A stretch of 64,000 nucleotides of DNA from the NCBI RefSeq assembly GCF_037042905.1, contig NC_087249.1, positions 34,410,001 to 34,474,000 on the forward strand. The letters run 5' to 3'. A program made the translations under genes and the position numbers. Positions 1 to 64,000 of this stretch are shown in pieces. The stretch comes from Lytechinus pictus (taxonomy: Eukaryota). Below the pieces are notes generated by a model. It did not search any database and was not told where the DNA came from. It worked only from the letters and a program-made list of their open reading frames with translations. Position 1 is the first letter of the stretch. The number at the start of each line of letters is the position of its first letter.

Positions 1-1409
1 TTATATAGTCCATACATTGTTTAACCATGACACCTTCAGCATTTGTATATCATACTTCCCTTTCATATATTTTTTAAAAGATAATAATAACCCATTGTGG
101 GTTTCATAGTGTTCAGATGGCTGCATCATGCAGCATATTTTCTCTCGTGTGAACCACCTTGCCACTGAAAATGTGTTATTTTGAAGCCACCTATTTCAAC
201 GCATTAGTGGATTTAAGGAATGATTGCCACACATTTTTTACTCTTTCATGTGCAAAATGCTGCAGATGTACATTTTAATGATGTACTTAACTCATCCCTC
301 GGTTTGTTTTTTGTTTTATTTCTTATGTAAAATTATTTTTTTACATTGTGTGTGTAACCATTGGCTGTTCTTTGTATGTCTCTTTGTTATAAAATTGTGT
401 TTAATATTTTTCTCTTTGTTATATGTTTGAACGAGAGCTTTTGCCCTGTTCGAGAAATCATGTCTGAAAGTGTCAAATCCTCCTTTAAATGACGGTGATT
501 TTTGTCACATTATCTGCCTGGATTGACCTGTATTGCCCGAGAAATGCAGGATCCGCTGTGAAAATCAATCATTCTGTCTCATTTTTAGAATGAAAGTCAC
601 ACCTTCAGACATAGTTTTCTTAACCTATTGTGCACAGCTCAATGTAGACAGATTTAATCCAATTAAATGCACTTCAAAAAACTAAAGAAAATAGGACCAG
701 TATAATAAAATCAAGAGCATTATGTAGACAATGAATATGAATTTCTCACAGATAACAATCCTATGTCTAATTTATTTAAAAACCACACACACCTGTCTCA
801 AATGCCTTTATAATATCAGTGTCTTCCAAGCATATCTATACACTATAGATAAGGGTAACCCATACTAGTGTCAAATTTTCTGGCATTTTTCTGTACATTG
901 AACCATTTTTGTTGTTCCCTTTGTTATGAAACTGTAACTTGTATGAATTCATCTTTTTTTTTTACTTTGCACAAGTTAAAACTATGAGAGACTGAGGAAC
1001 CTTTGTATGATTTATTGATACAGTTTATGATTGTTTTAAATCAAACTTGTGCATAGGCTCGAGGTGGAGGGCTACTATTTTGTATTACCAATATTGTTCA
1101 ACATGTTAAAACAAGGTATTCTCTCCAAATTTCAAACCATCTTAATCTCTACAAAGAGCATTCATAAACGATTGTCATCCTGTCTCATTGTAATGTAATT
1201 GACTCCACCTATTCCAACAGAGTTTGAATAGTTTCTAATATAATACTTTGAATTGAAGATGGTTCTGAAAAATTGTCAATAAAATTGTATCGGCCTGGCG
1301 GGGAAAAAATGCTTGTACCGGTTGTATTTTTATGTGGTATAGATTATTTAGTGGCTCGTATTTACACTTTAATGCCCTAGTCCAAACCTTTATTATATGT
1401 TGATTTGAA

Positions 1410-2380
1410 TGGGAATGAGAGTAAGAGTAGGGTCAGTGTTGTCTGATCAGTTTGAGGTGAAGAGAGGTGTGCATCAAGGTTCCGTATTGTTATCATTAAT
1501 ATTCACAATTACGATGGATGTGTTACGGAGAGTGCATTAGGTAGTTTGATGAGAGAGATGTTGTATGCTGGTGACTTGGTTTTGATGAGTGACACAATGG
1601 AATTGAATTGCAATTGAAACTGGAAGAAAGCATTTGAGAGTAAATTTTGGGGCAGACAATTGTTGGATGGAGGGAGGGGGAAGTGTAAGTGAGAGAAGGT
1701 AGACCCATGTGGCATAGGTAGAAAGTGGGTGATTCCTGAATCAAGGCAAGAGCTTTTGTGGGTGGAAGATGCTAAAGGAGCTGGAGGTATGGTGGAACAA
1801 TTCCATGACTTTTGCTCTGGCAACAATTAGCTCCAATCTGCATGTTAAGCCAAACAAAATCTAACCTCCAAAACTAAATAAACCCTAATCATAATCTTTA
1901 CATAATTCTGAAGAAAAAAAAACTGAATTACAATCCTAACTCTAACCCTATGCTCTTTGGAGCAAATGTGTCAACGGTGGAACAGTTGGAAATGTGTAGT
2001 GGGGAGTGAAGTGAATGTGCAGTGAAGGAGATATACATTGGAACAGTGCAAAAGTGTGGATGGTGTGTACGGAGAAAGCTGTGACAGCTAGAGCAAGGAT
2101 TGGCAATGTGTAGAGTTGATACTCGTGAAAAGATTTCCTAGAAGGTGAAAGGAATGGTGTATGGGGGTAGTGTAAGATCTGTGATGCATGGAAATGAGCC
2201 ATGGAAGAAGATGGAGAACGTGATGCGGATGTTGCGTTTAAAGGAGCGGTGGACCAGTTAGCGAAGGAAAATGGAGTATGGCGCTATGGGCATGTGCCTT
2301 GGAGGGATACGGGCTTTTGAGGTCTAGGACCAGGAAGGGATGGTCGGAAGCAAGGAATGAAGCAAGAAAAAATCGGATGT
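1410..2380 (+). mobile_element. Degenerate RTE-clade non-LTR retrotransposon RT remnant
   Basis: Plus-strand frames give FEVKRGVHQGSVL, MLYAGDLVL (degenerate YADD), WKKAFESK, AVTARARIG, HGNEPW, YGHV, interrupted by stops and frameshifts. Confidence 0.8.
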
Positions 2381-3189
2381 GAAATAAAAATACAAAATCA
2401 TGAAGTTTCTTGTACCAAACTTTTTATGAAATTTACAGTGTTATGCTATAAGTGGATGTGACATGATAGGTATATTACCTGAATAATCATTTCAATACAG
2501 TATAAAGACTATTTCATCTTTCCCAAGAGATAGAATGCTCCTTACTAATTATTCCCCTCTAGAGCATGTATTGCTTTCTTCACTCTCTACTTCAATGCTA
2601 AGAAAAACAAAAAGGAACAAGCATTTTATTTAAAAACTAATGCGCTAAAATGTTTAATTCCAGACAAAAGTACAAAACAAATATAATAAAACAATACAGA
2701 GTTGAAAAGATTGACAAATATCAGGATAATAAATGCAAATTGTAAATTAACAAGAGAATTCCTACACTTCCTAATTCTATGAAAATGAGATGAGGAAGAA
2801 AACCTTTCAGAAAAAAAATTGTCACAAGTACTATATTTAGTCTGTATTAGCAATTCATGTTTTGGGGAAAAGATCTTTGAATAAATATGTTGTGCTAACA
2901 GAGCTCTGTAATAGCTTATTTTTTCCCCTTCAAATTGTGCTCACCCAACCATCACAATAGGGAGCATTTAACATGATAAAACTTCTGTAAGGCTTAGTAA
3001 TGATCAAAGTATTTTTGCTAGGAGCATACATGAGAAATGCATTATGTCACAATAGGTCTTTTAAATTTATCACCATCCTAAATATGCAATGCAATTCCAA
3101 GAGATGCTCATCCTGGATGGTTGTTTTATGTCACTTGGAGTCTACTGAGTACAGCTCCAAATAAGTGCATACACCTATGTAACACAATG

Positions 3190-3398
3190 GGTGATTTCAA
3201 GTTCAGTGTTCACCTTTTGGTGTTGGTGTTAGATTAATTTTTACATGAGCATAGGACCAAACAAAATGAATTTGGTCCGGTAAAGTCACTCACTAGGTGT
3301 TTAGCCATTATTTAATACTGTGATCGGTATCATGTTTTGGAGCTAGGAAACATAATCCAAATTGTGCATCTAACACCAACATCGGACTTGAAATCACC
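3190..3398. mobile_element. Small MITE-like inverted-repeat element
   Basis: Ends GGTGATTTCAAGT ... ACTTGAAATCACC. Confidence 0.55.
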
Positions 3399-4378
3399 TA
3401 ATAGTTAAGCACTGCTTCCCTCCAACACACCTAACATTATGGTGCTACTTTCTAAAGTTGTATCATCACAAAAGCTAAAGCAAATTTGCAAACACATCCT
3501 GCGATAAGACAATACTAGACATACTAGAAAGGTTCTGCATCACAGAAATTGCATTACAAATCTAACGCTACCTAATAATGATAGCTAGGCTGGTCAAGTG
3601 TTGAATACATGAATCAAGCGTTGAATCTCAAATCTTGTTTTGGCGTATACATGTACATCAAAATGAAAAGATCCTTGTGACTTTGCCTGAAAGGGGTGAT
3701 CCAGATCCATCTCATTTTCAAAGAGTCGGGAAGTGTAGAAACACTCCTGACATGTGTGATAAAAGACAATACTCATTGTGTGCTGACGCCGGCAGTATAC
3801 AATATGTTTGAAAAAATCTTAAAAATACCCCCCCCCCCCTTCCTCCAGGAAGTGGAATACTAAATGAAGAAAGATTGTGATTTCAATATATTCATCTAAA
3901 AAGCGTACTAACCACGAAATGAAAATTGTTTCTTGAGGTCATTGGTTTTAAGAGAACAAATTTCAGTACTCTCGTGGAACTGAAATCAGAACCGGATTCT
4001 TCACAAAGCATTACATTGACAAGACGCATTCATTCATCTACATACTTCATAGAATGATTGATGCTTATAAAGAATGTAATTAATGTATTTGAAGAGCATG
4101 ATTTGAATACAATATATTGAAATGGAACCTGTAACAAATAGAACTACAATGTTCAGTGATTGGTACACTTTGAGATGTTCAAAGAATATAAATTTGTTAA
4201 GGGGTATTAATGATTACTCATAGTTTTTTATTAACAATTTTATCTTACATTATGGAACGAAAGGGCATCTTGCTTGTACTGTCAGAGACTGCTTCATTCA
4301 ATTGATTGGTTTCACTTTGAGTTCATATGTGAAGACGTTAAATTATGATGGCCCAAACACATTAGTGAGGTACAAATG

Positions 4379-4703
4379 GGGTCATGGTTTCATGAAAGGA
4401 CTTGTCGGGCATCATATCCAACATGTTCTGTTTTATCCGACAGTTACCATAGTAACAGTACATCTCAGAAGCCAATCAAAATCAAGGAAAGATGTCAGGG
4501 GAGCATTCCATGAAAGGACTTGTCGGACATTTCATCCAACAAGTTTGTTTTATCCGACAGTCGCGATAGTAATAGTGCTTCTCAGTCAATCATATTCAAG
4601 GAAAGTCGTCAGATCTGACCAGTTGTTGGACACCAAATGTCCATGAAATGCTCCCCTGTTCTGACAACTTGTCAGACGAAGATGTTGATGAAACACTCTC
4701 CAG
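4379..4703. mobile_element. Harbinger-like MITE family A: one copy inserted into another
   Basis: Inner copy GGGAGCATT..AATGCTCCC (~4499-4655) interrupts an outer copy at GTCAG; same family as the copies at 6181 and 29593. Confidence 0.7.
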
Positions 4704-5828
4704 ATGCGCATAAGTTTCTTCTTTTTTTTATTCAATGGCATTGCCCAATTTAAATCAGAGAACACTATTGTGGAAAATTGTTGGCAATTACCTAAGTTCA
4801 TTTCAGCAACAGGAACTTTTATAAAGAAAGTGGCAACACAAAGCTCTGGAACTTGTCAACATAACCACACATAATACTATCCCATGGAATAAACTCATGG
4901 GCGATAATCATTACAAGCATTCATATATTCACACAAATATTAAATTCTCCATTTGAATTGCATTTGTACAAAAGGCGCCAAGGAGAAGGGATGGAGATTT
5001 TGTTTTCCTACATACAAATGAAACAACTGCCCTTTTTCTTCTTGAAAAAGTGCTTCTATTAAAAAACATTGAACTATACAGAGAATGCTGTACACATACA
5101 AAGGGCTGCAACCCTTCCCCGCCCCCTTCATCACTGGTAAGGAGCGTGCCTTTCAAGAGTTATTATCTGTATAATCGAAGCAGTAATTACCGACAACATT
5201 GATCTTTCTCAGGAAAATAAATACTAGACAAAAATACTGGATCATCACATTTGAATATAAAAACAATTCAAATGTTCAAATGTATTAATTTTCCAATAAA
5301 AATGGATGATTGTGTTCAAGCAAACAGGGCTATTAAAATCTCAAGGTTTATCAAAGGGTCATGATAAATAATTTTAAAAACATTTCATTAAAAAAGACGT
5401 TAAGAGATTGACAGGAGTATTTCACTAAGCTATTTGTCATTGATTTACATTGACAATCATTATAAGCTGCTGAAATCTATGTTTGTGATTGGCTTAAAGC
5501 AAATTTATCAGTAAAAATCACTGACACAACACTTCATGATTGGGGACCTGATACCTAACATTGTTCATTAAAAAAAATCTCCCTCGCAATTAAAGCTCCG
5601 ATTGGAAAGGATAATCCCAGTGACACATTTTTGCCCTACTCCCATTGGGCAATAGCAGCTCTTCTTGCAATCGATCCACAAACGAGTTATCTTCAACCTT
5701 TGACGGCTCAGCACTGCTTTTCCCCATAGACTTGATCTTACAGAGGGAGGCGAGGGCGATGGGTGGAACATGTGCCAAGGATTTTGGAATATGAGAAAGC
5801 ACAGAGCTAGTCTTGTGCATCCAGTCTC

Positions 5829-5903
5829 TTAGTGGGTTAATGATTTGTAGATGGCCGATGTGTCCTTGTCTCCTAGACCCATATTCTTTGCTCTCTTGTA
5901 TTG
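5829..5903 (-). CDS. GLYR1: GLYR1 last coding exon [24 protein letters not shown]
   Basis: ttgcag acceptor and TAA stop at 5831-5829; resembles the human C-terminus YKRAK..D.SAVY. Confidence 0.93.
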   Translation of the reverse strand, partial: QYKRAKNMGLGDKDTSAIYKSLTH

Positions 5904-8900
5904 CTGCAAAATAAAATGAACAATTCAATGACTAGGTAAATGGTGGTTGTTCTTTCAAATACAGGAAGAAACAGTCTAAAAATTGTTGTAAAAAGTTGCT
6001 TATAATGCAAGTAAAAAGGCATTGTAATCACCAATATGGGTCTATTTATCATAAGCAACATAACAACAAAGACCCAATTAACACATTTGTCTAAAGATGG
6101 CCACATATTAAACTGATTTAAACCATGTTAAGCCATGGTTTCACTTCGTATACAATTGTAAATACTGGCAATCTGGTCTTCCGGGGAGCGATTCATCAAC
6201 ATTTTCGTCCGACAAGTTGTCAGATAAGGGGGGCGTTTCATCAACATTTTTGTCCGACAAGTTGTCAGATCTGACAACTTTCCTGTATTCTGATTGGTTG
6301 AGAAGCACTGTTACTATAATAACTATCGGATAAAATAGGACTTGTCGGATAAAACGTCCGACAAGTCCTTTCATGAAACGCTCCCCAGGTAATATCTTTC
6401 TGACTTACCTCATTAACTGCTGATGAGACTGGTAAGGGTTGATCAACCTGCTCTGACATAGCTAGTGCAAGCTTCAGATCTTTCTGTTGGTATTTCAGAG
6501 GGAAAGCCGGTGGGTACTTGTTGGCGAGGATTGCTATAGGAATGAAGAAGAGGAGAACTCATTTAAGGTCTGTCAACTTATGATGCTGTAGATGCAAGCA
6601 ACAACATTGTATTTAAAGCACAAGCATCACAAAAGCTGAGATAAGAGCAGTATTTATTTGGAGGCATCACCGATTGAGAGAAACATATGCTTCACAAAAA
6701 GAATTTTCAGAAACAGTCGAGTCTCCTTTATACATGATGTGACAATGCTTGGCAACATTTTTCATATTGTTCATACAAAATAAGACAAAATACATCATTC
6801 ACTTTAAAGTAAAAAAAAAAGGGTCAGATATTGCACAAATAAACTCATGATATCACATTAATTCCATGACATCATTACTCATATCATATGATTCACAATT
6901 GCAATATCATGTCATGAATAACATTGAAGGACGTTGTTGGTTTTCCCATGCAACTCTGTAAAGATGATTTTGTGCTAGCTTGTTTTCAGTTGTCATAACC
7001 ATTTTTTCAAAGATTATTAGTGGTTCTATATTTTTGTCACAAAGAAACAGAAGAAAAGTTGCTTGCCTCTGCATTTTTTTTTCTGAGCTTTGCCACTCTG
7101 TGCCTCAACAATAAATAATAGCTGGATTTATAAAATGCTTTTTGCCCGAGGATACAAAGCGCTGCTATTATTACCCCGGCTTTAGCTTGAGCTACCATCA
7201 CCAGCGCTCAGTGCATGCAAGGAATTAATCCTGCCGGGTCCCCATTCACCTCACCTGGGTCGAGTGCAGCACAGAGTGGATACATTTTTTGCTGAAGGAA
7301 AACACGCCATGGCTAGGAATCGAACCCACGACCCTCTATTTCAAAGGCGAGAGTCAGAACCACTAGACCACGATGCACCCATTTAACCAATGACCCAATT
7401 TGTTTGATGATATAAAAACAGCACTAAAAAGTTATGATGCTAGAGCAAGCATCCATAACCAAAGTCAATGTGGGAGCATTGCAGTCAACCTATTCATCAA
7501 GAACAGCCATACATGATGCGTTGGAATAACTAAATTCTTAGAATTTAGAGTTTTTCTTTCCCATTTTTATTTTAATAGCAGATTCTCAGCATGTACAGGT
7601 AATGACTTGAATTCCACATGCTTGTTGTGGTAAAATGAATTCCACTGTAACAAAGCCTAAGCCTGTAACATCAAGGTTTGCAATAAATTGCAAATATGAA
7701 AGAACAATTCTGATTGGTTCTAGGTCATTGTTTTGAATGAAATGTGCATGCAACAGTGATCTTCATTGGCCCATGCAATTTAGCGGTTGATTGCACACCT
7801 GTGTTTTATAGAGCCCTGAATATATCAATACAAGACAAGCCTTGGTATTCCACCTGGGTAACATTGGCATGTGCCAACAAACATATATGGTTCATCAGGC
7901 AGAGATGCATTGCACAATGACCAAACAAGCTCAAAACTTCCTTCTAACCTTTTCCTTTTCCACTAATAAGAGGGTTGGCGATTGATCCAAGATTGAGAAT
8001 GTCGAGAAGAACGCTTTGACTGAGGCCTGACTTATCAGCAAGGGCCATTCCTTCTGCAAAGCTGCACATGACGCTGCCTATGATCATGTTGATGACCAGT
8101 TTCATCCGAGCTGCATTACCTGTGTCAACTACAGAATATTAAAAAAAAAATTATACTAGTAGGCATGCAACAAAGAATTTATCATATTAAAGTAGGAAAA
8201 TCTGTTACCCAAAAAGGTGTTTTCTATGCCTGAAAATGCAAATTTCCTAACATTTTTTTCAAAGTGGTATTGCTCCAGGAGTGTCGATGTATAGACAAAC
8301 CATTAGCCACCACTATCTATTAGTGTGAAAAAACCTATTAACACATTAAAACACAACCTGAAATAAGTTTTAGCTATTCCTTACCATCTCCACCTTTCAA
8401 CCTTTTTCATTGTTCAATATTGAAATCTCTGTTTATTGACCAAGGGACAAGTTTTTCTTGTCCAAATTCAATTGAAAAGCATTAAATACATTTACCCACA
8501 TCACACATTATCCCTGGTAGGCAAAATAAATGACTTACTAAGATAGAATGCTTTCTTTCCCATAGATTGAAAACATGATTCACACTCGTCAAAGAGTTCT
8601 TTATCTCCAGCTGCAATGATGATGAGGGAACCTTCCATGGCTGGTTGGACGCTACCACAGACCGGTGCCTCTAAGAACCGGCCATCCCGTGCTTGAACAG
8701 CCTACAAATGAGAGGATATGAAATAAGTGCCTGAAGGTACAAATTTTAAAACAATACAATATGCTTACAGAGATATACAAACTTTGTGAATGGAGATTGG
8801 ATAGAGAAGTCCACAGTGATATTGGCAGGCCAATCAGTGCTCACTAAAATACAATTTTTTTCCCCCTTTAATTTAATTCAATATAGGAAGTTGTTAAGGG

Positions 8901-11900
8901 AAGCAGAATTGATGTACATTAATCTACTCCAATAAACTGACAAAAGTAAAGAAGTAAAGTAAACTTTACAGACATGTCTGGAAAAAATGACAATTTTCTT
9001 TCAATATGAAAGAATAGTATATTCTTTGCACAGACAAATTTAGGTTCATAGAACATTAACGTTTATCAGCCAAAGCCAGGCCTTCAAAACCAGTCAGAAA
9101 TGGAACATTCAATTGATTACACTAGATCAAAACATACAGCACTCAAACAAAATTGTTCTTATAATGAATATTTAGATTTCATATTATCGGATCACTTAAT
9201 CTGTATCTTGACTTTTTTCTTTGCTATAAAATCTTTTACTCATATTATAAATGTCATGCCTACTTACTTCTGCAACTCCTGTCACTGTACCAATATCTAC
9301 TGTTGACATGTCCACAAATGCTTTACCGTCACTGATACCATCTAATACACCATTCTCACCAAATACAATCTGTACAAGAAATGATAACAGATAATTGAAA
9401 ATGACATGGTGTTGTAAAAGGTAGATTTGGAAGTAAAGAAGAATCTGATAGAAGTAACTTGACATGATCTTCAAAAGACAAGACAGGCTTAAATCATAAA
9501 CATGAAATCATAACAAAGATTTTGAAGATATAGAAATCACAATAAAAGTACTTGAGCAATACGATCTTACTGGGTTATACATTTTCTATTGAAGAAATTA
9601 AATCAATGCATATGAAGATAAATAAGAAACAAAACATAGAAAATAGTAGTGTTTGTAAGGAAGCCAACTTGGCAACAGAAAACAGGTGTTGCAAGTGGGG
9701 GCTGATGGACAAAATAACAATTTAAGCAAATGAAAATGGTATTTCATTAAAATATCTTAATCAAACAAATATTTCATTAGTTTCCAAAATCACAATTAGA
9801 TTTATTTTCACATCATGTATTTTTTTTAAATTGCGTATCAAAAGCACAAAGTAAATCTAAGCTCTTCATCTCAGAAGGAAAAAGTATAGATATGAGCAAA
9901 ATTTGAATCATTCTTTATTTTCATATAAAATGAATAAAAAATATGGACATTTCTCATGTGAAATCACTGATGATGATGTAATAACTTACCGCTCTGACTG
10001 CTTCTGAATCTGATACCATAGAGAATGTGATGTCACATGATGAAACCAGGTCCGATACTGTTTCAGCTTGACTTGCACCAGCTTTCACAAACTCTTCACA
10101 CTATAAGATGGAACAGAGCGACGTCGGGTTAGATCAATTATCACAACTACAATTGATGAGTTTTCACCAGAAGTCTCTTCAAAGTTATTCTTCAATAATG
10201 GTAGTCACTATTACCGTGTTTACACTTAATCGGCATTTGAATCGGCTCGCGGTTCTGAACCGCGAGCCGATTCAGCATCGGCTTTTTCATAGCGTGTAAA
10301 CGCGAGCAACTTGAATCGGCTCGCGGTTCAGAACCGGCAATTTGCACCACCAAAGTAGTAGGTTCTGAACCGCGAGCCGATGCAGAATCGGCTTTTTTAC
10401 TACGTGTAAACAGAAAGCCGATTCTGCACCGGCAATTTGTGCGCATTTCAATTACTTTACCATTGTGACGTAATTGTAAGCGCACTGATCCAGCGTTGTC
10501 TTTATTATGACGTATATTGTTGGTATGCGTATCATTTCAGGTTTTTGCATCGGCTCGCGGTTCTGAACCGCGAGCTGTAACAACGTGTAAACGCAATCCA
10601 AATGCCGATTCTGCATCGGCATTTGGTTCAGAACCAAATGCCGATTAAGTGTAAACACGGTATATATTGTCAGCTACATGTAGCATAAAAATGAATCCAT
10701 ATAATCATAGTTGATGCTAAAATTCAAACACAGGTGAAATAGATTATTATCACTCTGGTCATCAGATATTGGTTTGCCTGCATACATTGTATACACTTTC
10801 TCCACTCCATAGGTAGAGTCTCTGCAAGAAAATGCTAGTCATACATGTACATTGTGTTTTTCATCCTACCGGGTACCCATTGCAAACCTGAGTAAAGAAT
10901 AGCAACGTGTAGATCGAAAGGATGCTGGTGCCACAATGGGATTTGAACACACAACCTTCTGATAACAAGGTATGAGTCATAACCACTAGGATACCTACAA
11001 CATGTAGCTATTACTCAATTGCAACATTGTTTGTAAAAAAAAATTCTATTCATCTTTTAAATATTAATAATTTTTAGTAGAATATCTACGCCAATGAATT
11101 GAAAATATACATTTACTTCATTTGGTCTGTTTAATTCCATTTTCATTTCATTTAGCACCCACAAACCTGGGGAAAATTATAAAGTTTCTTCTATCCTTTT
11201 TGCATGTCCCCTTTCAAAACATAATGAGAAATCTAACTTTTTCTTTTTTTTAATTCAATCTTTACAAAATGTACACATTTATTCTCATTGGTTAACATTT
11301 ATAAGCAAACAACCCACTTCGCTAGCCTGCTTCTGCAAGAACTTCAAAAGTGTAGATAAATTTATTTAGTGTGCACATCAAACTGTTTTAGTATACTGCC
11401 CTCTTGTGGCAGAAAGTTGTACAATTTTAGAAGCCAATCATGGTGAGATTTCCTAGATCTCCCAGAATCTTGTATGCCACAATAATTACTATGTGACAAA
11501 AAAAAGTTTGTCATTTTTCATTCTAAAAAAAGGCCCCTCACATAATATGAAACATTATAAGTACATGTATGTTGAGAGAAGAATACCGGTATATATGAAC
11601 ATAATATGTCATAACAGAAAAAACCTGATGTAAATACATGTGAGAAATACTTAGATATGAAACACTGCAACACTATGTGAATAGAAACTCATAAAGACAT
11701 TAGAAAGTAATATGAAGCATATCAAATTTACTATATTCTTATCATAGAAAATAAAGTGTATGAAAATCCTGTACATTGTTTACCTTTTGTGCAATAAAAT
11801 CCCACTTTAGCAAAACACAAATTCATATAATAACAAAATAATTACAGGAAACAAAAGGAGTCTGAAATATGCACTACAAAGCTCTATATTAGTACCAGAA

Positions 11901-14900
11901 GGAAAATAATGTAGATGTAGATAAGGATATTTTTCACAGCACTCGGTGTATTAAATACCTCTGTAAAATCTTCTGAGAATAATTCATCATCTGTCTCTGG
12001 ATAAAGACCATTTGAATCCTAGCGGGTCAAAGGAAGTAGTGATTAATCTTTATGAAATTCTACAAAGTTACATAACTATTGTTCATAAAATCTGAATAAT
12101 CACTTTATTTGGCAATAAAATATACATTAAATCAAGTATGTAAGTGATATTTAATTTTGAAAAAAAAAATGTCAAAATGATTATGCAATATGTCAGGAAT
12201 ATTAGTGTATGCTGGTTATTTAAAAAAAGCTAGCTACATTACTCTAGTCTGCAAAGAGTTGCATGCACTGCACATGAATGAGACTCCACGCTAAAGTTTT
12301 GTCTGAACATTTCAACTGATTTGCTTCATAACTTGAGTGTGAACACATTTTCGAAGCAATCCTGTGCAGAACTTGGCTGTTTTACTACATTTTCTTCTAC
12401 AAAAATAACCCGACAAGAATGTTTCTCAGACCAAGACTTTCCATTCAAAATATAATTTTGATAAACCATAATGTCAGAAGAGTAATTCTGATTTTCATTT
12501 GTCTTGTATTTTTTCAATTATTATTTATCTCATATTGCTTTATATCTCCACTTCATACATAATATTGACTTTATTTGTAATGCAAAAGACCGGTCCAATT
12601 TCAACGAGGATACAGACTTTGAAACAATAAACTATTCTTATCATTATCATGAAAGTTCTTGATGTTGGGAGAACATCAGGGCTTTCAATTCCCAAGAAAG
12701 TACTGAACACAATTAGACAAGTACACATATTAATTCACACTATGCTACAACCCCAAAAACATGTCATATTTGTAGCACAAAGTGGATGAAACATCTGCCT
12801 ATAAATCTCTTTTTTTCTCTCTACCTTTTAAGGCCACCGCACACCTTACGACCCGACTGGTCTGCAACTGGCTTGCGACTGAGTGAGGGGAGATGAATCG
12901 CAAGGTAGTCATAAGCCTCGACACCGCACACCTTGCGATCCGATCTGCGACTCACCCATGCGCTTTTTGGCATAGCAACTGAGAAAGTGCGCTTACTACT
13001 GCGTATGCGCGTTGTTTATCATATACGCATCGTGCAACTCTGCTGTCTGATTGGCTGGAAGTTGGATTGAGCTTGCGATCCAGTCATAAGGATTCGACAT
13101 GTCAAATCCTTACGATTTTCCTTGCGACTTGTCTCTGACCCGTCTGCGACGCTCAAGCTGACAAGAGCTGTGACGTCACATCTCCCCTCACTCAGTCGCA
13201 AGCCAGTCGTAGACCAGTCGGGTCGTAAGGTGTGCGGTGGCCTTTATACACAAGTGGGTTTTCGCCCAGCGTCGTACGACGTAGAACGTACGTGTGCAAA
13301 AATCGCCAACTTTCATGGAAACAGAGGCCCGAGCGTTCTTGAGCTCAAATCACGGACGGTTCTTCCGCAAATTAGCGGGCGTCCGCATTAGAACGTAGGA
13401 TTTGTCAACAGCCGTCAACAGCCAATCAGATCGCTTGTAGAGCGAGCAAGCTGAGCCGATCGATGTAAACACATTCGCCCATCGCGTGCATGCACATGTT
13501 GTACTCTACTCTGACTACACTGATAGCTGAAAGCTTCAAAACATGGACTCGAATGCGAGTTTTTCGGTGAGTACCATTTCAATTATACTAAAATCAAGCT
13601 AAGTATAATTTCAAAATGTTACAGTAGAAGTTTAAACGAGTATGATTATTGAAATATGATTGAAAAGCCGTTGCATGGCTCGGTCGACGACGCGACTGCA
13701 AGACACATGGCACTGCCAGTTGTGTGCACATAGTAGGAACATATACAATGCACATGTTGGCGTGTCAACATTACATGCCAACCATGCCAGCCGGTCGATC
13801 CGGCCGCGTTCAGCGATTTGCGAAACTGCTTACAAGCGAGAGTTGAGCGCGACGGACGCACGAACAAAGAGATCGTTCTACGTCGTAGATAGCGTCGTAC
13901 GACGCTGGGCGAAAACCCACTATTAGCTTTATTTCTACTTCGTCACTTTTTTAACATGTTTTTAAGCTTTAAATATAACCTGCTATTATAAAACACTATT
14001 TGAATAGTGTTCATTCAAAAATATATAAAGGCAATAAAAGGCCTCCACCCTTTCACTTTAAAATAAAAACCTAAACATTTTAATACCCATTCACACTATG
14101 GTTCAAACTTCCAAACATTGTGACAAAAATTGAACAGAACTGCAACAAATGTCATGTTGGTACGATAGTGTAAATGGGTCTTCAATACAAAAGCCTTTAT
14201 TGTATTATGTAATTCAATTTAATTATATTGAAATTTCAAGGTATGTCAAGGCATTTCAAACATAAGGAGATGCCTTAGCATGGTACAAAATAACTGCCTT
14301 TCTATAGTTCTGACAATCAAGCGGTCAGTGATGAATTGTTCGTTTATTGTCCATTTGTTAAAAACTATCCTTCAGATATATGGTACTCCCTTGCACCAGC
14401 TCAATAAGTAATAGCTCCATTCATCTTTCTTTATTTCGTTATTACTCCCCCTTTTTCATTCCCCCTATATTATCTGCATTTTGTAAAATCAATGAGACCT
14501 TATAATTGTGCTAGCATATTTTCTTCATATTCTGTGCTTTATTTTCCTTTTCAAAATGTGAAGGATAAACGCCTTGAAGGAAACTAGAGCCGGGGAAAGT
14601 GCTATGTGAGTTTTGAATTGGTGTTAACATTCAGCGTTCAGTGAAACACAAGGCGAAAAAAGCTGGAAAATACTGAAGACACAAAAATTACCCTGGACAA
14701 ATGGAGAGCCCAAACCTGATCTTTTCTCAACCACAAGATATGTAAAGAGCTGTTCAGTCCAATGTCACTCAAATGCAAATAAGATAGAGTACGAACAAAG
14801 TTTTTTCTCTGAAAATACTTAAAGACGAGTCTGTATCAGGCACCGACTGACAAGAGGACCCTGGAATATTGATCTGTTTTTATCATAATAGCTTGATTCA

Positions 14901-17900
14901 AGTTTATAAACTACAAGGATTATTATTGCTATAGTGAGTACACTGGAGCTTCCCTGGGGCTGCTGCATATCAACAAGAAAATTATTAAAATTTATTTAAT
15001 TACTCCAATTTGCAAGAAAAAAAAAAGATCTCTGTTTTAAAAAGTGCCCAAAGAGGAAAACTGTTCACACAGATAAATAAATCTTCCAAAAGGTGTATTT
15101 TTTCCTTCCTCAATGGGTGCGGGGGGGGGGGGGGGGGGGGGGGGGGGTGCAGTTATATAAGGCAAGCAGACTCCAGGTTTATAAGGAGTCATTTTTATGA
15201 TGATAAACTTGATTGCGTAACATGATGGCTAATGTAAAGAAGTTTGAAGTGGGCAAAAGAAGACACAAACAAGTGAAGAATCAGAAAGGTGACAAACCTA
15301 AATACAAATAACACAAGCTTCATTCCTTTATCTTTTTTATGTGTCAATTAATTTACAATTTTTTGGGGGGGTTGGCTTCTATGCACAATGAATGAAAATA
15401 AAAAGTCAATGCCAACATTGCAAAAGAAGAAACAAAACGCATCAAGTATGAGCTGCAGATTTCTTGCATGTCATATCAAATTTATGTTGATAGATTGAAT
15501 TCAACGGTCTTTCAAGTTCTTTTGAGAAAAAAAAGAAGTATATTTTAATTGGCGACTTAGGCCCATATTCTGGCATCAGGTTTAACTTAGACCATGGTCT
15601 AACTCTGTGCTAAAATCATGGGAAGCCAAAAGTGTCAAAATTTTTATTAAGTTGTATGTTTCTTATGTTTTCTGTGCTCTTTCCTGATTCACCAATGGTG
15701 AAAAAAAATCATCTTTTTATACTTCCTAGACAATTATGAATGATTTGAGAGCCAAATGAGCTGAAATATGATATCTCTACTGTTAGTGATTTATGTAAAA
15801 ATTGGCTATCCATACTTAAACCACAACTTTACACCTGAGTATAAGTTAAACACGACTTCAGAATACGGGCCTTTGTATTTATAAACTGACAACTTCGACA
15901 ACTGGGGACCATTTCATGAAAGTTGTCAGCCCAAACAAATAGCCCCTCCCACTTCCCCAAAAAGTTATTCTCTGACAGTTGCCATCAAAACAATCAGAAG
16001 CCAGTCGTTCTCTGTAATCAACAATCTTAAATTAGTCAGCACTGACAGTTATTGGCAGCAGACAAAAGTTGAAGATACCACCCACCCTCCTCCTTCCTCT
16101 GAACGATGGGACTGAAATAAATCTAAATGAATATTCACAACTGTATATTTTCCATAGGCCTCAATTAATATTTTAGCATCATTTAATCTCCTTTTGCAAT
16201 CCATTTATACTTGAATTGATATTTCAGTCAGCCCTCAGCCCAACCCATCTTTCTTTAAAAGTCAAGAACGATCCCTGGATTCTTTTCCAATGTTGACTCT
16301 ACATATTGTGTCATGACATGTACACACAACACACCAGTGACGTGTGCAGTGCTCGACTATTGCAACTTGGACCCAGTTCTCATTACCACACTAAAACTAG
16401 TTTACTGAAAACTGGTTTAGTGGAAACTAGTTTAATATGTAATGAAAACGGCTGAAGCGATCATCTTCCAAACCTGTTTGGAAAACCACCTCAAGATGTA
16501 GTTTTCGAGATCGCTTTGCCTCGTTAAACTGGTTTTAGCATAAGTGAGGACACAACCGTTCTTCAGGAAGCAATCTTTGCACATTTTGAGCCCGCTACTC
16601 GACAAACTGTGAGTAGAATGTCTACGCTGCGGTTTTGAATTTTGCGAGAAACATGTCACCCCCACTGAGAGCATTCCCATAGCAACAAGGCCACTTTAAA
16701 TGAAGTGCTTTTGAAAACCACTTTCGGTTGATCATATGAGAATGCTAGCAATGCGATCTTCCAAACTGGTTTCCGGAACCGATCTCCAAACTAGTTTTAG
16801 AAAGTATTATGAGAATGGTGTCTTGCCCAATAAATGTCACTACATTCAACATGTATGTCTTTCAGAGACATGTTCATGACAGATGACGGAATGGCATTTT
16901 ACAGCTTAACTTTCAATTAGTGCCCTCCAGAGAATTTTTTCAAACTTTAATAATAGCAACATGATAATCCTAATGTCATTTAAATATCCATGTATTAATA
17001 TCAATGAATATCTCATTTAAAGGGACCTTTAAGAAAATTAAGTTTCATTGAACATAAATCGGCTTTCATTTTCAATTACATGTGATCACTTGCAATTAAA
17101 CTCTGTTCTCACTCATGAAGTTTTTTAAATGAATATCACATTTACAGGGACCTATAAGAAAATTTAAAGTCTCATTTAACCTTAGTACCCTTTCATTTTC
17201 AATTGCATGTGATCACTTGCAATCAATCTCAGTTCTCACTCATGTATTTTACCATTATTATTTTTTCATCCACATACATGTACCCAATAAACCCAACCAA
17301 TCAGTTATTAATGAAACACAGCCCTCACCTTCCTTATCTCTTTGTAAGTCAATATTTAATCAAAACATATTTATGATAATTGAATGGTACACGCAATCAC
17401 CAATCTTTCTTTTCTTCCCACCCACCTCATTATTTGCATACCAGCCCACTGTCATTTGCAAAAGAAAAGTCCCTAATTATGCATGACAATAGCTATGGCA
17501 CACATGAGTGGACGCAGCATGTGTGATGTCACAAGCTAGTGTGCTGTGCAGTATTTACTAATGTGTGTGTGTGTGTGTGAGTGTGTGTGCAGTACAGCAT
17601 GGTACCTGTGTGTGCATAAGAGCTGTATTACGTGGAGACGGCATAGCCTGGCACCGGATTTCAATAGTGGTTTGTCCTTTTTTCCCTCAAAGGCTTTTTG
17701 ATGTTGCTTGTACAGCGTTGCATGGTCTTTCTGGTGTCAAAAGACGGACTGCTTCGAATTCTGTACAACCAGTCAACCAACTGTCGCTTTGATAGCAAAC
17801 ATCAGTATAGGGATCATGTGTTAAAGAGCTATGACGGAATACACCAGTGTAGTAGTTAATTTACTGGCATGAGTTGTTACTAACTATCAAAAATGTTATT

Positions 17901-20900
17901 ATCAGAGATGGAGGGGTCTGCTGTGCTGAACAGATGGCAAAGTCAAAACCTAGGAAGAAAACAGAAATCCAGCTATTCCTTTAAGCAGGAATGACATCAA
18001 TTTTATATCACAGTAAGTATGCATGCCATTTATAGTGTCTCAAAACATGTCTTGTTGCTCATATACACATGTAACACAATTTAAATATATATATATTTTT
18101 TTGCTTTGGGGGATATACAGGTGGTAGGCCTACATGTACGCCACCCCAATATCATATTTCAAATAACGGATCCTATTTTCAATAAAATCTACAATCTTTC
18201 TCACCAGGGTAATGCATGTATAAAAGTGTTCTAATTTCATTATTTCATGCATTGAAATTCAAGTCAGGACAACACATTAATTTTGCTTAAAAAGTTTTTG
18301 CCATTTCGCAAAAAAGAGGAAACGACATTTCATTTTAAATCATCATAGCTTAGAGAAAATTAAGTCAAATTTAAAATACAGTCAGTACTGCACAATTGAT
18401 ATTGACATTTCACACCCGAGGGTACATATTTACAAGAACACACATTAACCTCAATAAGTCAAAATTTCTTTATAATAAAAAATAAAATACAATTTGACTT
18501 TAGACAAAGTGATAACCTGCATTTGCATGTAGGAGGAGCATAGGGAGAATATTTTAGGAAATATGAGGTAAAATCTAGTATCCAGGCAGGATGCTATCGA
18601 AAAGAAATGCTTAATCATGATAATTTTAGGAAATGATGTGACCAAAACAGATTTTGAATGGATACTGATAAATGCCTTGTTGCTGTAACAATGGGTATAG
18701 TACTCATAATAACAAATCCAATTGCAAGGAAAGAAAATTACCACAACCCACAAATACAAAATTGGCTGACAACAGTTCTGATTGAGAATTACTGAACTTC
18801 CATGTAATCTTCACTTTCATCATATGGACTGACTATGACACAATATCAGGCAATAGCAACTAAAAAAAAAGATACTTTTGTTATTTATGCTGCAGTGCAT
18901 TAACATGTACTTGAAAAAAAAGACCAAACAAAATAATACACTTGATTTGAACAGTTTGGGAAATATCTGAACAAGTCTGTCAAAAAATCTGTCAAAAAGA
19001 TTCTACTTGAAACTGACAGTGCACTGGCAAAAATGACATCCATGATAATTGCTTGATAGCTTGAATTCAACACTGATGGCTTTTGCAGCTTTCTGCCAAT
19101 TTGCCAAATTTTCTACCTGACTTTCATGTACATGCAATTGTTGGCTGCTTGTTCTTCTGTCAAAATCACTCAAACTAGTAATATTGAAATACTGACAAGA
19201 AGTTTTTTAAGTCAAAATATACATGCATACTACATGTATCTCATGTACATGACATGTCATCATTTTATAACTTTAATCATTTTACTTCTTTTTCAGTCAG
19301 ATTCAGTATGATAACACAAATTGGAATTAGAAAAAGCATATCAACTACCAATGTTTAAACTAGTTTTCAAATTAGTAAATGAAAAAAATAAGAGAATTAA
19401 ACACAAGAAAAAATGTCAGACAAACATGTACTCGGCAAATTAGAATATATTTGCCAAAGCAAAAATAGAGATGAATGAATTGGTCAAACAAACCGTAAAT
19501 AACTGCAACTCATGATGTTTGTTCAAGAATACCATCTGACCTTTAAATAAATATTAAAGTTAATGGTCATACAAAAACCTACAAAATGTTAATCTTTTAC
19601 ATGCAAACAAGGAACCACTCTAAAATAATACTTGAATAAAACTGTATGATACAGGGGCTAAAGAACAATTTTCAGGGGGTGGAAAAGCAAAAAATCACAA
19701 TGAGATGGTAATTTTCATGTTTTTTTGTACAATTTTTAATACTGAAAAAGTAGAGGAGGAGGCTCAAAGCCCAACTACCCAACTACTTCATGGTTCCACA
19801 GCCCGTGTGAAACTTCAGTGATCATTTTGGATCTATAGTCTTGAATTTCTAAATTACAACATTAATGAGTACAGCATACATTGTACATGTATATGGTCAA
19901 TTCAAGTATGCCTGTGGGATATTTTATAAAAAGACAAACTTTTGTAAGACTGAATATGATACGATATCAGGGTTCATGGGGACGAAATTTACTTTCACAC
20001 TAGTTAAGACCATTAGTTGAATTTCAATTACAAATGCAACCAAAACTATGACGTCTGATGTACATGTACATTGTAAAACATTAAGTGATTTTTCTTTTTC
20101 TACTTCTCTTTACAGACAGCAGCAAGGCAAATAATAGAATGGAAATTAGTTCTTGAGTGGACATCGCAATGCTGAAGCTCCAAAGATGGCCGTGGTATTT
20201 ACGCTATTTATTCTGAAGGGCATCATGCTCCTGGTCGTGCTCCATGCATATGTTACCCATGGTAAATCTCTCAATGGGTTGTTGGAGAGGAGAGAAGAAT
20301 GTCCAATTTCATGTACATGTTACAACCACACTGTCGATTGCAGCTTCATGAACCTAAGGAAAGTGCCTTTCAATATTCCCCCCAAAACAAAAGCGCTGTA
20401 TCTGAACGATAACGTGATCGACAAGTTAGATTTTGGGCTTTTATCAAGACTCAGTAGGTTGGAGGAGTTGCATCTGCAAAGTAATAAACTTGAGGGAATC
20501 ACAGAGAAAGATGTTGAATTCCTTCCACAGTTAAGAATTGTTGATCTGAGAGATAATCCTCTAGTGTGTGATTGCAGCCTTGCTCATGTGATGGGAAGGA
20601 CGTTAGATGATACAAAAAAATTCAATGTGATATTGGGGGATACAAAATGTGTTGCACCTATGCAAAATGAGAAGAGACAAGCAAGTGATGTACTGAGAAA
20701 ACTTGACTGCAGACATCGCAGTAGGAGAGGTGAAATGCAATGTCATCCAAGGTACTGTCTCAACGGTGGTACATGCATCGAAGGCAACGAAAGGCCATTT
20801 TGTGAATGCCCGGATTCTTTTGTGGGTCAATACTGTGAGAGACCAAATTCAGATGTTGTGCGCATCTTTCTAGAAGACATCACTGTTCACAGTGTGAAGG

Positions 20901-23900
20901 TATCATGGAGGCCACCACATCATGTTGACGTAGAGAAGTACTTTGTGACTTTCCGTGAACAAAGCCCTGCAGCCGATCCAAAACATTTTTGGACGCGAGA
21001 GGATTATTATATCTTTGTTAGACTAATTCCAGGGTCCTTTTACCAAGTGTGTATTATAGGATATTTAAGTGAAGATGATACTCTAGATGAATGTTGCAAG
21101 GAATTTGCCACACAACCTCATCCCAGTCAGCCCGGACCTGGACACCCGGACCATCCAGACCATCCTGATCCTCACTTCCCAGCTACTGAATCTAGAGACA
21201 GGGAAGATGTCATTCACAAAGCAGCTGTTATTCTAGGATCTATCATAGGTGTCTGTGCCTTTTTCATCATCTGCCTGACTCTGGTTTACAAATTCCGTTC
21301 CCTGAGCAACACCAGGAACTTGGATGGAAGATCTCCTTCCCCTCCGATTGATGACGAAAACGAGGCAGAAACAGAGATCTCTCAAGCTCCAGGCAGTGAG
21401 AACGATGCTGGTCGTGGTGTCTTTGTGGTTTCTGTTCCTGCTCCAGAACAACCAGCAGCTCAACCTGAAAATGAAGTACTTGAAACAGATACTGCAATGA
21501 CAGATCCTATCCCAATTAACAGGGTCCTACATGCCCTACAGCCACCAAGTTCGCGAGGGCAGCAAGAGGCACCCTCACAAAACACTGTAGTATTATACCG
21601 TTCTGAAAACAGGAACACGGTGGAGGACCTGTCAAGGGACAACCCCTCAGGGACAGCACCCTTCTTTATTGTGGCAGATGGGAACCACTACCCTCTCGAT
21701 CCAGCTCTTTCACATGTTTTATGCAGTGCAATGTCTAGAAGCAACGTTCCTAGACAACCCCTTCCCAATGAACCACCACCACCCTACTCAGAGAGAGCAG
21801 AAGATACCCAACTCACCCAAGTTTCAATCAGAAACAGGACAGAGTCTGATCATTTGTCTAATGTTACATGTGAAAGAAACCTTGATGCATCATCGGTAGA
21901 CACTATAGAAGAAGACAAATAATTTTACTATTACCTCATCTTGTCTAAAAGTAGAGTAAACTAAGAGAGTAGCAACCCTTGCCTCTTTTGGGATATTAAA
22001 CTTTGTATATTAAACTGTTTAGCTGTCATTGTTCATAAAATAGTTTATGAAAGGATAATCAGGATTGAAATAAACAGAGAATCCTTTAAACTGCTTTGTA
22101 AAAATACATCTGTTTCAGGAAGAGCTTGACTTATGTCCAGTTCAATAAAATACAGTGAAATTGTCATATGGCTGGCAAACGGGCAGTAGGATGTGTATGC
22201 ACAATGATTTTCAATTCTTGTGCGAATGGCACAAGGGCTATAGCTTGATTGCACACTATGAGAAAAGTAGTGTACGCGAGATTTAACACCTGTTTTTCTG
22301 ACCAACACGAATAGGAATCGACTGACACAAAAGTCCAAAAGCTTTTCTGTCAGTAAGGCAACAAAATTGTATTTCTTTTCTAAGACATCTCAACATTCTC
22401 TTCAAATTTTCTATATTTCATTACAACAGATGTTAATAATCACAAACTCAATTGTAAAAAAGAAATATGACAAATTTATATGACCAGAACATGTAGAACA
22501 CAAAGGCCATATTTCTGTTCATGTTTCATTGGGATTTAGCAAATAAATGTAGCAAAAAAATCAAGGCCCCATTTCATAAGAACTTACAATATATTGTAAC
22601 TTTGCTATTACAATAACTACATGTACATGCACCATGAAAACATTGACTTTCATTTGCTTTTAAGCCCTGTTAACATGGTTGTTTATGGCATTTTTAACAT
22701 GATGTAAGTCCTCTATGAAACACACCCTTTATAAAGTTTTGGGTGTACTAATTCATTACAAAGAGGAAATTAACGCTTTCCTTAGTTTACTTCATAATAC
22801 AATTGATTTACTATAAATTAATTCCAAAATATATTTCGTTCAAATAATATACTGTGAAACTAGAATTAGTTAATTAAAAACAGACATTCCACAAAGAGAA
22901 AATTTGCCTTAAAAGTTACTTTAAAAAAAAGGTACTGCAGCAAGCAGGTTATTATTCAGTGAAGTATCAATTGCCTTAAATTCAAATATATCGTTGAATG
23001 TAGAATAACTTATGCAATTTTAAAAGATATACGTTCACTTTGTTGGTATAATGTAATGTGTATGTATTCAACTAAGATGTTGGTTAAAATGGGAAAACAA
23101 ACATGAGAAGAGAGAGAGAGAGGGGGAAGGGGGGGGGGTCTCCATTTTGTGATATTTCATAGGAAGAGTAACCACACACTACATGCATATAACTAAGGTA
23201 AAGCCCTCTTTACAAGACATTAACCAATGAATGTCCATCTCTAAGAGGTCCGTGCTTTCACCAACCACAAACAAATTCAATGGCTGCCTGCATAAATATT
23301 TGGGGAATAGTTTTTTTGGAAGAAAATATATACTATTAATATGTGGGTTAAAAACTACAGGAGGATTTTATCACAAACAAGTGATAAGAGAAGAAATTGA
23401 CACGATTATAAAGAGATTATCTGTCACAACTTCGGTTTTCAAACAATTTTGGAGTGTATAATTGCCTCCGGACAACTTTTTTTCTTCAATTTTTACATTG
23501 ATGTGCTTGGCATTGGAAAGCTAGTGAAAACAGAAGAAAAAACAAAGGTTAGTCTGGCATTATCGGTGGGGCTAAGACCTCCCTTAGCCCAACTCATATA
23601 ATGGGAATTTATAAGCAAAAATTTGCAAATGTAAAATGCCTTTTAATAAAAGGTTAAATATATTTATCCAAACATTGTTGTTGTAACAGTTCATGTACAT
23701 GTAGCTGGCATGTAGAGTGCATGTCAATGCAATTTGTAATAACAGAAATCATAGTAGTGTCATGACCACCTAAAAATCTGAAAGTTAGTTAATTGCATAG
23801 CTTGATTTCAACATTCATCACACTTTAAAAAAAAAAATACAGAGAGTTAAAGAGTTAATACTTTTGCATTGAATCTCTAAAATGTGATGGATGGAATAAG

Positions 23901-26900
23901 AAATACGTTTTTGAATAATTTGTGTTTTGTAAAATTATACACCATTTGGTTAAGTTGATTATTCAACGATGAAACAAAAATCAGGGTCTAGCTATTCTTG
24001 AAAGAAAATTGATACATGTACTGCTTAATGCCAAAGCTTATTATAAATTGATGTGACATCATATGTAAGAACGATGTACTGTATTTCTGTTGTCTAACAT
24101 GTACTTAATGTACTAAAATGAAAATAATTGACTTGACTTAAAATCATGAAGATATTTATATTCTGTGAGATTTATATATTTTGCTTCAAAAAGACTATGG
24201 GTTGTGTTGATTGATATGTTAAATTAAAAGAAACAAATCAAGTGGAATATTTGAGTTGTGTTTCTCATTAGAATGTAGTAAAATAAAGTGTTACAGAATT
24301 CAGTGTTAACCAAGGAGAAGTTGGATTATTGGGTCATACAGAGAGACGGATTTAATTTAATCTTAGAACTTTGAATTAATCTCAAGCTCAAATAGAATAT
24401 AATCGGTTACTCTTTGAAATACTGGTCCCTAATGAATCTGATACATGTATTCCTGGTCCCAGCACAGAGCATTCTGTTGGATATTTTAACCTGATATTAT
24501 GAATTCTCTTGGACCTTACAAAAACTTTTAACTTTGATCAGCAAAAATATGAGATTCAAGAGAGGAGGGAGAGGGTGAGAGACAGATAACGTAAGATGGA
24601 GGGAAAAAAATAACTACATCTGCAAAATACTTGTGCTAATGAGATGCTGTGAAGTATTATGAGCTCTACATTCACAGATTTATTATTTCTAAGAATCGAC
24701 AGCTTGTAGCTGGTTAACAAAGAAATTCAATTTGTCTTGGTTGTACTTGAGATATAAATGTATTTTAATATAATTACAGAATGACCTAAAAATATCAGAG
24801 GGCAGATTTTTACTGTTTGTTATTAAAATGAAGAGCTCATTTGTACGTCACATCCTCTCTGTGGAACAATGAAGTGATAATGAAAAAAGAAGAACTTATT
24901 TCAGACTGTGAGTATTCTATTCATTCAACATACATAATTCATAACTTTTATCAATATCATTATTTTCTTTTAATCAAACTTTCACTAAAGTACTTCAAAT
25001 ATTTTCTGATACAGGGTGAATAAGCCTTATGAGTTTCATTCTCCTTTTAGATTTCCTGTAGCAACTGGAGGTGGATTTGAAAGCACACAGACTATTTAAA
25101 AACATGTGGGCTGCACAGATGTTACCTTACACTGCTCAAGAAGAAAGAAATATTATCCATACTGCATAATGCTCAAGTATCTTAAAGGCCATAATGGAGT
25201 TATTTCCTTTCACTGCTGGTTTAGATACCAGGGTCCCATATTGATAGCGACATGCATTGGCTGACAGTGATAGCGGCAGGAAACGGAGCAAGGATCTAGG
25301 CTTCCCTGGTTACATTCCTAACATGGTACGACCTGGTACAGACCAACATCAATCTCCTTCCACATACAGGATTGATTAATGTGAGGCATGTTCACATTCA
25401 AACACAATCACAATCTCTTACCCACCAAACACATGTACAGACCAACATCAATCTCCTTCCACATACAGGATTGATTAATGTGAGGCATGTTCACATTCAA
25501 ACACAATAACAATCTCTTACCCACCAAACACATGTACAGACCAACAGCAGCCTCCTTCGACATACAGAATTGATTAATATGAGGCATGTTCACATTCAGA
25601 CTTAAACACAATCTCTTACCCACCAGATGATGTGCTGACCTAGTCATTCTCCTTCCACATGCAGGATTGATTAATTTGAGGCATGTTCACATTCAGACTT
25701 TATCACTATCTTTTACCCACCAATGTACAGACATATGTCCAGTCTCCATCTACATACAGGATTGACTAATGTGAGGGATGTTCACATTAAAAGTTAATCA
25801 AAACCTGGTACATGTAGGTAGAGCAAAACATGAATTGAGCAACATCCTGATCTAGTATTGATAATTATTCAATATCATAGAAAAGTGACACACATTTCAA
25901 TATGTATCTCTCTCTTTGTTAAAGGGATGCTCCAGGCTGAAGATATATAGAATAAATAGAGTAAAATTCACAAAGCAAAATGCTGAAAATTTCATCAAAA
26001 TCAAAATCTGATTATACATACATGTAACAAAGTTATTGAATTTTAAAGATTTGCATTATTCCAGTGAAACAGTTCTAGGCATGTCTTCATGAATATTCAT
26101 TAGGTGGGTTGATGATGTTATATAGCCACTTGTTCTACCTACAACAAAACCAATTGGATTGACAACTGATTAAGTGCATTGATTATTTCTTGCTGCAACT
26201 TATTTTATAATAATGGAGATACATCATTTACACATTTATGAAAAAATGAAACAAATTATGATTTCATGTAATAACATAAGTAATAACATAAGAAAAATGA
26301 AAGTGGGGATGTGATATCATTAGCCACTTAGTGAATATTTATGAAGACATGCCTCGACCAGAACAATGCAAATCTTTAAAATTCAATAACTTTGTTATTT
26401 GTTATCCGAATTTGATGAAATTTTCAGCATTTTGCTCTGTGAATTTTTCTCTATTTACTAGTATATATATCAATATTTTCAGCCTGGAGCATCCCTTTAA
26501 TGAAGGGCACATTCACAATCAGATTTAATTAGGGTTAAAGAAAGTTAAACATTATGGTACCTACAGTCTGCACATACATGTACAACAGGTACTACAGCAT
26601 TCCCTACATGTAGCTAACAATAATAGCAACTTATTAATCAAATATGCTTTTAACACTGCACTTTTTGTCCTAAATTGGTGGGGCTAAGGGGGGGGGGTCT
26701 TAGCCCCACCAATTTCACCAATTTCACACTACGTTTTAGCAAAGTGGGCTAGCACAGTAAATAGTACGGTACTATCTGGCCCTGCAAAAAAGCAGGGTTA
26801 GCCGGCTTATTGTGGTGCTAGCACCACAATTGCGGTGGTAAGAGATGCAGTGTGAAACGAAACAGGGCTAAGCAAAAGCGGGGCTAAGCATTAGCCAATC

Positions 26901-29900
26901 ACAGAAGTCAAAATTGCACGTTAATCGCGCTCTGTATGGTAAAATCATCAATATTTATGAGCTGTGTGATTGCCCGGGGTTAAGGCGTTAACCCCGGCTA
27001 AGCAGATAGTATGGGGTTAAGAAAGACAGTGTGAATCGAAAAAAAGATAGTATGGGGTTAAGGATAGTCCGGGGTTAAGGATAGTATGGGGTTAAGGAAA
27101 TGCAGTGTGAAAAGCATAAAAGTGTAATACATGTATGATGCAGCTGGTCACAACTAGTCCTGATTTGTTTCCTTCATCTACACTTCATTACATGCACTGC
27201 AAGTCCTCTTTCAAATTAAATTCAATTGCAAATATACAGTTCTTTGATACCCTATTCATAAGTAAACTGACACTGGACTGATTACACATCCAAACAGCAT
27301 ATATACATTTGATAATCTAGATTCTCACTTTCTATACAGTCAGAGCACATTTCAAGGGGCAATAAGAAACTTTGTTGCTATTATGCTAAAACATTAGGAA
27401 CTAAGAAGTTGCTTCCAGACATTTATACACTGTACAAGGCCAATGCTTATTAAAAGTAACACAGGTTTGCTGTTGACAAGAAATGCAGAAATTCCAAGAC
27501 AAATTTGTTCTTAAAAAACAATGAATTGGCACCATTTTGATAGCTTGCAACAGATAATTTGTTGTATTTGGCATCAATAAAATTTTATAAGACAGGAACC
27601 TGTTCAATAATTTTCAACAATTAAAAAAAGTAGAAAAATGTTATTGGCAGTGCGCAGAGCATTTCTTACTTATTCATTACTACTTTGCATTCCCACATCC
27701 TTGTTTAATTACTGAATATACACTTGCAGTGTTCCCTTTCACACTAAGCAGGACTCCTGACATTGAGAAACCACATATTAACTGTGATGATCAAATACTG
27801 ATTTGACAAAAATCAGATGAAAATAAGAATGTTATCATCATGGCATTTGAATGGTTTGCCTACATATGTACATGTATGTATTTTTACAAAATGCTGATAT
27901 GCACATCCTGAGCAGTACTCAAATTGGTGAGCTGACAATGTTACACAATCATCGTTTCTTTTGAATAATATTACATTAAATATTTCATTTTCGGTGTAAA
28001 TTCAACATTAAAAAAGCTCTTTGCTAAGTTGCAATAATCATGTTGATTTCAATTGTTCCATGGTGGTGGATCAAAGTTTGACATTATTGGAGGAAAAAAG
28101 GTGAATATTCAGCATGAATGAATGACGATGCCATGTACAGATTTACCGGAGCTAACATTGTACTCATTGCTAAATACATGTAAGATCGCATTAATATGTC
28201 CACACTTTTTTTTCATTCATTGATTTTTATCAAAAAGTATATCAAATTTTTCCATAACATCTTCAATGTCATGTAATGCTGTAGTATTCTTGTGTAAATT
28301 ATTTTAATTTGGTTTTTCAATTTTGACAACCAGTATTCAGCACAGTACAAATCAATGAGTTTGCAATGCATGGAAAAGTTCATTAAAGTCATGAGCTACC
28401 TCACCATTCATAAGTGGAAATGTCACGCCATATTCCATTTTGCAAATAAAATAATCTTATCTTCAACCTTGACAGCCCCTAACCTGATAACATAACCCAC
28501 TTAAAGATGGATCACAAAGGAAAATATGACTCACAAGATAAAATTGGTTTATATATCAATAGATACAAATACTGTACTTCTAATAAGTATAGGTTCAACT
28601 ATTTTAAAAGCTTGATTAAAAGTTTGAACTTTAGTTTCATCACCTCATATGCTTGGAGATTCAAGAATACGGTAGTTAATATCTCCTATTCAAATCATTG
28701 CATCTTACATGTAGTTACCATCTCCAACAAAAAAAAAACCCAAGTGAACAAACAAAATTACAGTAACCCAGATGGGTTATTCAAATGAATCACTCTACGC
28801 ACATGCAACCATGTACTTTGGCTTGTGGTTATTAGTTTTGTTTTATTTCAAATGTATAAATTAATTATAATACAAATGTTTTTTTCAAAAATAAGAACAA
28901 ACCCTAAGATGGGCTGTGAGTCTTTCTTAATCCAGGTGGGTGTTTCATAAAGCTGTTCGTAAGATATGGATGACTTTAAGCATGACTGTTGACCGCTTCT
29001 TGTTCTAGATGATACATCCCTATGTCATTCATTTAGGAGATAAGAACATGTTCCAGTCATTTGTAAAGTTGTGTGTAACCTTACGAGCAGATTTATGAAA
29101 CACCCACCAGGATTTTTTTTTCAGAAGCCTGTCACTAATGGCCCATTCTCTAAATTTCTATAAATTTGCTTTAATAAAATGTAAAAATATGAGGATTCAA
29201 CATTCATTCTTTTCTACTGGTTTCTGGCATCAAATCTCATGCTAAAATGAATTCATTCTGGTGTATGGTGCTTTCATGGCTCAAAGATAATCCACATCTG
29301 ACCTTTGTCATGTTGTTCATAGATCAGTATTTGAACAGATAATCATTCGGATAGCGCAACTGGGCTCCGTCTTACAAAGAGTTATGATTCATCTAATCAA
29401 TCATAACTATATGGAAATCCATCGGTGTCGTAATTTTTTCTACAGGAAATCTACAAAATGTCCTTTCAAACACACCAAATTGTCAAGAAAATTATGAATG
29501 TATGAATTTATACATCATATCTAGAATTTTTTTAGAATAACATGAGTTTTAGATGTTGGCGCAGCTGGCTTTTCATAGTTGAGGTTGATCAGGGGAGCGT
29601 TTCATGAAAGGACTTGTCAGATGTTTTATCCGACAAGTACTGTTTTATCCGACAGTTACTATGGTAACAGTGTCTCTCAGCCAATCATAATCAAGGAAAG
29701 TTGTCAGACCTGACAACTTGTCGGATGAATATGTTGATGAAACGCTCCCCAGATCAATCTTTGTAAGACGGGGCCCTGGTGTTGACAATGTGACATACAG
29801 GAATGACAATATTTGTTGTATTCATACATGTACAGGAATCTCGCTGTGTTAATATTTGCAATTCCCAATAGATTTTTGAATGTGAGGCCCTTTATTTCCA

Positions 29901-32900
29901 GGAAATCTCCACAAGCATATAAAATATATAGGAATGGAGATTATGATTCTACATGTATATGATGTATTCATTCAGTGTAAGATCATATATAACAATATAG
30001 AAAAATCATGAAAATGTAGTTCACATTCTCCTTCTGAATTCTACCATTAATAGTAAGTCTATGGTCGAGTGGTCTAAGCAGGGGTGTATCCAGTCTTCGC
30101 CAATAGGGGGGCCCGGAATTTTTTTCAGCAATATTTTTTCCGATCGGCCACTCGAAGATGATTTTTGGTTTCTGTGAAGGGGTAGTCCTGATAGTCACTT
30201 CTTAGCTTTATTTATCATAATCTTTATTTATATAATGCGAGCGCAAAGCGCGGGCTAATTTTTTTTGGAAATCTTCTGTATTTTTTCCCTAAAATTTGAA
30301 CATTCTGTGCAATGTTTGTTTTCCTGAATAAGATGTGTATGCAACTAAATAATTACTACGAACGCGAAGCGCGAGCAGAAAAGAACTGATGGAAAAGGTA
30401 CCTATTAAAGACTGCATGATGCAGTTAGCCATGAAGACGTTACAGATTTTTTTTAAATCAAATAATGCGAGTGCGAAGCGCGAGCTGAAAAGTTTTGACA
30501 TTTCTACATAAAGAATGGAAAATTTTAATCAATTTTTGTAATCGTGAACATGAAAGCTATATAACTGAACAATTGATGCGAGCGCGAAGCGCGAGCGGAA
30601 AAAATTCGAGATTTAGACCTAAAAACAAGCCGCTCTATTTATGCTTTGTAAATTATGAAAAGAATGAGTACCGGTAATAGGGGATCTTCCTACATTAATA
30701 ATGCGAGCACAAAGCGCGAACAGAAAATTTTTGATATTGTGATCTGAAACTGGATGATTTAAATAGAGAACAAGTTGAGTATCTGAATAAACATGCGCGT
30801 GTTCAATATTTAGACCTAGAATTTAGGCATTCTAAACACATCTTTTATCATGAAAATCAAACCGAGCGCGAAGCGCGAGCTTAAACTATTTGATATTCCG
30901 ATCTGAAATCTATATAGATCTATAGATCTCTATATATTAAGCACTTTGTAGGAAAATTGTGAGGTGGGTATGGATCGCACTTAATAAAGAGCTGATATTT
31001 TTAATTATAATTACTTTGAGTTTTGACATAGGACCAGGAGGCCGTTTCATAAAGCTCTTCGTAAGTTAAGAGCGACTTTAAGAACGACTGGTGAACCCTT
31101 CTTACGCGCTAAACCATCGCCAATTCAATATGCCATTTACGACAAGAAAGGATCACCAGTCGTTCTTAAAGTAGTTCTTAACTTACGAACAGCGTTATGA
31201 AACACCCACCAGGACATCCTTCTAACATTTCATAAGAAAATGATGACTGTCTTCCTATTCCTCTTGCTAAGCCCGAGATGAAACAAAGGGACAATTCAAT
31301 TATCAAATTAATATCTTATTATTAATGCCTAATGATGTCACAAAATCTGATGATCGTATGGCCTGAAAACGGGACATTTCAAGCACTTTTGAAATTATAA
31401 ATAGGATGCATCAGTTAATATATTTTTAACCATTAATGCGAGCGCAAATTGCGAGCCTAATTTTTTTATACACTGTCATGAAAAGGGGATTTTAAGTAGT
31501 TTGTTGTATTTAATCAATATTGAGACATACATAACTCGCCAATCAAAATGCAAGCGTGCAGAGCTAGCTAATACGTTTTGACAATCAGACCTGAAAAGCA
31601 ATATTTTGAAAACTTTATGGAATACACGAAAATAATAGGTACCTGATGAATCGAAATTTGCGAGCCGCAGCACGAGCAGAAAATGTTAATATTCAGACCA
31701 TAAAACTGACATTTATACAGAGCATTTAAAAAAAATCAATTTGTAAATCACACAAAATAATTAAAGTTCGATTTCCGAGATGAAATATGTTTTGTATATT
31801 GACTTCCAAACTTGATATTTAAACTCCATATTGGGCAAGATATGAAATCACCTAACAGGCGATGCGAGCGCAAAGCGCGAGCGAAAATTTTATATAGTGA
31901 CATGAAAGATTAAAAAAAAAATGTTTCCAAGCCTTCCCCTCATCTTATTTCATTCACTCGTCTTCCTCTTCTTTTTTCTCCTCTCTTTCTATTTTTTTCT
32001 TTCTTTCATTTTTTTCATATTTTGCTCCGCCAATAGGGGGCCCGGGCCCCCCCCTGGATCCGCCTATGTCTAAGGCACCAGACTACACCATGAAAGTACA
32101 CTTTTTTCTTGGTAAAAAATAGAAACTCAGGTGCTCAGACTGATGCAGAGGTATATACCTTACCTTTTTCAATTGTATATGCAACAATTACCTCAATGGT
32201 TTCTAAGAAATGCCAGTCATTTTAATAGCTTTCTTTTTGAAAAAGCAAGAAATAATAAAGCTTCAATGTACGCCATGCTTGAAAGCACCCAGCAGACAGA
32301 GGAGCAGAGTGATCAGTGCAGCAAGAGAGATGGGGGTAAACCAAGACTACTTTAAGCTTACCATAAGGCTTTTTCATAAGTGGGACAAATTGTGACATGA
32401 ATTTTCTACCATGGATATCTCGATATATAAATTACTGCCAAGTCTGTAATGCTGAGACAATCCCTGTTTGCAGTCTATGCAATTATGATTTTATTACCTG
32501 GAACAGTAAATCTGATTTTTAATCTTGGACAAAATAACTGTGGAGAGGAAAATTGCCACTGATTACCAAAACTCAATACTGCAAATAAGCACAATAAAGA
32601 ACAGAATGTACAGGGTTCATCCCTAAAATGAATTAGTGGAGTTGACAATAAATGAGCTGAATTACAGCTTTAAAAGTGTTGAATGAAAGATAACCTAATT
32701 ACCTAAATTGTGTTTGTACAAGTGCACATTTTGTAAAGATAGGTTATTTGTTTTATCTCTGAGTTCTAAGAAAATCAAATGCTCTTATTTACTCAATGAC
32801 CAATCAAGGATAAATGTTTTTATTAACAGAAGTTTACAGCAGTGATAATGTTAAGGCCCTTCATTCACTGAAGGGCACTATAACACATACATCTGTTGCT

Positions 32901-35900
32901 TTAGGGGCATATCATCAATGCATAGATCTCTTGCAAAACAGTAGGCCTTTTATATTTGCAGCGTGTCTGTGATATGTATTTTACTATTCTCATTATGAAA
33001 TATTCACATTGAACATATCAGGCATGATTATCAAGTTTCTCCAAAGAGCTTTTTTACATTCTTCATGACTAAAAATATTTTCTCTCCGAGATGCATGCAT
33101 AAAATAATGTGTCTAATGATTTAAACAGCATCAACAAGAAAAATCTTTCAAATTTTCTGAGAAAACAAAATCTTATAGAATTTTGTAACTTATATCATAA
33201 GGAGCTGCTTACGTGTGACATGACAAGTAGAAAAAAATGTAATGCTGTTATTTCATGAAGTATTTTTGCCAAGCCTAATGAATAAAGATGTCTCTCTATT
33301 TTAAAGCTTTTATTATTAAAACCCCACATGACTTCAGGATAAATTCCTCTTTAATGTTCAGATAAAGGGGCTGAGTTTCTGAAAGGTATTTGAATCATGA
33401 ATCTTAATAACCATCAATGATGATCTATATCATTCATGAACACCTACAGTATCATTTACCCATCAAAGGATTAGTACTAAAAAAAACAAGACCCTAGTAC
33501 TTCTCAAAATCAAGATCATTAAAAAAAAAGAATAGGGTCAATCCACGTCAAATCAACCAATTTTCAGACAATTTGTCACCCTTCGAAATTTTGCTAATTT
33601 TAAGGCATTTTCAGCTATTTTTAGATCAATGTCAAGGTCAAAAGATAAAGATGTGACTTTATGTATTATTTGGATATTAAAATACAACCTGAAAGGAACA
33701 TGATTTGCAATTATCAGCTTAAAATCATCATTTGTGTTAAAATGACACATAAGTGAAAGTCGGTGTAAACAACCTCTAAAGATGGGAAATTGGCGGATTA
33801 AAGATTTTGGGTGAATTTCAGCCATATTTTCAAGGTCATTGTGTTGAAAAAAAGGAATTAATACTAGATCATCCAAGTACTTATTATGGACTACCAATAC
33901 TGCAAATATCAACATGATCAGGCTTTTAGTCTGTGAGAAAATCAAATCTGAAATGTGTTGTAAAACTCATAGGTGTTGTGAATATGCTGATTTTAAGCAT
34001 TTTCAGCTATTTTTAGATCAATTTCAAGGTCAAATGATAAAGATGTGACTTTATGTATTATTTGGATATTAAAATACCAGCTGAAAGGAACATGATTTGC
34101 AATTATCAGCTTAAAATCATCATTTGTGTTAAAATGACACATAATTGAAAGTCGGTGTAAACAACCTCTAACGATGAGATATTGGCGTATTAAAAATTTT
34201 GGGTGAATTTCAGCCATCTTTTCAAGGTCATTGTCTTGTAAAACAAATTAATTTATAATAGATCATCCAAGTACTCATTATGGACTACCAATACTGCAAA
34301 TATCAATATGATCAGGCATTCAGTCTGTGAGAAAATCAATTTTGAAATGTGTTGTAAAACTCACGGGTGTTGTGAATACGCTAATTTTAAGGCATTTTCA
34401 GCTATTTTTAGATCAATGTCAAGGTCAAAAGATAAAGATGTGACTTTATGTATTATTTGGATATTAAAATACAACCTGAAAGGAACATGATTTGCAATTA
34501 TCAGCTTAAAATCATCATTTGTGTTAAAATGACACATAAGTGAAAGTCGGTGTAAACAACCTCTAACGATGGGAAATTGGCGGATTAAAGATTTTGGGTG
34601 AATTTCAGCCATCTTTTCAAGGTCATTGTCTTGTAAAACAAATGAATTAATACTAGATCATCCAAGTACTCATTATGGACTACCAATACTGCAAATATCA
34701 ACATGATCAGGCTTTTAGTCTATGAGAAAATCAATTCTGAAATGTGTTGTAAAGCTCACGGGTGTTGTGAATATGCTAATTTTAAGGCATTTACAGCTAT
34801 TTTTAGATCAATGTCAAGGTCAAAAGGTAAAGATATTGCTTTATATATTATTTGGATATTAACGAAGAACCTGAAAGGAACAAGATTTGCAATTATCAGC
34901 TTAAAATCATCATTTGTGTTGAAATGACACACAAGTAAAAGTACCTGTAAATACAGTTTAGCGCCCTATAATCACAGAAAATCGACCTGATTTATTGTTT
35001 TTGATGATTTTCAGCTGTATTTTTCAAGGTCATTGCCAATTTGTCAAACTATTTGTGATGCATATCCTTTTAGTACTAATTACAGACTACCATTACAGAC
35101 AATACCAGTATTTGTTGGCTTTTCATTTCTGATTTATTGCAATTTGAAATGTGCTGATAAACCTTTATGTATCGTTTTACATTGGTTTAGGGTGTTTACG
35201 ACCATTTTCGAATGCGTAAACCAGCTATTAAACATTTCGGTCACAAACAATTTTAAGTATCCTATGAAAATATAGGTAATTGTCTATCAGTATACAGAAA
35301 TTGGTGTTGCTCCTTGATGGGACGAGGGGTGATCCGTGACCTTGAACTTGGCAACTTTTAGAAAAAATCCAACTTTGAGGGCGCCCTACAAGAGATCGAC
35401 GCGCACATTTAGGCCAATTTTTTGTAGGTCTGTTGAGCAAGTGGTAGTCTTCAAATATGCATACTATTGGGCTCTAAGCTAATTGAATTTGGAAGTTATG
35501 AGCTTCCAAACATGCACCCAAAATCACTGACTTGGACGCTTAACACCATTTTCAGTGACCTCGTGCGCAATAATGGCTGGTCAGATCCGTGCCATAATAT
35601 ACTGTGCATGTTAAGACTAAAAAGTTCTTCCAATTTACAGAAAATAAGCACTCTACCTCATCAAACTTGGTTGCAGCAGTCAATCAAAAATAGTAAATTT
35701 TTTTTGAATTTGGTTGTTTGGCCACGCATTGGTTGCTAAGGGAGGCCGTATCTTAGCAACCGTTTGACCTTGGGGCAAAATATTTCAGATTTTTCCGTCA
35801 GACACTTGGGGGAACATTTGGTGCGAGTTTAAAGAAAATCGAAGGGGGTCGGGTGACAAGCATTGGTTGATTTGACATGGATTGACCCAATAGGAAAGCT

Positions 35901-38900
35901 ATTGAAAACTGAGAATTCTCTGAAGCATAGCAAAGTCTGAAGCTCACAGAAACGCCCTGACAATAGGCTATCTAGTGAAAAGAACAAGAACTTCCAAGAA
36001 ACAAAAAGAAAGTAGAGAGAAAAGCATGAAATATGTGCATTTGTACCATCATTAACAGGAAACTTTCTAGAGCATGTCTGAAATGCCCTACAAGATCCGT
36101 CTAATGAGATGTTAAGTTATATTTGAGAAAAAGGCAAGTTAATAATCACAAAAAATTATTAATTCTTTGCTTGCCATGTCAAAGGTCAACTGTCCATATC
36201 ATTAAAGGTCATGTAGAGGTCACGACACTCACATACACGCACGTCAAAATTTCAAAATACTCAAAATCACTTTTTTGACCAAAGTAGAGTACATTTCAGG
36301 TCATTTTAAAGCATTTCAAAAACTTGCGCACACGCACGGTTACACGTGCGTTCTCGTGTGTATCGGCATTACGCAATACAGAATCACCTTTTTTTAATGT
36401 CAATGCATTTATGATATAATTCTGAGCAATTTGATAAATTGATTAACCTTTTACGATCAGTAATAAAGGAATTATTAACCCTAAATAGACTGGGCTATTT
36501 CGATGCCTAAGAAGACTGGGGGGGGGGGCTGATTCAGCCCCCCCGTATGATCTCGGCCGTCGACCGCGCGATCGCGACGTGCATTACCCATGGCATAATC
36601 TCCAAGACTGTAGGATCAAATTTTCCGAAAAATCTTATTATTCATTAATTATGCTAATTTATGCGTAAAATCAAAGATTTGCTCTAATTAACTAAATAAG
36701 GCCTCTAAACTGCTAATTTTTTATTCACAGACTCTTTGAAGGATTCTGATCAAATGTACTTTAAAAAAAATTCAATATCACAATTCTTTTCTTATGTATT
36801 TTATTGTTTTTAAAATTTCTTATGTATTTCTTTGTTTTTCGACTTTTTGTTTTTTATTGTTTTTTCAATGGAAATCGTCCGCTACTTTATTTTGACCCTA
36901 AACAAGATGAAATTAATTGATTTTGATTAGTAAAATTGAAAATAATGATACATTTAGGAATTTTGGCTAAAAACACAATTTGCATTGGATTTGTACACAA
37001 ATTCACGTTTTTGAGCAATTTCGGGTCGACATGCACTTACAAATTGTTGCGTAATTTCGGAACCACGTACCCGGGCGTCGCAAATTTGGTCTCAAAAGTT
37101 GCGCAAGACTTGAAAGAAAAAAGTCATGGAACGGCGCGGCGCCAGCTTTTCGCGTTAAAGATTTATCGCGAAAAATGTCGAGGGGGGGGGGGCTGAATCA
37201 GCCCCCCCCAGTCTTTTTAGGGTTGAACCTCCATAGAAGTCTACAGCACCCGCACACACGCTCTCTCACCATAGGCCATATATGTACAAAAACATTCTCA
37301 CACAAAATTCATTATAGCTCTTCAGAAAAAGCGTTGACCCCCAATTTTTATTTCATATTAGGATAGAGTATAAATCGTAATATGATTTCATGTCTTATTT
37401 GACCCTCAATAATGTCATGACGTCATCAAAATAGCGTTGGAATTCAAAATTGTCATTTTGCGTGTTATGACGTCATCAGAATTGTGCAAATTTGACTCTT
37501 ACTCTGTAAATATTGGTTGATTTTTGCCCAATTTTCGATATGTTGTAGGCGTGTAGCTGAGGGCTTACTCTTTCTGAATTATTGCCTTAATTTTTCATTT
37601 AAAGGAATGGATCATCCTGAAAAATGGCAATTTATAGAAGCATGTCATTTTTGCTCATTTTACGTGTTATCCCTATGAGAGATGACTTTTTCTCAAAAAC
37701 TGGATTCTACATTTCTCTTTTTCATGAGCTATATCTCCATTGCTTATTATCGGCTTTCCCTGAGCTTTGAATATGTTGTTGCTGAGATTCTAAGCTTTCA
37801 CAACTGTGCCCTTCATTTTCCGATCAGACGCCGGGATCATGCCCGTGTTTCACTTGCAAAATTGAGTTTCAGATTCTTGTATTTTGCTTATGTGTAAAGT
37901 CTATGGGAAATAGTGTAGCTAAATCGGTATGGCATCAGACTTACATCTCAAGTGGTCATGGGAGCACGGGTTCGAGCCCAAGGGTGAAAATGAGTATTTT
38001 CCGCCCTTTTTTTCCTTTTCATCATTTGGCACATGGTCCTTTATGACCATTATAAGGTATAAAAGTGAAAATATTGCACAATAAAAGAGATCAAAATCCC
38101 TTTCTTCATATACCTTTTCACACAACTTTCTCATTTCCCATTTTTCAAAAATTATCAACACATTCTTTTCAGAATAACAGTTCAGTTTTCATCATGATGA
38201 TCATATTGATCTGAATAAACATGGCGATCGTATTCATGATCATGAGAATCAGAGACAGATCACCTACATGTAATTTGTCCTCATGACAAATTAAAATTGA
38301 GTTTCTTATTATTTTTCTGCTATTTTTACACTAATCTGAATGTCAGCGTGTACTTCCCTTTAACATGGCACTCTAAAGAATACATACAAAAAGCCATATA
38401 ACAGTGCAGCAATGACATGGATACAATTAGGTGGAAGCACTGCATGGGCAAGCAGTTTGGATCAAAACTCTAGTATACCATGGATTGAATTCCTTCAACA
38501 TAGCACAAGTGACTTTTTATATTTTCCTATTTCATTTTTATCAAGGCAATGCAGCATGCCTTGTAATCGAGGAAAAGAAAGTGCAAACATTACATGCAGG
38601 AAAGTCGGATCCGATGACAGGGGAAATAATATCTTTGTAAGGTGCTTAGAGAAGTTGCTCTGATGTATCAAGGGCTACACAAAAGTGGAATAATATTATT
38701 ATATGACGTAAATCTGGTAACATGAACAAAGTACCATGCTCTTTCACCAGTCTACACGTTCACCTCCACTTTACAAGTTTTTATTGATCAAGGGTGTCAT
38801 TAACTGATCTTCACAACAGGATAAGAGTAAAATAATAACGGAAGAAGATGCTACATATCTCCAGACAGGAAGATGAGCTTCTATGTAGATTGGGCCCTCG

Positions 38901-41900
38901 CTTTTCTGGTACTGGAAACTGATTCGTTTGCAAGAGATTTGACACACATGTCGCAAATGGAAGCTTGAAAATGGTTTTAAGACATTGACCCAAGGATGAG
39001 TTCCTTCCACGCATTGAGTGCTGGTAGCGGCAGCTCAAGCTTAAGCTGGGGGAATACTAACACTAACAGTAAGAATGGGAGTAGTTATATTTAGATAGAT
39101 GGTGCTATATACATTGTAAATGCCTATGCCTAATATCATTATTATCATTTTATGGTGTGTGAGATGACTAGTAGAATAATACAACCTGCGAGTAATGTCT
39201 TGAGTGTATCAGAGACTGTAAAATCCCATCGATATTTGAATGGCAGTCATACATTGGAAAAAGATATCTCCTTAGCAAATATATTGTGTGGGGCAGTAAT
39301 TTAGTAATAGCAGAGAAGTGAATATTATTGGTGGTAAATGGGGATACACATCTATCTTTTTCAAGTATAGTCCGAAGTAACCCTGATTGACTGTAGACAG
39401 AATGCTGTCCAAGAAAAAAAGAGGAAAGTTACTCCGATAGGGCAAAAATATTATGAGAGGGGCCTGCTACATCTTGGTTTCTGTAACTCCAAACATGCAC
39501 CCCTGTGTAATACTTAAATAGCAACAGTAGAATATTGCACGTTGAGCTCCGATTGTCAAGTAAGCAGCCTCATGATGGTAATTCAAAAATGATCTCTGAT
39601 GGTTGCTAGCATACATTTGTTCAACCACAACTCTTGAGTCATGCAAACTTTTATGCAACCTTAGATTTTTTTAATGATTTTTATCACTTTTTTAAAAACC
39701 TTTTAATGATTAATGCAACCTTAGAGATATTGCGGGTTTACAAGAAGGCAACCAGTAAATATATCATGAAGCAAATGTAACAGTGAATTTCTTAGGAAAA
39801 AAAAGCTTGGCAAACACATGCTAAATACTGTGAACTGGATTGATCAACAGATTTACAATCAATGCATGGTTTTGTAGATTTGGATTTGCTTTGATTTTCA
39901 TGGTTTTCACTGTGTTTTTTTAGAATTCAATTTTTAGAATTTGTTTGGGCCTGAAAACTTGTGTTTTCTGTGAAATACTGTGAATTCCATGTTCTTCCTG
40001 AATTCCCTGAAAATTTTCCCTTTTCCAAATCAGGGAAAACTGGGACTTGAGTGTTGCACAGCCTGGGTAGAAATGAGAGATGATCAAGGAATCTTACCTT
40101 TTCTGATGTCCTGTTCCAGACAGTGACATCGTGACCTGCTTTGATTAGATTCATTGCCATACCAGTACCCATTAGACCAAGACCAATGAAACCAATCCTA
40201 ATAGAGATCATCAAAGGTGAGAGATGTAAAATTGTTAATCCAATTATTCATGAATATACATCAATCCATCTCAAACAACTGAGCATGCATATTTTTCTAG
40301 AAAGAGGACCAAATACCAGACACATTTTTCTTGAAAATGATCAAGGAATAGCAAGGTTCTTCTGTTTCTTTAAATTAATGCTTGAATTAATAAATTTTAT
40401 TAACTGAAGACATTTTACAGGCTAGCTGTTGGACTTACTCAACACTTCAATATTCTATCATCTTTCTGAGATAGTATTAACTTACTTTTTCTCTGTAGGT
40501 TTTATGTCTTTCTTTGCTGTTTCTCCTTTCTGAGCAAGATGGGCCTGAAAACTGTTGTACAAATTGAGGGACAGGAACGACATATCTGAACGGGACTTCT
40601 TACCAGGAGCTGCTGTACTTGCACCCGTACTCGGCTGAACAGGAAGGAGAAAGCAAAAACCACATAATTAATGGTAATTGTTTGTATAATAAAAGGAAAG
40701 GCATGCCACATGGTTCTATACCAAAGGTATGACAAAAACTGGTTAATTTTTTTTCTCCTTTAATTGTTAAAGAATGGTCAAATAAAGAAGGGGGGCTAAT
40801 GCCAATGATCTAACTATTGCTATTCTTATCAAGAGTGATAAATATTTATGTGTCTAAAGATAAGAGAAGAGGTTGATTCAAATTAAGAGTCATCTGCACT
40901 CTTTTCCTTTCTATTGCATAAATTTCATTGTGAAGGATTGACCAATTATCTAGCTATATACAGAGCTATAAATCTTCAAAACATGTGTTAATAAAAAAAA
41001 CAAGTGCACTGATATTTTGGCCAAATCAGTGCATGATATAAAAGATCGGTCAAAACCAGCTATGAACTATCTTTGATCAGTAGCTCTAAACTATCTCTGA
41101 TCATTATTTGATAAGTGTTTGTTTTTTCAGCATGACAAATCATAAACTCAAGTAGGGACAGTGCTTTCCGCGATCGCGGAAAACGGACGGAATTCACAGA
41201 ATCGGCCTTTTGAAATGGAAAGTGGCTTTTCAAACGGAAAATCACGGAAAACATGTTTTTCCTCAAAATGCACAGAATAGCAACAGAAATTACTCCCAAA
41301 TCCTCATCGAAATACAAATATCAACTGGCCAAAAACACGATCTCACTTCGCTACAACAATCCACACGTCGTGACTGCACTCGACTCCATCACAGATCGTA
41401 TCGAAATTACATTCACGTCCACATAGCGATTGAATATCTCTCAATGAACGTAGAATAAAGGCATAAACACGGCCGTGTGTTGCCGCCATCTGCTTCCGAT
41501 CATAATATCATGATCGCGGTACTTCTAAAATCCAAAATGGCGGAAAGGCGAAAGTTGTCGACTGCTCGAAATGATGTAAAACAAGTCCCAAAATCATCGA
41601 TAAAATATCAATCAACCTTAAAATAATACTAATAATGTGAAAGGTGAGGATGTATTCATGTTAATTATGTTTCTTTAAATAGTTTTTGATTCATATCTCT
41701 TCAATCACGATAGATTTTAAGCGTTGTTAGTACAGTGGCAGATAGAAAGTTTGACCAGCGGGAGCATTTTGACATCGCTCATGCATTGAGTATTGATTTT
41801 GTATGTAAACGGAATTGACACAAAGTCTACTCATGAATTGAGCTGCGATTTCCGCGCAAGCACAATTTGCGTTTGCGATGTTTTGGAATCAGCAGTAAAT

Positions 41901-44900
41901 TAATACGTGTGAGGAACGCGATACTGGCTCTAAATCACCAATTTTGAGACTAACCGAAGGATGGATATGGAGTGAAATTACATTGAAAAGTAAGAAGATA
42001 AGATTTTTATTCTTTTTAAGGTCGTTTGGTGCATGATTTTTACAATAAATATGCATTTAGTTCCACCTTTGTCATTCGGAGTATCAGAGCGAGTTCACCA
42101 TCTTGATGTTCGGGTAGGTGTAGCATAGTGTAGCGGTAGTGGAGCCTTCACTAACATCACTTGAGGTAGTATAAAAGTGACTTACGGTTGCAGAGTTATG
42201 CGTTATAACATTGACCTTAAAATGACCTTTGACCTTACCATGTGACCTCTGATTTCGCCATGATATGCAGGTCTCCTCAGTACATCTAAAAACCCAGGTT
42301 TGGGTGAAAAGTGACTTATGGTTGCGGAGTTATGTGTCATAAGAGTCTTGCACGTAAACTTTAACGTTGACCTGAAACTGACCTTTGACCTTACCATGTA
42401 ACCTCCGACTGCAGCATAACACACAGGTCCCCTAAGTACATCTACCATCCAAGTTTGGTTGAAAATTGACTCACGGTTGCGGAGTTATGTGTCATAAGAG
42501 AGTCTCGCACGTAAACTACAACGTTGACCTGAAAACAACCTTTGACCTTACTATGTGACCTCCGACTGCAGCATAACATGCAGGTCCCCAAAGTACATCT
42601 ACCATCCAAGTTTGGTTGAAAAGTGACTTACGGTTGCGGAGTTATGGGTCATAATGTTTGTGACGGACGGACAACATTTGGATCCCTTACGGTAGTCTTG
42701 CCTTCACCTCTGGTGGGCGAGATAAAAATGACTATCATCAGGTCCACACCTCCTTCCCCTCCTCATCTCCCTCTACCCCTTACTCCTCCCATCCTCTCTA
42801 CCCCTCACTCCTCCCATCTCTACCCCTTACTCCTCCCACCCTCTCTACCCCTTACTCCTCCCGTCCTCTCTACCCCTTACTCCTTCCATCCTCTCTACCC
42901 CTCACTCCTTCCATATCTACCCCTCACTCCTCCCATCTCTACCCCTTACTCCTCCCACCCTCTCTACCCCTTACTCCTCCCGTCCTCTCTACCCCTCACT
43001 CCTCCCATCTCTACCCCTTGCTCCTCCCACCCTCTCTACCCCTTACTCCTCCCACCCTCTCTACCCCTTATTCCTTCCATCCTCTCTACCCCTCACTCCT
43101 CCCATCTCTACCCCTTACTCCTCCCACCCTCTCTACCCCTTACTCCTCCCGTCCTCTCTACCCCTTACTCCTCCCATCCTCTCTACCCCTCACTCCTCCC
43201 ATCTCTACCCCTTACTCCTCCCTTCCTCTCTACCCCTTACTCCTCCCATCCTCTACCATTTACTCCTCCCACCCTCTCTACCCCTTACTCCTCCCGTCCT
43301 CTCTACCCCTTACTCCTCCCATCCTCTCTACCCCTTACTCCTCCCATCCTCTCTACCCCTTACTCCTCCCATCCTCATGATTCTCTTTCATCATCTACAT
43401 TTCTTCCTTCTTATTTTAATCTTCCTCTCATATCCCCCTTCTATTTCTTTGACATGTCCACTTCATATTAGCTTTTAGCTTCTTTAATCTAAACGTTAGA
43501 CTTTTTCATACTTTGAAACAAAGACTGCTCAACTTCTGGACAGCCAAAAACCAACCAAGACTAAAGTTGTGCAAAGTCTTAAAAACATTGGTTGGAAACT
43601 AAAAATAAAAAGTTTGATCTGCAAGATTTGCTACCAACCGCCAATCTGCCTGCTCAATCGTCTGCTGACTCCTATATACACCCCCTTCAAAATGTGTTCT
43701 GTGGGGATGTCACTCGGTTACCAGAAATTCACAACATATATGCTCATATTGAATAGGCGTAATGCAAAATGAATATGCCTACCCTCTTTTTGGGTGTTGG
43801 TTTCTTGGTCACCTCTCCATCTTCCAAGGTTTTAAAGGGCCTTCCCCGTTTCTTGGGGGATGCAAGTGGTGTATTGATCTTGGTGAAGGGGGAGCTGGAA
43901 TTTGACCCTTTCCTCGGTGAGCTACCAGGAGATGATGCTGACTGTGAGGAGTTTAACTAGAAAGAAAAGAGAAACAGAATTCAGATGTTATAACAATAGG
44001 AGGAATATAATTGGAAAGAAAATAGAAATGCAATTCAGATGTTTATATTCTTATTCAACATCAAACATGAATTGAATTATCAATTACCAAATTGTAGTTT
44101 CCCATTTGTATTATCAAAACTTGTGTGCATCTGAATCCATTGTCTATTCATCCATATTAGACATCTCCGTGTGTATTTTGTATTGACATGTACATGTAAG
44201 CAATACAAATTTCCACTGTAAACATTACTTATTGAATTGAATTTAATGACATAAGGATGAATTTAATAGGAAAGAGAAGAGAGAGATAGAATTCAGATAA
44301 CAGCAAATTTATGTTAAAATTCATGACTGAACATTTATACCATTGCCCCTCTTTGTCTATCTATCTATTACATCACAAAAACTCAGAATAACAATTCTCC
44401 CAAATAAAATATAATTCTCTACGAAAAAAAAATGTCTCACCTTCTTCTTCCCTGCCATAGGTTCTCTGGAATAATCTTTAGTTGGTTTGCTGATAGACTT
44501 CAAGAAAATATCATCATCGTCATCATCATCATCCGATGGAGGGTGGTATGGGGAAGTGGTCTGGCCCTATAGGGATGGAGAATTGAGAGAAAATGTTTGG
44601 AAAATTTATCTTTTCATCCTCCTTTTTTATTATATGTCTTAAATTTTAGTGATTACAAGGAAAAGTTACCTAAAGTGCACCTCCCTGCTGATATCATCTA
44701 AGACTTTACTATTTCAGCAAATGAACAGCTACTCCTCATATGTAGCCCTATATATCTACGAATTTATTATTCCATGATACTCAGGATTGGAAAACAAACA
44801 AAGTGAATTTGGATAAGGATTGCTACATACTGGTACAATAAAAAGAATATACTTTATATTTTCAAGGAAATTACACTTCAGTAAATTGTCAAGCTTTTAA

Positions 44901-47900
44901 TATTTTGGGGGAGTGGAAAGGACGGCAAATGACCATGTGCAATCTTACTGCAAGATCCATTTCTTTAAGGCAAACAAGAACTTGGTCACTACTCTGCTAC
45001 TACATGAATATGTGGGGGTAAATAACCTACAATGTATAGTATATTAAGTCAGATTTGAAAATAATTATTTATATACTATGTACTCATCTCATAACTACAC
45101 TGAACATTAGTATAAGTCACAAGTGGAAAAAGCAAGCCATCTTCTCTTTACAGTTCTAACTCTGTCCTGAGTGGTGTTTCATGAATGGTTTTAATGCATA
45201 ACAGATAACCTGCTGAAATTGACAGAGCCCCCAGCCTTTTGCACAGAGGAAAGCCAAAATATGCTGATATCAACATAATAATCAAAACCGAAAAAAGCTT
45301 AAATCAGCTAAAAAGCTGAAATCTCACAGCCATGTAAAGCTCAAATCCACTATCGAAAAAAAAAAAAATTACAATCGCTTGAATTATCAAAATTTATTCA
45401 TTTATTATTATTTATTTATTTGAATTTATTTATACAGGATAAAAACATGATCAGCACAGCTGTTTGACATCATGGTCATGATACAACATGTTAAAAAATT
45501 GAATATGTATAACAGTATATAAAAAAATTCATCAAATAGATAAAAATAACAAATACAATTTAACAAAGTAACTAGGGAATTCATGATATAAAACTACAAA
45601 AAAAATATAGTAATCTAAAAGAATTAAAAGTTAAAACAAAGTATATATCAATAATTCACTAAAAAAAATATGTAGAAATGAGACAAAATTAATATTCAGG
45701 AGGTAACAATTGATAAAAGAATAAAAATGACATTAGTTAAAAAAGGCAGCTTTATATACACGTTTAAAAGATTGCAGGGATTGGATATTTTCCGTTGATG
45801 TTGGCAAAGAGTTCCAGACCTTTATAGCAGCATATTTGGATGAGAGTTTAAAAATTTCCTTATTGGGTTTTGGCAAGACTGCGTTTAAGGAGTTGTAATT
45901 TCTAGTATTGATACCATGTCTGTCAAAATACATTTCAATTTCATTACAGTCTAGAATGTGCAAGCCCATTAATGCATTGATATGCTAATATACTAAAAAA
46001 ATAGTCACATCTTTTTTTCAAAAGGCTGCCACTTTAATTCCTTGAATAGATCGGCGCTACTTACAGAAAAATCGAATTGTTTGGTAATAATGCGGGCTGC
46101 TCTTTTTTTAAGTTTATGGATATAAGGTTTCTGTTTTTTTCAGAACAATTACCCCAAACTGAACAACCATAGTCAATGCATGGTTGTATAGTAGATTTGT
46201 TCAATATATTGAACAATTGCTTATTTAGTATAGAACTTAAACGCCTTAGTGCATGTACTTTAAACGATAATGATCTGCAAAGTTTTTTGACATGATTTTC
46301 CCACAAAAGATTACAGTCAACTTCAACACCCAAATATCAAACACTGTTCACTTGTTTCAATTCAATTCCATCAAGTTCAACTCTAAGCTCTCCTCGACTT
46401 CTTGATTTACGAGAAGAGATGAGCATGATATTAGTCTTTGAAGCATTTATCTGAAGACGGTCTTCAGTATACCAGGCGTTGATACTATTCATACAATTTT
46501 GTAAATTTTCTTCAATCTTGTTTAGTGATGGATCAGTATAATAAATAATAACGTCATCAGCAAATATGTTACAAGTCCCCTTAGAAACACTTTGGACTAT
46601 GTACAAAAAATTAAGTCCCCCTTTATTAAAAGAAAGAGAAATAATTGTTTCTCAATATTAAAGCACAAGAACAGGTCCACAGTCATTTGCTAACAAGCAA
46701 CTTTATGAAACAAATCCAATTTCATAACAATCTTAACATAATCGCTAGAGGGTATTCATTTGTCTCGCAATCTACTATGGTCAACAAGGAAATTTGTGAT
46801 CACTCTCGCAAAAAGTGTTCACTAGCTTTCTAGGACATTCGTGATCACTCTCGCAAAAAGTGTTCACTAGCTTACAAGTTCACGAGCTTTCGAGTGCCGC
46901 TGCAACTCTTTATCAAGTGACGAAAATTATCTGATAACGTATTCTATTTATACCAGTCCCCAGGACCGTACGCACGAACGCGGGAACAATAGGTGGGCAC
47001 TGATCTGTTGTGTGATTGGTCGGGCGTTTCACCAATCAGTGCGTCATTGTACGGTGCGGCCGGTGATCCGTATATGCAAATAAGCCTGAGGTATATGCAA
47101 ATACGCCGTGAGTCGGCAATATGCAAATAAGACAAAATTGGCGGGCTCGCTAGTTTCCCGTGGATGGGGGTTGACTAGCTGAGCGGTCTCTCGATCGGGG
47201 CCGGGAACGATCGGGTCGGCGTGCACTGCCAGGTAAGGGGGTATTGTGCTGTCCGATGGTTCGCATCCAGAAATCGGGGATGTCGATCCCGCTGTCTCTG
47301 TTGAAGTTGTTAGGACAAAGACGTATACTAATAGCCTCCTTAACCCTGCGTGTATACCAATGTCTCTCTTTGGCAATGCAATGTACACCCTCCCAATCTG
47401 GGTGGTGTTGCTTATCCCAAGCATGTTCTGCCACCGCGGATGTGTCGGTTTGCTGTAACTGAACATCGCGCTTGTGTTCAGAAATGCGTTCAACTATCGG
47501 TCGGGCTGTTTCACCAATTTCAGACCCTTCACATCCCTGGCAAGGAATGTTGTTTACTACGCCATCATGTCTGTGATCAGGGATGGGGTCTTTGGGGTGT
47601 ACAAGCTGTTTGTGTAGGGTGGTGTCCAAGCGGAAAACCGTTCGGATACCGTGACCTTCTAATCGGCGTTTGAGTTGTGGTGAAAGACCAACTATGTATG
47701 GCAAGACTGTGCAAGTCTTGAAAACCTTCTGATCCCTTGGCGGATGTTTCTTCTTGAAAGTGTTCTCGATAAAACGGCGTGGGTAGCCGTTACTGTATAA
47801 GGCGCCACGTATGTGTGCTCTTTCTTTCGGGAGTTCAGGTGGGTAGCCGTTACTGTATAAGGCGCCACGTATGTGTGCTCTTTCTTTAGGGAGTTCAGGT

Positions 47901-50900
47901 GGGTGATTTATAATCTTAACATACATTGAAACAAACTGATTTAATAAGATGTACACCCTGTATAATGAACTCAAACGTCACACTGATAATAATGAGAACT
48001 TTGTAAATAAATAAAAAACAAATATTAAGAAAGAGCAAACTGAATGAATTCTTAATTGCATGCTGTCAAAATAATCAATGCTACTGGCATGACAATATCT
48101 GAAATATGATGCATGTTCAACTTCTGAAATTTTACATAATGTACCTTTCATTATAAATCTAATAATATCACCCAATGATAAAAAAAACCCACAACCATTG
48201 ATGCCAAAAATATGATCCCCTCTATCTCTAGACCCCCTGTGCAATACATCAACACCCTTCTTTTTAAAGATATTGTTTAATTTTGTTTTTATTTTCTTTC
48301 ATTTCAAATGTTACACATAGTTTTCCCATACTGTCACCAATTATGGGCAATATGAAGTGTTAACACACATCACAACATAAAATCTAAATTCATATTCAAT
48401 TGTAAAAGTTGGCAGCCTCAATACAGATATAATTTAAATAAAAAGATTAGTTTAAACAGTAAATAAATAAAGCTATTTGAGCAGAGATTTCTTTGTTAAA
48501 GAGAAAATAAAGATCAGTGTTTAGTCCAAAAGAAAAAAAATACACAGTATAAAACTAAACATAATTTTTGAAACCATCATCTATAAGTTTATTCAAGGCT
48601 CCACATTAACTTTTTTTGGCGGTGGCCCGTTCGGGCCACCAAAACCTTCAAATAATTTTTTTTGGTGGCCCGATATTAAAGTTTGGTGGCCCAAAAAAAT
48701 ATAAAGAAAAACATTAATTAAAAATGAATAAAACAAACTTCTTAAATATCAATTCTGCAGCCACTACCACTAAGTACTTTCACTTTGTACATCTTGTATA
48801 TAAATCTTGTTTGCTGTTATTTTACTTTGCTAATTGATTTGTGGTAATATATAAATTGTTCCATCATTGTAAATATGAAATGATTGAAAGAGAATAAAAG
48901 AATTGTATTGTTCCCAGGTTGTGTGGACTTTTTTTTAAATCTCCGTATAGACACACACTCATAATAGTAAAGTAAATAAATAGTGCATAGCAAACTCAGA
49001 TAGATGTACAAAACAATGATTTTTCCCTTCTTCCTTTTTTAATCCTAAAACCTACATGAAGATTATGCAGGCCCCAAATCCAGTTATTTTCTCTTTTCCA
49101 GCATAATATAGCAGGAGAAAATCACAGAAAAATATGCTGCATTCAGATCAATGCATAAAAGGGGGAAACATACAAAAATAATTTTTAGAATAGTATATTG
49201 AAAAAAGAAAACCAAAATAATAAAATAAATAAGTGAAATAAAACAAAAGAAAGAAAAGGGAGAAAGAAAAAACAAAGAACAGGGAAAAAAAAAATCTAGA
49301 GAAAAAAACCAAAAGAAAATGAAAGAAAAATTATTATTATTAATATTATTTTTCAGTAGAAATATATTCTTTAATCAGGCATATTCAATGGGAAGGGGTA
49401 TAAATGGTTTAACCACTGTAAAAAAAAATGAAAGAAAAAAAAAAAGAAAACGGCAAGTTATATCTGAAAAAAAAAACAGTGTGAGAAAAGTGAAAAGTCC
49501 TCCCCTATATTTGCCAAAATGTTGGAAAATTAACATTTCATATCAATGAAATGCCTTCCCAAAGTATTTACTTCCTCAAGAGTGGTTTAAGAAGTCATTT
49601 ATAACAAGAAAGAAACTTTTTGTTTATTTTTTACTAGAAAAGACACAGCTTCGAAAGAAACCACGTGGGACTGTGATGTACTCACCTATGTGTTTTATGT
49701 GTATTAATGCATTTGGAAATCGGTCTTTTTGAGTCAAAAGAGAGGTCATAATTCTTCTTTTTAATGCTTGCAAATAAACAGGCTACACCAGATTTTAGTA
49801 ATATGGACTGTAGAAGGGCATTTCATTGGTGTAAAATGTGACTTTGACATAGATTTTCAAAGTTCTGTGGAAGATTTCTTAGCAGCAACATTTTGTATCG
49901 CAGCTCCCTAAGTCTGAATAGTCTGCTAGCGCACAGCTAGCTGCAGTGGTTTCATGCATGCAAAGCTCACGCCAGACGGCCAGCACGGCCGGCTGGATAA
50001 TAGTTACTGTATGCTATAGCGGTAGGCCTACATACTGTCATGACTATGCAATCTTTGTGTGTAGATTAACAAAAAGGGCGCATGACGAATTGGCTTGCAA
50101 TTTGAACTGTAGAAAGTTGATAAATGCGTGTAAAATCGGGAGAAAAATTGCGCTACTTTTAAAATTATTGGTTGCCCGATTCGGGCCACCAAAACTTAAC
50201 ATTTTTTCAATAATGGTTGCCCCAGGTGAATTTCTGGTGGCCCCGGGCCACCGCTAATGTCGAGCCTTGGTTTATTGACACCAATGAGAAACAGGGGGTA
50301 ATCCCAAAACTTTTGTATTCCACTGACAGAAACATCACTATTATGAAATTAACATTCTTCTCTAAAGAATTAAAGGGAAGAGCAGAAAATATAGACAAAT
50401 ACTAGTGAACATTTGATAAAAATCCATTAAAGAATAAGAGAGTTATGAATATCAAAAATATTTCAATTTGTGATGTAATATGCAAGCATACTTTTTTGTA
50501 GAAGAGGGTCAGACATGATGTCTGATGGTATGTTCCACGCATGCATAAAAAATCACTCAAGTATATTTTGAGAAATTTATATCACATGACACAAGGTGGA
50601 TCTGCTCATCTGTGATAACACAAAACCAAAATGTTAAAATTCATAACTTAGTTTTTAATGGATATTCATCAAACCTTCACAATAGTTTTTTCTAATTTTC
50701 TGCTTTTATTAAAACCAACTATTGCCGGGGCAAATTTCCCCTTCAAATGAAATGTCTTCACTCAGATCTGTATTTGTTTGGTGGAAACAGCCTCAGGTAT
50801 CCAAGAAGCCCAAATTTGATACTAGCAAGGAAAATAGCCCCAAGGGATTGTGTTTAGTTTGTGCAAGAAAAGCAAGCAAATGTGAACTACAAAAACGTAG

Positions 50901-53900
50901 TTAAACGTGAAAACCGAAAACTTGAAAGCACAATGGGACAACTCTTATTAGTATTAGTATCAAATACTGTAGCATGCACTGACCTCAGCTGGAGTTCCTA
51001 CTGATTGTTCATTTGATTCCATGTCAGACTATAAATATAAATTATAATAAAAAAATATTACATAGCTGCTCCTATGGCATCTTTAACCCTAAATAGACTG
51101 GGCTATTTCAATGCCTAATAAGACTGGGTTGGGGGAGCTGATTTAGCCCCCCCCCCTTATGAACTCGGCCATTGATCGTGCAATCACGATAAAAACTGGC
51201 ACGCACATTAACCATGGCATAATCTACAAAAATATAAGATCGAATTCTGTGAAAAATCTCATTGCTAATTAATTATGCTAACTTATGCGTAAAATCAAAA
51301 GTTTGCTCTAATTAACAAAAAATGCCCCTAAAATGCTAATTTTTTGTTTACAGACTCTGAATAGGAATCTGATAAAATGTTCCTTAAAAATGTCAACATC
51401 ACATTTAATTTCTCATGTATTTTATTGTTTTCAAAATTTCTTTGTTTTTTTTTCATCTTTTTTTGTGTTGTTTTTTAATGGAAATTTATTTTGGCACTAA
51501 ACAAGATGAAATTAATTGATTTTAATCAGTAAAAGGAAAAATAATGATCCATTTATGAATTTTGGCTAAAAACACCAGTTGCATTGGATTTGTACACAAA
51601 TTTGCATTTTTGAGTCTGCATGCACTTATGAAATGTTGCACGATTTCGGAACCACGTACCCGGGGGTCGCAATTTTGTTCTCAAAAGTTGCGCAAGACTT
51701 GAAAGTAAAAAGTCCACAAGCGACGCAGTCAAAAAATTCGGGGTGGCGGAGTTATCCTAGAAAATGTCGAGGGAAGGGGCAGTCTTATTAGGGTTAAAGA
51801 TCATCAAAAAACCTGCAGGCAGGACTAGCTAGAAAATGGTCTAGGGGGCCGTTTCATAAAGTTATTTGTAAGTTAAGAACGACTGGTGATCCTTTGATAT
51901 TCACCATTAAATGTTCATTTATGATTATTCAGGACATAAGAAAGGATCACCAGTCATTCTTAAAGTCTCTCTTAACTTACGAAAAGCTTTATGAAACACC
52001 CACCAGTTCTGGGGCCTGTTGCAGAAAAATTGCGTTTAAACGCAAGTCAAAATGTCAAGCACAAGTCCCGAATATGGTGCTTCATTGGCTGACAATCAAG
52101 TTGCGCAAGATTTTTCTAGTTGCGTTTGATTGCAACTCTTTCTGCAACGGGCCCCTGGTCTTCTGAGTAGCATTTCAGGAAACATCTTGTCAGTGAGTGA
52201 TTTTCACCAACAAATTTGCTGTGAGCCAATCCGATGCTAGGTTATCAGTATCTTGTATCAGTTCTCAGTGAAATTCAGTATTGGTTTCTTGAAATACCCC
52301 TGAACATATGAAACAATTTCAGAAACATTTGATATCTGTTCATGCCAAATCAGTAAATAACTTGTCTTGTCTGCAGATCTCAGAATGACACACTACCTTA
52401 ACAATTGGCAAGTAAAAAATGAATTATTAGAGTCTTTATAGAGCTTGAACAGTGATTGGATAGCGTTATGCAGAGTATGATTTCTATGATCCAAGCTATT
52501 ATATTTGCTTGCTTTTCTGAGTTTGGTAAACATTTAACATTGCTACAAATCAATAAAGAATTCACATTTAGAATAGACTGAAACACTGAAGCACCAGAGA
52601 AAAAGACAATTCTTAGTGCACCGGAAAAACTGGTTTCCTATGTGTAAAAGTGAAAATATCAATGAGATTTTCTCGGTGTATTCTGATTGGCAATTATCAA
52701 TGGTCTTTGTCTGCTGAGTGCTTTAAAGTGTAAGTTTTGGATGTTTGAGTGCGCATTGGAAATCGTTCGCATTGTTCAATGGGAGCAGGCCCTGAGGTCT
52801 ATTAATAACAAGAGCTTGCAATTTCCTTTCTGAAGCCCTGAACAACATACCACATTTCATGCCACCCAACACTTGACCCTTGAGGTCTCATCCTATGCCT
52901 TCGTACAGCACCTAAATCAGCACAAAGTCAGCACCACATGATGCAAGTGAAAAGTGTTTACAGAGCATTGAGGATCGCCCTTACCTTGCTAGCCTGGTTC
53001 TTGACGATAGCCTCTTCAATGGCATCAATGGCCTTGGTGAACTTGGCCCCCTTTCCTGCCTTAGAGAGTGTAGCTTTGTTCTCTTCGTAATGCTTCAGAC
53101 TTTCCTCCTTCACCCAAGCACTAAAGAAAGAACGGTGAATTGATAGTAGCTATATATAATCTTGTTTATGATATGCATTGTATATGAACTGGGAGAGCAG
53201 ATAATTTTCAATGAAATCCTTCAATCAATCAAATCACTTTAAAATATTCAATTTCAATACATCAATACTGAGTTTCTATGGTAGAAACCATAATGGCCAC
53301 CATAAACAGTCCATAGATTCTTTATTACTTCTATAGAATGCTAGATTTTGTCTCCCTTATTCGTTATCAATTACAACAATAAAATTTTCAAACAAAAAAG
53401 TAATTATTTTTTACACATTTTAATAGTTTACTTACTGGTCTTCAGTACCAAAGAAGAAGACAAAGCGAACAGCTTTCTTGCCTGCTGGCTTCTTAACATT
53501 CTTCCATGGCTTTACAATCTGTAAGAATGAAAAAAAAATATATGAAATAGACTTGTGGTTTTCAAAAGGAATGAAAATAGAATATCCTGAAGGGGTTTCT
53601 AGTAGTTAAGCCTTAATAATTCCTAAGATCACATGAAATAGACGATTATGGCTATACTATCACAGGGAAAATGAATGAAATGAAGAAGGCCCCCTACAAA
53701 CATTAACTATATAAGGGGAAATATGCTACCTTAAAGCCATACTTTTTAGCAGAAGAGTGGGATATTCAGTTGAAAATATGACAAAGAATTTCAAAATTGC
53801 ATAAGGAACTGAAAAGAGTAATATCTGATATATAAATCTTGTCATACACATTGAGATTGATCAGACAATTACCTGTTACAAAATCATCTCAAGAGTCCAC

Positions 53901-54088
53901 AGTGTACATACAAATAGCATACATTCTTTAATGCTCTGTAGACTGTGAGGTGGTTGCCTAATCTTACACTAAAATGTTTAGACACTTCCTACTTATTCAC
54001 TCTATTCAATAATAATAACCATAATGAAGCAAAAAGGAAATTCATACTTACTCTTCCTGGCCATGCAGGGAAGCTGCTCATCTTGGCC
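5829..54088 (-). CDS. GLYR1: GLYR1/N-PAC/NDF orthologue (PWWP + AT-hook + beta-hydroxyacid dehydrogenase); 14 coding exons found, 5' partial
   Basis: Hand-spliced exons 54088-54052, 53518-53436, 53120-52985, 51028-50984, 44566-44441, 43956-43783, 40634-40486, 40197-40098, 10100-9990, 9369-9268, 8701-8539, 8128-7949, 6533-6409, 5903-5829. All have GT-AG boundaries and consistent phases, totalling 1606 nt (~535 aa). Motifs: [12 protein letters not shown] and FFGTEDHAWV (PWWP), KKRGRP (AT-hook), [40 protein letters not shown]. Confidence 0.95.
6181..6388. mobile_element. Harbinger-like MITE family A with partially duplicated end
   Basis: TIR GGG(A/G)GCGTTTCAT..ATGAAACGCTCCC and CAG flank; about 20 bp from a GLYR1 donor site. 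Confidence 0.75.
6409..6533 (-). CDS. GLYR1: GLYR1 exon [41 protein letters not shown]
   Basis: 125 nt; FxLxxxxKD motif. Confidence 0.95.
7140..7380 (-). mobile_element. tRNA-derived SINE
   Basis: Minus-strand A box TGGTCTAGTGG and B box GGTTCGATTCC followed by a core CTCGACCCAGGTG..AATGGG. Degenerate or partial relatives at ~10860-10990, ~39010-39060 and ~56746-56850. Confidence 0.8.
7949..8128 (-). CDS. GLYR1: GLYR1 exon with catalytic helix [12 protein letters not shown]
   Basis: 180 nt; Lys codon AAA at 8102-8100. Confidence 0.95.
8539..8701 (-). CDS. GLYR1: GLYR1 exon [33 protein letters not shown]...KAFYL
   Basis: 163 nt; FLEAPVxG substrate-binding motif. Confidence 0.95.
9268..9369 (-). 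CDS. GLYR1: GLYR1 exon [34 protein letters not shown]
   Basis: 102 nt; VDMST motif. Confidence 0.95.
9990..10100 (-). CDS. GLYR1: GLYR1 exon [37 protein letters not shown]
   Basis: 111 nt, AG/GTAAG boundaries; CDITF motif. Confidence 0.95.
10212..10662. mobile_element. Palindrome-rich MITE, 28-bp TIR, 3-bp TAT flanks
   Basis: TACCGTGTTTACACTTAATCGGCATTTG ... CAAATGCCGATTAAGTGTAAACACGGTA, with repeated internal palindromes ATCGGCTCGCGGTTC-GAACCGCGAGCCGAT. Confidence 0.85.
12831..13243. mobile_element. PIF/Harbinger-like MITE, ~65-bp TIR, TTA TSD
   Basis: AGGCCACCGCACACCTTACGACCCGACTGG ... CCAGTCGGGTCGTAAGGTGTGCGGTGGCCT, flanked by TTA on both sides. Confidence 0.85.
13253..13921. mobile_element. 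Non-autonomous DNA transposon, 29-bp TIR
   Basis: AGTGGGTTTTCGCCCAGCGTCGTACGACG ... CGTCGTACGACGCTGGGCGAAAACCCACT; internal ATG followed by a GTGAGT donor (~13543-13572) may be a residual first exon. Confidence 0.8.
15560..15871. mobile_element. MITE
   Basis: Ends GGCCCATATTCTG ... CAGAATACGGGCC. Confidence 0.6.
16370..16822. mobile_element. MITE with AAACTAGTTT/AAACTGGTTT subterminal repeats
   Basis: Imperfect TIR TTCTCAT..CTAAAACTAGTTT / AAACTAGTTTTAG..ATGAGAA. Confidence 0.6.
17005..17243. repeat. Tandem duplication, ~125-bp unit x2
   Basis: TGAATATC.CATTTA.AGGGACCT..AAGAAAATT ... TTCTCACTCATG occurs twice. Confidence 0.7.
17600..18012 (+). other. Probable non-coding first exon of the nested vasorin-like gene
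   Basis: Strong donor CA/GTAAGT at 18013, upstream (GT)n and relatively CpG-richer sequence; would splice to the acceptor at 20115. The 5' boundary is a guess. Confidence 0.45.
20186..21922 (+). CDS. Vasorin-like type I membrane protein (signal peptide-LRRNT-LRR-LRRCT-EGF-FN3-TM-cytoplasmic tail), 578 aa, nested antisense in a GLYR1 intron
   Basis: First in-frame ATG at 20186 (AAGATGG) followed by a hydrophobic signal peptide. LRRNT CPISCTC..VDCS; LYLNDN and LHLQSN repeats; [13 protein letters not shown]; [23 protein letters not shown]; FN3 [16 protein letters not shown]; [25 protein letters not shown]; PPPPY. Splice acceptor tttacag at 20115. Confidence 0.92.
   Translation: MAVVFTLFILKGIMLLVVLHAYVTHGKSLNGLLERREECPISCTCYNHTVDCSFMNLRKVPFNIPPKTKALYLNDNVIDKLDFGLLSRLSRLEELHLQSNKLEGITEKDVEFLPQLRIVDLRDNPLVCDCSLAHVMGRTLDDTKKFNVILGDTKCVAPMQNEKRQASDVLRKLDCRHRSRRGEMQCHPRYCLNGGTCIEGNERPFCECPDSFVGQYCERPNSDVVRIFLEDITVHSVKVSWRPPHHVDVEKYFVTFREQSPAADPKHFWTREDYYIFVRLIPGSFYQVCIIGYLSEDDTLDECCKEFATQPHPSQPGPGHPDHPDHPDPHFPATESRDREDVIHKAAVILGSIIGVCAFFIICLTLVYKFRSLSNTRNLDGRSPSPPIDDENEAETEISQAPGSENDAGRGVFVVSVPAPEQPAAQPENEVLETDTAMTDPIPINRVLHALQPPSSRGQQEAPSQNTVVLYRSENRNTVEDLSRDNPSGTAPFFIVADGNHYPLDPALSHVLCSAMSRSNVPRQPLPNEPPPPYSERAEDTQLTQVSIRNRTESDHLSNVTCERNLDASSVDTIEEDK
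25338..25790. repeat. 99-bp minisatellite, ~4.5 copies
   Basis: ACAGACCAAC starts at 25338, 25437 and 25536; later copies diverge. Confidence 0.9.
25923..26496. mobile_element. Kolobok-like non-autonomous element, TTAA TSD
   Basis: TTAA|AGGGATGCTCCAGGCTGAA ... TTCAGCCTGGAGCATCCCT|TTAA. Confidence 0.8.
26645..27116. mobile_element. MITE with GGGGTTAAG/GGGCTAAG subterminal repeats
   Basis: Ends TGCTTTT(A)ACACTGCA ... TGCAGTGTGAAAAGCA. Confidence 0.7.
28936..29107. mobile_element. Harbinger-like MITE family B, CAG TSD
   Basis: CAG|GTGGGTGTTTCATAAA ... TTTATGAAACACCCAC|CAG; related copies at 31038-31209 and ~51845-52003. Confidence 0.8.
29363..29775. mobile_element. Harbinger-like MITE (CTG TSD) containing a nested family A MITE (29593-29749, CAG TSD)
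   Basis: CTG|GGCTCCGTCTTACAAAGA ... TCTTTGTAAGACGGGGCC|CTG. Confidence 0.8.
30079..32068. mobile_element. 2-kb non-autonomous DNA transposon with GCGAGCGCGAAGCGCGAG repeats
   Basis: CAGGGGTGTATCCAG ... CTGGATCCGCCTATG, with TCTAAG duplicated on both sides; contains a family B MITE at 31038-31209. Confidence 0.8.
33535..35888. mobile_element. Sola-like non-autonomous element (4-bp AATA TSD) with internal ~395-bp tandem array
   Basis: AATA|GGGTCAATCCACGTCAAATCAACCA ... TGGTTGATTTGACATGGATTGACCC|AATA; repeat units start near 33593, 33987, 34380 and 34776. Confidence 0.8.
36479..37222. mobile_element. piggyBac-like non-autonomous element, copy 1
   Basis: TTAA|CCCTAAATAGACTGGG ... CCCAGTCTTTTTAGGG|TTGA; homologous along its length to 51087-51793. 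Confidence 0.85.
37911..37982 (+). repeat. tRNA-like head (SINE or pseudo-tRNA) within a repeat
   Basis: A-box-like TAGCTAAATCGGT and B box GGTTCGAGCCC; no convincing acceptor stem. Confidence 0.4.
40098..40197 (-). CDS. GLYR1: GLYR1 Rossmann-fold exon [33 protein letters not shown]
   Basis: GxGxxG dinucleotide-binding motif; overlaps ORF 39927..40214. Confidence 0.96.
40486..40634 (-). CDS. GLYR1: GLYR1 linker exon ending IKPTEK(K)
   Basis: 149 nt; its end resembles human ITPTDKK just before the Rossmann fold. Confidence 0.88.
42170..42728 (+). mobile_element. Helentron-associated (pearl/Tsp/DINE-like) element with ~150-bp internal tandem repeats
   Basis: About 3.5 units containing TGACCTTTGACCT, then a short (GACG)n microsatellite, a terminal stem-loop TCTTGCC..GGCGAGA and an A-run. 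Confidence 0.6.
42750..43376. repeat. C/T-rich minisatellite, ~23-27-bp unit CTCTACCCCTTACTCCTCCCATC
   Basis: Directly visible tandem array; explains the spurious Pro/Leu-rich ORFs at 42623 and 43018. Confidence 0.95.
43783..43956 (-). CDS. GLYR1: GLYR1 AT-hook exon ([10 protein letters not shown])
   Basis: 174 nt with a strong polypyrimidine acceptor; RGRP AT-hook core as in human GLYR1. Confidence 0.88.
44441..44566 (-). CDS. GLYR1: GLYR1 acidic linker exon (poly-Asp)
   Basis: 126 nt open frame [24 protein letters not shown]...GKKK, AG/GTGAG boundaries. Confidence 0.8.
45400..46606 (-). mobile_element. 5'-truncated CR1/L2-type LINE RT remnant
   Basis: Frameshifted ORF pieces [46 protein letters not shown]; (AATA)n-like tail near 45400. 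Confidence 0.85.
46790..47905 (-). mobile_element. Penelope-like retroelement 3' fragment (RT thumb + GIY-YIG endonuclease)
   Basis: ORF 47150..47974: [50 protein letters not shown]. Has a 60-bp internal duplication and a 33-bp tail duplication at ~46796/46841. Confidence 0.9.
46880..46920 (-). ncRNA. Minimal type I hammerhead ribozyme motif (Penelope-associated)
   Basis: UCAC-UUGAUAA-A-GAGU(UGCAGCGGC)ACUC-GAAA-GC-UC-GUGA: stem I UCAC/GUGA, U3-A8 core variant, stem II, GAAA, palindromic AGCU stem III, UC cleavage site. Confidence 0.7.
48594..50269. mobile_element. Non-autonomous DNA transposon (P-element-like CAAGG ends, 7-bp TSD GTTTATT)
   Basis: GTTTATT|CAAGGCTCCACATTAAC ... GCTAATGTCGAGCCTTG|GTTTATT; subterminal GGTGGCCC/GGGCCACC repeats. 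Confidence 0.75.
50984..51028 (-). CDS. GLYR1: GLYR1 candidate small linker exon [15 protein letters not shown]
   Basis: 45 nt, phase 0-0, ttatag acceptor and gtcagt donor; no homology support. Confidence 0.6.
51087..51793. mobile_element. piggyBac-like non-autonomous element, copy 2
   Basis: TTAA|CCCTAAATAGACTGGG ... CAGTCTTATTAGGG|TTAA. Confidence 0.85.
52012..52154. mobile_element. Harbinger-like MITE, CTG TSD
   Basis: CTG|GGGCCTGTTGCAGAAA ... TTTCTGCAACGGGCCC|CTG. Confidence 0.75.
52985..53120 (-). CDS. GLYR1: GLYR1 exon: [45 protein letters not shown]
   Basis: 136 nt, AG/GTAAG boundaries; PWWP C-terminal helices. Confidence 0.93.
53436..53518 (-). CDS. GLYR1: GLYR1 exon: [27 protein letters not shown](H)
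   Basis: 83 nt, AG/GTAAG boundaries; matches the PWWP core FFGTEDH. Confidence 0.93.
54052..54088 (-). CDS. GLYR1: GLYR1 exon: PWWP motif (W)[12 protein letters not shown]
   Basis: 37 nt, ttacag acceptor and gtaagt donor; begins in phase 2, completing a split Trp codon. Confidence 0.9.
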
Positions 54089-56599
54089 CTGTAATAGAAA
54101 AAAGGGGAGAGAATTGAATGAAACGTATCATAATTGTAGAATCACTGGCACTCAAAATATAAACTTTCGCAGTGAAATAAGTATAATTATAAATCTTTTA
54201 AAATTTGAAACTGCTGTAATGCTTCTATTATAATCATAATTTATCAGGATCAAACTGTGAATTTCTGTTTAAAAGAAATTGCCAAATTTAGTATGTGACT
54301 ACTGTATGAGCAGTGTATATCCATGACAAGGCCTAATTAAAGAAAAAAAAACTCAGGTAATAAAGAGCTTCAATACGGCATTATATCTATCTGGAAATCA
54401 AAGCTGCCAACTTGACCGGTTCATCACTCTCCTTCAAGCTTAGTGAACAAAATCACTTTCCAGGATATTCTAAAACTCAATATGTGGGAAGGACCATTCA
54501 TCTCACTGATGACATCATAGCAAGGTGGGAATAGAGCACTCAAGCCTTCCCTTTCTCAATCACAGTGGCAATATCCAATTGTTTTTATGATGATTCACTT
54601 GATCAAGACAGTATGTACAGGTATGAAGGAAGAAGACACTTCATTTTGTTGCCTCCTGTATTTTCTTCAACCCCACTGGACAAAATGTATTTAAACAGAT
54701 TCTCAATCAAGTATTCTAGGAATGCCTTGCATCATACTTCTTAGATGAGAACAATCAATAAACTTTTACATCTCTTGTCCCTTTCCAACATCATACTCTC
54801 TCCCAATCTGCAACTTGCCTCTGCTCTACTATATCCTTCAAATACATGACATACTGGCAGTTAGGAAAAAACGTAAATTTTGCATTCGTCCGAGATAAGA
54901 AGTATCAGAACAGCTGAACTTCTAAATTCAGACTATGATTTCATTTTTTTCTTTTCTCACTTCATGATATTTATCGGCCGATAAATATCATGAATCGTAA
55001 GATACTTGCATCTATTTTTATTTTATTTAAGTTGGCATTGCTCATGATATTGTCGCCCTCTATACGCATCTTTGCAGCTAGGATACGAGGGCGACAGCAC
55101 GCAAATCACGCGATTTGCGTGCTGTCGCCAAGCGAAAGACAATGAAATCAAGATGGCGACGTAAACACTGGCGATTTTTTCCCGTCTTTTCATAACATTT
55201 TTCTTGTTTTTTTAATGAATTTTTGTTTAAAAATGATAACAATATCGTAGAAATGTCGGAAATGAAGTTGTATCCCATGTACATGATTTACGGCTAGATC
55301 TTTTAGAAGTAGAAATCTCGGGGTCGAAAGTTTGAGGTTTTTTTGTTTTTGTAGATGAATGCATTCGAATCCCTGGCTTTGTTGAGAGTAAGCATACGTT
55401 AGTAAATTATTTTTACTCTCTAGAAGCCTCCTGGCTAGAGTAACGGTCACCAGAGGTGGAAAAATCGGTGAGTTTTCATTAATTTTTCATATGATTTTCA
55501 GCACTTAAGAGTGATCTTTGTAATATAAAGTTAAGTATCACACTTGATCTAGTTCGATCAGGTCGTGATATTTGGGGCGAGGGATGGGGAGGAAAATAGT
55601 CTTATGTTTTTTTTGTCCATGCTACGGTATGCTGCCGAGAACAAGGTTATATTATAACTTATAATATATTAGGTATATAACCTCGTTCGTAGGATGAGTG
55701 GTCCCAGGCTCCGTGGAGAGTAAGCCTACGTCAAACTCAGTAGAATGACTTTTACTCTCCAGGAGCCTCCAGGCTAACGTTAGTTGCGCCGCACCAGGCA
55801 GCTCGGCAAGCGGGTCATCATGATTCATATTATAAATCACTGCTTTTGAGCACTCCTAGTACCAATGAGGTCCAAACATTAACATGTATGGACCTCATAG
55901 GCAACATTACCCAAATTATGGGTAGGACAATGCTGTTTTGATATCCAACCCAAGACTTTGGTAAATGTACGCCTTAATACAAAATGGAGGTATGTGATAT
56001 AACTTTCATAAGGTCGGAAAAACATAAGTTTTAAAAATATTTGAAACTAAAATGGATTAATGTTAAACTTACATTTCAGGCCCTTTTTGTTGATTTTTTG
56101 GTGAGCGTTCCCGTCCCACACAGCTGCGACGAGTGATCAACTCCAAAGTGATACGCGTACTGGTCAGATGATCGGTTGGTTATCTTTTTGTCAGACGTTC
56201 ATAATTTATATTAAGCATATCAATCTTCAGTATCTTGATTTCAAAGCATCAGTATTGCAGAGAAAAGTCATTATTGATTGGAATCGGGGGGGGGGGGGGG
56301 GGGGGGGTGAGCATTTCTGGCCTGTTCCCCCTTTTGAGATTTATAGTAAATATTTTGGATGTAAATATGTTGTTCATACTAGTTATGTGCCCCCCCCTCC
56401 CTTATGAGAATCACAGCAATATTTGTAATGGGGATATTATTCTTTTCTCTTTTTGGCCTTTTTTTTTGCTTGTCAAATTTTACTGGGAACAAATTAACAA
56501 TATGACTTTCTATACATCACTTTTAGGGACAAACTTTTTATGGGGGTGGGGGTTGGGGGCTTGCCAAACAAAACGGTGGATAAATGACCTTCTTTTTTA

Positions 56600-57200
56600 G
56601 TGACAACTTTTTTCTTTTTTTAAATTTGTCAAATTTTACGCGAGACAAAATGACCTTCGATCATTATTAGTTAAAACCATTTTTCATTTTTTTTTTTGGG
56701 GGGGGGGCTTGCCAAATTTTACGTGGGAAAAAATGACCTTCATTTTAGCCCAGCTAAGGCTGGGGTAATCATAGCAGGGCCCGCTGGGAGAACAGTTTTC
56801 GGGACTGAAGTGGCTACCCTGGGTAATACCACTATTTATTATTATTATTATATATTATTATTTTTCAGTGACAACCTTTTTTTTTATTTGTCAAATTTTA
56901 CGCGAGACAAAATGACCTTTGATCATTATTATAGTTTCAACCTTTTTTCATTTTTTTTTTTGGGGGGGGGGGGTTTGTCAAATTTTACGTGGACAAAATG
57001 ACTTTCCTTTTTCTTATTATTATTTTTTTTTTGGGGGGGGGGGCTTGCCCAATATTACGTGGACAAAATGACTTTCCTTTTTCTTATTCTTTTTTTGGGG
57101 GGGGCTTGCCAAATATTACGCGGACAAAATGACTTTCATTTTGAGTGACCATTTTTTTAAAACTTGATTAAACTTTACGCGAGACAAAATGACCGTTTTT
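56600..57200. repeat. Degenerate tandem repeat (TTGTCAAATTTTACGCGAGACAAAATGAC with polyT/polyG)
   Basis: About 7 visible copies. Confidence 0.75.
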
Positions 57201-57439
57201 TTTTTTGTGAGAACCTTTTTTGGGAGTTTTACCTGAGAAAATTCACCCCCCCCCCTCTACTTTGGAAATCATGGAAGCGCTCCTAGTTGGAATCATAATG
57301 AAGATTAAGATCATGAGTATAGCTTACGTCCACGGCAGAGGCATAAACCGGCGGGGGCAGGCTGGCCTTCCCCCCCAGTGGATTTCACCGGGAAAAAAAA
57401 CAGGATAAGAGAAAAGGAAGGAAGGAAGAAAGAAAGACT

Positions 57440-57471
<32 letters not shown>

Positions 57472-58495
57472 AAGGGAAGGGAAATAAAAGGCCAAATACA
57501 ACACATAAAAAAAAAGCGGAAGGAAAGAAAAATGCATGTGAGAATCATCCCGAATGTTATGTCAAAATCTATTACAAAATTGATATTTGTAATAAAAGTG
57601 ACAAAAGTTTTGCTCGCTCGCCTCTTTATCTGGCAGGCGCGTAGCTAGGGGGCGGTGCCCCCTGAACAGGCCCCCCCCCCAAAAAAAAAAAAAAGAAGGG
57701 GGGAAAAGAGAAAAGAAAAAGCAAAATGAGAAAAGGGAGGGTATATAATGTAATTTATAATTGTTTTTCCTTAATGTTTTTTTTTTGTCAAAACAATAAA
57801 AACCTTAACGAAATGTTTTTCAATAATTAGGTCTACACTCGCGATTTGATAAAATAGCAGCCATCTATAAGGTTTAAAATGGCTAAATATCCAGAGGTAT
57901 CGAGACCCACCTGCTGATATAGCACTGGGGTACACAGATGGAAGGGTTAGGCCCAGTGGCCCCCGAATATTCTACAACCAAGATAAAAAAAGAAATGAAG
58001 GGAATTAAAGAAAAGGAAAAGTGTAAGATATCCATCTCAAAGTTCGATTCGCACGAAAAGGTTTTTTCTCGCTTGCTTCACTCGCTTGGAAAATATAAAG
58101 CAACTTTATTCCCACGCGCCATATAAGTTGTACATTGTGCCCCCTCTTTCTTTCTTTTATTTTTTTTACTCATCACGCTACTGCCACACAGAGGTTTGCC
58201 CTAATGATCGTGGACAATCATAAAAAATATCATTTTCATACCATGTGACTGGGAAATATTTGGCTCCACCCCCCCCCCCTCTCGATCCCTGTAGCGATTT
58301 TGATTTGATAGGGGCCTATAACTGATGTAAGCTTCAATATAAAATCATAACGGAAAGAACACCTTGAATACAGGCCAACCAGCCTAACGACATTGCCACG
58401 TCACGTGACAACCAGTATTAAACGAGGATGTGTACAACCCTATGACGACAAGGCTTGTCGCAAAAGTTGAGCATGTTCTGGACAAAAAGGCTTCA

Positions 58496-59551
58496 CACAG
58501 TGGCAAATTGTATAGAACGGATAGCGGTGCGTTCAACGCTAGCGGGCGTGTACATTTTGCTTATTACGTGACGTCATCCAGCCACTGCACAATGAACAAG
58601 GTTATGATATAACCTTGTTCTCTGTCATATCTCCATGTGTGGCAAAATAAGGGTGGCAATATTTGACTTATTTTCTCTTTTTTTTTTTGACAAATGCTTG
58701 ATTTTTTTACACTGACAGTTTCCATTACACCAATTCATCATACAACTTGGCTCTTAAATAAATTTGATTCTTTAAATTATTTTTTTCTTAATTAAAAATA
58801 GAGATTGAAAAATGAAAATTTTCTTGCCATATTACTTTCCACCAATAGAGGGCGTACACAAAAATATGCCAAAAACTCAAGTTTTGGAGCGCTCTTGGGA
58901 ATAACAAAAGTTATTCCCAAGTTACTAATGAAAAATAAATTGCAACTGTATGGAAATTAGTAATTTTGGTCACAAAAGTGATATTTTAATGATTTTTTAA
59001 AGTGTGTGCTCTGTACAGCATTGGCATACCATAGTCCTAACTGTAGATTCCCCACAGACAGGATCGTTGCAGTGAGCTAGTGATATTTTATATGAATTAT
59101 GAAAGGTATTCTCGGAGGACCTATTTTCTCACCGATACCGCACAGGTAAGCGAATTTCGATTACTTCTTGCTTTTCTGGCAAAATCTTACGAATTAGCGT
59201 CCATATGGCATCGTGTTCGTTGGAGTTTGTAGAGTCTATCGCAATGTGTACAAAGTCAATTGATTTCCGGGTTTCGGAGCGTCGCGTGAATATGCATGAA
59301 ATTGCCGAGTCTCAATAATTTTTGATCGATACTGGAGCGATCCGATCACGAACAAAGACCATTTCCCGCGTAGACAATGTGACCGGATATTGTTATCGCG
59401 ATCGATACTTTCGCACGCAGTCCGAAGGAATTATTTTGGCGACCACGTAGTCATGACGTGATCTGCACGATTGGCCAATCAGCGGTCTCCGATTCGCTGA
59501 GCCAAGACGGTCTATCCATTGTACACAGTCTATGGACAATTTGCCACTGTG
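58496..59551. mobile_element. Transib/RAG-like non-autonomous transposon, copy 1 (CACAGTG ends, 5-bp TSD CTTCA)
   Basis: CTTCA|CACAGTGGCAAATTGT ... ACAATTTGCCACTGTG|CTTCA. Confidence 0.85.
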
Positions 59552-59599
59552 CTTCAATACCCCAAGAAAAGACCAGGCGAGTACTATTAATACATTATA

Positions 59600-60295
59600 C
59601 AGTGGCAAATTGTATAGAACGGATAGCGGTGCGTTCAACGCTAGCGGGCGTGTACATTTTGCTTATTACATGACGTCATCCAGACACTGCCGAGAGCCAA
59701 TTTATGAATGAAAGTATAGTAAGCATGCGCAGTGCAAGACTTCCATTGCCCCACACAGTATTCCACCAAAACAAGTGTGCAATTCTCTATCACCTCGTAC
59801 CAAAATCGACCTAGAATTTCACTTTCCTGTATTTTATATGAATTATGAAAGGTATTCTTGGAGGATCTATTTTCTCACCGATACCCCACAGGTAAGCGAA
59901 TTTCGATTACTTCTTGCTTTTCCGTCAAAATCTTACGAATTAGCGTCAATATGGCATCGTGTTCGTTGGAGTTTGTAGTCTATCACAACGTGTACAAAGT
60001 CAATTGATTTCCGGGTTTCAGAGCGTCGAGTGAATAAGCATGAAATTGCCGAGTCACGATAATTTTCGATCGATACTGGAGCGATCCGATCACGAACCAA
60101 GACCATTTCCCGCGTAGACAATGTGACCGGATATCGTTGTCGCTATCGATACTTTCGCACGCAGTCCGAAGGAATTATTTTGGCGACCACGTAGTCATGA
60201 CGTGATCTGCGCGATTGGCCAATCAGCGGTCTCCGATTCGCTGAGCCGAGACGGTCTATCCGTTGTACACAGTCTATGGACAATTTGCCACTGTG
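59600..60295. mobile_element. Transib/RAG-like non-autonomous transposon, copy 2 (5-bp TSD TTATA; left end lacks the terminal CA)
   Basis: TTATA|CAGTGGCAAATTGT ... ACAATTTGCCACTGTG|TTATA; shares ~90 bp at the left and ~470 bp at the right with copy 1. Confidence 0.8.
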
Positions 60296-60468
60296 TTATA
60301 CTCCATAAAGAGTATCTAGGGTCTAATTTAAAAATAGATTTCATCATGGAGCTCCATGGTGAGATAGAGTAATTTAAGTCCAACTTTTATTCGCGTGCAC
60401 TCACTTTTTCAACACAGGAAAGAATGGGCATGGTGCCTAGATAACCCAGAGAGCTCCGGCCCGCTTCA

Positions 60469-61017
60469 GAGCCCAGGAGCTCACCATGTATTTTAATACC
60501 CATACTCATGGGACTAGGGTAGATTATGGTCAAAATATCTAGCAAAATAAATTGTGAAAACAGAAATTATGCACTTACCACGATTATATGGATGAAGGTC
60601 TATCGTTTGGCAGTATCCTGACATCGAGGCGCAGACTGGAACCTCAAAAAAACGAAAAGTTCTGTCGCGGTAGCTCTCCTTCTTTCAAAATTCAAAACAA
60701 AATGGCCGATCGAGACCGAGGCTATATAGACTTGGTCAAATTCGCGCATGCGCCCTACATCCTCCGTACCGGTCTCGATCGGCCATTTTGCTATGAATTG
60801 TGAAAGAAGAGCTACCGCGACAGAACTTTTCGTTTTTTTGAGGTTCCAGTCTAGTCTGTGCCTCGATGTCAGGATACTGCCACACGATAGACCTTCATCC
60901 ATATAATCGTGGTAAGTGCATAATTTCTGTTTTCACAATTTATTTTGCTAGATATTTTGACCACAATCTACCCTAGTCCCGTGAGAATGGGTAAATACAC
61001 GGTGAGCTTCTGGGCTC
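60469..61017. repeat. Long inverted repeat (~250-bp arms, ~52-bp spacer)
   Basis: 60469-60718 is the near-identical reverse complement of 60771-61017. Confidence 0.9.
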
Positions 61018-61884
61018 CGGCCCGCGAGTGCTTTTGAGTTTTGTCGGGCTGGTGCAAAAGTGCACTCGTGTCTCTTTATATACAAATGTAGGAAAATCTC
61101 ATCCAATCTCAAGAAATATACAATCAACAGTCACAGAGAAGCTGCACTACATGTACGTGTACGGTAACATTAGGGAGGCCACTCGTGCGCCGAGAAATTC
61201 TTGCCAGTGCGCGCTGCAGATGGTTATCCTCACAGGTTCTTGGCAGGAATGATGAAAGTTCTTCAAAATGCAAAAAAAAATACACATATAACAACAAAAA
61301 CAATGATACTCACATTAACCTGAAGAAAAACTCTTTCAAGTTCTTAAATTTTCATACCCATTGCTGACACATATTTCAACTACGACTTCGATGAAATCCT
61401 AGCATAATCAACCCATTCATGTGTAAGATCAGCTGATTCCCATTGATCAAGATTTCCGGACCGAAGAATTTGATCTAAGGCGGGGGGATCGTGATGCGAA
61501 GGGTATTTTGAAACTCTATTTGCGACGTGATCATATTGCCCACTTTCATTTTATATACCCCCCATGTCAAAGTGGAAGATTCCGAGTTCACTTCCTTGAC
61601 AACATGGAAAATCCCCAGGGCAGGCAATCTGACTCATGGTAGACCAGAACAACGTCTATCGTTGGTAAGTTGATTAGAATAAGATTTCTGAATGTCTAAA
61701 GAAACTTTCTTCAAACCAGCTTGTGATTGCACAATCCTTATTTATTAAACTTCATATCTAGCCATTTTCATGATGATCTGATAACATTTTCACTCCGCGA
61801 TTTAAGATAGAAACCAGGTATGCCGATTTCACTTTCTCAGTTACCGAGTCGGCACATTCTCTAGTATGAGCCCGTGTGTTACAG

Positions 61885-61935
61885 TGAATGACTTCCGGGA
61901 AAAAATGGCGACCCGCATTGGCTCGCGGAAGTGTC
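61885..61935. promoter_or_regulatory. ETS/YY1-like motif cluster (promoter-like; host or transposon origin unknown)
   Basis: ACTTCCGG, AAAATGGCG and GCGGAAGTG within 50 bp. Confidence 0.3.
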
Positions 61936-64000
61936 AATTTTTTGTGACGACCAAAAAATCCACTTTTTTAGACCCCGTATTTCTTAATTATGATGTTAAG
62001 GAAATGCGATTGTGACATTTTTAGTGCGAGATGCGGTCATTTAGATTAGAAAATTTCACTTTTGTTCGAGATTTTGCCCAAGTCATGGGATGATTTTATT
62101 GTGATAGGGAGCTTGTGAATTCGTGGGGTGCATGTATTGTATTGAGTTTGTGGCTGTATTCAGTGGTATTTTGCGAAGAATTGAGTTGATTTATCGATTT
62201 AAAAAAAATTCTTATTTGAGGAAAAGTAGTTAACGTTCCAAGTCCAACTTCCAAGGATAACGGCAAGGGCGAGGCCGGGGGTATGTGTGAAGTACATTGC
62301 ACTGTATTTTATAAATGATACCACGTACCCCGGCTCAATGATTTTCTACTGCGCGTCGCACTTACATTAATCTGCCGATCCATTTATTGTATTTACACCC
62401 TAGTAGTGTAAAATGGTATTGAATTTTTTCAAATTAAGTATTCGATAATGAGTGATATAAAAAAGTTTTTAGTATGGATTGGAAGTTACATCAATATGAG
62501 ATTAATATTAAATTTCCTAGTCTTAAGGACCTCTTAGTCTTAATAAATAATATTTTGTATTAAACATTGGCTTTTGCCATTTTAATCAGTTATAACTTTT
62601 AGGCAATTTTCCCATTCGTTGTGTACAAATGAATATTTATTTATTATCTAATTTGCATATTATTATATTTATGGTCCCAAGAACAACAGATATGAAGTAA
62701 ACTTAAGAACTCTGCACCTCTGTGAAATTTGGTGATTATTTGCCTATCCCTGTTCAAGTTATATCATTTTCGCATATTAATTAGGCAATTTTCCCATTCG
62801 TTATGTACAAATGAATATTTAATTACTACCTCATTTGCATATTATTGTATATATGCTCACAAGAACAACATATATGAATCAAAATTACAAACACTACGGT
62901 ACATCTCTGTGAAATTTTGTGATTAATTGCCCATCCGCTTTCAAATTAAGCCATTTTCGCATATTAATTAGCTGGACTTCCAGCATTTCAAGTCATTTTT
63001 TGCCAATTTCCTCTAGTGCCAAAGGCGAAAATTTGTGTTTTCCCCATTTTTTGAACTACGTTAATATGAAAACGAAAAGTATTTTGGACCCAATTTTTCA
63101 GGTACTTGTTGGTGGTTAACATGTTAGGTAATGTTGTAGCCCGCAAGTGAAAACCCGAACCGTACCGTCCCGTATAATCCAATAATTTGCAAGCGGGACC
63201 CGCTGACCTGTCGGGTTTTAACCCGCAAGTCAATTTATCTTTGAAAAATGAAAAATATTATTTCTGCAATCCCCGCACTATCCAGGCTCAAATCAGGAAA
63301 ATATATGCCAACTACTAACCTAGCCTAGAGTGAATTTACTTACAATTTGCAAATTCGCCTTTTATTCCGGAGAAAAAATGTTTTTTTGGGTGACTTTGTA
63401 CCACGAAATGAGTTCGCTCTGATCTTGAAATTGAAAGCATTACGCAATTAACTCCTCTGATTGGAGCCGCAGCTCAGCGCGCGCTAGCTAGCCCAGGCTG
63501 CCCAGCAAAGATCGGCAATGTTGTTTTCAGTCGGTCGACACGGCGACTCACAACAATCATAATTACAATTTTCAATTCTATGGGACCTCGTCTATAAAGT
63601 AATCAAAATTGAAATAAATACCAGGATAATGATAGTCAATTTTTTCTTCTTGTATATATCTCCATATTATTTCCTTCTGTTTTTGTATTTCTTCCAATTC
63701 TTTGTAAACGAACACAAACGTGCACGAGGGCGCCCATGAACTTACGTAAACAGCTTGTGTTACTAGTGCTTAGCTAGATTAGCTAGGCTTTTATTTATTT
63801 TTATCTCTCTCGATCGATTGGTCAAGAGAGAGGTATTTGCAAGAAACTTGCAATCCATTGCAATCCAATTTTACATCTTCAGAAATCTTAATTAAGACTT
63901 TCAATCAATTGTACATCAGAAAAATTAAGAGATCTGGGCATTCAGGGTGCGGGGGCTTCAGTTTTCATCAGAAAATGTATGAAATAACGAAAAGGACCAG

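What the first reader, a model, noticed from the sequence alone, without database searches (positions are those of the whole stretch)
6409..8701. GLYR1/N-PAC orthologue keeps the catalytic lysine: a possibly active dehydrogenase fused to a PWWP chromatin reader
Seen: the catalytic helix reads [12 protein letters not shown] (Lys codon 8102-8100), with DMST, EAPVCGS and [13 protein letters not shown] also present. Established: human N-PAC has Met at this position (AAKMMLIVNM) and is regarded as catalytically inert. Active beta-hydroxyacid dehydrogenases and plant glyoxylate/succinic-semialdehyde reductases use this Lys and carry a very similar [13 protein letters not shown] segment. WNRT fits NADP(H) binding. 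Inference: this lineage may retain an ancestral NADPH-dependent reductase tethered to chromatin through the PWWP domain and AT-hook, linking metabolism to nucleosomes.
Basis: partly seen in the sequence, partly recalled or inferred. Interest (0 to 1): 0.8.

Follow-up and report, generated by a model that had tools for sequence, protein, structure and literature searches.

The report
Sea urchin GLYR1/NDF keeps catalytic lysine
This is the sea-urchin copy of the known chromatin protein GLYR1/N-PAC/NDF; it keeps the enzyme's catalytic lysine that vertebrates lost, but so do most other non-vertebrate, non-arthropod animals sampled, so it is the ancestral state and not proof of an active enzyme.

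Summary
A minus-strand gene of at least 14 exons (54088 to 5829; exon 1 lies outside the window) encodes a PWWP domain, an AT-hook and a beta-hydroxyacid-dehydrogenase domain. Its protein is 531/534 identical to the RefSeq model 'putative oxidoreductase GLYR1 [Lytechinus variegatus]'. Codon 8102-8100 is Lys where human N-PAC has Met437.

RNA contigs of 2.8-2.9 kb from four runs join the PWWP, AT-hook and dehydrogenase exons, including across the 30-kb intron. The 'separate genes' refutation therefore fails.

- The Lys is not special to this lineage. All sampled echinoderms, hemichordates, amphioxus, tunicates, molluscs and one nemertean keep it.
- It was lost four times: vertebrates to Met, ecdysozoans to Asn, Lingula and Tubulanus to Arg.
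- The urchin keeps five of the six residues that matter in Arabidopsis GLYR1. The substrate-binding Ser121 equivalent is Cys (EAPVCGS, against the canonical PVSGS).
- That position changed 13 times within the fused family.

Catalysis is plausible (about 35%) but untested. The gene is already annotated, and human and fly NDF work without the Lys. Interest is moderate.

The parts
54052..54088 (-). Exon 2 (first exon inside the window; exon 1 with the start codon lies beyond 64000): start of the PWWP domain, [12 protein letters not shown]
   Evidence: tblastn with P0002/P0156. Acceptor ...ctattacag and donor GTAAGT. Pfam PWWP 0.031 on the piece.
53436..53518 (-). Exon 3: PWWP middle ([15 protein letters not shown]...FFFGTED)
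   Evidence: GT-AG borders.
52985..53120 (-). Exon 4: PWWP C-terminal part (HAWVKEESL...[12 protein letters not shown])
   Evidence: Pfam PWWP 0.0033 on the piece. 100% identical to P0156. RNA contigs of X2-X4 run from exon 5 directly into its last codons (loose end at 44568).
50984..51028 (-). Alternative 45-nt micro-exon ([15 protein letters not shown])
   Evidence: 100% match to P0156 isoform X3. GT-AG borders. Included in the RNA contig of run X1 and skipped in X2-X4.
44441..44566 (-). Exon 5: acidic stretch plus the conserved [10 protein letters not shown] linker motif
   Evidence: RNA contig piece 44441-44568 with 0 mismatches. The motif is conserved in echinoderms, molluscs and amphioxus.
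43783..43956 (-). Exon 6: Ser-rich linker with the AT-hook SPKKRGRP (RGRP at 43848-43837)
   Evidence: Aligns with human SPRKRGRPPK. RNA joints 43956|44441 and 40634|43783.
40486..40634 (-). Exon 7: linker just before the dehydrogenase domain ([12 protein letters not shown]...KPTEKK)
   Evidence: RNA joints on both sides.
40098..40197 (-). Exon 8: first Rossmann strand and helix, [16 protein letters not shown], and the NADP motif VWNRT (40118-40107)
   Evidence: Pfam NAD_binding_2 2.2e-12. The RNA contig continues from 40098 into the first codons of exon 9, [10 protein letters not shown] (loose end).
9990..10100 (-). Exon 9: NAD_binding_2 continued, after a 30-kb intron
   Evidence: Pfam 3.1e-05. 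GT-AG borders. Spliced to exon 8 in RNA.
9268..9369 (-). Exon 10: FVDMSTV. The Thr (9303-9301) is the AtGLYR1 Thr95 equivalent.
8539..8701 (-). Exon 11: substrate-binding loop EAPVCGS, with Cys where enzymes have Ser121
   Evidence: Pfam NAD_binding_2 2.6e-10..
7949..8128 (-). Exon 12: catalytic helix [12 protein letters not shown]. Lys codon 8102-8100 (AtGLYR1 Lys170, human Met437). The Asn four residues later is the Asn174 equivalent.
   Evidence: Pfam NAD_binding_11 2.2e-08. PDB alignments..
6409..6533 (-). Exon 13: [13 protein letters not shown] (Phe231 and Asp239 equivalents)
   Evidence: Pfam NAD_binding_11 2.2e-07..
5829..5903 (-). Exon 14: C-terminus [24 protein letters not shown] and stop codon TAA

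Best explanation
The window holds exons 2-14 of the sea-urchin orthologue of GLYR1/N-PAC/NDF. One mRNA encodes an N-terminal PWWP reader, a disordered linker with an AT-hook, and a C-terminal beta-hydroxyacid-dehydrogenase (GLYR-type) domain.

Shown here:
- The gene model, the single transcript with two isoforms, and the orthology.
- The Lys on the catalytic helix is the ancestral residue of the whole fused family. Most non-vertebrate, non-ecdysozoan bilaterians sampled keep it. It was lost independently in vertebrates (Met), ecdysozoans (Asn or Ser), Lingula (Arg) and Tubulanus (Arg).

Inferred:
- The protein works as its human and fly orthologues do: a gene-body chromatin factor (H3K36me3 reading, nucleosome destabilisation, Pol II elongation).
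- The dehydrogenase domain is the NADP(H)-binding oligomeric core.
- The active site is 5/6 intact in urchins (Ser121 to Cys) and 6/6 in crinoids and holothurians. Residual or real carbonyl-reductase activity is therefore plausible, about 35% for the urchin protein in vitro.
- The pattern of repeated loss suggests that catalysis is not what the family as a whole is selected for.
For: - Gene model: every junction is GT-AG, and the spliced protein is 531/534 identical to 'putative oxidoreductase GLYR1 isoform X3 [Lytechinus variegatus]'.
- Domains: Pfam on that orthologue gives PWWP 1.3e-18, NAD_binding_2 3.6e-48 and NAD_binding_11 3.8e-25.
- One transcript: in each of four RNA runs a single 2.8-2.9 kb contig joins exons 8, 7, 6 and 5 with 0 mismatches. 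It runs on into exon 9 (across 30 kb) on one side and into PWWP exon 4 or the micro-exon on the other.
- Orthology: the fused animal proteins form one clade (SH-aLRT 98) apart from 11 stand-alone enzymes, and the phylum clades are recovered inside it.
- Residues: Thr95, Lys170, Asn174, Phe231, Asp239 and the NRT Arg are kept. Ser121 is Cys.
- Distribution of Lys. K: echinoderms, hemichordates, Branchiostoma, Ciona, Oikopleura, molluscs, Lineus. M: all vertebrates listed. N: Priapulus and arthropods. There are four changes on the tree, and all outgroups have K.
- Retention of the 40 positions invariant in the stand-alone enzymes: window 37, crinoids 40, holothurians 38, human 31, arthropods 29-35.
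- Literature: human Met437 and the inert scaffold role (PMC13144531); NDF function in human and fly (PMC6004073; PMC8973848); the AtGLYR1 residue list (PMC5399074).
Against: - No biochemical data exist for any Lys-bearing orthologue, so both 'active' and 'inert' remain open.
- Ser121 is Cys in urchins, and that position changed 13 times in the fused family. It is Ser in 10 of 11 stand-alone enzymes.
- Hemichordates keep Lys and Asn but have lost Phe231 and Ser121. Lys can therefore persist without an otherwise intact site.
- The 11 stand-alone reference enzymes were picked as top hits to the urchin's own exon 12, which may flatter the urchin in the retention count.
- PWWP binding to H3K36me3, nucleosome destabilisation and oligomeric state are transferred from human and fly, not tested.
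- Cyclostomes, annelids, flatworms, nematodes and non-bilaterians were not sampled.
Confidence: 0.8

Rival explanations
1. The urchin protein is a working NADPH-dependent glyoxylate/succinic-semialdehyde (or related small-carbonyl) reductase held on chromatin by PWWP and the AT-hook, and this activity matters biologically.
For: - Lys170, Asn174, Thr95, Phe231, Asp239 and the NRT motif are all kept.
- The PPAFPLK[YH]QQKD segment is almost identical to AtGLYR1.
- 37/40 enzyme-invariant positions are kept in the window, and 40/40 in crinoids.
- The domain aligns without gaps to characterised GLYRs 3doj, 3pef and 3pdu at 1e-89 to 1e-96.
- Lys is conserved across all five echinoderm classes.
- The four lineages that lost Lys also tend to have lost more of the other invariant positions (28-35/40).
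Against: - Ser121 is Cys here. The position is free to vary (S, C, V, L, I, T, F, Q) in the fused family.
- Lys was lost four times without loss of the gene. Human and fly NDF are functional without it.
- Hemichordates keep Lys in a degraded site.
- No assay exists.
Confidence: 0.3
2. Inert scaffold. The domain is already a pseudoenzyme in urchins. Lys is kept for non-catalytic reasons (helix packing, cofactor or oligomer contacts) or simply because nothing has replaced it.
For: - The family's known functions do not need catalysis.
- The substrate Ser is labile, and Lys persists in the degraded hemichordate site.
- Branch lengths from the base of the fused clade are similar for K lineages (about 0.4) and non-K lineages (0.5-0.6).
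Against: Neutral persistence of Lys, Asn, Thr, Phe and Asp together, plus 37-40 of 40 enzyme-invariant positions, over the whole history of echinoderms is hard to explain without constraint on the pocket. In human N-PAC the reverse change M437K disrupts the oligomer. The residue is therefore not structurally neutral, and Lys lineages must differ around it.
Confidence: 0.45
3. Two neighbouring genes (a PWWP/AT-hook gene and a stand-alone reductase) wrongly read as one.
For: A 30-kb intron splits the Rossmann fold, and the intron between exon 4 and exon 5 is more than 8 kb.
Against: - Spliced RNA contigs in four runs cross every junction from PWWP exon 4 to dehydrogenase exon 9.
- The GxGxxG exon at 40.1 kb cannot make a domain without the exons at 10-6 kb.
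- A 3085-nt Logan contig encodes the whole 567-aa fused protein in a holothurian.
- The same architecture is annotated in dozens of phyla-wide orthologues.
Confidence: 0.01

Closest known systems
Human GLYR1 / N-PAC / NDF (PDB 2uyy; Met437)
   Same: Same architecture: PWWP, AT-hook SP[KR]KRGRP and a C-terminal beta-HAD domain. The dehydrogenase domain aligns end to end at 1.5e-99. It falls in the same clade. The NRT NADP motif, Thr95, Asn174, Phe231 and Asp239 equivalents are shared.
   Different: - Human has Met where the urchin has Lys.
- Human has NFKPDFYLKY where the urchin has [10 protein letters not shown].
- Human keeps 31/40 enzyme-invariant positions against 37/40.
- Human keeps Ser121, whereas the urchin has Cys.
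- The human LSD2-binding linker segment has no clear counterpart in the urchin alignment.
- The urchin protein has an acidic N-terminal extension and a KPxKDY[ST]REP motif.
Drosophila/arthropod NDF (CG4747 family)
   Same: PWWP plus beta-HAD domain orthologue. It is the experimentally defined nucleosome-destabilizing factor.
   Different: In the arthropods sampled here, Lys is replaced by Asn or Ser. In insects and crustaceans Asn174 is Gln and PVSGS is QVQGS. Fly NDF has no AT-hook. The urchin site is far more enzyme-like.
[quoted passage not shown]
   Same: Gap-free alignment over about 282 residues at 1e-89 to 1e-96. The Lys exon scores better against 3doj (9.6e-19) than against human N-PAC (6.9e-12). 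Lys170, Asn174, Thr95, Phe231, Asp239, WNRT and PPAFPLK.QQKD are all shared.
   Different: These are stand-alone enzymes with no PWWP, AT-hook or linker. Ser121 is Ser there and Cys here. The conserved His in PLKHQQKD is Tyr here. The animal fused proteins form a separate clade.
CtBP (a dehydrogenase-derived transcriptional corepressor)
   Same: An analogy only: a hydroxyacid-dehydrogenase fold reused as a nucleotide-binding, oligomerising core of a chromatin regulator with a disordered tail (PMC9907507).
   Different: It belongs to a different dehydrogenase superfamily (D-2-hydroxyacid) and is not homologous in the relevant sense. It was not tested here.

Membership tests
GLYR1 / N-PAC / NDF (animal PWWP-dehydrogenase chromatin factors) | N-terminal PWWP domain | tested here: met
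   Window pieces give PWWP 0.031 and 0.0033. The 99.4%-identical orthologue P0156 gives PWWP 1.3e-18 over residues 47-128.
GLYR1 / N-PAC / NDF (animal PWWP-dehydrogenase chromatin factors) | C-terminal beta-hydroxyacid-dehydrogenase domain (NAD_binding_2 plus NAD_binding_11) on the same polypeptide | tested here: met
   Pfam results. Spliced RNA contigs link the PWWP, linker and dehydrogenase exons.
GLYR1 / N-PAC / NDF (animal PWWP-dehydrogenase chromatin factors) | Orthology: groups with the animal fused proteins, not with stand-alone enzymes | tested here: met
   ML tree with the fused clade at SH-aLRT 98; the window sits with the other urchins (99) inside the echinoderms. This was a quick search without bootstraps.
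GLYR1 / N-PAC / NDF (animal PWWP-dehydrogenase chromatin factors) | AT-hook in the linker (present in human, absent in fly, so not strictly defining) | tested here: met
   SPKKRGRP at 43848-43837 aligns with human SPRKRGRPPK.
GLYR1 / N-PAC / NDF (animal PWWP-dehydrogenase chromatin factors) | H3K36me3 binding, nucleosome destabilisation, Pol II stimulation | not testable with these tools
   Known only for the human and fly proteins.
GLYR1 / N-PAC / NDF (animal PWWP-dehydrogenase chromatin factors) | Catalytic Lys replaced (Met437), the hallmark of the characterised vertebrate members | tested here: not met
   Lys at codon 8102-8100. This is a feature of vertebrates, not of the family: most invertebrate members keep Lys.
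Beta-hydroxyacid dehydrogenases, GLYR subfamily (active enzymes) | GxGxxG dinucleotide fold and the NRT/NRS NADP-specificity motif | tested here: met
   GLGLMGTG and VWNRT in exon 8.
Beta-hydroxyacid dehydrogenases, GLYR subfamily (active enzymes) | Catalytic Lys170 and Asn174 (AtGLYR1 numbering) | tested here: met
   K and N in [12 protein letters not shown]. The residue list comes from PMC5399074.
Beta-hydroxyacid dehydrogenases, GLYR subfamily (active enzymes) | Substrate-binding Thr95, Phe231, Asp239 | tested here: met
   DMST, PPAFPL and QQKD.
Beta-hydroxyacid dehydrogenases, GLYR subfamily (active enzymes) | Substrate-binding Ser121 in the PVSG[SG] loop | tested here: not met
   Cys in the window and in all three urchins. 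It is Ser in 10/11 stand-alone enzymes and Ala in one.
Beta-hydroxyacid dehydrogenases, GLYR subfamily (active enzymes) | NADPH-dependent reduction of glyoxylate or succinic semialdehyde | not testable with these tools
   Needs an enzyme assay.

The most novel reading that the evidence does not exclude
The ancestral bilaterian NDF/GLYR1 was a true NADPH-dependent small-carbonyl reductase bound to transcribed chromatin, and echinoderms still have it in working form. Crinoids keep 40/40 enzyme-invariant residues, holothurians 38/40 and urchins 37/40 with Ser to Cys. Vertebrates and ecdysozoans would then have turned it into a pseudoenzyme independently. That would make sea urchin embryos a natural system for asking what a dehydrogenase does on nucleosomes.
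Probability: 0.3. Interest if true: 0.6.

Novelty: new member of a known kind. Interest (0 to 1): 0.35.

Why it matters
Why NDF/N-PAC carries a dehydrogenase domain is unexplained. The two orthologues studied so far (human and fly) both lack the catalytic Lys, so the domain is treated as an inert scaffold.

The comparison made here shows that this is a derived condition reached at least four times. Many invertebrates, echinoderms above all, keep an almost or fully intact GLYR-type active site on the chromatin-bound protein.

This gives cheap, direct tests. Recombinant urchin, holothurian or crinoid domains can be assayed against K-to-M controls to ask whether a chromatin reader can also be a redox enzyme or an NADPH sensor.

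The gene itself is already annotated, and the Lys/Met contrast with enzymes is textbook for the human protein. The new content is the phylogenetic pattern, not a new kind of system.

Tried and rejected
- The first attempts at Pfam and PDB searches failed on coordinate order and were repeated.
- Exon 1 (about 51 codons, up to ...DLGDLVW) was searched for upstream of 54088 with sensitive tblastn and not found. It lies beyond the window end.
- Literature searches for a prior statement that invertebrate GLYR1 keeps the Lys found none in the held library. The key structural paper (Marabelli 2019) is not held, so absence of prior mention is not shown.
- The atlas search only returned the known family.
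- A tRNA-like stretch in the intron near 7300-7400 was not confirmed by ARAGORN or Rfam. The two Rfam miRNA hits near 10.3 kb are far below the gathering scores and were dismissed.
- Branch lengths were checked as a sign of stronger constraint in Lys lineages. The differences are small (about 0.4 against 0.5-0.6), so this argument was dropped.
- Structure prediction was not run. With 1e-99 to a solved orthologue it would add nothing on catalysis.
- The third database search was not spent on non-bilaterians, because only the best 120 hits are listed and vertebrate isoforms would fill them.
Full report
**What is there**

The region 6409-8701 holds three minus-strand exons of a much larger gene. 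I used the full-length echinoderm proteins returned by the searches as guides (P0002 from a holothurian; P0156, 'putative oxidoreductase GLYR1 isoform X3 [Lytechinus variegatus]'). With these I mapped 14 exons between 54088 and 5829. Every junction has GT-AG and a polypyrimidine tract.

The spliced product has 534 residues and lacks only exon 1, which lies beyond the window end. It is 531/534 identical to P0156. The window therefore comes from a Lytechinus-type sea urchin, and the gene is already annotated in RefSeq.

Pfam finds PWWP, NAD_binding_2 and NAD_binding_11 on the exon pieces. On P0156 it finds them with 1.3e-18, 3.6e-48 and 3.8e-25.

**The observation**

All the quoted motifs exist at the stated places. 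The Lys codon is exactly 8102-8100.

- phmmer against PDB aligns this exon to human N-PAC (2uyy), where the column is Met, and to Arabidopsis GLYR1 (3doj) and two Geobacter GLYRs (3pef, 3pdu), where it is Lys.
- The whole domain aligns without gaps to 2uyy (1.5e-99), 3doj (1.1e-95), 3pef (2.4e-93) and 3pdu (9.1e-89).
- The literature confirms that human Met437 replaces the conserved Lys, that the domain binds NAD(P)H but is treated as an inert scaffold, and that M437K breaks the oligomer (PMC13144531; PMC6004073).

**One transcript**

RNA runs hold about 16% of the sampled words of 6300-10200, close to the 17% of that stretch that the exons occupy. I laid four RNA runs on 39900-44700.

- Each run has one contig of 2.8-2.9 kb covering exons 8, 7, 6 and 5 with no mismatch and with the introns removed exactly.
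- At 40098 the contig continues into the codons for [10 protein letters not shown], the start of exon 9 on the far side of the 30-kb intron.
- At 44568 it continues into the last codons of PWWP exon 4 (runs X2-X4) or into the 45-nt micro-exon 51028-50984 (run X1).

The PWWP, AT-hook and dehydrogenase exons are thus on one mRNA, in two isoforms.

**Is the Lys special to this lineage?**

No. I tabulated the motif columns in about 260 homologues, with names.

| Residue at the catalytic position | Lineages |
|---|---|
| Met | every vertebrate listed, from eel and paddlefish to human |
| Lys | all five echinoderm classes, three hemichordates, Branchiostoma, Ciona, Oikopleura, all molluscs, the nemertean Lineus |
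| Arg | Lingula and Tubulanus |
| Asn (rarely Ser) | Priapulus and all arthropods sampled |

In insects and crustaceans Asn174 has also become Gln and PVSGS has become QVQGS.

An ML tree of the dehydrogenase domain (51 distinct rows, quick search) puts all PWWP-fused animal proteins in one clade (SH-aLRT 98), apart from 11 stand-alone enzymes that all have Lys, and recovers the phyla. The Lys position changes four times on it. Tunicates have Lys, so the change to Met falls on the vertebrate stem. Lys is therefore ancestral, and vertebrates and ecdysozoans are the derived cases.

**How intact is the site?**

Six residues matter in AtGLYR1: Lys170 and Asn174 for catalysis, and Phe231, Asp239, Ser121 and Thr95 for substrate binding (PMC5399074 citing Hoover 2013). 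The 21-residue offset of the 3doj chain numbering was checked on the printed alignments.

- The window keeps five of the six. Ser121 is Cys, so EAPVCGS is not the canonical PVSGS.
- The same Cys is found in Strongylocentrotus and Diadema.
- Starfish, a brittle star and bivalves have Val. Hemichordates have Leu and amphioxus has Ile. Crinoids, holothurians, tunicates and vertebrates have Ser.
- This position changes 13 times on the tree, although 10 of the 11 stand-alone enzymes have Ser.

I also counted retention of the 40 positions that are invariant in the 11 stand-alone enzymes:

| Lineage | Positions kept, of 40 |
|---|---|
| Crinoids | 40 |
| Holothurians | 38 |
| Window (urchin) | 37 |
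| Molluscs | 35-38 |
| Amphioxus | 38 |
| Ciona | 35 |
| Hemichordates | 32-33 |
| Human | 31 |
| Arthropods | 29-35 |
| Lingula | 28 |

The three positions lost in the window are Gly to Asp, Gly to Ile and His to Tyr. One caveat applies: the reference enzymes were chosen as top hits to the urchin's exon 12. The positions concerned are also conserved in 3doj, 3pef and 3pdu.

**Reading**

Echinoderm GLYR1/NDF carries the most enzyme-like version of this domain, so catalytic competence is a fair hypothesis, strongest for crinoids and holothurians. Three things weigh against catalysis being the selected function of the family:

- four independent losses of Lys with the gene retained;
- free variation at the substrate Ser;
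- Lys persisting in the otherwise degraded hemichordate site.

In addition, NDF activity has been shown for human and fly proteins that lack Lys. Branch lengths from the base of the fused clade differ little between Lys and non-Lys lineages.

I therefore read the gene as the ordinary urchin orthologue of NDF. It most likely works as a gene-body chromatin and elongation factor, with the dehydrogenase domain as its NADP(H)-binding oligomeric core. I give about 35% that the isolated domain shows real Lys-dependent reductase activity. I give less than that to the activity mattering on chromatin.

**The rest of the protein**

The PWWP core and the AT-hook align with human. The human LSD2-binding segment has no clear counterpart. 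A KPxKDY[ST]REP motif is shared by echinoderms, molluscs and amphioxus.

**Novelty**

The gene, its architecture and the human Lys/Met contrast are known. In the held library I found no paper that maps the Lys across animals, but a key paper is not held. I rate it a new member of a known kind, with a moderately interesting and easily testable evolutionary pattern.

Noticed in passing
window 50984-51028 (-): A 45-nt alternative micro-exon ([15 protein letters not shown]) lies between the PWWP domain and the acidic linker. It is included in the RNA contig of one run and skipped in three.
   Followed up: partly
window 42207-42654 and 42758-43000: The intron between exons 6 and 7 holds a 157-bp tandem repeat (2.9 copies) followed by a 25-bp repeat array. 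RNA contig word depth over 42154-42797 is 1,400 to 21,000, against 40-500 on the exons. This suggests a highly expressed or highly repeated element elsewhere in the genome.
   Followed up: partly
window 46064-47977 (-): Retroelement remains lie in the intron, sense to the gene: a reverse-transcriptase fragment (RVT_1 4.4e-07 at 46340-46651) and an upstream 275-aa open frame (47153-47977) with no Pfam match. Another first-stage note places a Penelope-type hammerhead at 46880-46920.
   Followed up: partly
window 44441-44566 (-), exon 5: The linker motif KPxKDY[ST]REP..GK is conserved in echinoderms, scallop and amphioxus but not recognisable in human, frog or cockroach. It might be an invertebrate-type partner-binding segment.
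   Followed up: no
tree (related proteins, not the window): The vertebrate dehydrogenase domain sits on a long stem (0.54) and then hardly changes from fish to human (tips 0.00-0.05; turtle and cuckoo are identical). That means intense constraint on the Met-bearing, non-catalytic form.
   Followed up: no
window 7300-7400 (-): An intronic stretch reads like a tRNA-derived SINE head. Neither ARAGORN nor Rfam reports it.
   Followed up: partly
window 10100-40098: The 30-kb intron falls inside the Rossmann fold, between the GxGxxG/WNRT exon and the next strand. Another first-stage note proposes an antisense receptor-like gene inside it at 17600-24290; I did not examine that.
   Followed up: no

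What the first reader, a model, noticed from the sequence alone, without database searches (positions are those of the whole stretch)
58496..60295. Transib/RAG-like transposon ends with a perfect RSS heptamer and a 12/23-like spacer asymmetry
Seen: the elements end in CACAGTG, identical to the V(D)J RSS heptamer (copy 2's left end has lost the first CA), and carry 5-bp TSDs (CTTCA; TTATA). Beyond the 16-bp TIR the two ends diverge, then share the 9-mer AACGGATAG. It lies 13 bp from the heptamer at the left end (58516-58524) and 24 bp from it at the right end (60256-60264; AATGGATAG in copy 1, consistent with CpG decay). The offset is 11 bp, one helical turn. Read one base earlier, the spacers are exactly 12 and 23. 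Established: CAC ends and 5-bp TSDs characterise Transib and RAG-like transposons, the ancestors of RAG1/2. Inference: this may be a family whose transposase pairs asymmetric heptamer-spacer-nonamer ends, using a nonamer unrelated to ACAAAAACC.
Basis: partly seen in the sequence, partly recalled or inferred. Interest (0 to 1): 0.9.

Follow-up and report, generated by a model that had tools for sequence, protein, structure and literature searches.

The report
Young RAG/Transib-type mini-transposons, asymmetric ends

Summary
Copy 1 (58496-59551) has the target-site duplication (TSD) CTTCA. Copy 2 (59600-60295) has TTATA and has lost its first CA. Both end in CACAGTG and share a 16-bp terminal inverted repeat (TIR). 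AACGGATAG lies 13 bp from the heptamer at one end and 24 bp at the other.

- **Family:** about 135 exact TIRs occur in the genome (reversed-pattern control: 1). The genome is Lytechinus pictus, by a 100% protein match.
- **TSDs:** nine of ten independent copies have perfect 5-bp TSDs.
- **Empty sites:** contigs from four public runs skip copy 1 by exactly 1061 bp (1056 + 5). In two of those runs a contig lacks both copies.
- **Age:** copies differ 1.6-2.7% from their consensus.
- **Asymmetry:** three subfamilies all keep the 13/24 layout, and 21 short+long pairs were found.

What is not shown:
- No coding copy with these ends was found. The genome's RAG1-like genes are RAGL-B type and have no such TIR in the flanks I could read. 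I had no Transib query.
- The subfamilies are too close to show that the spacing is selected.

Asymmetric bipartite ends are already published for Transib, ProtoRAG, RAGL-A and a ctenophore Transib. Other windows of this genome were flagged for the same kind of element. Verdict: a new member of a known kind, of moderate interest.

The parts
58491..58495 (.). Left target-site duplication of copy 1 (CTTCA)
   Evidence: The same 5 bases recur at 59552-59556. The empty-site joint removes the element plus one TSD (1061 bp).
58496..59551 (+). Copy 1, a 1056-bp non-autonomous element, short end on the left and long end on the right
   Evidence: Contigs of 4 public runs skip it exactly (joint 58489->59551, 6 shared letters).
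58496..58524 (+). Copy 1 short end (29 bp): heptamer CACAGTG, then GCAAATTGT, ATAG and AACGGATAG
   Evidence: The same 29-mer is found genome-wide.
58589..59083 (.). About 495 bp of an unrelated, highly repeated sequence that replaces about 139 bp of the family's interior in copy 1
   Evidence: BLAST of copy 1 against copy 2. Contig depth here is very high (table 2).
59512..59551 (-). Copy 1 long end (40 bp); the distal motif reads AATGGATAG (CpG decay)
59552..59556 (.). Right target-site duplication of copy 1 (CTTCA)
59595..59599 (.). Left target-site duplication of copy 2 (TTATA)
   Evidence: A contig that lacks both copies has exactly the 61 letters expected for single TSDs (X12 record 10).
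59600..60295 (+). Copy 2, 696 bp, same orientation as copy 1, first two bases (CA) missing
   Evidence: It differs 2.0% from the family consensus.
59600..59626 (+). Copy 2 short end (27 of 29 bp), with AACGGATAG at 59618-59626
60256..60295 (-). Copy 2 long end (40 bp): heptamer, GCAAATTGT, CCATAGACTGTGTAC, AACGGATAG (read on the minus strand)
   Evidence: an exact match to the long-end pattern.
60296..60300 (.). Right target-site duplication of copy 2 (TTATA)

Best explanation
The two elements are independent insertions, 48 bp apart, of one young family of non-autonomous (MITE-like, about 0.7 kb, no ORF) DNA transposons of the Transib/RAG-like superfamily in a sea urchin genome. A RAG1-type DDE transposase supplied from elsewhere would cut at the CAC of each end and reinsert the element with a 5-bp staggered cut, which gives the 5-bp duplications.

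Each end is bipartite:
- a heptamer identical to the consensus RSS heptamer;
- a 9-bp block identical at both ends (GCAAATTGT);
- a variable block of 4 bp at one end and 15 bp at the other;
- a shared 9-bp distal block (AACGGATAG).

This is the TR1-TR2-TR3/4-TR5 design described for ProtoRAG, and it is the same geometry as a published ctenophore Transib. The 11-bp offset, about one helical turn, places the distal block on the same face of the helix at both ends.

Shown here: the family, the TSDs, the empty sites, the youth of the copies, and the inheritance of the asymmetry by all subfamilies. Inferred: the type of transposase, and that the distal block and its unequal spacing help to pair one short with one long end.
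For: Sequence and coordinates.
- Family size: 135 exact TIRs against 1 control. 58 short-type and 92 long-type ends at up to 3 mismatches, against 0 controls.
- TSDs: perfect 5-bp TSDs in 9 of 10 independent copies: CTTCA, TTATA, CCTTC, AAATA, CTGTA, GGGAA, CAGTG, ACAAC, TGGTG.
- Empty sites: the joint 58489->59551 skips 1061 bp (1056 + 5) in contigs of all 4 runs laid. A contig of X12 bridges 58489 to 60313 with 61 letters between, which means both copies are absent and each TSD is single.
- Age: copies are 1.6-2.7% from their consensus.
- Coding: no ORF of 100 aa or more in the longer copy L041 and no similarity to RAG1L.
- Pairing: 21 convergent short+long pairs can be read.
- Subfamilies: A (ATAG), B (GTAG) and C (GTAC, with heptamer CACAGCG) all have 13/24 spacing.
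- Literature: 5-bp TSDs are unique to Transib and RAG among eukaryotic DNA transposons, and some Transib families have RSS12/RSS23-like ends (PMC1131882). ProtoRAG has the TR1-TR2-TR3/4-TR5 design and prefers a 5'/3' pair (PMC8289069). MleTransib_2823 ends read CACAGTGGGGAT, then 4-5 or 15 bp, then ATGACATTAAG (PMC9435367 supplement).
Against: - No autonomous copy was found. None of the 50 RAG1L-like matches in the genome lies between or near a TIR pair.
- The roughly 10 kb upstream and 1.5 kb downstream of ten RAG1L loci hold no such TIR and no similarity to the element.
- TSDs are about 40% G+C, not the GC-rich targets reported for Transib and RAG (PMC1131882).
- All subfamilies are close relatives, so shared asymmetry may be inheritance only.
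- About 40 of the long-end matches are one truncated copy carried inside another amplified repeat. They are not independent insertions.
Confidence: 0.8

Rival explanations
1. One reading: the transposase enforces pairing of one short (12/13) with one long (23/24) end, as the 12/23 rule does, and reads AACGGATAG as a nonamer equivalent.
For: - Every pair found is short+long.
- The offset is 11 bp in all three subfamilies.
- The shared 9-mer at that offset is unlikely by chance (0.035%).
- ProtoRAG prefers a 5'/3' pair over 5'/5' or 3'/3' (PMC8289069).
- Asymmetric TIRs are called a common feature of the superfamily (PMC9435367).
Against: - The subfamilies differ by only 2-3 spacer bases, so nothing separates selection from descent.
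- The RAG1L proteins of this genome lack the GRPR/K motif of the nonamer-binding domain and carry the CCGHC tail. The literature ties that tail to recognition of the first 15-17 bp and relative insensitivity to asymmetry (PMC7204232).
Confidence: 0.35
2. The asymmetry is a historical accident. One TIR of the founder gained or lost 11 bp, only the first 16 bp (heptamer plus TR2-like block) matter for cleavage, and all descendants simply inherited the indel.
For: - In subfamily C the short end equals the long end minus one 11-bp block.
- The perfect TIR stops at 16 bp, close to the 15-17 bp core reported for RAGL-B (PMC7204232).
- The family is young and homogeneous.
Against: - The distal 9-mer stays intact in the consensus of all three subfamilies, while the heptamer itself varies (CACAGTG versus CACAGCG).
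- The same 4/15 geometry appears in an unrelated ctenophore Transib. Asymmetry of 9-11 bp recurs in AanRAGL, PflRAGL-A and several Transib families.
Confidence: 0.4
3. The partner is the sea urchin's own RAG1L/RAG2L (RAGL-B), which is usually regarded as domesticated and without TIRs.
For: - The genome holds RAG1L-B core reading frames without stops, including the CCGHC tail.
- The end design matches the heptamer+TR2 design of RAGL-B.
- No Transib-like match appeared in the RAG1 profile or RAG1L searches.
Against: - No TIR or element similarity lies near any RAG1L locus.
- The literature reports no TIRs around echinoid RAGL genes, and immobility in S. purpuratus (PMC9885083).
- True Transib transposases and a non-autonomous TransibN1_SP family are known in S. 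purpuratus (PMC1131882).
- My searches were not tuned to Transib.
Confidence: 0.2
4. The element belongs to a DNA-transposon superfamily other than Transib/RAG-like, or the pattern is a chance inverted repeat.
For: No transposase link has been established.
Against: - 5-bp TSDs with CAC...GTG ends are diagnostic for Transib and RAG (PMC1131882).
- There are 135 copies of the TIR against 1 control.
- The empty sites are exact.
Confidence: 0.03

Closest known systems
Transib families with RSS12/RSS23-like termini (Transib5 of D. melanogaster; Transib2_AG and TransibN1-N3_AG of A. gambiae; Kapitonov and Jurka 2005, PMC1131882)
   Same: - CAC heptamer ends and 5-bp TSDs.
- One short-spacer and one long-spacer end (12/23 +/- 1).
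- They include non-autonomous families.
   Different: - Those have an A-rich nonamer-like block and the heptamer CACAATG; here the heptamer is CACAGTG and the distal block is AACGGATAG.
- Those insert in GC-rich targets; here targets are about 40% G+C.
- The host here is an echinoderm.
MleTransib_2823, a Subgroup I Transib of Mnemiopsis leidyi (Tao et al. 2022, PMC9435367 supplement)
   Same: - Ends begin CACAGTGG.
- A conserved proximal block, then 4-5 or 15 variable bases, then a conserved distal block that is not A-rich. This is the same 4/15 geometry, about 11 bp of asymmetry.
   Different: - Proximal block of 12 bp against 16 bp here.
- Different sequences after position 8.
- That element is autonomous and encodes a transposase with a CCGHC tail; here there is no coding copy.
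ProtoRAG (RAGL-B) TIRs of amphioxus: TR1-TR2-TR3/4-TR5 (PMC8289069)
   Same: - Heptamer, an adjacent conserved 9-10-bp TR2, a variable part, a conserved 9-bp distal TR5 unrelated to the RSS nonamer, and unequal lengths at the two ends.
- 5-bp TSDs.
   Different: - Heptamer CACTATG.
- Spacers of 27/31 bp (offset 4) against 13/24 (offset 11).
- ProtoRAG carries convergent RAG1L/RAG2L genes.
PflRAGL-A TIRs of Ptychodera flava (PMC10462144)
   Same: Heptamer-TR2-asymmetric spacer-distal element design, a 10-bp asymmetry, and 5-bp TSDs.
   Different: [quoted passage not shown]
- The RAG1L proteins of this genome lack that motif.
V(D)J recombination signal sequences (12RSS/23RSS)
   Same: Identical heptamer CACAGTG, and spacers of 12/23 in one register.
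   Different: - There is no ACAAAAACC-like nonamer.
- The first 9 spacer bases are conserved and identical at both ends.
- These are mobile elements with TSDs, not signals beside gene segments.

Membership tests
Transib/RAG-like superfamily of DNA transposons | 5-bp target-site duplication | tested here: met
   9 of 10 independent copies have perfect 5-bp TSDs. The empty site removes the element plus 5 bp.
Transib/RAG-like superfamily of DNA transposons | Termini 5'-CAC...GTG-3' with a heptamer like CACAGTG or CACAATG | tested here: met
   CACAGTG in subfamilies A and B; CACAGCG or CACAGTG in subfamily C.
Transib/RAG-like superfamily of DNA transposons | Mobilised by, or encoding, a RAG1-core-like DDE transposase | tested here: inconclusive
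   No coding copy with these TIRs was found. RAG1L-B genes exist elsewhere without these TIRs. No Transib query was available. Two long TIR pairs (C3, 5.9 kb; C11, 7.4 kb) could not be read.
RAGL-B / ProtoRAG-type TIR | Heptamer followed by a conserved 9-10-bp TR2 shared by both ends, with an A-rich stretch | tested here: met
   GCAAATTGT is identical at both ends, with AAA at positions 10-12. The literature places the A-rich part at positions 8-10 (PMC7204232), so the register differs by 2.
RAGL-B / ProtoRAG-type TIR | TIRs bracket a convergent RAG1L-RAG2L gene pair | tested here: inconclusive
   No TIR within about 10 kb upstream or 1.5 kb downstream of ten RAG1L loci. Farther downstream flanks were not readable. 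The Pfam RAG2 profile found nothing, and its controls were silent too.
V(D)J RSS pair | Heptamer CACAGTG | tested here: met
V(D)J RSS pair | A-rich nonamer ACAAAAACC with conserved positions 5 and 6 | tested here: not met
   The distal block is AACGGATAG or (G/C)AACGGATA.
V(D)J RSS pair | Spacers of 12 +/- 1 and 23 +/- 1 bp with variable sequence | tested here: inconclusive
   The lengths fit (13/24, or 12/23 one base earlier). The sequence is not variable: the first 9 bases are identical at both ends, and the subfamilies differ at only 2-3 positions.
MITE-like non-autonomous element | Short, no transposase ORF, many near-identical copies with TIRs and TSDs | tested here: met
   Elements are 0.66-0.71 kb. 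There is no ORF of 100 aa or more in L041, and only short ORFs without RAG1L similarity in L042 and L043. More than 100 ends were found. Copies are about 2% from their consensus.

The most novel reading that the evidence does not exclude
These young, insertion-polymorphic elements are natural substrates of the sea urchin's own RAG1L/RAG2L. That pair is currently regarded as domesticated, without TIRs and of unknown function. If so, an echinoid RAGL would still act on RSS-like ends that have a perfect heptamer and a one-helical-turn (12/23-like) asymmetry.
Probability: 0.15. Interest if true: 0.75.

Novelty: new member of a known kind. Interest (0 to 1): 0.4.

Why it matters
Asymmetric, RSS-like transposon ends are central to the argument over how the 12/23 rule of V(D)J recombination arose. 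That argument sets RAG-like transposon ends against a "Transib seed". This family adds a clean, abundant and apparently recently mobile example in an echinoderm, a group whose RAG-like genes are reported to lack TIRs. It has a perfect RSS heptamer, a TR2-like block and an 11-bp offset. That gives ready-made substrates (13/24, 13/13, 24/24) for testing sea urchin RAG1L/RAG2L or Transib transposases. It does not change the picture, because the design itself has been known since 2005 and has been tested functionally in ProtoRAG.

Tried and rejected
- **Coding copy among longer TIR pairs.** L041 (2965 bp), L042 (2081 bp) and L043 are the same element with other repeats inserted. They have no long ORF and no RAG1L similarity.
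- **RAG1L loci as partners.** Ten loci with up to 10 kb upstream were scanned for the TIR at up to 3 mismatches, for the 9-mer, and by BLAST with the element. Nothing was found. Homology breaks between RAG1L copies fall at an intron/exon border, not at transposon ends.
- **Downstream flanks and long pairs.** I did not try to get those letters by another route.
- **RAG2.** The Pfam RAG2 profile gave no match, but its controls were silent too, so this says nothing.
- **Transib transposase.** I had no usable query sequence. The divergent hit P0051 proved to be RAG1L-like, not Transib.
- **Ends better conserved than the interior?** The more divergent copies L042 and L043 differ mostly by indels and insertions, so the comparison has no power.
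- **Other families with the same heptamer and 9-mer but another spacer.** Only subfamily C and scattered chance matches turned up.
- **Other CAC-ended elements with 5-bp TSDs.** A scan of about 250 kb of held sequence found none.
- **Literature.** No paper in the library contains the TIR sequence. The supplements of PMC7204232 do not list it.

Full report
**What is in the window.**
Reading 58300-60500 confirms every letter of the finding.
- Copy 1 runs from 58496 to 59551 (1056 bp) between two CTTCA.
- Copy 2 runs from 59600 to 60295 (696 bp) between two TTATA. Its left end begins CAGTGG, so the first CA of the heptamer is missing.
- Both copies lie in the same orientation, 48 bp apart, each with its own duplication. 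They are therefore two separate insertions.
- The ends share CACAGTGGCAAATTGT (16 bp). After it the left end continues ATAG-AACGGATAG and the right end continues CCATAGACTGTGTAC-AACGGATAG. The 9-mer therefore sits 13 and 24 bp from the heptamer, or 12 and 23 if read one base earlier.
- In copy 1 the right-hand 9-mer reads AATGGATAG, a CpG-to-TpG change.
- Copy 1 differs from copy 2 by about 495 bp of an unrelated, very abundant repeat (58589-59083). This replaces about 139 bp of the family's interior.

**Is it more than chance?**
- The 16-mer occurs 135 times in the 812-Mb genome, against once for the reversed control.
- The 29-nt short end has 58 matches and the 40-nt long end has 92 matches at up to three mismatches. 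Both controls gave none.
- In shuffles, two 60-nt subterminal stretches share a 9-mer in 0.7% of trials, and at an offset of 10-12 bp in 0.035%.
- A global alignment shows that the short end aligns completely to the long end with gaps of 2 and 9 bp. In subfamily C the short end is the long end minus a single 11-bp block.
- The best description is therefore a pair of TIRs of 29 and 40 bp that differ by an 11-bp indel.

**Are they transposons, and of which kind?**
- Ten independent copies could be read in full. Nine have perfect 5-bp duplications: CTTCA, TTATA, CCTTC, AAATA, CTGTA, GGGAA, CAGTG, ACAAC and TGGTG. The tenth is off by what looks like one lost base.
- Laying the contigs of four public runs on 57800-61000 gave, in every run, a contig that joins 58489 to 59551. 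It skips 1061 bp, with six letters fitting both sides. That is the element (1056) plus one duplication (5).
- One contig of run X12 bridges 58489 to 60313 with exactly 61 letters between. This is the number expected if both copies are absent and each duplication is single. A contig of X6 behaves the same way.
- The flanks in these runs are only about 90-93% identical to the window. The runs may therefore come from divergent haplotypes or from close relatives; their names are coded. Either way the insertions are younger than that split.
- Copies differ by 1.6-2.7% from their consensus and are still rich in CpG (observed/expected 1.55).
- According to Kapitonov and Jurka (PMC1131882), 5-bp duplications occur in only one superfamily of eukaryotic DNA transposons, Transib (with RAG). 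CAC ends are its second hallmark. On these two tested features the family belongs to the Transib/RAG-like superfamily.

**A caveat on copy number.**
Most of the best genome matches cover only bases 29-698 of copy 2 and have identical flanks on both sides. They are one left-truncated copy, with the variant AACGAATAG, riding inside a larger repeat that was itself amplified. That larger repeat received the element with the duplication TATTT (loci L003, L020, L025). About 40 of the 92 long-end matches are of this kind and do not count as insertions of the family.

**The asymmetry across the family.**
Pattern searches separate three subfamilies by their short end:
- A: GCAAATTGTATAG.
- B: GCAAATTGTGTAG.
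- C: ACAAATTGTGTAC, mostly with the heptamer CACAGCG.

All three have 13 bp before AACGGATAG. The matching long ends all have 24 bp. From the coordinates I read 21 convergent short+long pairs 0.27-3 kb apart. I found no short+short or long+long pair, apart from one nested cluster on C16 that cannot be resolved without its sequence.

So the 9-mer and its spacing are conserved wherever I could look. That cannot be passed, because the subfamilies differ at only two or three spacer positions and are related by single substitutions (ATAG, GTAG, GTAC). Shared descent explains the pattern as well as selection does. The first nine "spacer" bases are identical at both ends, which is unlike an RSS spacer.

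**The partner transposase.**
- *Identity of the genome.* A 595-aa RAG1-core reading frame on C182 is 100% identical to a protein named [quoted passage not shown] on a contig of the same length. A second protein, from the C4 contig, carries the same species name.
- *RAG1-like genes present.* The Pfam RAG1 profile finds 17 stretches and the RAG1L protein finds 50. Two or three core reading frames carry no stop codons; the rest are fragments.
- *Their type.* Their best solved relative is amphioxus RAG1L (6b40, E about 1e-150). HzTransib matches only at about 1e-5. They lack a GRPR/K motif and end in the Cx2Cx3GHx4C tail. That makes them RAGL-B type.
- *No link to the element.* None of these loci lies between or near TIRs. 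Up to 10 kb upstream and 1.5 kb downstream hold neither the TIR nor any similarity to the element.
- *Long copies.* The longer copies I could read are the same element with nested repeats. No RAG1L match falls inside them.
- *Transib untested.* I had no Transib query, so an intact Transib transposase is not excluded. Such transposases and a non-autonomous TransibN1_SP family are known in another sea urchin.
- *Weighing.* My odds are roughly one half for a Transib partner, one fifth for RAGL-B, and the rest for a partner that is lost or not assembled.

**How it most likely works.**
By analogy with the enzymes studied, a RAG1-type transposase nicks at the CAC of each end, releases the element and inserts it with a 5-bp stagger.

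The end design matches the one dissected in ProtoRAG:
- TR1 is the heptamer and is essential.
- TR2 is 9-10 bp, adjacent and conserved.
- The TR3/4 blocks are variable.
- TR5 is 9 bp and distal, unrelated to the RSS nonamer, and needed for efficient and precise recombination in cells.
- ProtoRAG prefers a 5'/3' pair over 5'/5' or 3'/3'.

In the present family the corresponding blocks are CACAGTG, GCAAATTGT, 4 or 15 bases, and AACGGATAG. The 11-bp offset would put the distal block on the same face of the helix at both ends, one turn further out on the long end. This is the geometry thought to underlie the 12/23 rule. It is an inference; nothing here shows that the distal block is bound or that the spacing is enforced.

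**Comparison with what is known.**
- Several Transib families have RSS12-like and RSS23-like ends (PMC1131882; reviewed in PMC8355894).
- PflRAGL-A has a heptamer-TR2-asymmetric spacer-nonamer design with a 10-bp asymmetry.
- AanRAGL has 4/13-bp spacers between a 13-bp and a 10-bp block, and all Subgroup I Transibs have asymmetric TIRs.
- The ctenophore element MleTransib_2823 has ends reading CACAGTGGGGAT, then 4-5 or 15 bases, then ATGACATTAAG. This is the same heptamer plus G, the same 4/15 geometry, and a distal block that is not A-rich.

Against that background this family is a new member of a known kind. What is particular to it:
- The host group. TIRs have not been found around echinoid RAGL genes, and those genes are considered immobile.
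- The youth of the family and its empty sites.
- The exact RSS heptamer.

No paper in the library contains the TIR sequence. Repbase or Dfam could not be consulted, so the family may already be catalogued there. Other first-stage notes on this genome flag the same kind of element in at least eight other windows. These are unchecked and add no independent support.

**Verdict.**
A functional 12/23-like rule and the partner are not shown, and the concept is not new.
- Interest is moderate (0.4), mainly as a convenient substrate set for testing sea urchin RAG-like or Transib enzymes.

Noticed in passing
L007-L019, L021-L024, L027-L030 (for example G000:C10:9568488-9569159); ancestor-like copies L003, L020, L025: A left-truncated copy of the element (first 28 bp replaced, distal motif AACGAATAG) sits inside a larger repeat with identical flanks on both sides. 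That larger repeat has been amplified to dozens of copies. The element is a passenger there, and this inflates apparent copy number.
   Followed up: partly
window 58589-59083: About 495 bp inside copy 1 belong to another, extremely abundant repeat (summed contig depth 100-1000 times that of the flanks). Parts of it recur in L043.
   Followed up: partly
window 60497-60993: Directly downstream of copy 2 lies a foldback element: nested inverted repeats with arms of 144 nt at 96% complementarity, plus arms of 49 nt and 40 nt. It is probably an unrelated MITE.
   Followed up: no
L020 and L025 (G000:C5:10329933-10330661; C17:25439555-25440284): A 24-bp palindromic insert (catgaagctattaatagcttcatg), flanked by a duplicated GTTGTAC, interrupts the long end between the spacer and the distal motif in two copies of the composite repeat.
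   Followed up: no
L043 (G000:C7:9198728-9207383), positions 1001, 6992 and 7656: Two left ends, 6 kb apart, are both preceded by TGGTG, and the single right end is followed by TGGTG. This may be a rearranged or partly duplicated insertion.
   Followed up: no
window 59660-59690 and 60185-60235 (copy 2 interior): Both subterminal regions carry promoter-like motifs: TGACGTCA-like sites near both ends and a palindromic double CCAAT box near the right end. A CAG|GTAAG donor-like site lies about 290 bp in. The element is CpG-rich (observed/expected 1.55). It may retain the 5' parts of the parent's gene or genes.
   Followed up: no
G000:C9:18143011-18195824: A tandem array of degenerate RAG1L-core fragments repeats about every 4 kb over roughly 50 kb.
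   Followed up: no
G000:C8:14271101-14271244 and C8:14647020-14647172: Two weak matches (E about 1e-5, 43-46% identity over about 50 aa) to the RAG1L region around the second catalytic acid, in open frames of 129-156 aa. They could be distant RAG1/Transib-like genes. Their sequence could not be read.
   Followed up: no
window 42746-43420; 33599-35080; 25336-25824: The window also holds several tandem arrays: about 25-bp units, about 394-bp units and about 99-bp units.
   Followed up: no
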